This document shows, one piece after another, positions 1-64,000 of a stretch of DNA of 64,000 bases; the first letter of the stretch is position 1; each line of letters begins with the position of its first letter. The notes under the pieces were generated by a model, which made no database searches, was not told the DNA's origin, and was given only the letters and a program-made list of their open reading frames with translations. The translations under genes and the position numbers were made by a program. Source of the stretch: Marsupella aquatica (Eukaryota; Plantae; Marchantiophyta); the NCBI GenBank assembly GCA_973895155.1, contig OZ316892.1, forward strand, positions 7,857,251-7,921,250, in the 5' to 3' direction.

Positions 1-855
1 TGGGTTGCATATCTCAGTCATCTATTGAAGTTGATTATGGGTTGGCTTGGGTTGAACCAGGGCGCTGCCTCCTCACTTGTTCAACTGTACACCTTCTTAA
101 GGGCTGGGAGCTTGGGGGCTGGGCTCATCCTTGGAGGGCTACGGCATGAGCTTAAGGCACTAGGAAGGGGGGAATAGAGGATTAGTCCACTAGGTAGGCA
201 GCAAGGAGAGGGTCAAGGGAGGTGTTGCGATCTGAACTTATACTATTCCCTGTAGTAAAGACTCATGTGTAAGCCTTAGTCTTGAAGCAGCTATCTAGTG
301 AGATGTGAATCTAGTGAGTATGTATGTAGACTCAGGTGGGACTCAACACCAGATAGGTGAAGCTTGAAGCTTATGGATGAGAGCAAGATCTATACTTGTC
401 TTGTTGTGATAGAAAGTAGTAGTCTTGAAGTCCTTCGTGAAGGAAGAAGGGGACCCTCTTCTGTGACGGCTATATTACGAGTCTACGGGGACAGCTTGTG
501 GGTATGCACTTACCGTGTTGGGATCGGAAGTGGGGTTGAGTGAGCGTTTCCCAGTGGGGAAGCAGGGGAATGGTAGCCAACCCTCGAGGTTATCTTTCCA
601 GTTATGGAAATAAAACTACCAGGATAGGTGTGTGAGTGAGAAGGAAGGGAGTTAAGAAGAAAGAGACCTCCGATCCTACTATTTGCCCGTCCTAGGAACT
701 CGGACAATGATAAGAAGGGGCATAAGTGGTGAAGTTAGCTCTAGTGGAGAGTTAAGCCCCATTGCAATGTGTTGACAAATTAGCAAAAGTCTACTACAAG
801 GTATTCTTTCACGTTGGCAAGAGTATGTGTAAGTTGAAGATTCATTAAACAAAAG

Positions 856-1200
856 TGCATATCTCAATCATCTATTGAAGTTGATTATGTAGCACTAGCA
901 GAGGCAACAAATGAGGCTATAGCTTAGGGAAGTTGGCTAATGATTTGGGGATTCCATAGGAGAGATGAATTTTCATTATGATAGCAATAGTGCTATATAT
1001 ATTGCGGCAAACCAGGTAAGACATGACAGGGTAAAACACATTGATATAAGACACCACTTTCTCAAGCTAATGCTTGTTGACAAAAGATCATTGAGTTATC
1101 AAGATTCATGGGAAACTCAATTTGACTCATATGCTAACCAAAGTCAATCTTTTGGCTAGTTTCACCAAGCATTGTGCAATGCTTCAAAATTTGCACAAAG
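856..1200 (+). pseudogene. Degraded Ty1/copia RNase H fragment
   Basis: Translates as CISQSSIEVDYVALAEATNEAI* ... DSNSAIYIAANQVRHDRVKHIDIRHHFLK. This parallels the RNase H of the copia at 30786-31943 (CIAQSTTEAEYVAAAEATKEAI...DSQSALHLAVNQVMDNRVKHIDVRYHF). Contains stops and frameshifts. Confidence 0.85.
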
Positions 1201-1439
1201 ATGATAGTGTTAGTCTTTTTGTATATGCATTCTCTGTCCTATCATGAGAAGGGAGCAATATTGATTTACTTGGATTTCCCAAGGAAATTCCCAAGGAGAT
1301 ACATATGGGTAACAAGAGCTAGTACTAAGTAGGTAAGTAGTTTATTTCTATGTATGATTGCTATGTGACAATTTGTCAACTTGGGCTTAGTTCTAGTTAA
1401 CTCTTAGGTATAAAGAGAAAACTTATTGGTTTTATCTTC

Positions 1440-2070
1440 TAGATGTGACTATTCTAGATGTGACAATGCTTACGTTTTCTCCCCAAGAGTTGGTTCATTG
1501 GGATGTGACAATGCTGAGTTGCACGTTTCTCCCCATTAAAGAGAAGGTTCTCAATGTTCAATGCAACGGTGCTCAATTGCATGTTTTCTCCTCGGGAGAT
1601 GGTTCACTGGATGTGACGGTGCTCAGTTACTGTTTTCTCCCTATGAGTGAGTGAGCTCACCAGATGCAACGGTAGTCAATTGCTCCCCGGCCTACAGTTC
1701 ACTAGATGCAAGGGTGTTCAGTTGCACTTTTTCTCCCTATGAGATACTACACCGGGATGCGACAGTGCTAAATTGCACATCTTCCCCCCAAGCGACGGTG
1801 TATAGAGACTCTTCATTAGGTGCGACGGTGCTCCGTTGCATGTGGTCTCTCCAAGGCAGGTTCACAAATGCGACGGTGCTCAGTTGCATGTTTTTGCCCC
1901 TCGAGACGGTTCACTGGATGGGACGGTGCTCAGTTGTCTCCCCTAGAGACTGTGCAAGAGACGGTTCACTGGATCCGACGGTGCTCAGTCGGACCTTTTC
2001 GATGCGAGAGACGGTCAGAGACGGTGCACAGTTGCTTGCTTCTGTTCTACGCGACGGCGCTCAGTTTCTA
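1440..2070 (+). repeat. Degenerate tandem repeat (~55-60 bp unit) just upstream of the helicase gene
   Basis: About 12-14 copies of the core GATG(C/T)GAC(G/A)(G/A)TGCTCAGTTG, usually followed by TTTCTCCCC..GAGACGGTTCACTG. Confidence 0.85.
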
Positions 2071-2344
2071 TTCCCACCTCAGCAACGGCAGGAGTCACCC
2101 CTCCTTTTCCTTCAGCAGAAGACGACCCTCTTTTCCTCTCGATCGGTCCTCTGTGTGTCTGATCTCGATCCACTCAAACCACATTCTCCACCACAACGAA
2201 CAATCTCTGATTCTCTGGTACTCCAAATCTCTCTCTGCCTCCACAATCGCCAGGAAGACGAACTGCAGCAGAGCAGAAAAGTTGTCGACGGTCGGTCGGT
2301 CGGCAGGCAGGACACACGACGACTCAGGGAGACCTGCTGCACCA

Positions 2345-2648
2345 GTAAGTTAGTGTCCTCTGTTTCGTTTCCTCTCCTCCCTCTCGCGTCGTCGCGTGCG
2401 ATCCTATCCTCGCAATGATGCTCTCTTCGGCTCTCGCGATAGGTAGAATGGCATGAGATGGGATGGGATTTCTGACTTCAATTGATTTCAATTTATTAGG
2501 TGTAGTGTTTACCTCTTCTTCTCCTGAGCGAAGAAAAATTGTGGGAAGAATTGTGAGGCTCGTTTTTCTGCTGCTTGCCCTAATCACGACGAGCGCATTT
2601 TTTTTGGGCAATGGTTGCTTGGTGGATTGATTGATTGATTGGTCGCAG
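2345..2648 (+). other. Putative 5'-UTR intron of the DEAD-box helicase gene
   Basis: GTAAGT donor at 2345 follows a CT-rich leader; T-rich body; candidate acceptor CGCAG ending at 2648 (alternative TTTAG ending at 2770). Confidence 0.4.
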
Positions 2649-2801
2649 GAACATCTTACCTCTGCTTTTACTGTGTCCTCGTTGATTGCTTGGCAATTGA
2701 AACGAGGACGTTGGTTCTGGAGTTGTGATTCTGCGACACGGATTGAATTTCTGAGTTGTTGTGGAGTTTAGGGTTTTGTGGCGGGAGCCTGTACTGAGTG
2801 C

Positions 2802-2840
2802 ATGGCAGGGACAGCAGCGGGAGCAGCAGGAGCGGCATAG
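2802..2840 (+). promoter_or_regulatory. Short upstream ORF (MAGTAAGAAGAA*) ending 1 nt before the helicase ATG
   Basis: ATG at 2802, TAG at 2838-2840, main ATG at 2842. Confidence 0.5.
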
Positions 2841-2841
2841 G

Positions 2842-5800
2842 ATGGGTGCAAATGGGAAATTGGACGAGGAATCTCTCGGGGTGTCGAAGAAAGGGTCTCG
2901 AGATCGCCATCTGCGCAAGAGAGAGTATTACGACGATGTCGACGACGTGGAGATCATCACGGAGAAGAGCAGCAAGAGGGACAGCGATCGGTCCAGGAAA
3001 GAGGATCATAAATCCAGCGACAGGGCGGAGAGAAACAGAGACAGAGATCAAGAGAAAGTGAGAGACAAGGAGGAGAAGCGTGCGAAGGACAGGGATAGCG
3101 GTGCAGAGAAGCCGGCGGAGAAAGAGAGGGATAGAGCTAAGGATAAAGGTAGAGAGAAGGAACGAGATAGGGAAAAGGATAGAGAGGGTCGTGGGAAATC
3201 GAGGGAGAGGGAACGAGAGAAGGACCGGGAGAAATCCAAGCGGAAGGAGAAACACAGAGACCGTGATGGAGAGTCGGACGATTTGGTGAGGGACAAAGAT
3301 AGGGAGAAAAGGGAGAAAGATAAGTACCGAGATGAACCAGAAGGATACCGAGAGAGGGATAGAGAAAAAGACGAGGAGAGGAGAAGGGAGAAGGAGGCAG
3401 CGAAGGAAAAGAGACGGGAGAAGGAGAAGAGAGACCGATACTTCGAGAAGAGAGAGCGTGAGAAGCACGAGAAAGGGGACGAGGAGGAGAAGGACCGAGA
3501 TCGGAAAAAGAGGAGGAAAGAGGAAGATGTGGACCTCATTCATGACAAAAAACACGAGACCGAGGAAAATGATTTGGATTTGGATGAGGAGCAGAGGAAG
3601 CTGGATGAGGAAATGGAAAAACGGCGGCGGAGAGTGCAGGAGTGGCAAGAGCTTAAGCGTCGGAAAGAGGAGGATGAACGGAAGAAAAGGGGTGACACCG
3701 ACGTGGCTGAGGAGTCGGTTGCGAATGGTAAGGCATGGACACTAGAGGGGGATGATTCAGATGACGATGAGGAGGGAGTGAAGGAGGGTCAGCAGCCCTC
3801 TGCAACCAAGGTCATGGCATTTGAGAATGGGGACGTTGTCATGACAGAGAGCAAGGAGGATCCCTTAGGGTTAGAGGACGCTGTGGAGAAAATGGAGGAC
3901 GATAGCGACGATCAGGTGCAGGAATCGGTTGCGAAACAGGATGATGATGACGAGATTGACCCACTCGATGCGTTTATGAATGCGATGGTTATTCCTGAAG
4001 TTGAGAAGATGAGTCAGGACCCCATTCTGTCTGAATCTGCACCGATTGTAGGTCTCAAAGGGAGCACGGCCCAGCGACCGAAAGAGGTCAAAGTTTTCGA
4101 TAAGAGTGGGAAGGCCATAAAGAGGGAGGCAAAATTAGCAACTGGCAGAATTATTGCTGGTGAGGATTCCGCATCAGATGTTGACTATGGAGAGGATGGA
4201 GAAGAGATTGTGGGCGAAGAAGACGACGATGATTTCATGAAGAGAGTGAAAAAGAGCAAGGCTGAAAAGTTGGCCCTTGTGGACCATTCTAAAGTTCAAT
4301 ATTCCACCTTCAGAAAGAACTTTTACATAGAAGTGAAGGAGATTTCTAGGATGACACCAGAGGAGACATCAGCTTTACGAAAGGAATTGGAGTTGAAGGT
4401 GAGAGGGAAGGAGATACCGCAACCTATCAAAACATGGAACCAGACAGGTCTTAGTTCCAAAGTCTTAGATGTCATAAAAAAATTGGGGTTTGAGAAGCCA
4501 ATGTCAATTCAAGCCCAGGCCCTCCCCATTATTATGAGCGGAAGGGATTGCATTGGTGTTGCGAAGACAGGCTCTGGGAAGACATTGGCCTTTGTTCTCC
4601 CCATGCTCCGACACATAATGGACCAACCTCCCCTGGCTCAAGGCGACGGGCCCATTGGGCTGATCATGGCTCCAACGCGAGAGCTAGTTCAGCAAATCTA
4701 CAGTGACATTAAGAAATTCTCGAAGGGTATGGGACTGACTTGTGTTCCTGTTTATGGGGGCTCGGGGGTTGCACAGCAGATCAGCGACCTCAAGAGGGGT
4801 GCGGAGATCGTTGTCTGTACGCCTGGCAGGATGATTGATATCTTGTGCACAAGTGCAGGGAAGATAATGAACTTGCGCCGGGTCACCTATCTAGTGATGG
4901 ATGAGGCCGACCGTATGTTTGATATGGGTTTTGAGCCGCAGATCACAAGGATTGTGCAGAACACTAGACCTGACCGTCAAACTGTATTGTTTTCAGCTAC
5001 CTTTCCGAGACAGGTAGAAGTCCTCGCTAGGAAGGTTTTGAATAAACCAGTGGAGATACAAGTTGGAGGCCGAAGTGTGGCCAACAAAGACATAACACAA
5101 ACTGTGGAGGTGCGTCCGGACAGTGAAAGATTCCTGCGACTGTTGGAGTTGCTCGGAGAGTGGTATGAAAAAGGCAAGATTCTTATCTTTGTTCATTCTC
5201 AAGAAAAATGTGATAGTCTTTTCAAAGATTTATTGAGAGCTGGTTACCCCTGTTTGTCTCTGCATGGCGCTAAGGATCAAACAGATCGGGAGTCCACTCT
5301 TGCAGACTTTAAGTCCAATGTTTGCAACTTGATGATTGCCACTAGCGTTGCTGCAAGGGGGTTGGATGTGAAGGAACTGGAGTTGGTCGTTAATTACGAT
5401 GTTCCCAATCATTACGAGGATTATGTCCATCGTGTGGGTCGAACTGGGAGAGCTGGCCGCAAGGGTGTTGCTGTTACTTTCATCTCCACCGATGAAGAGA
5501 GATATGCTCCAGATCTCATGAAAGCGTTAGCACTCTCAGAGCAGCCAATACCTGATGATCTGAAAAAGTTGGCGGACGATTTTATGAGTAAAGTGAAACA
5601 AGGCAGCGAACAAGTACATGGAAGTGGTTATGGTGGAAGTGGGTTCAAATTCAACGAGGAAGAAGAGGAGGCTCGAAAGGCCGCAAAGAAAGCTCAGGCT
5701 AAAGAATATGGATTCGAGGAGGACGAGGACAAATCAGATTCTGAGTCTGAGGATGACGGTATTCGCAAAGCCGGTGGGGACTTGGCCCAGGCTGCAGCTG

Positions 5801-6600
5801 CAGCTGCTCATGCTGCTGCGATTGCTGCTGCGGCAAAGGCAGGAATTACTTCCATTGGAACTCCGACTCTCGGAGTTGGAGGAATGGCAGCTGGAAATCA
5901 ACAATTGCAAGCTGCGCTTGCCATGGCACAAGCTGCTGCAGCTAGCCAGGGTTTGCCAACACAATTCTCGGTTCCTGGTTCATTAGGGGTTAGTGGAATG
6001 GGATTCCCAGGTTTGAATTTGAGTGGCATGCCAGGCATGGGAATGAATATGAACATGATGAACATGGCTGGTATGGCAAATATGGCAAACATGGCTGGAA
6101 TGGCGGGAATGCCTGGGATGTCAGCAATGGCCGGGATGCCTGGTATGGGGTCATTGGGTATGCTAGGAATGGGCTTGCCACAGAGTAGCACACCAGGAAA
6201 TCTGAACGATGGAGCAGCAAGGGCTTCCGCATTTGCAGCGGCACTCAACTTGCAACACAACCTGGCCAAAATTCAGGCTGAGGCGATTCCCGAGCATTAC
6301 GAGGCAGAGCTGGAAATCAATGACTTCCCTCAGCATGCTCGATGGAAGGTGACTCATAAGGATGCCCTTGGGCAAATAAGTGAATGGACTGGTGCTGCAA
6401 TCACAACTCGTGGACAGTTTTTCCCAGCTGGCAAAGTCCCTGCTCCTGGAGAGCGGAAGCTCTTTTTGTTCATTGAGGGGCCAACAGAGGCATCTGTTAA
6501 GAAGGCCAAAGCTGAGGTGAAGCGTCTTCTGGAAGAGTCCACATCTGCAGCCACTTCACTCCCTGTGACCGTACAACCTGGGAAGTATTCTGTACTATGA
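2842..6600 (+). CDS. RH42: DEAD-box ATP-dependent RNA helicase, PRP5/DDX46/RH42 type (U2 prespliceosome assembly)
   Basis: RE/RD/RK-rich N-terminus and DPLDAFM motif. Helicase motifs: AKTGSGKT (I), PTREL (Ia), TPGR (Ib), DEAD (II), SAT (III), ARGLD (V), HRVGRTGRAG (VI). C-terminal KH-like ELEINDFPQ..RWKVT...GAAITTRG. First in-frame ATG is at 2842; the ORF track starts at GTG 2761. Confidence 0.95.
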   Translation: MGANGKLDEESLGVSKKGSRDRHLRKREYYDDVDDVEIITEKSSKRDSDRSRKEDHKSSDRAERNRDRDQEKVRDKEEKRAKDRDSGAEKPAEKERDRAKDKGREKERDREKDREGRGKSREREREKDREKSKRKEKHRDRDGESDDLVRDKDREKREKDKYRDEPEGYRERDREKDEERRREKEAAKEKRREKEKRDRYFEKREREKHEKGDEEEKDRDRKKRRKEEDVDLIHDKKHETEENDLDLDEEQRKLDEEMEKRRRRVQEWQELKRRKEEDERKKRGDTDVAEESVANGKAWTLEGDDSDDDEEGVKEGQQPSATKVMAFENGDVVMTESKEDPLGLEDAVEKMEDDSDDQVQESVAKQDDDDEIDPLDAFMNAMVIPEVEKMSQDPILSESAPIVGLKGSTAQRPKEVKVFDKSGKAIKREAKLATGRIIAGEDSASDVDYGEDGEEIVGEEDDDDFMKRVKKSKAEKLALVDHSKVQYSTFRKNFYIEVKEISRMTPEETSALRKELELKVRGKEIPQPIKTWNQTGLSSKVLDVIKKLGFEKPMSIQAQALPIIMSGRDCIGVAKTGSGKTLAFVLPMLRHIMDQPPLAQGDGPIGLIMAPTRELVQQIYSDIKKFSKGMGLTCVPVYGGSGVAQQISDLKRGAEIVVCTPGRMIDILCTSAGKIMNLRRVTYLVMDEADRMFDMGFEPQITRIVQNTRPDRQTVLFSATFPRQVEVLARKVLNKPVEIQVGGRSVANKDITQTVEVRPDSERFLRLLELLGEWYEKGKILIFVHSQEKCDSLFKDLLRAGYPCLSLHGAKDQTDRESTLADFKSNVCNLMIATSVAARGLDVKELELVVNYDVPNHYEDYVHRVGRTGRAGRKGVAVTFISTDEERYAPDLMKALALSEQPIPDDLKKLADDFMSKVKQGSEQVHGSGYGGSGFKFNEEEEEARKAAKKAQAKEYGFEEDEDKSDSESEDDGIRKAGGDLAQAAAAAAHAAAIAAAAKAGITSIGTPTLGVGGMAAGNQQLQAALAMAQAAAASQGLPTQFSVPGSLGVSGMGFPGLNLSGMPGMGMNMNMMNMAGMANMANMAGMAGMPGMSAMAGMPGMGSLGMLGMGLPQSSTPGNLNDGAARASAFAAALNLQHNLAKIQAEAIPEHYEAELEINDFPQHARWKVTHKDALGQISEWTGAAITTRGQFFPAGKVPAPGERKLFLFIEGPTEASVKKAKAEVKRLLEESTSAATSLPVTVQPGKYSVL

Positions 6601-8789
6601 TCATGGGGAAACACGTAGTCAGGGTGGTGGGGTTATATCTCTATAGTCCGTGGCATTTTATTAACATTGCGCAATGATTGGTAGGTAGGAAGGCAAAGTA
6701 GAGCTTGAGCAGGTAACCATGTGAAAAAATTTCGTTTCCTTGTCACCCCTTGTTTGTATCTGACACTATACATTAAGACCGAGTTAATTGATGGAGCGAA
6801 TTGGGTCTTCCAAGCATTGACACAGGCCCACATTTTGGCTTTGCAGGAGTTGCTTGGCAGAACAGGCATGGGCCTTGTCGACCTTTCGCTGATGAAGTTT
6901 TCATTCACACCTTTACATCTTATTTGGCCTGGTCCGTCCAATTGCATGATGCTATTGTTTATTGTTCCAGTGATTCATGTAGAATCCAGTCATATTTGAC
7001 ATTATGGGCTGTTCAGCCATTTTTTGTGAAGGAACTAATTCCGAGCTTTAAGCAGCTGAGTGTAGTGCCTCGGATCCCTGGCTCAAGGCATGGCAAAAAT
7101 GCACCAGCAAGTAAGTAATCGTCATTCTCTTGTCATCCTCCTCTCTAACCATCCCCACCAGAAATTCCATCCCTTCTCTACCCTGTGCTCTTGGGGGAAC
7201 AGCTTACTTCTCAGAAGTAATCTGGCAATCCACCTAAATACCTTGCTTAACCTTTGACAATGTAAGCTTTGATGGAATGAAGCCATGTTGTATGATACAG
7301 GGCTTGAATTCTTGTAACATGATCCAACTTCAAGGATTGTGTTCTTCACATCTCTCATTGGACTGGTTGCTTGTTGGGTAGCCCTCCCGTTGTGGCAATC
7401 TTTCCGGCAAGAGCCCTAGGAGCTTTTCTGTCAGGGTATGAAAATGTTGGGAAGGTCCCCTCTGAGTTTTTCCATTTCTGATGTAGTTATTGCTCAATTG
7501 AAAGAATGCAGTAGACCATATTCATGACTGGATGGCTCCTGATCTGCTTGATATTCTCACCGTCGGGATTGTCATATCCTGCAACCTCTGGCCTAGAGCT
7601 ACTCAAACCAGCAAAGTAACTGATACAGCTTAATCTGTGGTGGGGAGATTGTGGTGAGAGTTCTTTGTCCGAAAGTCTTGTACCAGCCAAGGACGGATTA
7701 GATGGCAGTCAATCTAAGTGTCTATTTATAGCATGAATTCTGAGAGGAGCACCCGCTGAACTTAAGAGTACCTGTAACCATATAAGTTGCTGAAACCAAT
7801 GCGTCCTGACTTTGCTGTCACATGGTTAGAAGTGGCAAATCTCTACTCCCAGCATGTCTGCTTCTTGAATTGCTGGCTGGAACACAGATCCATATGTGTT
7901 CCTGTCATGTATTGATACCTGTACCAGCAATGCACTGTAGATCCAAGCTGCAGTCACTGGCTGTTGGAGTAACAACATAGCTGTTTTACTGGTATGATTG
8001 TCCTATGCTTCTCAGCTTCTTCTTCAGACCTCCTCGGTTGAGATGTTTTCCGAGGTCGTCAATTACCCAATCACTGCTCGGGTTCGATTGAGTTATTTGA
8101 TCGAGGGTTGCTACCAGTCACTTCGGGTTGGATGTGTTATCTTGTCTATCTCTTAGCCTTGTATGGGATATGTCGGTCTGTCTGTCTGTTTGTCGACGCT
8201 TTGTGTAGAGTATGCTATATTTTCCAATCTTTAAGTCTGTCATATGACATTCGTTTACAGTGGACAGGTGATCATGGGGCTTCAGGGGACTAGTTCAGGG
8301 AACTGCATTCATGAAAGGCTGCAGGATGGTATCCATCGAGAATCTTGAATGGAGAAATATGCTACAAGCCGAAAGCTTACCAACAGATAGTAATTGTAGT
8401 CTAGCTAATACCAAGGCTAACTGTATCGAGGAGTAAGTTTTCTATACATGCACCTTGGGAGCTTCTCTTGTTTGTGATCAAGAGTCTTGTAATGGACGAG
8501 TCAAAAGTTTACAGTCGACCAAAGCGTTGTTAGCTCGCACAAAAATATGGCATGATGTTTGTCCTATTTTGACGAAACGTTGGGTTTCCAGAGCTGCATG
8601 GAAATAGCTGGTGTGAGGAAGACTGCAAGTCGAAGTGCATAAAACCTGCTCGATCGAAAATTAACACAGTAGTGAACAAAGACATGACCACTACAAGTCA
8701 AGTTCCACAACACAAATCAGATTAAAAAGGGAAACTTGTTTTGGCGAAACGTCGTTCATGTATGACACTACAGAAAGCAATCTATAAAA

Positions 8790-9060
8790 CCGATCTCCCC
8801 CAAGTTATTGATCTCTGGATCGCTCTCCCTTCAATTATTCTCTGGTTCGAGCAGGACATGTTTTCATCTTGAAAGATGGTGAACCATCCATGACAACCTG
8901 ATAACCATGTCCTGTGGATCTGTCTCCCTGCGGTCATTCTCTGGCCCCAGCAGGATATGTTTTCAACTTAGTGGCAAACCATAGATGACAACATGATGGC
9001 CTTGGCCCGGCCTCCCTTAAATTTCCCTGGCCCCAGCAGGATATGTTATCTGTTCGAAGA
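8790..9060 (+). repeat. Short degenerate tandem repeats
   Basis: Three to four copies of TCTCCC..TTATTCTCTGG(CCC)..AGCAGGA(C/T)ATGTTTTC and two of AACCAT..ATGACAAC(C/A)TGAT. Confidence 0.55.
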
Positions 9061-10094
9061 TATACATCATTTTACTCAAGTACCTCTGGTCAAGCATGGT
9101 GTTTTCACTTTGGAAGCATATTGATTCATTCATGCACCTTTGGTCAAATTTGCAAGTATGAGTTTTTGTAAGTTTTCACGAGCAGGACCGTAGCGTTTGC
9201 CTAATTGCCAGTGTAGTGGACTTGTCCCAGAAACCCAAGGTCAGGTTTGAACCTTGCCCCTGGTGAAATTACCATAGTTTCTACTTTACTTCGGACAGCC
9301 AAAACTCACTTGGAGCTGAGGCTGAAATGATCAGAGTTACATTATCCCAAGTCACAGAAAACAGGAAAGAAATGGAAACCAAATGTTGCCCCCAACTAAG
9401 AATGCTCAAGTGCATGAAGAGGGAATTGCTAGAGGCCAAGCTCATGTCTACTTACATCTTTCTTGGGTAATTGATGGAAGAGGACTCACTCCATCTTGTT
9501 CCTTCCCCAACTAAAGTAAACTGAACCACCCAAAAAACCAGCGGTTGCTAAAACAGAAGAGCATCATAATTACCGGTAGGATGCTAAAGAATACCACGGG
9601 TTACAAGAATACTTACATAGAAATAGGGTAAGAGTAAATTATGGTGTTCACAACACCTAAATTAGATAAATTTCATTATTAAATACATTTCATAAAGTTA
9701 AATTGTCATCTAAGATTTAAAATAGAAGCATTTATAGGATATTTTCCTATCAAATAGGGGTATTTAGATTAGGATAGGTTCACACATGGTATCCTAAAAA
9801 TTCTACTGATTCAGCCACCAGAGTCTCATAGTCATTCCTTCAGTGGACTCAAATGGCTGATGTGCATATACATACTTTCACAATATGAAATAGTTGACAT
9901 AGTCTAATGATCAAGTACATTAAGACCTTGCAAAGACCACTCACCTCAGTGCATTTGAAGAGTAATTTTGTAAGGTCTAAAACTTAGGAGGAAGAACATA
10001 GTCACTCCTTGTAAATTGTCAAACACAATTGCTAATGTGTACCTACAATGAATACCCTGTTTTTCTTTAGTCAAAATTGGAGAAACCTAGACAT

Positions 10095-10454
10095 TGTTGA
10101 TATTTATCTTAAGTGTCTGGTTAGGTTATTTGAAGCACAAGTTAACCATAGGTAAGGGCCACCAAGGTTAGACTAGTGGAAAGGGGTTATACCCTAGAGG
10201 AACACTTCATTGTGCTCACACTTAGACATCAATTTCAAGGGGAGAGGAAGTCAGGGAGAGAAGAGTATATAGCCACAAGGCAGCTTGTGGTTTGGCAGGC
10301 TATGGATGATGTACAATGTTGTGCACAGTGAATTTCCTCTCTTGGTGGTGGATGTCTAGCCTAGACAAGATGACCATGTATCTCTAAGTCGGTATCAGTT
10401 GTATATTATACACTAGTTCTGTGTAATATTGTGGAGTGAGATTTTACCCCAACA
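10095..10454. mobile_element. Solo LTR (360 bp), probably Ty1/copia
   Basis: TGTTG...CAACA termini; perfect 5-bp TSD GACAT at 10090-10094 and 10455-10459; TATA-like GTATATAG near 10265. Confidence 0.85.
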
Positions 10455-11374
10455 GACATAGGATTATTTTTAAGCCATTTTGAATTTGTCTAACCATTCT
10501 AGGTAATGTTAGAGTGTATCATACTATCTAGATCCGTATGTTTAGTATGTGGACTATATGAGCCGATAAGGTTCTGTTAGGTTTGTGTGAGAGAGTAGTT
10601 CTCTCGTGTGAGGCATCAAAAGGGTTATCTTTCGATGTTGAGCCTGAAGTTGAAAGCTTAGCTATGGTGGCTGAGAGCTCTCTTATGTAACGTGGATTCC
10701 TTGAAGCACAAGGTGCATTGGGCTTGATATACGTGTGTGATCGCATTGGACGGATCGATGTCGGTTGTTGTTCCATTTTCTGCACTTGAAAAGATTACAT
10801 CGAAAGATCACTGCAAGTTGATCCGAAATGGTTTCGAAGCTTGCTGTATTGCAGAGTTGATCCATGGTAGCTTGGATCGTGGAGAGCTTGTTGGTTGATT
10901 TGTGTTAGCTCAACTAAGATCAGTCGCTAGTTGATTGGGGATTGTGAGCTATTGATTGCTCTGAGAGCGCAGCTTGGTGCTGTTTTGCAACTCTCTTATA
11001 GTTTGTTCATTGAAGTCCTATTGAAGTTGATTACCAGATTGACATTTGGATCTTGTCAAATATGGCAATGAGGGACTGATCGAAGATCAGAAGGCGCTTC
11101 GAGTGCTGGTTGCTACATTGCGTTTTTGGAGTTCTAGTCCTTATTGATTGCATTTCAGCATTGCAAGGGTTTTTGCGGATTTGAGGTTTGTTGATGGATA
11201 GTGCATTTTTATGAAGCAAGTGACAATCGAATGTTGGTGAATTTTGTTGTCGGCGTCGCGATGGAGTCCGCGTTGAGACGAGGTGCGGCGATGACCTAGG
11301 GCACAAGGAAAACGACAATAGTGTTGAACAGTACTTTTGTCCAAGAATTGTGACGTGTTTTGTGGCGCACCTTG

Positions 11375-11670
11375 TTTTGGATTCGGATCATCCTAGTCCA
11401 ATTGTGGGTTGTCTCTTGAGACCTCATTTTGACTCAAAGTTGAATGTGGATTCGGATCATCCCAGTCCAACTATACATTGGTAACTTTGGACTTGAAGTT
11501 GAAGTTGGATTGAGATCATCCCAATCCAACTATATGTTGACAACGTTGGAGACTTGATTTTGGGCGAAGGTGAATTTGGATTGGGATCATTCCAATCCAA
11601 CTGTATCTTGGCATGTCCAGAGACCTCATCTGGACCTTGAAGTGGATTTGGATCATCCCAATCCCACTGT
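11375..11670. repeat. Tandem array of 5 units (~60-70 bp), each with the palindromic core TTGGATTGGGATCATCCCAATCCAA
   Basis: Cores at about 11378, 11447, 11506, 11576 and 11643; a further copy at about 12269-12291. Confidence 0.8.
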
Positions 11671-11748
11671 ATGTTGGTGACTTCACCTGCGTAGCGGGGT
11701 GGACGTGAAGAACTTGGACCTACTGGAGCAGTATACCAGCCCGAGAGA

Positions 11749-12060
11749 GTGCTACTAGATACTGGTGCCCAACCCTTGATGTTGGGTAAGTCTGCGGTAC
11801 AAGGATTGGGATTGGGATCTAGAGGAATGTCCCTTTCCTATTCAAACTTCATTAGGGGGACCTACACCACACAACACATCACCAGACGATCACTTGACTT
11901 GAGAATTCAGGAGGGTCATGCCAAGGATAGCTCTCACATACAGACGTGAGCTATTCTGACTAAGGCGGAGTCCTATGATGTGTTGGTGGGATCGATGTAC
12001 ATGCTTTACCTCATGGGATTCATTCTTGATTTTTGGGATGAATCAGTTTCTTATCGACCT
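11749..12060 (+). pseudogene. Retroviral-type aspartic protease remnant of the Gypsy pol
   Basis: VLLDTGAQPLMLG active-site motif; downstream SYDVLVG resembles the ILG flap region; frameshifted. Confidence 0.75.
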
Positions 12061-12419
12061 GATTGGCAGTCTGAAAATGCTCGATTAAGCAGATTGCCAG
12101 TGTGATTTAGTGGACCTATGGGAGGCCCTAAATCTGCATCATTATCGTTGGCAACATTCAGTGGAGTGATTATTGGACCTAATGATTTGATTGAGAGTAA
12201 TGCACATGCAACAGATGTTTCATCAGTGGAGGAGTCACATGAGGAGCACATGGTGCGGAGGAGAAACCTGGATTGGGATCCCAATCCAAGTAGAGTTGTG
12301 CTACAAGTATGGGGTGCTGCATAGGCCTTGCCGCAAAGGGCAGCATAATTGGTACATGATGCATGGCATCATGCTTTTACACCACAATCGGAGCAGAGTA
12401 GGCTCCTACAAGTGGGCCA

Positions 12420-12816
12420 GTGACTCTTTCACCATTGGATATCACCCCTATTGCGTGGCAGTATCCACCAAAGGGTATTTGTTTGTTGGATCTATTTGGT
12501 GGGATTAGCATTGGATTGGCTGTTGTTCTTCAAGCAGGAATTTCTGTGCGTTGTTATTTGTATGTGGAGATGGATGAGATAGCACGGAGGGTCTCATTGC
12601 GGCATGTGGCTATGTTGGTGGATAGATATCCATAGTTGCTGCCAGTGGATGTTGTTTGTGGTTATCAGCATGCACTACTTACAGATATTTCATTGTTGGG
12701 GGCGGATCATTTGTATCGTGTTGGCCCCATTGATTTGGTGATTGCTGGTTGGCCATGTCATGGCCAATCTAGAGCTGGTGTTGGGCATGGCCTTCATGAT
12801 CCACGCTCTGCATTAT
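12420..12816 (+). pseudogene. DNMT3-like C5 cytosine methyltransferase, N-terminal half (motifs I-V), within Gypsy pol
   Basis: LLDLFGGI (I), LYVEMD (II), TDI (III), IDLVIAGWPCHG (IV, catalytic PC), GLHDPRSALF (V). One in-frame TAG at 12633-12635. Confidence 0.9.
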
Positions 12817-14295
12817 TTACGGACCCCCATTAGGGGTCTCTTGCAAATTCTCTTCCAGGAGGTTGCGCCACATCATCACAACTAGCCACAAATAGGAATG
12901 ATCCTACTTTTAACAATAACAAACGTGCACATTCCTGTTTGTGGCAAAAGCAACGTAATTTTTGGGGCGCCATGCCGTAAATACTAAACGTAAAAAAACC
13001 AAAATACAAAGGAAGAGATGTCATTTAGTAAAATAAAGTTACCATTTTGATGTTTGTCAAAGATATATCAATGTTTTATATCAAAATGTTTGTATTTTTT
13101 AATTGTTTACAAGTTTGAAAAAATTAATCGATAGAAATGTACATAATTAAAACCTATTTGGCTTCACATTGTAAAACTAAATAATAAATCTCCTTAGTAC
13201 TTGATAAAATTTTCCAATGTTTGATTCATTGGAAAATTCAAGATTTTGAAACTTGTGATCTCTTTAGTAATGTCTTGATAAAATCTCTCAATGTCACTCA
13301 TTGGAAAGCTAGAGTAAAATTAAAAACTCATCATCTCTTTCGTACTTGACAAAATCTATCAATGTTAGGTTCATTGGAAAGCTAGAGAAATTTAGATACT
13401 CATGATCTTCCTATTTCTTGACAAATAATCTCAATGTCACACATTAGAAAGCTAAAACGATTGAAAATCTCCTGATCTCTTGAGCACCGTGATAAAATCT
13501 GACATAAAATTTGTAAATGTCAGACTCAATGTTAGAAAGCTAAAAGAATTCATGAACTCATAATCAAATTTTTTTATACTAACACTCATTGGAAAGACAA
13601 AGATGTTCAAAACTCATATGGAACTTGACAAAATTTGTCAATTTGAGGCTCATTGGAAACCCTTTCTCGAATAAGAGATATCACAATCTCGTCACCATCA
13701 CAAACTTAGCCGCTACAAATTGATTTCTTTGATTATGTCACCATCGCTTGTCCACAATGCTTGCTTCCCAGCTTGAATTGTTTGCATCTCTTAGATAGTC
13801 TTCAACTAAAGCTCACTCTGAACACAGGTTGACGCCAAATGCAACCTCTATGTCAAAGAAACAATTGTTGGTCTTCCCCTCACACCATAGCTTTCTTAAA
13901 TAAAAATAACTACAAATCCTTTGTTTGAAGTGACGGCTCGTTCATTTTGTGTGAACATTCTTCCCACCAAATTGACAAGTGTTCTTTTGCCAACAGCTGA
14001 GTGTTGTGCTCTAGTCTGTCTTGTGGCGGTAATGCTCAATGTAACTCACAAACAATCAATCAAGAATGGTTGAAAGATTATTTCTCCAATATGTAAGCAA
14101 AACCTATAAGAAAACTCAATTCCTCCACATTCAACCTTTCATTTGATTAATCTCTATCTTTTGAGCATTTGTTTTTGTACGAGCAAACACCAACACCATC
14201 GGGAGACTCAAATTAAACCGTTGGTTACCGCCTTGATGAAAATTGATTTCACTTAATCACACAAACATTCCTTGGATGAACATGGGGGTCCACGA
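12817..14295. mobile_element. AT-rich non-autonomous TIR element inserted in the DNMT domain
   Basis: Termini TTACGGACCCCCAT and ATGGGGGTCCACGA form an imperfect 14-bp TIR; flanks are ATTAT/ATTAA. Removing it restores ...DPRSALF|WEMLRVLRHLQ... in frame. Confidence 0.75.
13190..13660 (+). repeat. Tandem ~57-60 bp repeat inside the TIR insert
   Basis: About 7-8 copies of CTTGA(T/C)AAAAT..TCAATGT..CATTGGAAAGCTA..AAAACTCATGATCTC. Confidence 0.8.
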
Positions 14296-14300
14296 ATTAA

Positions 14301-14930
14301 TTTGGGAGATGTTACGGGTGTTGCGTCATCTCCAGCTACATCAGACATAGTCTCCTGCATACATTTTGGAGAATGTGCCATTGTTAGGTGATGATCATCG
14401 TCAAATTGTTGCTAGTGTTCACCAGGTGAGGTCTTGGATTGGACCTGTTGTGTTATTGGATGCTGCACGTGTGGGTTCTCATGCACATCGTCCACGCTTG
14501 TGGTGGACTAATTTGATCCCATGTGAGGTGCTGAAGCGCGCATTTGACAGCATTCCACGCTCAACAGCCTTAGTGGTGGATGATATTTTGGATCCAGGGC
14601 GTCGTGCACAGGGTGTGACCCAACCTGACAGACCTCCATTGGCAATGGTCAATGTCGTTGGGCGCCCACGTTGTGCATTACCCACTCTTGTGAGCCACTC
14701 TGCTTCATATGCATTCAGAGCAGGTGGCCCTGGACTTGTGTGGGACACAACTCTCTAGCAATTAGTGGAACCTACTGCTGATGAGAGGGAGCGTGCTATG
14801 GGATTTTTGACAGGCACCACTGTAGTTGCCTTGGTGTTAGAGAGTTCACGCCGCCAGGTCCTTGGTCAAACAATGGATTTGAATTGCTTGACTTGGATTA
14901 TCAGCTTGGGAGTCGCTGAACAGTTGCATA
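14301..14930 (+). pseudogene. DNMT3-like C5 cytosine methyltransferase, C-terminal half (motifs VI-X)
   Basis: YILENV (VI), LDAA (VII), AHRPRLWWTNL (VIII; compare DNMT3 AHRARYFWGNL), ADERERAMGF (IX), RRQVLGQTM (X; compare RQRLLGRSW). Contains in-frame stops. Confidence 0.9.
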
Positions 14931-15145
14931 TGCGCTCTGCTGGTGTTACTAATCATCCATTAGTGAGCTTGCGGTCCACTGAGATAGTGATGACCACAGC
15001 TGGGGGCGAGGAGACAGTCCATGGACCTATGGCAGGACTGGCCAAGGCTGGACAGATTGTTGAGCAAGAAGGGGCTGCTCAATCTACTGCTAAATAGCAA
15101 TCATCGGCTATCTCTTCTACCCTACAAAAAGATATTAGGGATCTG

Positions 15146-16185
15146 GTGGAGAGTTGGGAGCCACATATTGGTCCTAAGTTGACAGGGGAGGAGAGACGTC
15201 GCATGCATCGATTCCTGAAGAGTTACTGGAATTGTTTTGCATTCAGCATGAAGGATTTGGGGACATTGAAGGGCCCTGGTATTCAAATTGAATTGGCTAG
15301 TGATACGCCAATCTTTCGTAGACCATACCGTTATAGTGACATGGAGAGAGCTCTGATTCAAAGCAGAACTCAAGATTTGTTGGAGATTGGATTGGTGGAG
15401 ATTTCATATGGGGAGTATGCATCTGCCACAATGATGCCAGCCAAGAAAGATGTGCATGGCAATTGCATAGATAGGCGCATGTGTGGTGATTACAGACCTA
15501 TTAATCGCCAGACAAAATCTGATCGATATGCCATGCCCACACCTGAGGAGATCTTTGATGTTATGGGGCATGCAAAGGTTTTCAGTTCATTGGATCTGAG
15601 GGTAGGGTACCATCAGCTTCCAATTAGGCATGCTGACAGGTCCAAGACAGCATTCTGGGGGATTGATTCTTATGGCAAAGATCATTTGTATCAGTGGTTG
15701 TTCTTACCATTTGGGTTGAAGAATGCACCAGTTGAGTTCCAGAGAGTCGTGGATTGAATCCTTGCAGGTTTAAATTTTGTCAGATGTTATATTGATGATA
15801 TTTTGGTCTATTCTTCCACTCTGGAAGAACATCAGTAGCACTTGCAGATTGTGTTGGAGAGATTGAGAGAACATGGGTTGAAACTCCATCCTAACAAGTG
15901 TAAGTTCTTCCAAGACCAGATTGAGTATTTGGGCCACACTATATACCTAGGGGGATTGGGTGTACAACAGACTAAAGTGGAGGCCATTACACAGATTCTT
16001 TGTCCTACTGATGTGAGTAGAGTTCGTGTTCTTGGGATTGACGAGCTACTACAGGAGGTACGTTAAAGGATTTAGCCAGCTTGCTAAAGCTTTAACCATA
16101 CTTACTAAGTTGGATCAGAAGTGGATTTGGGGTGATGACCGGGAGCATGCCTTTCAAGATCTGAAAGAAAGATTGGCATCATCCC
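15146..16185 (+). pseudogene. Ty3/Gypsy reverse transcriptase (decayed)
   Basis: PIFRRPYR, RMCGDYRPIN, FSSLDLRVGYHQ, KTAF, LPFGLKNAP, YIDD, KCKF, YLGH, FLGLTSYYRRYV. Confidence 0.95.
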
Positions 16186-17675
16186 AATGGTGGACCTTGC
16201 CACCCAGTGCCCTCACCAATCCCAGCACTTGCGCCTAGCCCTTGGTGCCTGAACGCCTCCACGGAATACCTCGAGCAAACATCCAAGTGCCTCTAGCACC
16301 ACTAGCGGCCACTCCCATACGAAGCCGCACTTGCTCACCTACACGACCGCTACTCAACGGTCCTCACTGTTTGTACAAACAACCAAGCGCCTTGGTAAGT
16401 AACCCCTTCGGATCTAGAACCTGCCAAGTCTAGCATCCTAACTCAAGCTCAACAGACATTGGTAAATAGGTCAGCAATAGGTCCTCCCGATGCCATAAGC
16501 CGGAACCAGAACCCACGCCCACTGTCCGTCCAGGACAGCTCCTTCCTTGGGCGCGGCCCGGGTTCCCCCTCGTACCTATCCATCACCAACTGACCGCCCT
16601 GACCCTAGGACATGCTCATGGCCCAAATAGCGTAGCTTGTCCTAAAGCTTATCCCAATCTTGTCTTAACACGCCGGGACCAGAACGGCCCCGACTCTAAC
16701 ACCGACTCCCGGTTTTCCCCACTGATAGTCTAGGGACCGAGCGCTCTTGGGACTCAGCCTCCATACCTACTTGGCCTTGCCTCCCCAACGCAAGCTCCCT
16801 TGGGAGACTGAACGCGGCTTGGCTGCTGTTCGGCAGGATTTGGTACACGGGCGAGCTAACACCCGCTAACCACGAGAACCCATGGCACCCCCAGACCCAG
16901 CTGAGCTCAGGAGGGCGTAGCCCTCTTCAAGAGATTTCCAACGCACCTAAGAAGTCTTCCAACGAACTTCCCGTTGGGAAGATATTGCCATTTCCGTTTG
17001 GCGGTTTTCCTTAGTGTCGCGACCGTCGCGGCTCACGACTTCGGTTCGCCCTTAGCCCCCAGGGAGACACCACTCCTCTCATATATGCTTCTGGAGACCT
17101 GCCACCCTCGGACCAGCTTTGGTCCCTAAACATTTGGCCCCCAACCCGGATACCATCGCGCATAATGGGCGCACCACCAACTGGCAACGCCCATAACTTT
17201 CTTGATAGACATCCGCAAGCGGAGTGCCTTCGCCCATTGTGACCGGGCCGGCCCAGTGCTCATGCCTAGGCTCTCAGGTCTGATCGCCACTCGGGACCCC
17301 CGATCGGCCCAACCCGGCTCGGGCCACAACTTGCGCCCCAAGCGTCCGTTGCCAATGGCATCAACTCCATTGGCCTTGGCCCAAGAGGAGCTCACTCCCT
17401 ATCCCTCAGATCTCAAAGCCCATCCGATGGTCCGGACGGCCACCCTTGAGCCCGGCCCATTTCTCCTTGACCCAACCAGCCATAGGCTAGTCCAAGTCCT
17501 TAGTGTGTGTCCCCAGCTTGGTCCTTTGCCTTGCTAGTGCCACGTCTCATTGTCCACAAGTCTCCCCATGCTAAGTCCTCCCCGGATGGCCTATCCGGGC
17601 CTGGACCATAAGGGAGCTTGGCGTTGGAGTCAGCGACGCCGGAGCTAAGTGTTAAGGTAGTCGAGTTCCGCGACT
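16186..17675. mobile_element. 1.49-kb GC-rich insertion (probable solo LTR with non-TG/CA ends) between RT and RNase H
   Basis: Perfect 5-bp TSD ATCCC (16181-16185 and 17676-17680); removal restores LKERLASSP|ILRRP. Ends AATGGTGGACCT and AGTTCCGCGACT are an imperfect inverted pair. TATA-like CATATATG near 17080. Confidence 0.8.
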
Positions 17676-17680
17676 ATCCC

Positions 17681-18085
17681 CTATTTTGAGAAGACCCATT
17701 TCAAGGAGACCATTTCAGCTACACACTGATTGAAGTGGAGTAGGACTTGGAGCAATGCTAACTAAGAAGAATGATGAGGGGAATGAGTTTGTTGTGGCTT
17801 ATGCCAGTAGATCAAACAATTCAGCAAAGGCTAAGTATAGCTCTTATGAGGGAGAGTGTTTGGCAGCAGTATGGGTTGTTGCACACTTTTGTTGCTACTT
17901 GTTTGGTAACCCCTTCACCTTGATCATTGATCATTAGCCTCTCAAGTGGTTAATGGAGTCTGACAAGCTTACAGGGAAGCTTGCACGATGGGCATTATTG
18001 TTATAGGAGTATGATTTCCAGGTGGTGCATAGACAAGGAAAAGTGAAATTGGACGCAGATGGATTGAGCCGCAATCCATGTACCA
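17681..18085 (+). pseudogene. Ty3/Gypsy RNase H (decayed)
   Basis: FQLHTD*SGVGLGAML, VVAYASR, YSSYEGECLAAVW, IDH*PL, ADGLSR. Confidence 0.9.
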
Positions 18086-18429
18086 GCCAGGAGGATGAGA
18101 CTGGAGCCAGATGGCACGATGATTCAGATAAGGAGATGGTGCTAGGATGGCATGCATCTGCCTTCCTTTGTTGGGTCCAGCATGCAGTGGATTTGTGGAC
18201 TCTACTTCATTGGATGAAGCAAATGATGAGTCTACAGATATGGATGTTGGTGAGGTTGTGGTTGGACAACAGGATATTTACAATGATGAGAGAGTGTTGG
18301 AATATATGCACATTGGTTCTATTGGTGGCAGTGTTGATGCCAAGGAGCGTGACAAGGTTATGCAAAGAGCCAAGAGGTTTTGATGGGAAGGAAACCATCT
18401 TTTGAGAGTACTACGTGATGGTAAGGTAT

Positions 18430-19574
18430 TGGTGGTACCAAAACCATCACAACGAGTACATTTGGTGCGACATGCGCACGAGGAGTGGGTAATTTTGGTG
18501 TGAAGCGCACTTACAGTTTGCTGCAGACATAGTATTGGTGGTGTGGTATGCACACTCATGTCCAGCAACTGATAGCTAAGTGTGTGGTATGTGATAGAGT
18601 GAGAGCATCATTTAATGCTCCCACTCCCCAGTTACATCCGTTGCCGATCATGGGTTTAGGATATCGTTGGAGTTTGGATTTTGCTGGTCCATTACCTCTT
18701 ACCCAACGTCATAATTGGTATGTTTTGGTCACGGTGGAGCATTTCTCCAAGTGGATTGAGCTAGTGGCGTTGCTAGATAAAGCTAGCGGAGGAGTTGCTG
18801 CCACATTTTTGGATCGTGTACTTAGTCATTTTGGAGCACTAGCGTGAGGTGTTGACTGATCAGGGAACTGAGTTCCATGGAGAGTTTGAGAGTTTGTGTG
18901 AGCAAGCTTTGATTGATCATCGTACTACTTCTCGTGACCATCCTGAGGTAGATGGATTGACTGAAAGAGTAGTGCAAACTGTGAAGAGAGGATTGCGCAA
19001 GTATGGCTTGCAAGTTGGTCATCTAGGAGATTGGGATCTCCAATTACCTTGGTTAGCTATGGGCTGCTATTTCAGCCGACAAGCATCACTTGCATCCTTC
19101 TCACCTTATTTCTTGCTCTATGGTAAAGAGCCAGATTTGCCGGTAGCTATTTGTCGTGATATTGCATTGGTTGTGAACTTGGATAATCATGATGTTTGGA
19201 TCAAGGTTTGTTCAGAGAGGGCAAGGATTTTTGAGAGAGTCATGCCCATGGCCTTTGATAACCTTGCCATTGCCCAACATCGTGATACTTTGCGGTATGC
19301 CACTATTTGTGGAGGGGGTTATTGTGCAAGGATCCGACGATTTCATCCAGGTGATTATATTTATTTGCAGCAGACAGCACCAATGACACTTGATGTGACC
19401 GCAGGTCGGACCATTTTGTGTGTGCATGAAGTGTTGCCTTATGGTGTCCTGATGTTGGAGGGACGTGATGGTATGGTTTGGAAGGATCGTGTGCGCAACT
19501 ATGCACCGTGTCATCTTCCAAACATTGATGGTACAATAGATCCAAGCTTAGCCCATGTTCGTGCTGGCTTGAAG
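18430..19574 (+). pseudogene. Ty3/Gypsy integrase (decayed)
   Basis: HHCC zinc-binding region (HAHEE...CVVC), SLDFAGP, VEHFSKW, LTDQGTEF, GLTERVVQT, SPYFLLYG. Confidence 0.92.
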
Positions 19575-19715
19575 TGTATGTTGTGTGGATTTGCTCAAGG
19601 AGCAGCTACTATATTGATTTGTGATAAGTGTTTTAGAGGATGACACATGTCGTGTTTGACACCACCATTGGAAGTGATTCCTAGTGGATCATGGCTTTGT
19701 TCTCAGTGTTGGTGA
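19575..19715 (+). pseudogene. PHD finger fused to the integrase C-terminus
   Basis: CMLC...ILICDKCFRG*HMSCLTPPLEVIPSGSWLCSQCW* is a C4HC3 PHD pattern; the internal TGA is most simply a mutated TGG (GWH). Confidence 0.9.
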
Positions 19716-19890
19716 TGCCAACTAGTTATCATTTGCGTTCTCTTAGCATATATGGATTGCAGGTAGGTGATCGATGGGGCTCACTTGCACCCGGCCTCTT
19801 GATCTTCACACCTAAAAAGGTGTATATCAACCTTGTAGAACTTATGGCTAGCTAGAGTTAGGGGACCTTATTCCCAGCTAGGGGGACGAT

Positions 19891-20382
19891 TGTGGGTTTT
19901 GGACATGTGTGGACATCAGTTCCACTTGTATTCCATTCTCTTGTGTTTGTGACATGGCAGTGTGACTATGTCTGGATGTATGTGACAAGCGATGTATGTT
20001 GTGTAGCGATGTGTATGTAGATGACAAATTGAAACTTTTATCATTTCATTGAAAAATGCCTACTCGTACAGAAAAACTCAACCTACATCCTAGTCATGGT
20101 TTCCTTTAGGAACCATAGAGTGAGCCATGTCATGCAATGCAAGGTGCAAGCTCATCTTACCATGGTATAGGAAAGAGACAGACCCTGACTATAAAGAAGC
20201 CCATTCACTCAAGATACCATTTCAAAATTGTCAAACTGTTGCCGGAAGCAAAGTCTTATGGACTCAAACTTTTTAGACGTAAGATTCGTATGGGGCTTGT
20301 ATTTAGGTAGCTTGTAATTTCTTATGTCCTGGTCATAAAACAACTTTATGGCCTTGGGCTGTATCTAATATATGGAGTTGTT
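19891..20382 (+). repeat. Probable 3' LTR of the DNMT-Gypsy, interrupted by the DNA transposon (may resume at 38604 to ~38649)
   Basis: Starts with TG directly after the PPT; CTATAAAG TATA-like at ~20189; sequence past the right TSD ends ...TGTTACA at 38649. No 5' LTR is available for comparison. Confidence 0.5.
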
Positions 20383-20934
20383 CTCGGGGGTCTCACTCCG
20401 CGAAAATCTCATATCACGTGCGACGAAGTATAGGGTCCGTTAATTGGGTTTCTCGGAAGACTTAAGAAGATTTGTGTAAGAACAATAGGGTCAACTTTAT
20501 ATGTTGGACAACTTGTAAGAATAATAGGGATATTAATATTTTTGACTTTGTAGATGGAAGGCATACAAGGAAGTTAGGGGTCTTTGTGTCAGACTATATA
20601 AAGTACACGTGTCACTATGTCATTGGTACACGTGGCACACATAAAGTTTCCAATATATTTTCCTAAGTCATGTTTATGTTAACATGGCAAGAATTTGAGA
20701 ATGATTAAGTGGGTCTGGATTTTTGGGGACTCACGTTTAGGGTTTGACCGGGATTAAGTTTGAAATTGTTCCGTTTAACGTGTCTCGTTTCCCTCCACTA
20801 TCCCTTTGGCCCTTGTCAGTCTCCTCCCGTGTCATTTCCCTCCACTATCCCTTTGGCCCCACCCATTGTTTGCCTCAACACAGTCTCTTTTGTTTAGGCC
20901 TTGCAGCGAATGGTCTAAATGGGGTCTAACCGAG

Positions 20935-21460
20935 TGTGCTACTGCTTGGAGTGAAGAAGGATCGAGCGAGAGTGTCGTGCTCTCGGCTGCATTGCTGCTG
21001 CGGCTGCTTGGAGTGAAGAAGGATCGAGCGAGAGTGTCGTGCTCTCGGCTGCATTGCTGCTGCAGTTGCTTGGAGTGAAGAAGGATCGAGCGAGAGTGTT
21101 GTGCTCTCGGCTGCATTACTGCTATGGCTGCTTGGAGTGAAGGATCAAGCAAGAGTTCTCAGCTGCACTACTGCTTAGAGCAAAGGATCAAGCGAGAGTT
21201 GTCGGTTGCGTTGCTGGTGCTACGATGAAGGGGAGAGCGAGAGTGTTGCACTCTCGGCTGCGCTGCTGCCGCTGCTGCTTGGAGTGAAGGGGAGAGCAAG
21301 ACTTCTCAGTTGTGCTGCTGCTTGGAGTGAACTCGGGAGTGAAGGATTGAGCGAGACTTCTCAGCTGTGCTACTGCTTGGAGTGAACCCGAGAGTGAAGG
21401 ATCGAGCGAGAGTGTTGCGCTCTCGGCTGCGCTGCTGCTTGGAGTGAATGATCGGGCAAG
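20935..21460 (+). repeat. Subterminal tandem repeats (~57-60 bp) of the DNA transposon
   Basis: About 9 copies of GCTGCTTGGAGTGAAG(AAG)GATCGAGCGAGAGTGT(C/T)G(TG)C..TCTCGGCTGC; shorter GGGAGTG repeats continue to ~21780. Confidence 0.85.
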
Positions 21461-21935
21461 AGTATTGCGCTGCAAGGTTGGAGTGTATAGGTGCGTTGCC
21501 TACTGTCTGTGGTTGAGGGAGTGTGCTACGTTCCTCCTTGCTGAAATGATAGGGAACGTTTATGTGATTGCTGTGTTGTTGCTCAAACAGGGAGTGCGGG
21601 CGGGAGTGTGGCTGTTGCAAGTGCTGCGTTGCAGCTGCTCAAATAGGAGGTGGGTGCCGGGAGTGTGGCTCTGCTAGTTGTTGAAATGGGAGCGGGAGTG
21701 TTGCATTGCTACTTGCTCAAATAGGAGTGCCAGGAGTGCTGCCAGCATTGTTGTGTTGCTCAACCGGGAGGTGGGCGCTTCCTACTTTGACGATCGTAAG
21801 ACATGATCGGTAACAGATGAGGCTCGTTTGCTTTTTTCTCTTTTGTTTCTCAAGCTTCTGGGCAAGGGCATTACCATTCTGGATTGAACTTGGTCCTATT
21901 CAGGTTGAGCGATCGGGCTGCATTGTGTTGCAATC

Positions 21936-24900
21936 TGTCGTATGCTAACAAAAGCAAATATCATCGAATATATGCTAAAAACTCGGTGTTCGTTCCCGTG
22001 GAAGAACAAGAATGGGATGAAAAGATGTTTTAAAGTGTTTTGAGTGGTTTAGAGATGGTACTCAACATCTATAAGAAAAATAGAATCTTAAACAAAACAC
22101 AAGGAATTAATAAAATAAGAACAAAGTGACATTTGCTGTATAACAGAATCTTAGAGCTTTTAGAGGTATAGTTTAGCAATATTTAACTCCGTCACCATGT
22201 CTTAAGAAAGAGCTATGGCATTATTTGAGACGTTGATAAGTCAAACATAACCTTGCTATAACTGCTCTCTAGGTTTCTATCATAAATCTATGTTTAAGAA
22301 GTGTCTATGCTCACAAAATCCAAGATAAGTTTCAGATTGTGTGTATAGTAGTGTGTCATTAAAATGCCGGCAACATGTTTCCTTCTTCAGCGATGCGCAA
22401 TTCCAAAGAAAAACTAATGCACATTCAGTATACCACAATGGTACTTCAAATCCGTGAATTAAGAATGTCGCTACTTCTTAATCATATAGATTTCTATTTC
22501 TTGATTTCATGCAATACTTATCTTCCAAAGATAAGTCCTTCATGTAAATACAGAATTGGACAACAAATGTTGTAGTTTGGATTAGGCACCGACCAACGGA
22601 TCTTCTAATACATTCCACAAACTGTATTTTTATGGGTTTTACTTCTTACGGTAATTGCAACATGGATTACCATACGAAGGAGGGGTAGACTCCTAGCACA
22701 AGTAATCAAATTCCAAGGTATGCAAATCTTCCTTGCAAAATTGCATTACACGTACAAGGGACAAAACTCCAAGATGAGGAGATGCAAATAACTATCCACA
22801 CTGTCTCAAAATGAGACTGGTATCACAATAAGTACATGAGATCACCCACGGGCTAAGGAGAATGAAGAGACATGCCTCTTCATTTCCTAGTCTAAACTAA
22901 GTAAAGTAAAAGTCAACTTTGACTAAGGGATAGTCAAATGGTCAAAGCTAAGTAAAAGTCTACAAAATAAAATACTAATCTCATACTGTAATAGGAGGAG
23001 GGTCGACTACAAGTAGAGGGAGGCGAGCTACATAACCAAGGGCTATCTTCCCTTTGGTCCTCTGTCCCTTCAAATACTGTCGACGGAAAAGGTCCTCTCG
23101 GTAACGAATCAAATGAGGCTCACTGGTCTTCCGAATGGGATGTCCATCCGGTCCAATCCAAACAAAGTAATCTGATGGCCGTGGAATGTCTGGAGCTGGA
23201 AGAGGGAAAGGTGCTATGACCTTTCTACAATGATAAACCCAACTCCAAAGGTCAGGAGTCTCAATCGTGGGTAATCTCAGCTTGTCGATAGGTAGCCATA
23301 GAATACCACGAGAAATCGGAACCATGTCGTAGGTGTGTGGAAAAGGAAAAGACTCACGACCAAACATAAGTGGAGGTAAAGGAGGTGCAAGAGGAGTGCG
23401 TGCGTCAATGAGTGACGTAATCATCCTATCAAACTGGGCGGGAAAGACAAAAAGAGGCTCAATGTCTGCAACAGAAGAGACAATAGGAGGCTGAGACATC
23501 AAAGGAGTAGGAGCTATAAATGGTACACTGGGAGAGTCTACAGTCTCAGGCTCAGGCTCAGTCTCGGGAATAGGTTCAGGAATAGGTTCATCTCCTTCCA
23601 TGGTAGGAGAGGGAAATGAATCATCAAGGGGTGATAGGGTGGTATCCTCAATAGAGGAAAATGGATTTGGAGGGGGTACTGGTGAAGGGGGTAAAGGCTC
23701 AGGGGTAGGAGATGGAGGGTGCTCAGGTGAAAATGTAGGAGGGATAGGGGAAAGAATGGGATCAGGTAGAGGGGGTGTAGGTGAGGATGGAGGAGAGAGT
23801 GAAGGGTCAGCAATAGGTAGCTCCGGCTCATCAGCATCCATAGGGTGATCAGGCTGTGGTGAAGGTGCAAGGGGTGAAACATGAGGGGGTGGGACGATAC
23901 GAGACTCGGAAAGCAAAGCACAAATACAGTCAAGTAACTGTAGAGGGGTACAACTCAAAAGTCTAGTGGCCTCATCTACCAAATGCTGGTTGAAACCAGC
24001 CACACTAGCTAGTCGCTCAGCATCACCAACAAAATCAGTCCATGATGGATAAGAAGTGGAAGCAACGAAAGAGGGAGAAGTCATCCCTGGTAGATCTGGT
24101 GCTGTCGTCTGCTCCACTGGAGGGGGTCTCGGAGATGTCGTCGGTGGTGGAGTCAACTCTCTCGCTAACTCTGGCTGAGGTAGCTCAAAGTGTCTCGCTC
24201 TCCTCCTCCAATCGCTCAGCTCCACTGGTAATAAGCAGCCTCTCGAAAAGTAAATGTGCGCCAAGTAGGGTGTTAGATAGGTATCACTAGTAGTAGACAA
24301 GACAGCCACCTGCTTGGCGATCACCTCCGAAAGAGCTAAGGCCCAGTTGATCCTCCTCTTGCCGGTCCATGATACGATGATAGAGCTGGTCAAGTAAACC
24401 ATAGCCCTGGTGGGTTTGGTTGGATGAAAGATAGGTACAAGGAATCGGAGTAGATGAGCTAACTCCCGGTTTGTGCACTGATCAATCTTCCAACCAGACC
24501 TCCGGTCCCTGGTACCTCTAAAATAGGGGGCAGTCAAGTCCTCTCCAACAGAGATAAGTCTCTCTCCCTCCTGGCTCAACTGGTACACCTCAGAAACAAC
24601 GGCGGTGGTACACACATCAGCTGAACCTCTAGTAGAACTCCGAAAAGTGCCAGCTCGGGGTGGACGAAGAAAATCGGCAATGATGGACCCATGCACCATA
24701 TCCCAAGGAAGAAAAAGTAAGGAACTCAAGCCCATCTCTACCAGGTTACTAAGGAGTCTAAAGTAAGCCTTAGGACCTGGGGGTAAGGTCACCCTAATGG
24801 CCTTACTAATTGGTAAGCTTCTGGTGGCCATAGCTCAGAAAATCTGAGAAGGCTCTAGAGCTCTCCTCCTAAAAACGGGTAAGCATTGAGGCTCAAGAAT

Positions 24901-25666
24901 GAAATCTCAGGGATCTAAGGTAGCTGCGCTACTATGGGAGAAGGAATGAACTGAAAAGAGATAGAAATGAAGGAGCTCTGATCAGGCGAAGCTCTTGAAA
25001 TTGCAATTTCTTCAATTCCAAGAAATCAGAGAGCATCGATGACCCAATACTCCTCAACGTCTCATCAATAGCAGTTCAGAATCGGGGTGAACATTCTCTA
25101 GGCAGCTGCGCTCCTATAGCAATTGAAATGAGCTCGAATGGTGGTCTAACGAGTGAGCACTGAGGGTCGAAGCTCGCGCCCTACTGCTGGCCGCCATGGA
25201 CGTCCCTCAAAGAAAAATGGAGAAAAAGGTTTGGGCCGGCGCGGACGTCACATTAGGTCGTGGCGGGGTGGACGTCCCGGACGTCCCTACGTGGAGGCCG
25301 TCCAAGACGTCCTCGAGTTTTTCATGCGGGCCGGCGCGGAAGGAGTTGGCCGTCCTTAGCAAAAAATGGGTGCCGTCCCGGCCATCCCTGTGTAGAAGCC
25401 GTCCAAGCCGGCGCCGTCTTTGCCGTCTTTCATGAGGAGGCCGTCCCGGCCGTCACCTCATTTTTGAAGCTCCTGTCAACTTCTTGCCGTCTTGACGTCT
25501 AATATGTGAAAACCAAAGTACCCTTGACGTCTTCCAATGGTATCCTTACCCATTTGAGCTTATACTAACTTAATTTTGCTTAAAGGGCCTTATAAAAACT
25601 TAAAATTTTTAAAAATTTATGGTTTTGATACTTTAACTCTCTTTTTGGAATAATCACCTAATTACA
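21936..25666 (-). mobile_element. 3.73-kb solo-LTR-like insertion containing an intact ORF
   Basis: TGTCG...TTACA termini; perfect 5-bp TSD CAATC at 21931-21935 and 25667-25671. No terminal direct repeats or gag/pol seen. Confidence 0.8.
22981..24831 (-). CDS. 616-aa retrotransposon accessory protein: globular N-terminal domain, Pro/Ser/Glu-rich linker, small C-terminal domain
   Basis: Uninterrupted ATG-to-TGA ORF. N-terminal LFLPW...FLVPIFHPTKPTR...INWALAL...YLTPYLAHIY resembles plant LTR-element extra ORFs (from memory, not searched). CpG-rich GACGTC/GGCCGTC cluster upstream at 25150-25510. Confidence 0.7.
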   Translation of the reverse strand: MATRSLPISKAIRVTLPPGPKAYFRLLSNLVEMGLSSLLFLPWDMVHGSIIADFLRPPRAGTFRSSTRGSADVCTTAVVSEVYQLSQEGERLISVGEDLTAPYFRGTRDRRSGWKIDQCTNRELAHLLRFLVPIFHPTKPTRAMVYLTSSIIVSWTGKRRINWALALSEVIAKQVAVLSTTSDTYLTPYLAHIYFSRGCLLPVELSDWRRRARHFELPQPELARELTPPPTTSPRPPPVEQTTAPDLPGMTSPSFVASTSYPSWTDFVGDAERLASVAGFNQHLVDEATRLLSCTPLQLLDCICALLSESRIVPPPHVSPLAPSPQPDHPMDADEPELPIADPSLSPPSSPTPPLPDPILSPIPPTFSPEHPPSPTPEPLPPSPVPPPNPFSSIEDTTLSPLDDSFPSPTMEGDEPIPEPIPETEPEPETVDSPSVPFIAPTPLMSQPPIVSSVADIEPLFVFPAQFDRMITSLIDARTPLAPPLPPLMFGRESFPFPHTYDMVPISRGILWLPIDKLRLPTIETPDLWSWVYHCRKVIAPFPLPAPDIPRPSDYFVWIGPDGHPIRKTSEPHLIRYREDLFRRQYLKGQRTKGKIALGYVARLPLLVVDPPPITV

Positions 25667-25778
25667 CAATCCGTGAGTTGCATTGCCTGCAATCTGGTTG
25701 AGAGTTGAGCGACGCTGCTGCTGCAATCAAGTGCTGCTATTGCGATTGCGGCTGTTGTTGGACTATTGAGGGAGTGGG

Positions 25779-25862
25779 CGATTGAGGCTGGTGCTGCGAT
25801 TGAGGCTGGTGCTGCGATTGAGGCTGGTGCTGCAATTGAGGCTGGTGCTCTGATTGAGGCTA
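25779..25862 (+). repeat. 18-bp tandem repeat
   Basis: (GATTGAGGCTGGTGCTGC) x about 4.5. Confidence 0.9.
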
Positions 25863-27184
25863 CTACTGAACTGCTACGATTCAGAGCTATTGGTGAGAGA
25901 CTAACCTGGTACTTTGCGCTGCGAGTGGATTGCGATCGAGTTCAGAGTTGTGCTGCAATCCGAGCTAGAGTCGAGAGGAACTTTGTGCTACTTGTTGTGT
26001 GCTGATCAAGATGAACTAAGTGCTATGAACCGGCTTATTGTAAAGGAGTTATGATCAAGCTCTAGTGAGCTCTCACAACAATGTTGTTGTTAATCCAAAC
26101 AAGCTATAGCTAGATGCCATTGATTGACGTTGTGCTTTCAGTTGCGTTTTCAGTTGTTGGGCTGCAATCAGGTTGAGAGGTGGGCTGCGCTGTAGGGAGA
26201 GACATTGGGCTGCCTCTGGAAATTAGAAAATCAGCTGAGACAATTTCCAGGCCGAGAGATTTCAACTACTTCAGGTACGGTCATTTTTAGAACTCGCTCT
26301 GGAGCTTAGTCTTTGAGTGAGCAATAGTTCTAGCTCATAGTGGAATAGGATTGACAACTCTTGTTCTACTACGGGGTATTGTTGCAGACTGAGTGATTCA
26401 TTTTTTATTCATTGCTTATTGGAATCGAGGCTCAAACCAAAACTTGCTTTGTTTTCAGGCTCCTCTGGCTGTTGGACTGCTGTTGAGTTGCTGAGGGCTA
26501 ATAAAAGTGTCCCATTTTTTATACCTCAAAGTGAAATCAGGTATGACTTAGGGGACTCAAACATGTTTGCAACATTAATTGCATGCTTACTAGTGTGGAT
26601 CAGGCTCTGGACACTACATCGAAACTTGTTTTGCTTAGCTATCAATTTTGTAAGGACTAGGTCACACATCTCTGTGCAAAAGTGTGTTCATGTTGGGAAA
26701 TTTTGACCAGAACTTGCTCTTATTTCAGAATGATTCAGTTCACCCTTAGGTAGTTGCAGGGGTACATGCAAAGCAAGGGGCTGTTGAGGAGCACCTATCT
26801 TTATGCTGCTGCAACCTCTGCTCAAATGCTGAGTTGAGGTATAGTACGGGACCTATGCTGGTATTAAATTTCAGGTATGTCATTTCCATCAATGACTTCA
26901 ACCATTTCTAGTCGAGCAAAAGTTTATTTAGCTTCAAATGTAGTAGGGGAATTCTAATGTAGTCCATGAAGTTAATTTTGACATGGGGGCAATGTTGCTT
27001 CTATTCACCAGAGTTGATGTTGAGCTATTGGGCGGATCAAAACTCTTTTTGAAGTGTGGTGCCTGGAGACGTTGTGAGATTCTTTAGGTCTGTCAAGCGC
27101 AGAGGCAGTTGAGGTGTTGCCCCATTCTAATTACTTGTAGACATTGTTACTGGTAGACATTGTTACATTCATCATTTACAAAAA

Positions 27185-27420
27185 ACCGTGTCATGGCTAT
27201 ATTGAAGATTACCCTAGAGGAGAATTATGAGAAGCTCCTTTTGCAACATCTAGACGAATGTTGTTGGTGTGAATCATGTGTCAAGTGTAGGGTTGGCAAT
27301 GGCAATTTTGAATGGTTCCATTGATTTTGCTTGAAAATGCGCGGAAGACTTGTTACTAGGACATACATGGCAAAGAACGGCAAAGTTGTCACACGTCATT
27401 GGAAGTGCTCTTGTATAAGG
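27185..27420 (+). pseudogene. Degenerate PHD-like zinc finger within the DNA transposon
   Basis: CCWCESCVKC...EWFH*FCL...HWKCSC resembles the ING-type PHD pattern WFHxxC...WxC; one in-frame stop. Confidence 0.45.
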
Positions 27421-27833
27421 CCAACAATTTGGCCTCAAAATGAGTGTCTTTTACGCAAGATTGTCATCCCGGACACGCTTGACATTGTAGTCCCTGATAG
27501 TATTCCACATATAACTGAGCTTGATATTGTAGCCCCAGATAGTATTCTAGATCAAGCTAAGGTTACAGCCCATGGATGCTTGACATTGTAGTCCCTAATA
27601 GTACATGGATGCGATGTTCATATATGAGTAGGCCTTTGTTTGCAAGGCTGGAATTGTACCATCCATGATATAAAGAATATTATTCATTCCCATTATGTGG
27701 CAAAGTTTCGCAAGCTGGCATTGTATTTATGTATGTCTTGGTTGGTGGGTGTTCAGGTTGCACTGTGTAGTTGACTTCATCTGGGAGGGAGGTTTGCAGA
27801 TCATTGGAGCAGGTGCTATGATTAACCTTATCT

Positions 27834-28575
27834 TTGTCTATGGATTGCCCACTATCATACATGTCCCCCTCATATGTGATGTGCTTTGTGATGATTGCAG
27901 TTGTAACCATGCCGACAAGGACTTCAAACACAAAGAAAGCAACACAGTCCTCTGACAAAGGAGCCTCTTTAGAAGAGGCATTGCGTATTCCGTTGTTCTC
28001 TGAGCAAGAGATTCTACAAACTAGCCCTCATGTTTGTGCAATTTGTGAGCATGGTGGGAAGTTGGTAATTTGTGATGGGCCATGTCACAGGCAATTTCAT
28101 TATGTGGTTGGAGATGAAGCCCCTAATGACTCTTGCCCCTGTGTAGTCCTTCCCCTCCATCATGGAGGGAAGCCATGGTTTTGCCCAAATTGTAACCAGG
28201 ACCAGGCCATGTGTTATGGGTGCCACACTGTGGGACCGTCACCTACAATTGTGCGAAAATGCTCTGATCGTTTTTGTGTCCGATTTTATTGTTTTGGGTG
28301 TTTGGTAGCTGATGCAAAGTCCTGCCCACCGCATACATGTTATCAGAGTCTTGAGGGTCAGATGGTCAAGAACATGGTACAATGTCTACGATGTCCAAAT
28401 GCCTGGCATACAGATTGCCTCCAGATGATCAAAAGCAAAGGGTTTGCTCATGATAGGGACATCTGGGAACATGAAGCACATGGACAACAACGACAGATGT
28501 TTTTATTGCCGCCGTCATCCTATTGATCCACACCTCAAGACTCCAATCAGGGACCACATTTCATGGCTCCAGTGA
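27834..28575 (+). pseudogene. EDM2-like composite PHD-finger cassette carried by the DNA transposon
   Basis: CAICEHGGKLVICDGPCHRQFH...WFCPNC...AMCYGCH...KCSDRFCVRFYCFGC...CPPHTC...QCLRCPNAWHTDCL. After a frameshift near 28500 it reads YCRRHPIDPHLKTPIRDHI, which resembles the EDM2 tail IYCLKHEID..GTP.RDHI as recalled. Confidence 0.75.
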
Positions 28576-28903
28576 TCTGAATAATGAACAAACCTATTAC
28601 TTAGGTTTCAACGTCTTAGTGGGGTATGAGCAAGGCAAATACTTAAGCTGCATCATGGATGGTAGTACCCAATTTTATTAGTGTTGATATTTTGTCATAA
28701 TTAAGGTCACTAATAGTGCTGCATTTTGATGAGCAGAAGCACTAAACCTCAGGAATTGTTAGAAGTCCAGACGAAAAGGATATTTTGTCCAAAGATATTT
28801 TATCCAACTTTAATGGTATATCATGCTTTTCACTGAATACATTTGCATGTGTGATGTCTATTCAGGCTTTTCATGATGTTATGTTACAAAGTTAAGAGAT
28901 CAA

Positions 28904-30174
28904 GTGCACAAGCTGAACTCTGTGCGACGAAAAGAGCGTTGGTTGTTAGCTTTGCAGGCTCAGAAAGTATGTGCCTTGAGCACTAGGAAACAAAAATTAG
29001 AGGAGTTGTTAGGAGTTGCAGCAGACAGGAAGGATTTGAGATTGTTTCTTAGGAGTATTTTGAATGGACACAGGAATGGTGCATTTGGTGGTAAGGAGGG
29101 TTTGTGGGATTTCTTGAAGGATGTAGATCGCAATTTAGGCAGGAAGCCAAAAGGTAATCGTTACAGTAATAGGACTCGAGCTATTGCTCAGGCTATGTTC
29201 CAATTTGGGGGCCGTCAAGTTGCTCATTGTTTTGCACGAAACTTGACAGCCCCTAGCCTTGTGACCCTAAAACGTGATAGAGCAAAACTCACACCTTTTC
29301 GAACCGGGTTACGGAAGGAAACCTTTGAGGAGATTGCTAGAGTGTTGTCTGCTACAAAGCACTCATTGGGCATTGAGGGGGATGTGCCTGTTATCTTTGT
29401 TGAGGATGAAACAAGGATCAAAGAACGCCCTAGGTAATTGGAACTGGACATTTTTCCAATTGTTTTTTTAATGACTTTACAAGTAGCACTTGGCTGGAAT
29501 TGCTCTGATATTGAAAAATTGCATGTTTGTGTTTCAGGTGGGAGGCAAAGTATGATACTCTCATTGGTTTCTGTGGACCTTCAGAGCAGCATATATGCTC
29601 CTATGGTTTGGAAATTCTAGTTGGTGAAGGTGATGAGGGGTATGATAAAATTGTAAGTACATTTGAACAATGCCCCAAGTGCATGTATGCCCGAGTTGTG
29701 ATTGTGAATCCTCTGCATGAGTCCTTAATTACCTAAATTGGTTGTGTGTGCACTTCCAACTTGTAATAAGTTCACAGCTTCTTGGGTACGAGAGCATTGG
29801 GTCCAGTTAAAGGCTTTTTGGGATGAATATTGTAGAGCTATGGTAGGCCCTTTGCTTGGACATGCTAGTGATGGTGATGCACGTCGCCGAAAGTTGATGC
29901 TGGAAGATTACAGAGGGCAGAATGGATCATACCCAAGGTACGGAGTTGGGTGGGAAGGGTGGACATACTTTGTTTCAATTCTACCAAATGGGGATTTGTA
30001 TGGCTTTGGTGACCAAGACCAACCTCATAATGGGAAAAAGATGATAAACCCCTTAGACAGAGTGTCTTCTTTATTGGTGCTAGGAGATCAACATGCATCT
30101 TTATCTTATGTGGCTAATGTCTACAATCATTATCCAATTCATGAACATGGCATGGCTTGGGATGATGTGAATAG
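28904..30174 (+). pseudogene. P-element/THAP9-like DDE transposase, N-terminal part (intron 29434-29537)
   Basis: VIFVEDETRIK (first catalytic D), GHASDGD (second D), DQPHNGKK (DxxHxxK). The GT..AG intron joins KERPR|WEAKYD in frame. Cut by the copia at TSD AATAG. Confidence 0.7.
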
Positions 30175-30595
30175 TGTTGAGCATAGACGACGATCGCAAC
30201 GGCAAGCCCATGAACCATCCAACGCACAATAGTCGACACAAGAGATACGTGGTTCACCTCCTTGAGGCTACGTCCACGGGAACACACAAGAGAGCTTTAC
30301 TGAACTCTAAGCCCGTCGGCTATACCGAGTCTCCATAGTGTAAGCTCTCCCTATCTCTCAAGTGGCTCCATAACAATGAGCCTTGGTTCTACCTCTCCAA
30401 GCACACATGCCTCTTATGATATAGTGTGCAACTTAGTTGTACCTAACCACATAGTTGTACCTAATCACGTAGTTGTACCTAACCACATAGTTGTACCTAA
30501 TCACGTAGTTGTATCTAACCACGTAGTTGTACCAACCCACGTTGTTGTACCAACCACGTCATACCTAACCTAGACGTAAGAGTAAATACCCAACA
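30175..30595 (-). repeat. Copia 3' LTR
   Basis: Direct repeat of 35791-36211; one mismatch seen by eye (30336 T vs 35952 C). Contains about 7 copies of the 18-bp repeat GTTGTACCTAACCACATA. Confidence 0.95.
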
Positions 30596-30785
30596 ATCTT
30601 CCCCTTGACTCTGGTCTAGGGGAGAGTAATACTGCCAATGTATATGATCCCTCAGCGGGAAGTTCTGGACAGAACCAAACCGGTTTCCCTCTCTAACTAG
30701 AGCAAACCAGAACTAAGCCGTAGCCTAATACATAGGAATGAGGAAGAGCATATATCAGTAATTACAATGAATGTTTAAGAAAACT

Positions 30786-33700
30786 CTACTTGTGATGCAA
30801 TTGCAAAACCTGCAATACGTCACGGTGTCTAGAGAAACTCTCCAAAGGAATCACTTTGGTAAATGTGTCAGCCGGGTTGAGTTTACCATCAATCTTGACT
30901 AGCTCAAACAAATTATCAGACACAGCCTGCCTGATAAAATGGTACCTGACGTCAATGTGCTTCACTCTGTTGTCCATCACCTGGTTCACAGCAAGGTGGA
31001 GCGCACTTTGACTATCACAATGGAGCTTCACATTCCCCTGTGGCAATCCCATTTCAGTGATAAGTCTATCCAACCAAATCGCTTCCTTTGTTGCTTCCGC
31101 AGCTGCAACATACTCCGCTTCTGTAGTAGACTGAGCAATACACTTCTGCAAAGTAGACCTCCAACTTATGCATCCACCGCCAAGTGTGAACACGTATCCT
31201 GTTGTTGATCTCCTTCGGTCCAAATCTTGTCCATAGTCAGAATCTACATAGCCAATCAATGATCTAGCATTCTTTGCATTCGCATCAAATAAAAGACCAT
31301 GATCCACGGTACCCTTCAAGTACCTGATAATCCACTTCACTGCTTCCCAGTGTACCTTCCCTGGATTCGACATGTACCTGCTCACCTTGCCCATAGCCAT
31401 GGCAAGATCAGGTCTAGTGCAAGTCATCAAATACATGAGACTCCCCACTGCCTTGTCATATGGAACCTTTGACATCAACCCCTTCTCTGTGTCATCCGTA
31501 GGACAGAACGCTGATGATAACTTGAAGTGTGGAGCCAACGGGGTACTTACTGGCTTGCTATTCTCCATGTTGAACCTTGCAATTACCTTCCTCGCATAAC
31601 TGCTCTGCGTCAACCATAGCTTGCCAGCCTCCAAGTCCCTAGTGATCTCCATACCCAAAATCCTCTTAGCTGGCCCTAAGTCCTTCATCTTAAACTCTGC
31701 ACTAAGCAGTGCCTTGAGCTTAACAATCTCAGACCTATCCTTGGCTGCAATTAGCATGTCATCCACATAAAGTACTAAAACAATGAACCCAAAGACAACA
31801 TTCTTCATCGGTTTCAAATACACACAAGGGTCAAATACACTTCTGTGAAAACCTTGTGACCGAATCCAATCGTCAAACCGCTTGTTCCACTGTCTTGGTG
31901 ACTGCTTCAACCCATACAAGGATTTCAGCAATCTGCAAACCAATTCCTCCTATCCTCTCTTCACAAAATCTAGCGGTTGTCTCATGAAGATCACCTCTTC
32001 CAATGTGCCATAGAGGAAAGCTGTGACAACATCCATCTGATCTAGGAGCAGACCAAACATTACAACAAGTACACACAATAGTCGTATTGTAGAGTACTTA
32101 GCAACTGGTGAGAAGACCTCATTGTAATCCACACCTTTCTCTTGTGTGAATCCCTTTGCTACCAATCTAGCCTTGTAGACCTTCGATCCACCTCCTATGG
32201 AATTATCCTTCAGCTTGTAAATCCACTTGCTGTCCACCACTTGCTGACCCTTAGACAGCTTAACAAGCTCCCAAGTTTTGTTGTCCTTTAGTGACTGCAT
32301 CTCCGTTTGCATTGCTGCAGTCCACTTCTGCTTCTCCTTTGAAGCACTTGCCTCATGAAATGAAGAAGGTTCTCCTTCTTCCAAAATTAACGCATCACCC
32401 TCATCATCAGCTGTAAAATCATCCTCTTGCAGTTGAGATGAATCAACCCACTGTCCATACCTTGGTGGAGCGCGTACAGTGCGACCAGATGTTCTTCTAG
32501 CCGATGACTCTGGTTGATCTGCGTGTGCTGGTACAATTTGAAGCTCAACAGCATCCACTTGCTGCTCACCAGCATCAACAAACTCCTCTGGTTCCTCTGG
32601 CACAGGAACCAGCTCCATAATTGGAGCAACTCCTTCTCTCCGGTCATGCACCTCATAACCAATCTCCCCCTCAACGAGATCCGGGATAGGAGATTTTCCT
32701 TTGTCAGTACGAGAGACCTGAGTATTCTCCCCCTCCTTCAATAATCTGGATTCATTGAAGGAAACATCCCTACTGACAACGAGCTTACAGGCAATAGGAT
32801 CCCATAGCCTATAGGCTTTCACACCACTCTGGTACCCAAGAAAAATACATTTTCTGGAGGTAGGATCCAACTTGGTCCTATTCTGCTTTGGTGTGAGAGC
32901 ATATGCATCACTTCCAAAAATTACCAAGCCATGATAGTCTGCTTGCCGCTTATAGCGCATCTCAAACGGCGTTTTGAAATTGATAGCACTAGAAGGAGAA
33001 AGATTTACCAAATAAGCTGCGGTATTGACAGCTTCTGCCCAAAATTCTTGTGGTAAACCTGATTGGCTCAACATACTCCGTGACCGCTCCAACAGTGTCC
33101 GATTGAGCCTCTCAGCGACACCATTCTGCTGCGGAGTATAAACTGTGGTGAGATGGCGAGTTATCCCCTGTTCTGAACAGTACTCTTCAAATTCCATTGA
33201 AGTGTACTCCCCGCCGTTGTCTGACCTCAGACTCTTCACCCTTGTATCCAAACACTTGATCGTGTTTCCAGTCTGATTCTCCACCTGGGCCTTCCACTTC
33301 TTAAAAATGGACAAGACATCAGACTTATGCGTCATGAAATAAATCCACACAAATCTTGAGTAATCATCAATAAATGATACATAGTATAACTTTCCAGAGT
33401 GTGAGGGAGTCGGGGATGGACCCCACACGTCACTATGTATGTACTCAAGAACCGCTTTGGAACGATGAGTTCCAACACCAAAAGCACGACGATGTTGCTT
33501 TCCAAGAATGCAATGCTCACAAAACTCTAATTTACAAGATTGCAAATCAGAAATGAGTCCATTCTTCCGTAAGATAGCCAAACCCTTCTCACTCATGTGG
33601 CCTAGCCGTGAATGCCACAGTTGAGTCATCTCCTCGTGAGACTTGGTTACATTGGCCTCTCCACATACAGTATTGCCCTGTAACACATACAAATTCTTTT

Positions 33701-34013
33701 GTCTACTCCCCTTCAAAATCACTGTCTCTCCCGACCTGACTTGAAGTTCACCATCAATAACGCTCCATTGATGACCATTTGAATCCAACACACCGAGTGA
33801 AATCAGATTCTTACGCATGCCAGGTACATACCTGACTCCGGACACTGTGCGCACAGCGCCATCAAACATTTGAATCTTCACAGACCCAATTCCCTCAATT
33901 TGACAGGAGTGATCATTTCCCATCAGAACTGAACCGTTTGAAATAGAGTAAGAACTGAAAAACTCACGAATGTAACAAATATGAAAAGAGCAAGCACAAT
34001 CAAGAATCCACAC
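30786..34013 (-). pseudogene. Copia pol (protease, integrase, RT, RNase H) with one in-frame TAG at 31950-31952
   Basis: WILDCACSFH (PR), WHSRLGH..CEHC, HSDVWGP, RSDNGGEY, NGVAER (IN), KARLVAKG, QMDVVTAF, LYGLKQ, YVDD (RT), DSD, EAEY, KHID (RH). Confidence 0.95.
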
Positions 34014-34058
34014 ATCATCTGCTCTCCTAGATGACGTGCACAGGGCATATCCCCGGCT

Positions 34059-35099
34059 TCATAAAACATACTCATCATTGAGTAAATCAGCTTCTCCATC
34101 AGCCCTAGCCACATTTGCCGATGAAGTTTCCGCTGCCTTTCCCTTACAGTCTCGCTTGAAGTGTCCAACTTGGTTGCACTTCCAACATGTCACCTGCCTC
34201 CTCTGAGGGGATTTACCCTTGGACTTAGATCTGGATTTAGATCTAAACTGGGTTCTACGGTCCCCAGTTGGTCGCTGCATACTCCTCCCACGGTTAACAT
34301 TGAGGGCAACACCAGATGATGAAGGCTGTGACGTGATGTGCATCTTCTGCTGAAGATCATCACTAAGCAGAGAACTTACCACGTCATTGTATGAAATGGT
34401 ATCCCTATCACGATGCAACAACACTCGTGATAGGGACTGGTAAGATGGAGGCAATGAACTAAGAAGCTGCAGAGCCTTCGTCTCATCATTCAAAGTCTCC
34501 CCAAGGTTTTCCAAGTCAACGACCATGTCGTTGAAAGCATCCACATGGTCTTGCAACTTCGTACCAGATTCCTTCATCCTGAAACTCATCAGTTTGTAGG
34601 AAGTGTAGAGCCGGTTCGACAACTCCTTGCGGTGATACTTGCTCTGCAATTCCGCAAACAAGGACATGCAATCCTTATGTGCACCTAACTGCTTGATGAT
34701 GGGAGGCATGAGATAGAGTGTAACACACCACACTCCCTGCTCCTGCATGCGGTCCCATTGTTTCTCATCAACATCGTCTTCACGAGGGCTCAGCAGTTGG
34801 CCCATCCCTGACGCATAAAGCACTCCCTTCACCTGCTTCTCCCATAGCAAGTAGTCAGAGCGCCCATCATACTTTGTCACTTCATACTTGGGTCCCCCAA
34901 GCTTGAAAGTCCCCATCTTCTTCTTTGGCACTACCGTGAGCTCCGGTAGTAGTACTACTTCCTCCACCACACGCCGCACCGGTGATGGTATCGGTGTCAC
35001 GTGCTCTTCCTCCTGCTCCTCTCTCTGCCCCTGAAACCGCCGCGGTGACCCTCGTGCTTCAAGTTCCACGTCTTCGAAAAACTCCTCCGAATCACTCAT
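34059..35099 (-). CDS. Copia gag
   Basis: KYDGRSDYLLW, LLSSLPPSY and CWKCNQVGHFKRDC zinc knuckle; ends NDEYVL-TGA in the same frame as pol. Start codon uncertain. Confidence 0.9.
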   Translation of the reverse strand: MSDSEEFFEDVELEARGSPRRFQGQREEQEEEHVTPIPSPVRRVVEEVVLLPELTVVPKKKMGTFKLGGPKYEVTKYDGRSDYLLWEKQVKGVLYASGMGQLLSPREDDVDEKQWDRMQEQGVWCVTLYLMPPIIKQLGAHKDCMSLFAELQSKYHRKELSNRLYTSYKLMSFRMKESGTKLQDHVDAFNDMVVDLENLGETLNDETKALQLLSSLPPSYQSLSRVLLHRDRDTISYNDVVSSLLSDDLQQKMHITSQPSSSGVALNVNRGRSMQRPTGDRRTQFRSKSRSKSKGKSPQRRQVTCWKCNQVGHFKRDCKGKAAETSSANVARADGEADLLNDEYVL

Positions 35100-35776
35100 A
35101 TGAGAATCACAAAAATTGTTGTTTTTCACAACTTCTCAAAAAACTCGAAACTCAACACCGCCGCGTAGCCCACAAAGCTAGGAGTCCAATACTGAAAACC
35201 GAAATCAAAATCGAAATTTGACGGAAAAGTTATTCAAATTTCGGTCGAGGTGGGTAAAACCTTGGGAAACTCCCCCGTTTTGACCACCTCAGGGAATAAC
35301 CGAAATACCAAGTACAACCCGTTGTCGGAATTACGATGTGATTGGTGCGCCGCGTTGCCAACTTCAATGGCTTGTCAACAACGAATGTTGATCAATTGCA
35401 CTTGGTGCCGTCACCAATCCAACAAGGTAATTGATTTTGCTTAGCCTTCCTCTTTGCATCAAAGAGCCAATCCCGGACTCAAAACAATCGTCTTGCCTCA
35501 ATCTCTCTGTTGAGTCAAAACACTTGACGCTTCTCCCTCCGAGTCGATTGCCAACTTTCTTCACAAAATCCAGAACGACGAAAACTTAGATCTCTCTGCA
35601 CCACGAGCTCCGTTCAACGATTTCTTCACACCGTTAGAAAGCTCTTGCCCTGATCTATCCGTTGAGCCCATAAACTCCAAGTTCCATGCGATGGAACTCT
35701 GGAAAATTCACCAACACTCAACGCTGGAAAAACCGTCATGAAATCCCATCACGAACACACGTCACCTCCCAAGCAT

Positions 35777-35788
35777 GCTCTGATACCA
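35777..35788 (-). promoter_or_regulatory. Primer-binding site (tRNA-iMet)
   Basis: GCTCTGATACCA on + equals TGGTATCAGAGC on -, 2 nt inside the 5' LTR. Confidence 0.92.
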
Positions 35789-35790
35789 AT

Positions 35791-36211
35791 TGTTGAGCAT
35801 AGACGACGATCGCAACGGCAAGCCCATGAACCATCCAACGCACAATAGTCGACACAAGAGATACGTGGTTCACCTCCTTGAGGCTACGTCCACGGGAACA
35901 CACAAGAGAGCTTTACTGAACTCTAAGCCCGTCGGCTATACCGAGTCTCCACAGTGTAAGCTCTCCCTATCTCTCAAGTGGCTCCATAACAATGAGCCTT
36001 GGTTCTACCTCTCCAAGCACACATGCCTCTTATGATATAGTGTGCAACTTAGTTGTACCTAACCACATAGTTGTACCTAATCACGTAGTTGTACCTAACC
36101 ACATAGTTGTACCTAATCACGTAGTTGTATCTAACCACGTAGTTGTACCAACCCACGTTGTTGTACCAACCACGTCATACCTAACCTAGACGTAAGAGTA
36201 AATACCCAACA
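35791..36211 (-). repeat. Copia 5' LTR
   Basis: Direct repeat of 30175-30595, adjacent to the PBS. Confidence 0.95.
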
Positions 36212-36216
36212 AATAG

Positions 36217-37992
36217 GACTGACCGGCAAAATTGGGCAGGTCCACAACGAATAGCAGCAAGAAGAGTGCAGCAATGTCTGAAAGATATGTATGAGAGGAG
36301 AGATGTATGACATGAACGAAGTTTAGGAACTCAGTTGTACTTGGAGATTTGTGCAGATTACTTAGATATTTTCTTTTCTCCAGTTCATGACTTGGGGTCC
36401 CGTGTTGTGTTAGCATCCAAGGTTTCATTCTTTCTACGTTTGTGGAGATTGTGGTTGAGGTTTGGTGACCATTCAGTGGGTGGGAACTTTGCAGCACACA
36501 CTGAGAAAGACATGTATGATGTCTATTCAGGCTTTTCATGATGTTAACATGTCATGTCATTTCATTGTGCTGTTAATTTGTGCCTTTCGAGATAAGTTCC
36601 CACATCTAGGTGTTCCCTTCCACTTGCTAGGTTCGGATTGTTGTGAGATTTTCTTCAGCAAGGTAGGAGGCATGAGTGGCCATGAGCAAAATTATGATTT
36701 TGGCTCTCTGTTGGATAGTGCTGTTGGACTGAACCGGCTTGCTGCCCTAGAATATGGACCAGAAGGCTTGAAGATAGGTCGTTCGCATAAGAAACAAGAT
36801 CATGTATGGGGGAAGAATCCTATAGGGGAAGGGGAGGAAGCACCAAATCTACTTGACTATTCTCTCATTGAGACTAATGAATTAGTGGTTGCAGCCCTTA
36901 AAGAAGGTTTTGTTGCTGCTAAGGATCTTATGCATCAATTGCAGATGTCTCCACGAAGTTCCTTACCAGCAACTAGAAAGAGATGGTGGACATGTCCTTG
37001 GGTTGTGGAAAGTGAGACCTGGCCACTAGAGGTGGTTCTGAAGGAAGCAATTGTTTGCAATGATTCTGAGGAGCAAGTAGAGCACCAACCACCAGACATA
37101 GGTCCTCGCCCAACTGGAGATTTTCATGAATTGGAAGATCCTGAGGATGATCTGAATAGAATAGATGCATGGTTAACAGAACCAGATCCCATTGTACGTT
37201 GTTCCTGAGATGCATTCAGATGATGTACGCAGAGATGATATACAGTTTGATGTAGACCCCTCAGATGAGCTTGAGACATTAGGTCACGAAGTTCGGCATG
37301 TGTTCGGATCAGTTGTCCATGTTGTAACTAATGTGCAGAATCGTACCAAGGTAGTGCCTACTGTTACTTATGAAGGCAAGGTGATTTACAAATCCACTCT
37401 GGTAAGCCAGCTGGTAGGCAATCCACATTTGTCAAAAGATAGACTGACAAGGGTAAAACAAGTGCTATACTATAGTACTGGCAAGAGAAAAGTGCAAGAA
37501 GCCAGTCCTAACTCATGTTTTGTTGATGTTGGCACTGATTCTCGCACTGATTGTGCAATTGCATTTGAGTCTGATGATAATCCTGCTCCAAGTACTAGAT
37601 CTGGAAAAAGAAAGGGAGGAAAGAATAAGGTTGCGGTGGAGGCAATCTCAGCAGGTAAGAAATATTTTTGATTGGGTCGGATTGTCCAAATGAGACAGAA
37701 GTATGGTAGTAGGTGGGGCAATTGTCGGTCACCAATTGATTTGATGGATAGGCCAACTCCAGTCCCAGGGCAATCAGGTAGCATTTGTGAACTGTTGTTA
37801 AATTGGTATAGTCCGATTGGTAAGAGCAAAAGTGAATTCAAATATGATACCACTGATTTGAAATGGATGGATATTGAAATGGTCATTGCTAGTGTTAGCT
37901 TAACCATGAAAGAAGGGGTTATGGATCGTATCTATGTGTTGGATCCAATAGATAGACGTGCATTGGATCAGTATCTTCAAACAATGGTATGA
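36217..37992 (+). pseudogene. P-element/THAP9-like transposase, C-terminal part (decayed)
   Basis: Removing the copia gives DDVNR|TDRQNWAGPQR in frame. Continues YLEICADYLDIFFS...FLRLWRLW and LLGSDCCEIFFSKVGG (catalytic E; compare QDxLExxF), then an acidic linker and C-terminal domain. Several frameshifts and stops. Confidence 0.7.
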
Positions 37993-38925
37993 ATGTCATG
38001 CTACTGTTTAGTTTTTGAGAGTCTGTATATATGTTTTGTTTTGTTAATATTAGTGGGTGTAGTGGGATAGGATAGGGGATGATGGATTGGTAACTTGAGA
38101 TCTTTTCTCAATTAGGGGTTCAATTCTCCTCCGTCACATGTTACATCTCTCAACAGAAGTTTTCAATGGAGTATGGATGGAACATGGGATTGGTGATCAA
38201 TGGATGGAATGGATTATTCATGTTGTGACCTTAAAGGCCATCCCACTTATGTACGTAAGGTTTATATTGGGATGACCTTTAGATACACAATATAAATGAT
38301 GCATTGAAATGATTAAAGTTTAAGGTTGAAAAGGTGCAAGAACTGTTACAGGGCGTGCCATGTCTGACATACGACTTCACAAGGTACTGACATAGATTTA
38401 TCTTTTCTTTCAAGGCATTTTTTATTGATATGTGACACTTTACTTCACAAATTATAGGGGCAATACAAATTGGATTTTAGACTCTTAGAAGAAAGAAAGA
38501 GGGAGGAAAAAAAATTTCAACTTAATAAGTATGGGGGTCTAGGCATGAAAACGTCGCAGGTGATGGGGGGGTCCTCCATATAGTGAGACCCCCAGGAGTT
38601 GTTTTGGCACGCCCTATTGGTCCATCATCATGAGAGCGAGACTGTTACACATGAGGCCAAAGTGAAGGAGAGGAGTATCTCTTATAGCCTGCCTAGCCAT
38701 GCATTGAGACATTCGGAAGACTTCACCACCAATTCAATGGGTTACTTTGGAAGACACTCATTCTCCAGGTGGGTCAGCAAAAGCACCTTCATCTCTATTA
38801 AATGGGTTACTTTGGGACAAAGCTCAGGACTCTCATTGGTCAGTTGGTACAACAAGAGAATCTTGGTCTATTTTGACATGGGTTCTCAAACTACATTTTA
38901 ATGACATCACAACAAGTTCAACCTT

Positions 38926-40455
38926 GAGAAGGCGGCCGATCGTTTCAATAAGGAAACGATCGGCCGCCTTCTCCTTGTTGGCCGATCGTTTCCTTATTGA
39001 GGATCGCCCTTTTTTACTTTCATCTCTCATGGAGGTAGAGGAGGGTTCCCTCCCGTTTCAAGTTCATTTGCGCGCAGCACGGTCATCATTACCAGATCCC
39101 GTTCGCGCTGCGTTACCTTCTTTTCAGGAGTTTTTATCCTTGGATCCCGTCCGTCTTCAGGCAGACCTCGCTGGGCGTATGCACGCTTTTACCCTTTCCA
39201 GCATCCTCTCCGAGGCACCTGACACGGACCGAGCTCGGATTCTTTCTTCCGGAGGGAAGGGCGCAGGAGGATGGCTTCAGGCCAATCCAGTCATTCCTCA
39301 TTTGCGGATGTCTTCCACAGAGTTCTCCACAGCCATGCGTCTTCGTATGGGGCTGCCCCACCCACTTCTTGCAGGTTTACCTCCTTCTTGCACTTGTGGG
39401 AAGCCTTGTGATGCCACAGGTGTCCATCTTCTTCGGTGCAGCTTGGGAGGTGAAACCATTATTGTTCATGATGCTGTGCGAGATGCAACCGCTCAGGTTC
39501 TCTCTGGCTCTTTGGTATGCGTGCGGCGGGAGGTGGTACTCGAGTTACCTGGTCCTCCATCACAGCGGTTACGGGTGGATCTTACCATGGTCCGTGAGGG
39601 TCAACGTACTTTGGCAGATGTAGTGGTGGCAAACCCATTGCGCCAAGACATCATTGGGACAGCGGCAACAACGGCAGGGGCAGCAGCGTCACGTGCGGCA
39701 ACAACGAAGGAGGCCAAATATGCTGCACAAGCTTCATCCGATAGCTTCCTCCCCCTTGCTCTGGAGCTATTTGGGCGTCTTCATCCTCAGTTTGATGGGC
39801 TTCTTCGGCAAGCTGCTCGGGATGTTCATGGCCGATTGGGTCCCACCGGGCCCCCGCTTTCTGTTTTGACCACGCACTTTCGCCAACGCATTTCAGTCAC
39901 CTTACAGCGTGCTCAAGCTCGGGCCATCTATCGTCGATCTCTTACAGTGGGTGCTAGTGTGCCTCCGCAGCGGCTAGCTCCCCTCGAGGATGTTCCAATC
40001 CCACTTGCTGATCTAGTTTTGACCCTTGATGTGGACCATTAGCTTTTTGCCACATTCGCTAGGAATGATGAGGACCTCGGTCCGGTTGGGTTAGTTTTAG
40101 TCTCTCTTTTTTGGTTTTTAGAGGTTCCTTATTGCTCATTTCTTACTTTTAGTTCCTCTTTCTTGGTGTTTAGTGGTTCCCTTTTGCTCACTTCTTTTAC
40201 GATTGGTTTTGTCCACTTGGACCCTCTTTTGTTTGTTCTTATGTACTCTGTTTGGTCCCTTTGTATATAAAAAGTGTGTGTATTTTCTCTTTTTTCTTGT
40301 TTGTTTCTCTTCCTCAGTTTTTGGGGTTGCATTGCCTTTTTTTTGTGTTTGGTGTTTGTACTCTTTGGACATCTTTAATCTCCTTTCATTGTACTTTGTT
40401 TGTTCCTTTTTGGATTAATTTTGGTTCTTCTTCCCCTTGAGCTGTCCTTTGTTGA
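38926..40455 (+). mobile_element. 5'-truncated non-LTR retrotransposon with restriction-like endonuclease (R2/CRE group)
   Basis: ORF ending at 40042: AGGWLQANP...FSTAMRLRMG, CCHC knuckle CTCGKPCD..GVHLLRC..HD, RLE motifs RVDL..ADVVV..K..KY..FLPLALELFG. T-rich 3' UTR; no RT present. Boundaries approximate. Confidence 0.75.
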
Positions 40456-40719
40456 TCTACAGTATACCTCGGGAAGTACCCTTGGATTATATTCATGTCC
40501 CCTTGCAACTTTTTGATGCTACAATGAACCTAGATCAAACATTCTTCTACTATATTTAGAAGATAAATAACTTGATTATTTGTTTCTATCACTGCTCTGT
40601 GGATATCTCCTACAGAGTTGACGTTGATGCTGGGATGTACCACAAGGTTTCCTTGAAATAGATGTACCACAACGTTTGACCTGGGACTTCAATAAGGTGC
40701 CACAAAGCTTCATAATTAA

Positions 40720-40960
40720 GGGTGATGGTTTTTGGCCATATAGAAACGGCCATAACCTTTTTCAGAGGGCTGTGTAGAAGTTCTTGTTATTTTCTCCTCA
40801 CTGCCTTCTATAGTCACTTATGGTCATGCATATGATCATTCTTTGCAGCAAAACCTTATGCATTATGAATTTAATAGTCCCTGATTTTTCTGTCCTTAGC
40901 CTAGTAGTCCAGGTAGACGATGTTTGGAGATGTGAGGCCCCAAATGGATTAAACAATTTT
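40720..40960 (+). repeat. Dispersed repeat, diverged copy of 44405-44640
   Basis: Shared blocks TGATGG.TTTTGGCCATA, ACTTATGGTCATG, AAAA..TTATG..(A/T)TATGAATTT. Confidence 0.6.
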
Positions 40961-42714
40961 GACACACAATATGGGTAGCATTTATGGAATGGAAAGGTGC
41001 CATCTGATTAAGAAAATGATGTTTCAAAATGCTCCAAGGTGGTTTGGTGGTCCACCAATTTCTTGGTTGTTTTCCAGCTTCAGTTTTAGGTCATTTTGAA
41101 GTTAGTGCTCAGACAGCATCTAAGGTTGTCGAGCACAACTCTGATGGAATTACGAAGGCAATAATGTATAAATGTATACAAAAATACTTCATAAACTCGT
41201 AAATGCTGTTATGAGCTTTCGGCTCTTTTTTTCAGTTGTTGTTTGTCCTTTGTTGACCTTACTTTTAGTCAATTGGCTCTTCTTCTAAGAGACTGTAGTG
41301 ACAGGTCCCACTACTACAGTAGTTACCCAAAGTTTATCAGGGACCATTGGTAACTTCCACGCCCAGTGAAGACTAAAACCAAATAAAGAGTGAAAACCTT
41401 TTCTTGTCTTCGAAATGTTTTCGATCATGTTGGCTAGATGTCCTTGCTGTTGTTTGTCATACAGTTTTGGTAACTGCCCCAATGATTGAAAACCTTCAGT
41501 GGCAATTACCGGAACACCATAGCGGCATCCAGTAAATAACCCAACCCCAAAATATTATAAAAGGTGTTTAAAAATAAATAAATTAAATCATATATGCTTG
41601 GAAGTTCGGTGTCTACATCCAAATGCTCAGAATACTCTGAAATGGGTGAAAAGTTTTTGCTCCCGTAGGGCAAAATTTTAATCGTTGTTTATTCTCTTAT
41701 TTTTTGTTCCAGTCTAAGGCTCAAAATTTTAAATAATTATTTATTTATTGAGGGAACAGGGATGCACCACAGTACAACCTGCCAACTGGTGGTTGAGGTC
41801 GCTGTGAGTCTTACTCTGGTCAATAGCAGCTCCCCCGGTCGTTGCCCTGATCTCAGCAGGATTATTCGGATCCAAGGGTCTGAAAGAGAGTTCACCTGTG
41901 TGGAGGAATGCTTACCGTCCATCTTGAGGTGTCTCAACTGTGGTCCCCACAGCTACTTTTGAGGCTGAACTATATTTTTATAGGGGTGACCACAAACTTT
42001 CGCTGTTTGTGTCATCATCAGTCAACTGCAGCATTTTGCTTGAGTGTAATAATGTGGGTAGCTCAATCAATGAATTGATGATTCTCGTTGGTTTATCTTA
42101 CTTGGAAAATGCTGTTGCTACCCAAACCAAAGAAAACTTTAGATATTTTTCCTTTCAACGCTTCAAATTCTTATCTAGTTAAGAAATTTAATTGCCAGAT
42201 CTGACTGATCTCCTTAGATCTAGGAAAATGTAAACTCTGGGAGTTCCTCACATGAAGTGCTGTTCCCCACCCTGGCAAATTAAGAAAAGAATTCCACCTA
42301 TTTGAGTGATTCCCATAAAGGGGGCAACGGACTAATGAAATTAACTTTGGGACTTCAACTGACGGTGAGGCAGTAGACACTGCATTGATGAAGACCTTGC
42401 ATTTTTTTTACCTTGCCCCAAATCCCCAATTGCGTTCTGGAAGAGAGTTTCTTGATACGTCATTTATGCTGCTTATTGGGCCTCCCAGTCAATACTGTTT
42501 GTTATTGGGCTCTACCGATCATGCACAAAAGAAGTGAAGACATGAGGTTGTATATCTTTTAATTGAATGCTACCTACGCATGTAAGGGCAGAGTTTGCAT
42601 GACATTAGCCATCCCAATAAGTATAGCTGATAGCAATCTTCATTGAGGCAAGTGATGTTCCAGTTGCAAATCTAGTTGACCAACTTTTGCACAATCCCTC
42701 CTCCCACAATGGGG

Positions 42715-43370
42715 GTCACCAAAGCCCTTTGCACAAAAGATTGGACACTCAAAAAATTGGAGGTACTTTATGACCTTAATGGAAATGGCAGATGCGCAAC
42801 ATCAAACCAGTGGGACCCAATGGGTTGTAATAAATGAGTTCCTATTTTTCTCTTAAACAGAATCCCTTTGAATACAAAATATTTGATACTTAGAGAGATT
42901 GGAATCCCATTTCTTTTCAACTAAATGGAAAAGAGCAGGCAAGCAACATCTCATCCACTAAATGGAAACGTGCAAGCAAGCAACATCTAAGAATGGGACC
43001 CAATGGCTCATTCCTAAGTGGGGACACTATACACAGCCTTTTGCACACAAAAGACTAGTTGAGGTCCCTTTCTTATCATCTCAATTGAAAGGGCTAGGTG
43101 AACCACATCTAAGAGTCCCTTTCTTCTGACCTAAATGGAACTGGGCACGGCAGCAACATCTAAGTGTGGGCCTAAGAGGTTGTTGTAAATGAGTTTCCAA
43201 TTTGGAGGTCACCAAAGCCCTTTGCATAAAAATTCTTGACACTTACAGAAATTGTACACTAGGTCCTTTTCCTATCACCTAAATGAAAACTGGCAGAATA
43301 GCAACATCTCCAAGTGGGTCCCAAGGGGTTGTAATAAATGAGTAAATTTCCAAGTTTTTTGTCAATCTCA
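42715..43370 (+). repeat. Degenerate tandem/dispersed repeats
   Basis: About 5 copies of AAATGGAA..GGCA..GCAACATCT..GTGGG(A)CCCAA..GGTTGT..TAAATGAGT; GGTCACCAAAGCCCTTTGCA occurs twice. Confidence 0.6.
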
Positions 43371-45349
43371 ATCCCATAGTGGGGGTCGATCCCAATTGCT
43401 GGGTTGATGTGAGAGAGTGAGAGTGGTGATGGAGCTTTGAAAAACTTGGTCTTTTTGTACATTTTACTCTCTTTAAGTGCACAATATCTACCGACAGATT
43501 TGGCGTGCACTATGCCAGTTTATGCATTCCTTGCTAAGTGCAAACCTGCTAAAATTTGCACTTACAAGTATGTCGACCCTCCATCAGTGAGTAGTCTCAT
43601 GACTAGTTACGCAAATTGTACATCCCTGCCCTAAATTTGGTCTAAAAAAAAACTGTTCTAATTTCCGAGGAAGTAAAATAATAATTATTTACTCTAGGTG
43701 TGCACTTATCAGTAAATGTAATCTGATGGGATTGTGTGCTTATTGATAACTGCACACCTTTCCTAAGTAGAGTACAAATTGCTTTTATCAAGTGCTTTGC
43801 TCTTGTTTAGCAAAATGATTCCAGGTCTGCTTGTGCTTAGAATAGATGCAAAATTAGTGCAAATTTTAAACTCCTTGTAAAATAAAAGGGAAGAACATGA
43901 TGTCTTGCATTAAACCAGTTTCTGCACTCATGGACTGTGTGCTTAGAGCATTGCTAACCATTACTGGGTTGGTCTAGTGTAATGCCATGGTGACCAAATC
44001 TAGTAAAGTTGGGCAAAAAAGGCAAACTTCAATGGGTTACTGAAACTCTATTAAGCCCAAGCTTAATAGAGTTTCTTTGTTTGAAATCGAATTTTACAGG
44101 ATTTATTCTTCGGTTATCCAAATCTAATCGTTAGTCTCCAAAAGTGGGTCCAAAAGCCATTTCAAGGAAAAAACGCGAGTTCACATTTTGGCATATCGTC
44201 ATTGCTTATACACAGTATACTACAAAAAGTAACTTTGTCTTTAATGTTAAATCATAAGTATCTAAAGGCGCCATTGAGCACAAAATCAAGTAACCATTGG
44301 GCTTGCATTTTGGCATATCACCCCTGTTGGATACAGTATACTTTGAAAAAGGTGTCGTTACACTATATTTAATGTAGAGTGTAGGGAGTCTCAAAGCTTG
44401 AGAGTTGCAATGATGGCTTTTGGCCATAAACAAATGACCATCGTTTTTCACAATGTCATGTAAAGTTTTAATTTGTTTCACTAGCCTCCAAGTGACTTAT
44501 GGTCATGACATATAGCGAATCCTTATGCAAAAAGTTATGGGATATGAATTTTGTAATCCATAACTTTTCTCTCCCTAACCTTAACTACTAAGTACCCTTA
44601 AGTACTAATTTCACTCAGGTACATCAATTTGTTTTTAGGTTTGAGCTCTCCAAGTCAGGAAATAGAGTACACCTTTTTTTTAAAGATACTCTCTGACAAA
44701 GGGAAAATCTTTACTAAGTCTAGACACATCAATTTTTTGAGTTTTGAGACCCCCCTAGTAAGTAAATACACTACACCATTTCCCCCTCATTGAGCCTTTT
44801 GCTCTGATCATGTCTCCTACTATTTGGGCTCTCCTTGTTCTTTTGCACTTTGTTATATACAGTGTTTTTGCAAAGATAGGCCCTCCTTGTTCCTTTGCAG
44901 TGTGTAATAATAGATAGTGTTTTTTTGTGAAAGATAGACTCTATTTGTCCATAGTTTACCATTTGTGACAAGACACTCTTAGAGAAGAATAGAATTGGGC
45001 ATGTCAAAGTTTTCCCCTAAACAGTCCAAAGTGCCAAAGTGTTAGGGTTTTATTTTTTGGAGTATCACCCTTATAAGGTATATATTTTGGTAGCCCATAC
45101 TTATTTTATGTTGGCCCTAAGAAGGTTTTATGTACTGAGTTATTATGAGGTATTTGCTTGTTAGACCCCAGAATGAAACTTGTTACTTGATGACCCCCTA
45201 GGTCTATCAACGGTCCAGATCTGAGGTTGAAAGGTCCATCAACAATCCAGATTAGGGAAAAGTATCCAGGAGATTGATTATGCAAACTTTTTCGAGAAGG
45301 GGGTCTACTAAACATATCTCTTGAGTTAATATAGATGTGTTTTGACACC

Positions 45350-45470
45350 CCTAATACACCGTTAGAGATGAGATGCTTGAGATGCTTTTGGAGAGAAATA
45401 GAGTACACCGTTGGAGATGAGATGCTCGTCGTGAGAAACAGAGTACACCGTTGGAGATGAGATGAGATGA
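45350..45470 (+). repeat. Short tandem repeat
   Basis: Three copies of (AGAG)TACACCGTT(G/A)GAGATGAGATG. Confidence 0.8.
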
Positions 45471-47408
45471 GTTGAGATTTAGAGGGCAGATTGTAATCGA
45501 ATCCATGTCGCAAAGCGCTGCGGCGGAGTCCACAGGAACTAATTAAATTGTCCCGTAGGCAACGCAACCGCCGGCTCTCAACGAGGTAATGGAGTCGCCT
45601 GCGTTGAACTCCCGTCTCTTAGGATATTCCGCCGCATCGAGGTTTCGGTGATGCGGGAATTGCGTCGCCCTCGTCTTTCTCCGTTTCTTCCCTTCCCGAT
45701 TCCTAGTTTCGCCCGGCGGATGACGAGGAAGATTGATCGATCCACTCATCGATGCACCGCAAGCGTTCTCCACCTCTGTAAAATACGAATCGCCCGTTCT
45801 TTTGGCGTCAATTTGATGGAGTCTTCCTTTTGGATCGGCTTTTGACGACAAGGTTGATTCATCTTTCCGAGTGTGGCTGTGTGCGTTTCTTTCTTTCCCT
45901 TGTCAATTGGGGATTGTGTCTGTGGCTACCTGGTTGGGAATGGTGGACTGCATTTACTGTAGATTGCAGACTTCGGTTCCGCTGCAGAGGGTTGTGGTCG
46001 TTGTCTTGTAGCACTTGTCTTGAGCGGGTCGCACGGCGATGGCCGTGACGTGCGGCCGGGACCTGTGACTCTGTGAGGCTGGAGATTGGAGAGGGTCAGG
46101 TACTGTAGTCATCGGGTATTCTGGTCTCCTTATGGTGAACTTTGTACGTAGACCGCATGAAGTCACGGATGGATGAAGATTCCGGGCATTTTCCTTGTTC
46201 GTGAGATCCCACCTTTTTCGCGCCCGTTCCTTCTCCCCTCCTTCATTTGCTCGGTGCTTTTTTCTGTACCGTTTATCCCTCGTTCTCCTTGTTTTCTTTG
46301 GGAGGCTGTGGGCGGGCTGTGAACTTTACATCTTGCGTCTTTGTGTTTACTCTCCACTCCAACGTTTGTTTCTCTTATTGCTCCTAATGCAATTAACTAA
46401 AGTCTGTCTCGTTTTCGGCCCCGCGTTTTCGCGCTCCAGCTTTGTTTCTTTCGTTCAACGCAGTTCAGTCTGCTTTCGCGGCTGGGGTTTTGCGAGCTCT
46501 CAACTCTCAAGCTTGATCAATTCAGCGCGAATGCAATCTCTGACGACTTTCCGAGTTGTTTGATTCATTCAATTGATGAATGGAAAGGTTGGCTGTCGTC
46601 GAGGTAGTCCTCTTTCGAGGTCCCTGCCTTCGTCCCCTTAGAATAGAATAGACTAGACCAGACTAGACTAGGCTGTATGTTACATTACCGTAGTGGCCTC
46701 CTTGCCGCGTGGACGATGATGGACAGTAGCTAGGACATTACCGTAGTCCGTCGTACCGCACGTTGTTTTGAGCGGCAAGTCGGGTTGTAATCGAGATTAA
46801 AGAAATCTAGGATGTATCCGGGAAGGGCTTATTATTGTCTTGAAGTTGAGGCTGGATTGCAGTGGTAGACCACGGGGAATGACAGTTGCAGTCCGACTTT
46901 GATACGACGCCACATGTTAATACTTTTTACACAGTATCGCAGTAGGGCCAAGTCGGCCCCAACCGCGTCTGCAAAGCGAGAGACTCATTCAGACATGGTC
47001 CAATGGTCGGATCCAAGTTGACGTTCAAGTAAAGTATAATGCCCCAACGGAGAGTTTGTTGTCCCCGGACTCTTTTCCGACGCAACAACCAGGGGCATGT
47101 GCCTTTCAAAGCTCGCGGTGGCCAGCCAGCGGTTGTGTTGGATCGCACTGCTGTAGAATGTGTGTCATGTGCTGAGAAGGGTGGATTTCTATTGCCTGAA
47201 TGATGTGATGATTGTTGTGCATTCAATTCTACCGGTGTGCTGTTATCTGATGGTGCCCTGACCTAAGGCTCTTTCGATCAAGTGAATGCTGGGTCGGAAG
47301 GGTTTGTAACATCGAGGTTTTCCTTAGGGATTTCTCCCAGGGCGGAAGCAGATCGACGAATTTGGCGAATTTGTGTCGAGGATTTCGCTACTTCTGATAG
47401 AGCACCGT

Positions 47409-49190
47409 ATGATGGGGTCACCGAAAAGTCCTCAAGCTGTGAAGCCTTACTCGCGGACCTTCTCCTTCTATGTGACCTTGGGAACGCTTTCGGCTCTGCT
47501 ATGGGTGCTCGCGTCAATCACCAACGGCTCAGGGCTGCCATCGTGCCCCAAATTCGTGTCCTTCAGGGAGATGCGGAACATAGCATCCAGTTACAACACA
47601 TACACGCCCCTAAATCCCAGGAAATCTCGAGAACAACCGCTTTCATTCCAATCAGCTGGAGACGTTCTGGACGCCATCAAGGCTGTGACGGCCAAAGCCG
47701 CAGGCAATGGACCGGCAGTAGTTTTTGGTCAAGAAGAGGAAGAGCAATGGCACAGGGAGAATCCTTGCAGGAGCCGAGCGGAGCTGGCACTCAAGTACGC
47801 CGGCCGGAAGGTTGCACAAGATGTGGCTCCCAATGCCGTCTGGGAGGAGATCTTCTCCGAGTACATGAAGATGCACAGGACCTGCTTGAGGGCAGTGGGC
47901 AACCTGGATGATTATTTCCTGAGCAGGAACACCAGCACGGGATGCAAGTTTTTGGTGACGGAGAGTCCCAAGGTGGGGCTGGGCAACAAGGTTCTCTTCA
48001 AGGCATCCGCCCTACTCGTGGCCGTGCTCACCCAGCGAGTGATTCTCATTCCGGACAAGCTCAACATTACGGAGCTGTTCTGCGAGCCCTTCGTTGGATC
48101 TTCATGGAAACTAGACACTTTCTCCGAGGTTCGCACCAAGCATGGGGCCTGGCAAACCACGAGCGATTTCCAGCTCTGGGTCGATAAGACCGAGTACAGA
48201 AACCGCACCGATTCTGAAGAGGTTCACGCAGTGGATTTAACTCGATATTACCAGCCATTGTTCAGGTACTACTGCAACACGGAGCAGGCGTACATGAGTA
48301 AGGTACCGTGGATTTCCCTTGGTGGTTGTTTGTACATTCTCCCCAAACTCTTCGCCATTCCCGCATTCCGTCCAGCGCTGGAAGAAATGTTCCCAGACCG
48401 AATGGCTCTCACTCACATCCTCAGATCAGCGTTCCTCCCCTCCGATCCCATCTGGGAGAGAGTGGACAACGTCAACGATTTGTACTTGCGGCATACACGC
48501 AGTCTGATTGGAGTGCAGCTGAGATATTTCGATAACAAGCCACAGTACAGGAAGATGAACGATTTGATCAACAAGAGGGTGTTGCAATGCGTCATCAAGA
48601 ACGACCTCCTTCCCACAGCTCTCCCTCTTGGAGAGTTCCCGGGAAACAGTTACTTCGATCGCCATCAACGAAACACGAGCAAGGTGTTCATTGCGTCTCT
48701 TTTTCCAGGCCTGCACGACTATCTGAGCGACATCTACGTGAGGAGGATGACAGTTTCTGGAGATAGGGTGGGCGTGGTCCAACTGACGCACGACAGCGAG
48801 CAGCATTTCGGGGCGGAGGTCGATGTCGAGGCATTCGTGGAGATCATGTGTCTCAGTCTCTCGGACGCGTTGTTTGTTACTCCCGTCTCTACTTTTGGTG
48901 GGCTGGCGGAAGCTTACGGAGCTCTGAAGCCGTGGTTCATAAACTTCGACGATGAAGATGGTCCTGCATGTGAGCGGGCTCAATCAATTGACGTCTGCTT
49001 CGATCAAGCGTCAGAGAAATTCATCTGCCCGCATGATCCCAACATCCATGGCCGCAGTGTCGTCGATTCGGTTCCTTACATCCAGAAGTGCATGAGCAGA
49101 GATGCCCCTGGAGTGCAGCTCATGACGACGCATGAGAGCAATCCCTCATCGGTTCATCCGGCAGACGAAACCTTAGTAGTGTACAGATGA
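47409..49190 (+). CDS. FUT: GT37 family (xyloglucan/galactoside) alpha-1,2-fucosyltransferase, type II membrane protein
   Basis: N-terminal TM helix FSFYVTLGTLSALLWVLASIT; GLGNKV, LFCEPFVGSSW, LIGVQLR, VFIASL, SLSDALFVTPVSTFGGLA, CERAQSIDVCF. Intronless; ATG at 47409. Confidence 0.9.
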   Translation: MMGSPKSPQAVKPYSRTFSFYVTLGTLSALLWVLASITNGSGLPSCPKFVSFREMRNIASSYNTYTPLNPRKSREQPLSFQSAGDVLDAIKAVTAKAAGNGPAVVFGQEEEEQWHRENPCRSRAELALKYAGRKVAQDVAPNAVWEEIFSEYMKMHRTCLRAVGNLDDYFLSRNTSTGCKFLVTESPKVGLGNKVLFKASALLVAVLTQRVILIPDKLNITELFCEPFVGSSWKLDTFSEVRTKHGAWQTTSDFQLWVDKTEYRNRTDSEEVHAVDLTRYYQPLFRYYCNTEQAYMSKVPWISLGGCLYILPKLFAIPAFRPALEEMFPDRMALTHILRSAFLPSDPIWERVDNVNDLYLRHTRSLIGVQLRYFDNKPQYRKMNDLINKRVLQCVIKNDLLPTALPLGEFPGNSYFDRHQRNTSKVFIASLFPGLHDYLSDIYVRRMTVSGDRVGVVQLTHDSEQHFGAEVDVEAFVEIMCLSLSDALFVTPVSTFGGLAEAYGALKPWFINFDDEDGPACERAQSIDVCFDQASEKFICPHDPNIHGRSVVDSVPYIQKCMSRDAPGVQLMTTHESNPSSVHPADETLVVYR

Positions 49191-50899
49191 TAAGTTGTGT
49201 GGCAGCCCCGGAGTAAGTCTATCAGTCAATTCGTTCGCCATGGCTACCTACTGAGGGAATTCGGCCGGAGTTTCGTTCAGCATATGACTACTGTCGACTT
49301 CATAGAGGAGGGACACGGGACAGCCATCGAGTGCAGTTTTGAGTTCAGTCATTCATGATTTGACCGTGAGAGCAATCCGTCATTCATGGCTTCAGCAGAT
49401 GACTCAGGGGAGAAGTTGCAACACCCCTGGAGCACGCCCATGGATTCATTCATTTGATTCTTTGATTCATTTATTCAGTCATTCGTCCATGATCGACACA
49501 TCACTCACTCATACATATGTGACGGACCGTTGGGGGTAATGGATCTCATCTCGTCCATCAGGTCAATGCCCTATTTTAGCAAGTCGAGGGCCAGCAACGG
49601 CATTGGAGGAAGGGAGTCGTTCAAATCATTCACTTAGAGGAACTTGTCATCATCGTCCCAGCGTATGAGGAGTCATTACTGGACAGGGAAGAGGAGATGT
49701 GATAGCAATATAGGTTGTCCAGACCTACGAGAGCACTGCACTCGATTAGATGACCGTTCCAGCTCGTGACAGACAGAATAGAAGGGCAGCCCATGGTGAT
49801 TCATGTGGTCAAAATTCCGATCGATTTGAGTGCAATGCGCAAGGAAGAGGAGGTGAACGGAGAAGATTGATCCTCGTGGACGAAATGCTCGACCGAATTC
49901 CACGAATTCCGTTTCATTTTGTGCGATTCGAACCCAACTACTCCAACGACTCCAAGGACATCTGAAGAGGAGAGCACGGTGGAGAATTTTTTCCCGTTGG
50001 ACGTGACAATGAGCGTGCACACGGCTGTTGGCCCCTGGCGAGAGGCCCACGCAGGAGGCAAGGATGGGACGCGGATTGCGATGAGGAACCAAACGCGTGA
50101 GGTTTTCGAGGAAAGATTACGGAAACTTCTCGTTTTGCAACATGACTGTGCAGGAGGGGCATCTTGCAGAGCGCTGCACCGCATCGCACACCGCCGCGCA
50201 GCAGAGCTTGACGTGGAGTACGTCGAGCGAAGAGAGGGGCAGACGGAGGGGGACAGGGAGGTCTCTGCAAGTCCAATGCGTTGTAGCCATTTGCATCCCG
50301 GAAGATTGAGCAGATTCGGTGGGCAGACAGATCATCCATATCCAAAAGAGAGGGGTATACTCGAGGGCGGTAGAATCTGTCTGCTACCAATTTTTGTGTG
50401 TCTAAGTTCCTCCCAAGAAACAGATCATTTGACCAGCAGCACGATGTAACGTATTCTCATCGGATCAGATGATGATTAGTGATGGGTGGACACCAGACTG
50501 AGAACATTTTCAAACATTTTGGGAACATTTTAGGATGAATGAAACCTTTTTGCTACTGCACCATTTTGCACCTCAGCAGTCTCTTTGAGCAGGGAGGGAT
50601 ATCGTTTGTCCCCATCGAGTGACTCTCACTCTCTCTCCCTCTCTGTCTCTGTCTGCACATTCAGGATGATGGTGCACTCATTTGGATCGATAATCATCCA
50701 GTCGGATAATTTTATCTTGTACTGTATATACTCTTGTACAGGAGCAATGGTGGGATATCTCGAGTCCCGCCATAGCCTCCCTTATTTATTTGAACTGAAC
50801 CAATAAAAAATTCAGCAATCCACTGCCCATTGCCAGTGAGTCAAACTTATATCATGTCTTCAGCTTCTCTCATCGTGAATCTCACATTTGTGATTTAAA

Positions 50900-51790
50900 A
50901 TCGGAATGTCTGGTCGGGTTGTGCACTGATCTTATGGTACGTCTGCTACCTTTTCTCAACGTCAAACTGTTGTGGTTCAAGATTGGAAAATCATCTTTGG
51001 GTTGTGGAGTGAATGCACCACAGCTCCACCATTTCTCAACTTCTAACTGTTGCGATTGAAGACTGGAATATCATTTTGGGTTGTGGAGTGAAATGTATCG
51101 CATCTCCACCTTTTCTCCATTTTTTATTTGAAGATAGGGAATATCAGTTCGGGGATGTGCTGCGCATTTGTCAATCTCCACCTTTTTCCAACGGCAATAT
51201 CAAGCGCTTGTGTCTTAAGATTGGTACATCAGGTTGGGGTTGTGTAGAGTACGTTCATCAAATGTCAACTTTTCTCAACGTCAATATCAAACTTTTCTGT
51301 TTCAAGAATGGAGTATCATTGGGCTTGTACCGGGAATTCATCAATCTCCGCCTTTTCTCCAATGGCAATCCCAAACGCTTCTCTGTCTCAAGTTCGTAGT
51401 TGTGCAGATGCATTCATCATATGTCCACTTTTTTCAACGTCAATCTCAAAACTTTTCTGTTTCAAGACTGGAATATCAGATTGGGGTTGTGCAGTAAATT
51501 TATAATCTCCACCATTTTGTAAAAAGCAATTCAGGCTTTTCTGTTTCAGGATTGGAATATGAGTTTGGGTTTGCTGTGAATGTACTCTATCTCTAACCTT
51601 TCCTCAACGTCAATCTGAATCTTTTCTGTTCCAACATTGGAATATCAGTTTTGGTTGTGTGAAAATGTATTCTATATCCACCTCTTCTCAGCGTGAATCC
51701 CAAACTTCTCTCTTCCAACATTGGAATATCAGTTTGGGATGTGCTGTGAATGTATCTTATCTCCATTTTTCTCAATATACGTCTCACTCT
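50900..51790 (+). repeat. Degenerate tandem repeat (~75-80 bp unit)
   Basis: About 11 copies of TTTTCTCAACGTCAAT..TGTTTCAAGATTGGAATATCAGTTTGGGTTGTG..GAATGTA..TCTCCACC. Confidence 0.85.
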
Positions 51791-54700
51791 GTCATTTTGG
51801 GTTGTACATTTTTCTGCGGACTTTGAGAGCAATAGAATATTAATGAGTATTCTAAGCTGTCAAAGGATCATTAGCAAGGCCACTACTCACCACTTGGCAT
51901 TGCTAATGGCTCCACTCTCTATTTGCAATAAGCCAAGATCTTGTTGAGGCGTTTGAGTTATCCTGAAATGATAGAATAGGAGGTGAGTCAGCTAGTTAAA
52001 TAGCCAAATACAGGGTGAGATAACGTTTGAGCCTCTTGTGACCTACTGGGACATTAAATATAGATGGTGAAACCTTTTCTTGTCCCTCCTTAAATTCACC
52101 TAGCTAAAGTATTGTGAGTTTTGTAACAACCTGGGCATAGCCGAGTGCAAGCTGTTTAACAGCGCAGGGGCCAGAATAATCTCAATTGCAGGGTATGTCA
52201 CCACAAATGTCACCATCTCAATTGTAGCCTTAACAAATTGAACCTCTCCTTGTGTGGTAACTCCCATTTAGGGCTCAAACAGACTGTCGTCCACCTTTCT
52301 CTTTTATGGAAAACTCTAGTAGCAATGGCACTGCTCATCTTGTTGCATCATGTTTGGGTGGTCAAATATCTCAATACAAGGAGTATTCACATTTTAACAC
52401 TATTCCATTTGATTTCCAGCTATCTATATCAAACGTTCATCTCCAAAGAGTGTCCAGTTTTTAAAATTGAATTCCTAACCATCTGAATCAAGGTTTAGAA
52501 ACTGAAGCTTTTGTACATCATTACATTTTATATGATGCTCACATGGGCCTCTGCATCCTGCATGGATGGCAACTAAATGTTGTTTCTTACTTCAAAATGC
52601 CTTTCCTTTTTACCATTTTTTACTTTCCTGTTCCCAAAGTATTCAAAATTAATAACAGGCCCTCAAAAACTAATATGATTCTCAGATTGCCAACCCATGT
52701 ATGCAATGGGGGAGGCTAGTAAACCTGATAATTAAATTGGTTTTGGGGGAGGTTAGTAATTTTGACCAGCTTGGGGGGTAATATAGCAAACAATGGTTCC
52801 TTTGTAGAAATGCCCATTTTTTGGGTGTCATAAGCTACTTGGTCTCGAAGTCCGACCCTGAGGTCAAATGACCTGAGCATCCAAACAGGATAAGAGTGCC
52901 TTGATCATTTTGAGATTGACCCCTCTCAACCCTGCCATAAGTTGCATTAGGCTGTGGTTGGCCACTTTTTACACCCCTAATAAACACAAAACAAGAAAAT
53001 ATAAGAAGCCAACATGTAGGACACAGCAAATAGAGACTGAGGAAACTATAAGAACATCAAAGACAAAACGACAATAATGTAAACTGAAAAAACTAATGAC
53101 AGTTGGGAAAAGAGTACAGTACACTTTCAATCTAGGCACCAGTTTGATGATGAGATTGATGCAAAACTAATATCCAAAGTGCATCCTAACAGGATAATGT
53201 TTAACGTTTTTTTCTTTTTCGCCAGTGTGGGAAATGTGAGCTTGTGTGAAGGAGAAGATGCTAAGAATTACCCTTGTCTATTTTCCCAAGATTAATGTCT
53301 GACCTCTCCCTAGATTTAAGGATAACCAACAGATTCAGATTTCTTGGGTCTGTGGCCAGGTGGGAAACTTGCTAATGAAGACAAATAACCTGGCATAACG
53401 ATAACCATCTAATGGGGTCTGTGGCCTGGTAGGAAAACTGGGTAATGAAGACAAAATACCTGACAATACTTCGAGGTGAGATTATTTTGGCCAAATTTCG
53501 CCATTAAAGAAAACGTTGCTTTCCAATCTAGGCACCAGTTTGATGATAAGAGATATGTAAAAATAATATCTATGTGGATCCTATGACCATCATTGGGATC
53601 CCCAATGAAATACAAATCCCAATCCAAGTCATCAAAAGTAAAAATGTCATAGAGCATATTATGGGGCGTCACCAGTAGCTGGGTCCCACACAAATACTGC
53701 GAATCAAACTTCAAAAGCTTCCCCAAATAACGTTGCATACAGTTAAAGTTTGACTTGACTTTTGATTTTCCACATGGAATCTTGGACATGGAAAGCTTCA
53801 AAGTTTGAATGAAGTCTCAAAGAAGGCGTCAAGCAAACATTGTCCTTGGAAGGAATTGCTAGGAAACGGAAGAAATGATCCATTTGGGGATCCATATTTA
53901 CCTTAAAATTGTAATATGCCTGTGCCTTTTTTGTGGATATGATGGTGCCGTGGACCGTAGATAGAAACCACACAAGCATGATGGAAGAATTAGGAATTGT
54001 CGCTGTGACCAGCCAATTGGATCCATCTATGTTGCACAAATCCATCAGAGCATTTTGGGACAACTACAGGTTACTATATTTTTTTTTCTAAGAGAAGACA
54101 AAAAATGAAGCCAGATGCATTTTGGGACATCTAGAGGCTTCATTTCTGACTTTCCCTTAGGAAAAGAATTATAGTAATCTGTTTGGTTGGTATTTTGGAA
54201 GTATATTTCCCACCTTACAGTTTTTTCAGTTCTGTGGATTCGTTGGACTCCCTGGCTTTTACGGTCAGATCTGGATTCCAGTTGACGTCCTTTTGGAGTA
54301 GTCAACATTGGGACACCTCTAAAAACAAAATAAGCAAAAGTCATTGGGTCGTTTTACACATGGCGTCTTGAATCCATGATTGGATAATGGACCAAACCCT
54401 TCCAAATACTTGACTCTGACCATAACTTTTGTGTTTGTTTGTGTAATTTTCATTTACATAACGTGAGAGTGCTTCTGATGCAAGATTTCATTTCACCCTT
54501 GTTTTACACGTTTCATTTTCAAGCAAACGTCTATTGCACTTAGTACACCTCTTTTTGTTGGTCATAGGTGGTGAGTCAGATTGACAGGTTTAAAACTTGG
54601 AAAATTAAACTAAATTAATACAAAGTAATTATCTCCTAATTATACATGTTTGTCATATGTCCATGTCTGTGTTTCATTTAAAAAAAATATTAAAAGCCTC

Positions 54701-55143
54701 TCATCAGCACAGATCTGAAATTGGCATTGGGCAGATAATCCAGCTATGGGTTCATATTGGAACCCAGGTGTTTCCCCTATGCAGACATGAAGCAGATTGT
54801 TGACGAGGGAGCCACTAGCCATGACAAAAACCTAGTTCCACAGATTTCACCATTTTTATTTTATTTTTCCTGAAATTGTGGAGCAAAATCTCACAGTGGA
54901 GTAGAGGAATGTGAAGAAAGGAAAAATCTTGGACACTTCTCTTTTTATCTGGCCAGTGGTGGTTTATGCATGCTATCTCTCTGCATGGAGTTATCTCTCT
55001 GCATGGAGTGGGAAGTAATTGCTAATGCTGACCAGTTGCCTGCCTCATGCATTGCCCTCCACTCTAACCAGAGAAATGCTCTTCCCTGCAAAGGAACTCC
55101 TGAAGCAGACTCTGTGCTTTGAGTGGGATCACCATCAATATGC

Positions 55144-55342
55144 GCTTGGTGGGCTTGAACATAACTCCTCTCATGCCAGAAAGATATCAACAATACTATT
55201 ATGCTGTGTGATAAAACCAACATTCATATATCCATTAGTGGAGCTTGCTGGGCTTGAACATAACTCCTCTCACGCCAGAAAGATGTCAACAATACTATTA
55301 TGCTGTGTGATAAAACCAACATTCATATATATCCATTAGTGG
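55144..55342 (+). repeat. ~99-bp tandem duplication
   Basis: GGGCTTGAACATAACTCCTCTCA(T/C)GCCAGAAAGAT...AAAACCAACATTCATATATCCATTAGTGG occurs twice. Confidence 0.9.
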
Positions 55343-57742
55343 GAGATATTGGTGTCGTCACATGACTCATGTTAGTCCAGACAAGGTTGGATAAGAGATG
55401 ACTGTAATTTTTAATCTGGATATAAACGCATGAAGTGACTGTAATTTAAAACATCTGTACCCTATCAGTGTTAGCACTAATCAGTGTGAGTGGAAGATTA
55501 GTGTTACGAACAATATTACTGGAATAGGGCTTATCTACACTAATTCATGCACCATTGGCGAAAAGCACTCTTTAAAATGCACAAGGAAAGTGACACTTAT
55601 TCATGAGTGTGGTGAAAATTTTGCTTCACCAGAATTCTGACCTTCAACTTGGAGTTATGGTTGAAAAGCAGGTTAGGAATGTCTTGTCTAATCTTGAGGT
55701 TGCTTGCCATCATTTTAGTGGTTGCCAACCTGAAATACAGAGCAACTGTTCTATCCACGAGAAAGTGGGCTTCTAGTAGTGAGTCTGACACAATGCAGTC
55801 CTCAAATATAGAGCCACTGTCTGACTGTCCTATCCACGAGAAGTGGGCTTCTAATGGTGAATCTGACACAAATGGAGAAAACCCTCAAAATTTAATATAG
55901 AGCAACTGTTGGCTTCTGGTGGTGAATCTGACACACATGGGGAAAGCGTTAGAGGGAATGCCAAAAACACATTTATTGTTCCATAGACTAGAAAGTGGGG
56001 CTCTCATGGGAACCCAGTACAGAGTGATGACCAAAACGTTAGAGAGCGGTTAGGGCAGTTAAGTGAGTACTTCTGTGGTAGTTTGAATCGCAATTCTGAA
56101 CGGTGAAAAGTTTTTGTTACTTGCTTCCAGACTTTCAGAGGTGGCCTCATAAAAATTACATGGCAAGAGTTTTTCAGGCTGTTGTGAATGTAATTTAATT
56201 TCCCTCCCCATTTCCTGAAACGCCTGCATTGGGAGGTTGCTTTGCTGCACTGGGCGAAATTTGTTTAGATAATGAATTTTACGCCCAAACCTAATTACGA
56301 CCATGGTAATCTCAAAAGTAGACACTATACAGTTCAATCAGAGAAAACAGCTAGTGAGTTGCTTTGGGATGTCCGCCCTATTTTACAGCTATTTCTAACC
56401 CACTCAAGATACGGGCCAAAGGCAATTTGTAGCTTACCTAGGCAATTATTCATTTTGTGTAACTTGCCATGCATTTCCTGCATTTAGTGTGTAGTTAATG
56501 GAAGCCAGGTGGAGCTCATCTTAAGAAAGACAAAAACAGGGAACGTGTGAGATAAGAATATACTGAAGATTTAAGTGGGATAGATGAAAAGAATTATACC
56601 GAAATTGTGGTATACAAAATTGGGAGTATCCTTCTAAGGGCCTTACAAGGGGAACAGCCTGAAGCAAGCCACACAACTGGCTTACAGTTAGCTCTCCCTA
56701 AGTGCACACTTTCGGGAAGAAAGCATCCAGTATACACTAAATGGAGGTTTTCACTATATGAGAAGTGCAGACCCATAGAATTATGCACTTACTGATACGA
56801 GTGCACCTTTCGTCAGTGAGCAGCTCACAACTCAAATTGTACACACATTGTACATCCCTGTCCAAAATATGGTGTCCTAATCCATGAGTGCATTTTTCAC
56901 TCAACTAAAAAGAGCATGCACTTATGAATAAATACAATTTGATGCGATTGCATTCTTACCAATAAGTGTCCATCACATATCAAGGGTTTTGCATTTATGA
57001 AGTTGCACAATATTTCAGGTTGTTTGCACTTAGAAAGGTGCAAACTCTGTGTAAAAAGGGGAGAACAGGAAGCCTTGGAATTACCCAGATCTTGCACTTA
57101 TGGATTTTGCACTTAGAGGGAGCCTACTTTTCAGGCAAGCAAAACCCAGGGTTTATATTTTTGTATAATTTTAATAACTACTACAAGCGACTGTTGTGCA
57201 CAAACCCAAACCGAAACTGAAGCACAATTGCCCGGACTGAAATTTTGATTTTGAGGCTTGCTACTCACAAGTCAAACATGGCCACTGGAACTGGCCACCA
57301 AGTGGTGAATCTTGAAGATAATGATCATTAAAGCAAAAAGCAAGAAGTGGCAGATCACAACTTGCTCAATGGCAGTTTCCCTCTTTTCAATAAACGATGT
57401 GGCAGATGGGCAGAAAGCTATAGAGACCAAGATAAGTACAACACATGAAAGTTCATCAGGTACCGAAGCTGGGAAAGGGCCTACAGTAGTTCTTGGTGAC
57501 ATTGGGCCAAGCGTTTGAGAGGAAGGAATTTCTTAGTATATTTCTTAGTGGTGCCAGATGCTATGCATGGCCTTAATTAGTTTACTCACGAAATCCTTAC
57601 TGTCCTCACATTGCTCCGAGGGTACTCAGCCAAAGTAAGCGTGACAGATAGTTACACCAGAATTTTTGAGATTGAAGGGAGAAGTTAGAAGAAATCTGGC
57701 AAATATTCATGAAGACAATTCACACTGATCTCGCCTCAACTA

Positions 57743-58219
57743 CACTGTTTACCATAATTAGTGTCATAACTTATATAGTCTCCCTGCATAAATAGTATCA
57801 CACACACTAATCAGGGTGTGACTACAAATCTGAAAAAATATAAATATTAGTACAAGTAGAGAGTTCAGTCTATTGTCATTCGTTCTAATTTGATTTTGAT
57901 TGTATTTATAACCTGGTTGTCATTTCATCATACTTTAATGAAATCTGAATTTCAATTGACATTCATTTTTAATTTTATATGCCATCACAAATATATCTTA
58001 CTACTAGAAATATTTGTACTTTTCATAAGCTATATACATAATATGTGTTCATCACACACTATTTGAGTGTCACCAAAAATAATCTCACTTACTCTAATTT
58101 ATAATAACATGTATTTAGTCTCACTTCTTATATAGTCTCACACACATTAATTATGGTGACAGCTTTCAAAAACCTTTGTTCCCAAATACTGTGTGTGAGA
58201 TTAATTACGGTAATCAGTG
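57743..58219. mobile_element. MITE, Tc1/mariner (Stowaway-like)
   Basis: TIRs CACTGTTTACCATAATTA and TAATTACGGTAATCAGTG, each flanked by TA; AT-rich interior. Confidence 0.65.
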
Positions 58220-61207
58220 TAGTCAGCCTCAGCTTTCAGACAAGCCTAAAAATTAAGTACCACATGTTCCTCTCAGGGTATTAGTGCAGCATAAGTACGG
58301 CAGGATGGTCATACTGGAAATTTTCAAAATAGAATGTGAAAGAATTTAGAAGAAATCTGGCCAATACTCAATAAGGCCTTTCCCTTGATTCTGCCAGTCT
58401 CTTAACTAGCCTCTCTCACCTTTCACTTGAGCCTAAAAAATTAAGCACGAGATGTGCATGTTCATCAGGTCCTAATGAAGGAAATGGGCCTACACTACTG
58501 CTTGGTGACACTGCGCCAAGAGTTTGTAGCGAAGGAATTTCTAAGTGACGCGACAGCTGTGCATGGTTTTAATTCATTCCTTAAAAAATGCACACTGTGC
58601 TCACAGAATTTTCCAGAATGGAATGAATAGATTAGAAGAATGTGGTGTCCTCAATAATGTACTACTGACTGCGCCAGTCTCAATGGGACAGGTAGTGGTA
58701 GCATGCAAGCAAAGAGGGAATAAAATTGGTTACGAGTAAAAACAATGCCTCATAACACAATATTTTTACTCGTAGGAGAGAAAACCACCTTTCTGCTAAC
58801 AAACTTAGTTTCTGGCTAGCCAAAACCTTACTTAAAATATCTAAACTTTTGTGTCATAATTTAGTAAAACCCAATTTTGGGACAGTTTTTGGCTAGAGAC
58901 ATGTTTTGTTGTCAAAATCTTGTTTTATGCCTTTAACCATTTCAACTACTGAAGCAATATGACGACCATTGAATACGATTATGTTAGAATCTGATCCTGA
59001 CCATCAACTTTGTATGAGAGGCATACTGTGTGTGTCACCCTAGAATTAATCCAGGAGAGGGAGACAAGAGTCAGTCACGGATGCCAAAATTCATTGATTT
59101 CTGTATGGTTGCATGCTTCGATTGGTGATGTTCATCTACTTGTTCTTCTGGGGTGATGTTCATCTATTTGTCCTGCTGGATCCGTCTACGGTTTCCAAAT
59201 CTAAAAGTTGATTTGATTTGGAGACGTCCAAGGAAGTGGCTCAAATCAATCAACTCTTTGGTAGGACGACGAAGGCAAGGCTCAAATCAATCACCTTTTT
59301 GCTTTGGAAACCGGACAGGGCTTGAGGTTCGAGATGTCTACTCAATAGGTAGGACGACAACGAAGAGATCTAGAAACGAGGAGCTTCGACGAACAGTGGA
59401 GTTGAGTACAATGAAACACTGATCTTAATTCTGCAGTCTGTCGAACAGACCTGAGTGCCTATTGTAAGATTCCTGTGTCTTTGTTCTAGAACCGCTGCTC
59501 TCTGGGTGGGGGATTAGATTGCAAGGAGGAGAGAGAGAGAGAGAACATGCTGCACTCAATCTAGTGACGATGGGACTCTGATAGCTGAAATCGTCTTCAG
59601 AAGGTGCAGGAAGTTTCTCACAATGAGTCCTTTGAATAGATGGCCCGAGGGCTCGGGTTCTAAGCGCAAAGAAAGCAAGAGAGAGAGAGAGATAGATTTT
59701 ACGTTTTGCGACTTCCCAGCTCCAACCTCCGTCTTAGTAACCCCGCCAAGGAATCCCCTCTCCGCACTGTGTCCTGCTGCTTGAGTTCCTTGCAAAATTG
59801 ATTTCAAAACAAACTGCAAACAAAGCGTGTATCTCATCGCCACCATTCGCAGCGTCTTTCAACAATCCAAGTGTTGAATCTCCTACCGAAAGAAGATCCT
59901 TCTCATTACGTTCCAATATGCGGGTGAGTGAACAAAAAAAGGCAGTTGTGACCATACACCAACATTGACAATTCATTAATCGAAGCACGAGATCAAATCA
60001 TGGCAATTGGAGAAATTTGTGGGAAAGATACACTATGATACAAAACTTCTAAATTCCGAAACAACAACTTGTTATAGAGATCGCAAGTATTGCGTGTGCC
60101 CTGGCCTAAGATCAATGCTTCATCGAGCTGGATTTCTCATAGAAGATTTCTCACCAATCATTAGACGATTACTGCTCCACCAAACTTCAAAGAACGAATT
60201 GGATCCTCCACTGTATGGGATACCCACCGCAGCTCCCAATGCCTTTCGTCTCAATAAAATCCTAGAATTTGGGCTAACGTCTCCAAATTGGACATAAACT
60301 CTTTCACACGGGTGATATCTTCGTTGAAAGGCCAGACATCTAATCTTTTCATATTTAGCATACGTCAAACAAGGGAATTGACCTATCTACCGTAATACGA
60401 TGTTTGCAAGCTTAAATTGTTTGATTGTAACATTTGATTGGACCTTACTTATCGTCGCATATGTTCCTCCACGTATAAATCGGGTATGAACAGAATGATG
60501 TGGGCATGCGATCTCAGCAATTAGTCTATGCTACATTTGCAAAGATGTAGTGGATAGTATCTTACTAACTCTCCATCTGCCCACCGATCATGACATCTCA
60601 ATCGAGCGGGAACCACTCAAATCAGATGTCGGGAGGTTTATGACAGAAAATTACTCCTCTAGGAAAACTGAATGAATCAAATCGAATCAAACTACATATT
60701 CATCATTTGGGAGAAGACAGATCATCAATATGATCAACGAGGGGGCAGAGAAGACCCAGCCAGAAAAACCCTAAAATATCAATCTTTGGCGTTAATGTTA
60801 AGTAGATGCGGAGTTCTTCCTTCTCGGTTGGTTTGGAGGTCAGAGGTACCAAAATGTTCCTATTTATGAATTTAGCAACTCGGATGAACGTTGCCAAAGC
60901 ACCAACGAAAACATAACCAACCTGGGCGTATAACACAACATTGCTATAAAAACAAAAGAATATTTTGGTGTTCTACTAATGATTCTTACTGTCAGAAGCT
61001 GTGCCGGTCAGCAAGAATGCATGCACAAAATCCATTTTCAGGTATATAGCAACTTTGTGCAGTCTTTGGGGTAGGTCAAACTTGAAACGATCTATGTCTA
61101 CCAACCAAAGAAGAATGGATTTATGTACACTAGCTAGAAACTGGAGGGTTCCTCTCAGTCGTACACATCTACAAGCTTTTTGTCAGACCTCTCATGAAGG
61201 GGCATTA

Positions 61208-63404
<2,197 letters not shown>

Positions 63405-64000
63405 CTGCATTCCCACCAGGGTATTCTCACTAAATAACTTGATATCAGATTGAGAAGATTGGGTCGCCGAATGTTCCCCACAAGAAGAAGCTTAGAGTTA
63501 CGATGTCTCAGGAATCACTGTTCCATAGTTACAAGGAGGTCAGACGTGTTGAGATCTTCTCGGACAATGAGTTGCCACAATTAGCAAGCCTTGGAAGCGC
63601 AGATAGCCCTGTAGAGATTGAGGCCATTTCATCCCACTCAGGGAACTTGGCCTAGTGACCGGAAATTGCATATAGGAGGAAATAACCTTTTGAACACTCT
63701 GGATAGAGTACGCCAGAGTGGGAGACACGGAGACACAAAGAGACCGACAGTTCAGCAACGAGTTCAGATTTTGTAAGCCGGAATTTGTAGACAAACGAAA
63801 CATTGCTGGCTAGATTTGCAATGATTTTGTAAGGCAACGATCGATGTCTTCCAGCAGCCACTTTGGCCTCTCCAAAACACAAGGCCCTTCCTCTCCCCAT
63901 CGCTCTCCAGCGGCTAAGAGAAAATTTTGATAAGATTTGCATCAGATTCTGCAAGAAATAGCGCATCTCTCATCCTGCCCCCACTCACACCCTCAAAGCG

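Follow-up and report, generated by a model that had tools for sequence, protein, structure and literature searches.

A Ty3/Gypsy retrotransposon lineage of liverworts, peat mosses and green algae with a DNMT3-like methyltransferase and a PHD finger

Why would a land-plant retrotransposon carry its own DNA methyltransferase, and is the one seen here truly part of the element? The question is raised by 64,000 nucleotides of the liverwort Marsupella aquatica (hereafter the window), where a first-pass annotation of the letters alone had placed a Ty3/Gypsy element with a methyltransferase and a PHD finger at 11700..19715. The element is there but is larger. It occupies 10487-20026 as a decayed Ty3/Gypsy copy that lacks gag, has a methyltransferase, a PHD finger and two nested inserts, and is bounded by the target-site duplication AATT (10483..10486, repeated at 20027..20030). 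The domains lie on the + strand in the order protease, C5 methyltransferase, reverse transcriptase (RT), RNase H, integrase and PHD, and the motifs LLDTGA, LFGGI, GWPC, ENV, AHRPRLWWTN, ERERAMGF and RRQVLG are at the places given earlier.

All parts of the element described here are on the + strand, and the inserts are given without strand. The left terminal segment, A, starts with TGTC (10487..10798, right limit approximate), a start common to 11 loci. The right terminal segment, B, ends in GACA (19889..20026) and is directly preceded by a polypurine-tract-like AGGGGG run (19880..19888); both segments were delimited with contig joints. The leader (10812..11712) occupies the position of gag in relatives, and tblastn with the Gag regions of P0006, P0025 and L025 found no match to gag in this copy. 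A 59-71 bp tandem repeat (family D10) lies in the leader at 11378-11677. Contig depth in public runs, which gives no copy number, is low at 10734-11100 and peaks over the whole stretch at insert 2. The decayed aspartic protease (LLDTGA, 11713..12120) matches Asp_protease_2 weakly. The two methyltransferase halves, at 12468..12815 (motifs I to IV, with LFGGI and GWPC) and 14300..14908 (ENV, RxR, ERERAMGF, LGQxMD), are recognised by motifs and by profile. The RT (15155..16030) is followed by RNase H, which begins before insert 2 and continues at 17681..18100, and by a frameshifted integrase (18400..19500) with zinc-binding and DDE core regions. The C4HC3 PHD finger (19560..19715) closes the reading frame at the stop 19713-19715. 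In a Pfam search of window pieces translated with X at stops, E-values were 2.7e-34 for RVT_1, 1.6e-32 for RT_RNaseH and 5e-11 for PHD. Separate integrase pieces matched rve (7e-5) and Integrase_H2C2 (4.5e-4), both under the curated cut-offs. No Chromo match follows the integrase in the window or in the intact relative L025, and a PHD finger stands there instead, as the annotation had proposed.

The two inserts predicted from their flanking duplications are real. Insert 1 (12816..14296) is AT-rich, has imperfect terminal inverted repeats and a TTA duplication, and is presumably PIF/Harbinger-like. Insert 2 (16186..17675) is a GC-rich, high-copy sequence of 1490 bp with an ATCCC duplication, possibly a solo LTR. 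Public-run contigs span both empty sites with skips of 1484 (runs X1, X3, X4) and 1495 (X1, X2). The copy is dead, as had been said: it has at least five frameshifts, no match to gag, and, across the four scanned segments, ten in-frame stops. One of those ten, at 15095, is a conserved feature and not decay; the product is therefore not the single simple polyprotein first described.

The methyltransferase is poorly recognised by general profiles in this copy. PF00145 gave 0.0092 on the N-half and no match on the C-half, and a Pfam search of stop-to-stop ORFs of the window missed the domain entirely, but a profile from 11 relatives matches the halves at 3.5e-32 and 4.3e-75, and intact relatives clear the PF00145 cut-off. 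The best 29 phmmer matches in the PDB are DNMT3A/B/C, which bears out the earlier reading of the motifs as closest to DNMT3. C5 methyltransferase motifs I, IV, VI, VIII, IX and X are all present together with the fold, which is predicted to be DNMT3A/B-like: an AlphaFold model (pLDDT 91) has DNMT3A/B/C as its top Foldseek matches (E 1e-18, TM 0.74). Catalytic motifs are kept, with PC/EC in 63 of 78 matches and EN in 73 of 78, truncated proteins counted. Values of dN/dS for four divergent pairs (0.12, 0.12, 0.19 and 0.20) indicate that the domain is under purifying selection; the 0.40-0.55 found for it among young copies of the Sphagnum type is what decay should produce. In IMG/VR, six loci matched weakly (E 9e-7 to 1e-5); they were taken as phage methylases and left unused.

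Linkage to the retroelement was decided with other copies. The methyltransferase precedes the RT in 36 of 69 metagenome loci, and relatives occur in the named hosts Marchantia, Calypogeia, Sphagnum, Closterium and Haematococcus. In intact relatives, ORF1 encodes Gag-CCHC-protease-methyltransferase and ORF2 encodes RT-RNase H-integrase-PHD, with one in-frame stop and CARYYA between them; L025 is intact, with ORFs of 1369 and 1047 aa. Marchantia has five full-length Gag-protease-methyltransferase proteins, annotated in Marchantia polymorpha as hypothetical genes (Mp_4g09160, Mp_Vg00370, Mp_Vg00540, Mp_5g06330 and Mp_5g06860). A second architecture places the methyltransferase between RNase H and integrase. 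Midpoint-rooted FastTree trees, which without an outgroup neither root nor date the capture, were compared over 48 elements: of 19 well-supported methyltransferase splits 17 reappear with RT, and of 18 RT splits 17 reappear with the methyltransferase. The trees were built from loci chosen by hand (22 and 18) together with proteins passing coverage filters, and included no host DNMT3 or Klebsormidium sequence. The weak Pfam scores of the window's own halves might have favoured a host DNMT3 pseudogene lying by chance beside a Gypsy element, but that reading is refuted by the linked copies and keeps a negligible probability: 36 loci and named plant proteins share the order, the two trees are congruent, the unrearranged, DNMT3-related domain is intronless within the Gypsy coding region, and contigs from the window's own family cover it. 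Neither of the two refuting conditions set in the first-pass annotation holds, and the element is a genuine multicopy Ty3/Gypsy with land-plant relatives.

Readthrough of stop codons is used by SIRE1 between pol and env. In the present lineage 31 of the 36 loci, and 5 of 7 nucleotide clusters with the window (TAG CAA TCA, 15095..15103) counted, have an in-frame stop at one shared position between methyltransferase and RT; the other 5 loci, from two clusters, have both domains fused in one frame. No variant was listed at 15088-15103 in four runs at a 5% threshold. The stop is followed by CARYYA, the readthrough motif of tobacco mosaic virus, or by a one-base variant. Three clusters have the exact motif, spelled by four codon pairs for QS, QL and QP, against an in-frame background of 3 in 1047 codons (L025 ORF2), and the largest cluster, 23 Sphagnum-type loci, reads CAA CCC, one base off, usually followed by ATG. 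The five Marchantia ORF1 proteins terminate 83 aa past the methyltransferase domain. A private stop of the window at 14756 also reads TAG CAA TTA, so the motif alone can come from decay and the argument rests on conservation. Folding of the 80 nt past the stop in six sequences revealed no shared structure by eye, with no shuffle control. This pattern suggests that the conserved stop is leaky and that methyltransferase output probably matches that of Gag. The writer and reader domains noted earlier are both present, but with the methyltransferase on the Gag side and the PHD on the integrase side of the stop they do not form one module made in equal amounts.

The ends of the element are also unusual. 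No end-to-end repeat, and hence no pair of identical terminal LTRs, is present in the window, and relatives show split repeats. Complete copies are laid out A1-internal-B1-NN-A2-B2 with a 4-bp target duplication, and A1...B1-A2-B2 repeats are seen in L032, L037 and L043. The window copy has collapsed to A...B, with no A2/B2 copies after segment B; contigs of its own family show joints 20017->10486 and 10743->19889. TG...CA ends with a 4-bp target duplication occur in the window, L032, L017, L019 and L047, the duplication being indistinct in L037 and L043. Of the 21 PHD-bearing sequences scanned, 7 show a palindromic junction CA-NN-TG (GACA-NN-TGTC), which occurs in both architectures; the other 14 (collapsed, short or divergent) show none. 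The Type II loci L050, L052 and L057 have the junction with no second repeat copy within the contig. A likely primer-binding site at 10797..10811 pairs at 14 of 15 bases, hand-read from overlapping 13-mers, with the likely transcript 5' end at 10624..10639; the corresponding complement in L032 is a perfect 17 nt. The purine tract lies directly before segment B at the same position in L032, L037, L015, L017, L025 and L047. The A2/B2 joins coincide with the primer-binding-site and purine-tract boundaries, and it is the A start and B end, not those boundaries, that are marked by TG, CA and the target duplication. Judged by this anatomy, the priming site and purine tract lie where they would be expected if the integrase cut within the LTR of circular cDNA, and the element likely inserts from a DNA circle. 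Neither the conserved stop nor the split repeats had featured in the first-pass annotation.

These features can be assembled into a proposed life cycle. The explanation that we consider best, and probable as a whole, is that the window contains a dead copy, with gag deleted, from an old Ty3/Gypsy lineage of green plants. This lineage, spread across liverworts, peat mosses and green algae, likely produces large amounts of methyltransferase so as to methylate its cDNA ahead of insertion, likely from a circle. Low-frequency ribosome readthrough would probably yield methyltransferase at Gag level and far less RT and integrase. We are most confident that the RNA would self-prime as that of Tf1 does, with B-NN-A as the functional LTR. 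By a narrower margin we favour an integrase that cuts the palindromic CA-NN-TG in the LTR, so that split repeats would arise from a two-LTR circle, and the A...B form from a circle with one LTR or from B-B recombination at a later time. Whether packaged methyltransferase would mark the cDNA we judge an even call. The PHD finger has its best PDB matches in CHD4, PHF12, PHF21A, DPF3, KAT6A, KDM5, ATXR5 and UHRF1, which we take to be readers of unmodified H3 tails; somewhat better than evenly, we expect it to bind H3 tails unmethylated at K4 and bias insertion away from active promoters. The boldest version is unlikely in full: a green clade from chlorophytes to liverworts and mosses that combines att-site integration of a circle with an active DNMT3-type enzyme, made at Gag level by UAG-CARYYA readthrough, which would methylate the circle before PHD-guided insertion. 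If true, it would be a retroelement that follows a DIRS-like life cycle with a DDE integrase and has intact ORF1 copies in a model plant, Marchantia. CpG observed/expected is 0.37-0.40 in the element; the neighbouring Copia gives 0.50, a host gene 0.67 and relatives 0.27-0.78. CpG depletion was rejected as a sign of self-methylation, the element not being singled out.

Each step has a competitor. The same element could make pol from a spliced RNA, the TAG serving as 3' splice site, or by restarting translation at an ATG close by. YAG is the end of splice acceptors, and most Sphagnum-type loci have an ATG two codons past the stop, but the window, L007, L025, L029 and L055 have none within four codons, the two ORFs remain in the same frame in intact copies, and the conserved bases downstream fit CARYYA through differing codons. 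We regard this alternative to readthrough as improbable; under it, the methyltransferase would remain Gag-linked. More weight is due to the suggestion that normal linear cDNA integrates, the split repeats being products of DIRS-style end templating or of an ordinary LTR element that inserted in tandem or recombined. Recombination after insertion can yield A...B copies and no circle has been observed, yet the same two-base CA-NN-TG junction recurs across lineages of about 35-50% RT identity, the integration hallmarks are at the A start and B end, and a split layout is also reported for KnitGypsy-Dnmt3. We give this reading a substantial minority chance, below that of insertion from a circle.

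A different target for the enzyme is slightly less probable again. The methyltransferase might act on host chromatin or integrated copies (self-restraint or camouflage), or serve as a DNA-binding scaffold, and not act on cDNA. Bulk expression would permit action outside the particle, and the Klebsormidium domain was negative in yeast, a result its authors called inconclusive (PMC5890265). Against this, fusion behind Gag and protease would bring the enzyme into the particle, the second architecture would again make it particle-bound, and the catalytic residues are retained. Methylation of cDNA remains our preferred reading.

Among known systems the nearest is that of Klebsormidium nitens, KnitGypsy-Dnmt3 (de Mendoza et al. 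2018, PMC5890265), and the kinship in kind proposed earlier holds. Both have Gypsy domains, an intronless, unrearranged DNMT3-like domain, purifying selection and a DIRS-like repeat layout. Unlike the present lineage, KnitGypsy-Dnmt3 is reported there from the charophyte alga only, in one Pol ORF where most of our loci have a stop-split frame, and no PHD or stop codon is given for it in the main text and three supplements; no Klebsormidium-named sequence was among the relatives returned by our homology searches. Published precedents for a PHD in a green-lineage Gypsy polyprotein are Gypsy-7a_cRei and other Chlamydomonas elements, where it was proposed to bias insertion to intergenic DNA; unlike our lineage, the domain legend of Gypsy-7a_cRei, compared by description only, lists no methyltransferase (10.1101/2022.06.16.496473). 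SymbioDIRS-Dnmt3, whose domains methylate CG in yeast (PMC5890265), and PAT/Ngaro-type DIRS resemble the lineage as retroelements with an internal methyltransferase and split direct repeats, but use a tyrosine recombinase where it has a DDE integrase and 4-bp target duplications; the two ORFs of L025 have an rve integrase and no recombinase match, so it is not DIRS/PAT/Ngaro. The motif after UAG is that of type I readthrough, UAG-CAR-YYA, in tobacco mosaic virus (PMC3542737), unlike which it here separates Gag-protease-methyltransferase from RT-RNase H-integrase-PHD. The chromoviruses Tcn1/Tf1 share predicted self-priming and a chromatin reader at the integrase end, but here a PHD replaces the chromodomain, the repeats are split and a methyltransferase is added (PMC6317226). 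The words PHD and methyltransferase are absent from the main text of the REXdb paper, whose plant lineages include Phygy, Selgy, Chlamyvir and Tcn1.

The literature searched, with most subscription journals, theses and Repbase outside it, gave no land-plant report of a methyltransferase-bearing Gypsy, in keeping with the original impression, and none describing the stop and repeat features. A 2019 opinion held that land plants "such as tracheophytes" lack DNA-methylase-encoding transposons and based a hypothesis on their loss (PMC6338049); with the liverwort and moss copies, that statement needs a narrower scope, for bryophytes at any rate. The DIRS-like repeats of KnitGypsy-Dnmt3 have lacked an explanation, and the junction anatomy supplies a concrete candidate mechanism; circle integration, if true, would break the rule by which LTR-element integrases act on the ends of linear cDNA. 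The position of the stop predicts the amount of methyltransferase made. With copies in Marchantia, why retroelements carry methyltransferases becomes testable in a genetic model, and the same copies, annotated as genes, may confound counts of plant DNMT genes.

The methyltransferase-bearing Ty3/Gypsy element of the window extends from 10487 (TGTC) to 20026 (GACA) and is flanked by an AATT target duplication. The first-pass annotation had recognized a real element, but its extent of 11700 to 19715 was too short. The motifs it listed are present in the described order, and with stops read as X the reverse transcriptase (RT), RNase H and PHD pieces match Pfam (RVT_1, 2.7e-34; RT_RNaseH, 1.6e-32; PHD, 5e-11). 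The integrase pieces match rve and Integrase_H2C2, both under their cut-offs. Both proposed nested inserts have their target duplications, TTA for insert 1 and ATCCC for insert 2, although their ends are now placed at 12816-14296 and 16186-17675. Contigs from public runs span both empty sites. Insert 1 interrupts the methyltransferase, whose N-terminal half matches Pfam at 0.0092 and whose C-terminal half has no Pfam match; a profile of 11 related domains matches the halves at 3.5e-32 and 4.3e-75. The copy is indeed dead: it carries at least five frameshifts, scanning of four segments gave 10 in-frame stops, and the Gag of three relatives has no match in it. Insert 2 has a very high copy number and is rich in GC and CpG; its duplication is 5 bp long, it lacks TG...CA ends, its minus strand reading AGT...ATT, and it may be a solo LTR whose ends are non-standard.

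The proposed likeness of the methyltransferase to DNMT3 is borne out by an intact relative in metagenome locus L025. The best 29 PDB sequence matches of the L025 domain are all DNMT3A/B/C (top 6e-8), with M.HaeIII, M.HhaI and DRM2 ranking behind. DNMT3A/B/C are also the best structure matches of its AlphaFold model (pLDDT 91), with an E of 1e-18, a TM of 0.74 and 22% identity. Motif order is unrearranged. Four divergent pairs give a dN/dS of 0.12-0.20 for the domain, and three pairs of young, decaying copies give 0.40-0.55. Marchantia has five full-length Gag-CCHC-protease-methyltransferase proteins with PCQ and ENV intact. For the Klebsormidium domain, the available text of PMC5890265 reports no activity in yeast, in an assay its authors deem inconclusive.

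A search with the C-terminal half of the window methyltransferase finds 78 proteins, with named matches in Marchantia polymorpha, Calypogeia fissa, Sphagnum, Closterium and Haematococcus. An integrase-PHD search adds Volvox, a Chromochloris-labelled protein and a Coleochaete transcriptome protein (ORF2 only), all three found via the integrase. The linkage of methyltransferase and RT reaches beyond the window copy, with relatives in named plants and the methyltransferase preceding RT in 36 of 69 metagenome loci. L025 is intact and encodes a 1369 aa Gag-protease-methyltransferase (ORF1), one stop, and a 1047 aa RT-RNase H-integrase-PHD (ORF2). A second architecture, with the methyltransferase between RNase H and integrase, occurs in 26 of 54 RT-bearing proteins, and Haematococcus P0072 groups with it. 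The two architectures separate in both the RT tree (support 0.98) and the methyltransferase tree (0.86). For the 48 elements that have both domains, the RT tree recovers 17 of the 19 well-supported methyltransferase splits, and the methyltransferase tree recovers 17 of the 18 well-supported RT splits. Accidental juxtaposition was rejected because the same linkage occurs in 36 loci and the trees agree. The window methyltransferase shares a clade (support 1.0) with proteins of Calypogeia, Marchantia and Sphagnum. Three lineage proteins (P0079, P0272 and P0078) carry cyanobacterial or spirochaete labels in NCBI, probably through eukaryotic contamination of metagenome bins. L061:7674-12071 and L062:126-11491 are divergent relatives with a fused methyltransferase-RT-integrase-PHD frame, overlapped by a 2027-codon upstream frame without a Pfam match; the overlapping frames are likely expressed by frameshift.

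Judged by comparison across loci, the window TAG at 15095 is a conserved feature, not a product of decay. In 31 of 36 loci a stop precedes the RT match start by 17-24 codons (L037, L043, L046, L061 and L062 have none at that place), and it is conserved in five of seven nucleotide clusters, the window counted. Four runs list no variants at 15088-15103 at a 5% threshold; adjacent positions do vary. The hexamer after the stop is CAATCA in the window, L029 and L055, CAGTTA in L025 and L027, CAACTA in L042 and L044, and CAACCA in L007. All four match CARYYA, with S, L or P as the second residue. Among the 23 Sphagnum-type loci the hexamer is CAACCC (21), CAACCT (1) or TAACCC (1), with ATG next in most, and L028 reads TAGCCA. 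PMC3542737 describes UAG-CAR-YYA as the motif for type I readthrough in tobacco mosaic virus. A private window stop at 14756 also reads TAG CAA TTA, so the case for readthrough rests on conservation. The methyltransferase would probably be produced together with Gag, and readthrough would be needed for RT, integrase and PHD; expression of pol by reinitiation or splicing instead seems unlikely.

No LTR pair was found in the window copy. Contigs of its family join its terminal segments, A (left) and B (right), from 20017 to 10486 and from 10743 to 19889. The full layout, A1-internal-B1-A2-B2, is present in L032 and L037/L043, and the available text of PMC5890265 reports it for KnitGypsy-Dnmt3, a Klebsormidium Gypsy element. 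A begins TG and B ends CA. Duplications of 4 bp surround the window, L032, L017, L019 and L047 elements; none is clearly discerned for L037/L043. Of 21 PHD-bearing sequences scanned, 7 have GACA-NN-TGTC at the B1/A2 junction; both architectures are among them, and in L032 the junction is a perfect 16-bp palindrome. A purine run lies directly ahead of B1, and the sequence after A1 complements a stretch in A, ~25 nt downstream of a TATA-like box (all 17 bases pair in L032, and the match is weaker in eight further sequences, the window among them). The A2-B2 join falls at these two boundaries.

This arrangement makes it quite probable that self-primed reverse transcription would yield a cDNA that carries B-NN-A at each end. 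A predicted two-LTR circle, cut at the internal palindrome, would produce exactly the split repeats, and its CA ends would be recessed in the standard way. In the window, L017, L019 and L047, the A...B form would derive from either a one-LTR circle or B-B recombination, and would be without the 3' redundancy required for a further round. We favour this circle route as a whole only slightly.

The PHD is the end of ORF2 in both architectures. The L025 PHD has its best PDB matches in CHD4, PHF12, PHF21A, DPF3, KAT6A, KDM5, ATXR5 and UHRF1, which we take to be readers of unmodified H3 tails. Gly occupies what is presumably the cage Trp site of K4me3 readers. A targeting role of the PHD is putative. 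A PHD within a Gypsy polyprotein, as in the present lineage, is already published for Chlamydomonas Gypsy-7a_cRei (10.1101/2022.06.16.496473, available part).

It is near certain that the element is real and of the KnitGypsy-Dnmt3 kind, and the basic idea of a methyltransferase-bearing Gypsy element is already published. No PHD or stop came up for KnitGypsy-Dnmt3 in the parts of the PMC5890265 text and the three supplements searched, though the element may possess either. According to PMC6338049, land plants 'such as tracheophytes' lack elements encoding methylases. Literature judged mostly by title and abstract start yielded no report of such Gypsy elements in land plants, or of their readthrough or junction. 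In that literature the land-plant range, the predicted readthrough stop and the predicted internal att junction did not appear; these features make the question of such elements testable in Marchantia.

Elsewhere in the window, an intronless 1281-codon frame at 2755-6600 (+) with DEAD, Helicase_C and KH_12 Pfam domains is presumably a Prp5/DDX46-like helicase. Tandem repeats of 55-62 bp lie directly right of the element (20930-21480). A proline-rich 617-codon frame at 22981-24834 (-) has no Pfam match; it probably belongs to another retroelement as an accessory ORF. The 234-codon frame at 27822-28526 (+), with two NSD-type PHD matches, is possibly an exon of a host chromatin gene or part of another PHD-bearing transposon. 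A young Copia element at 30175-36207 (-) has end repeats 100% identical across 300 nt, an internal 18-bp tandem, and a single gag-integrase-RT frame interrupted by two stops. A xyloglucan fucosyltransferase gene, whose presence identifies the host as a streptophyte and most likely a land plant, lies at 47328-49190 (+; PF03254, 1e-50).
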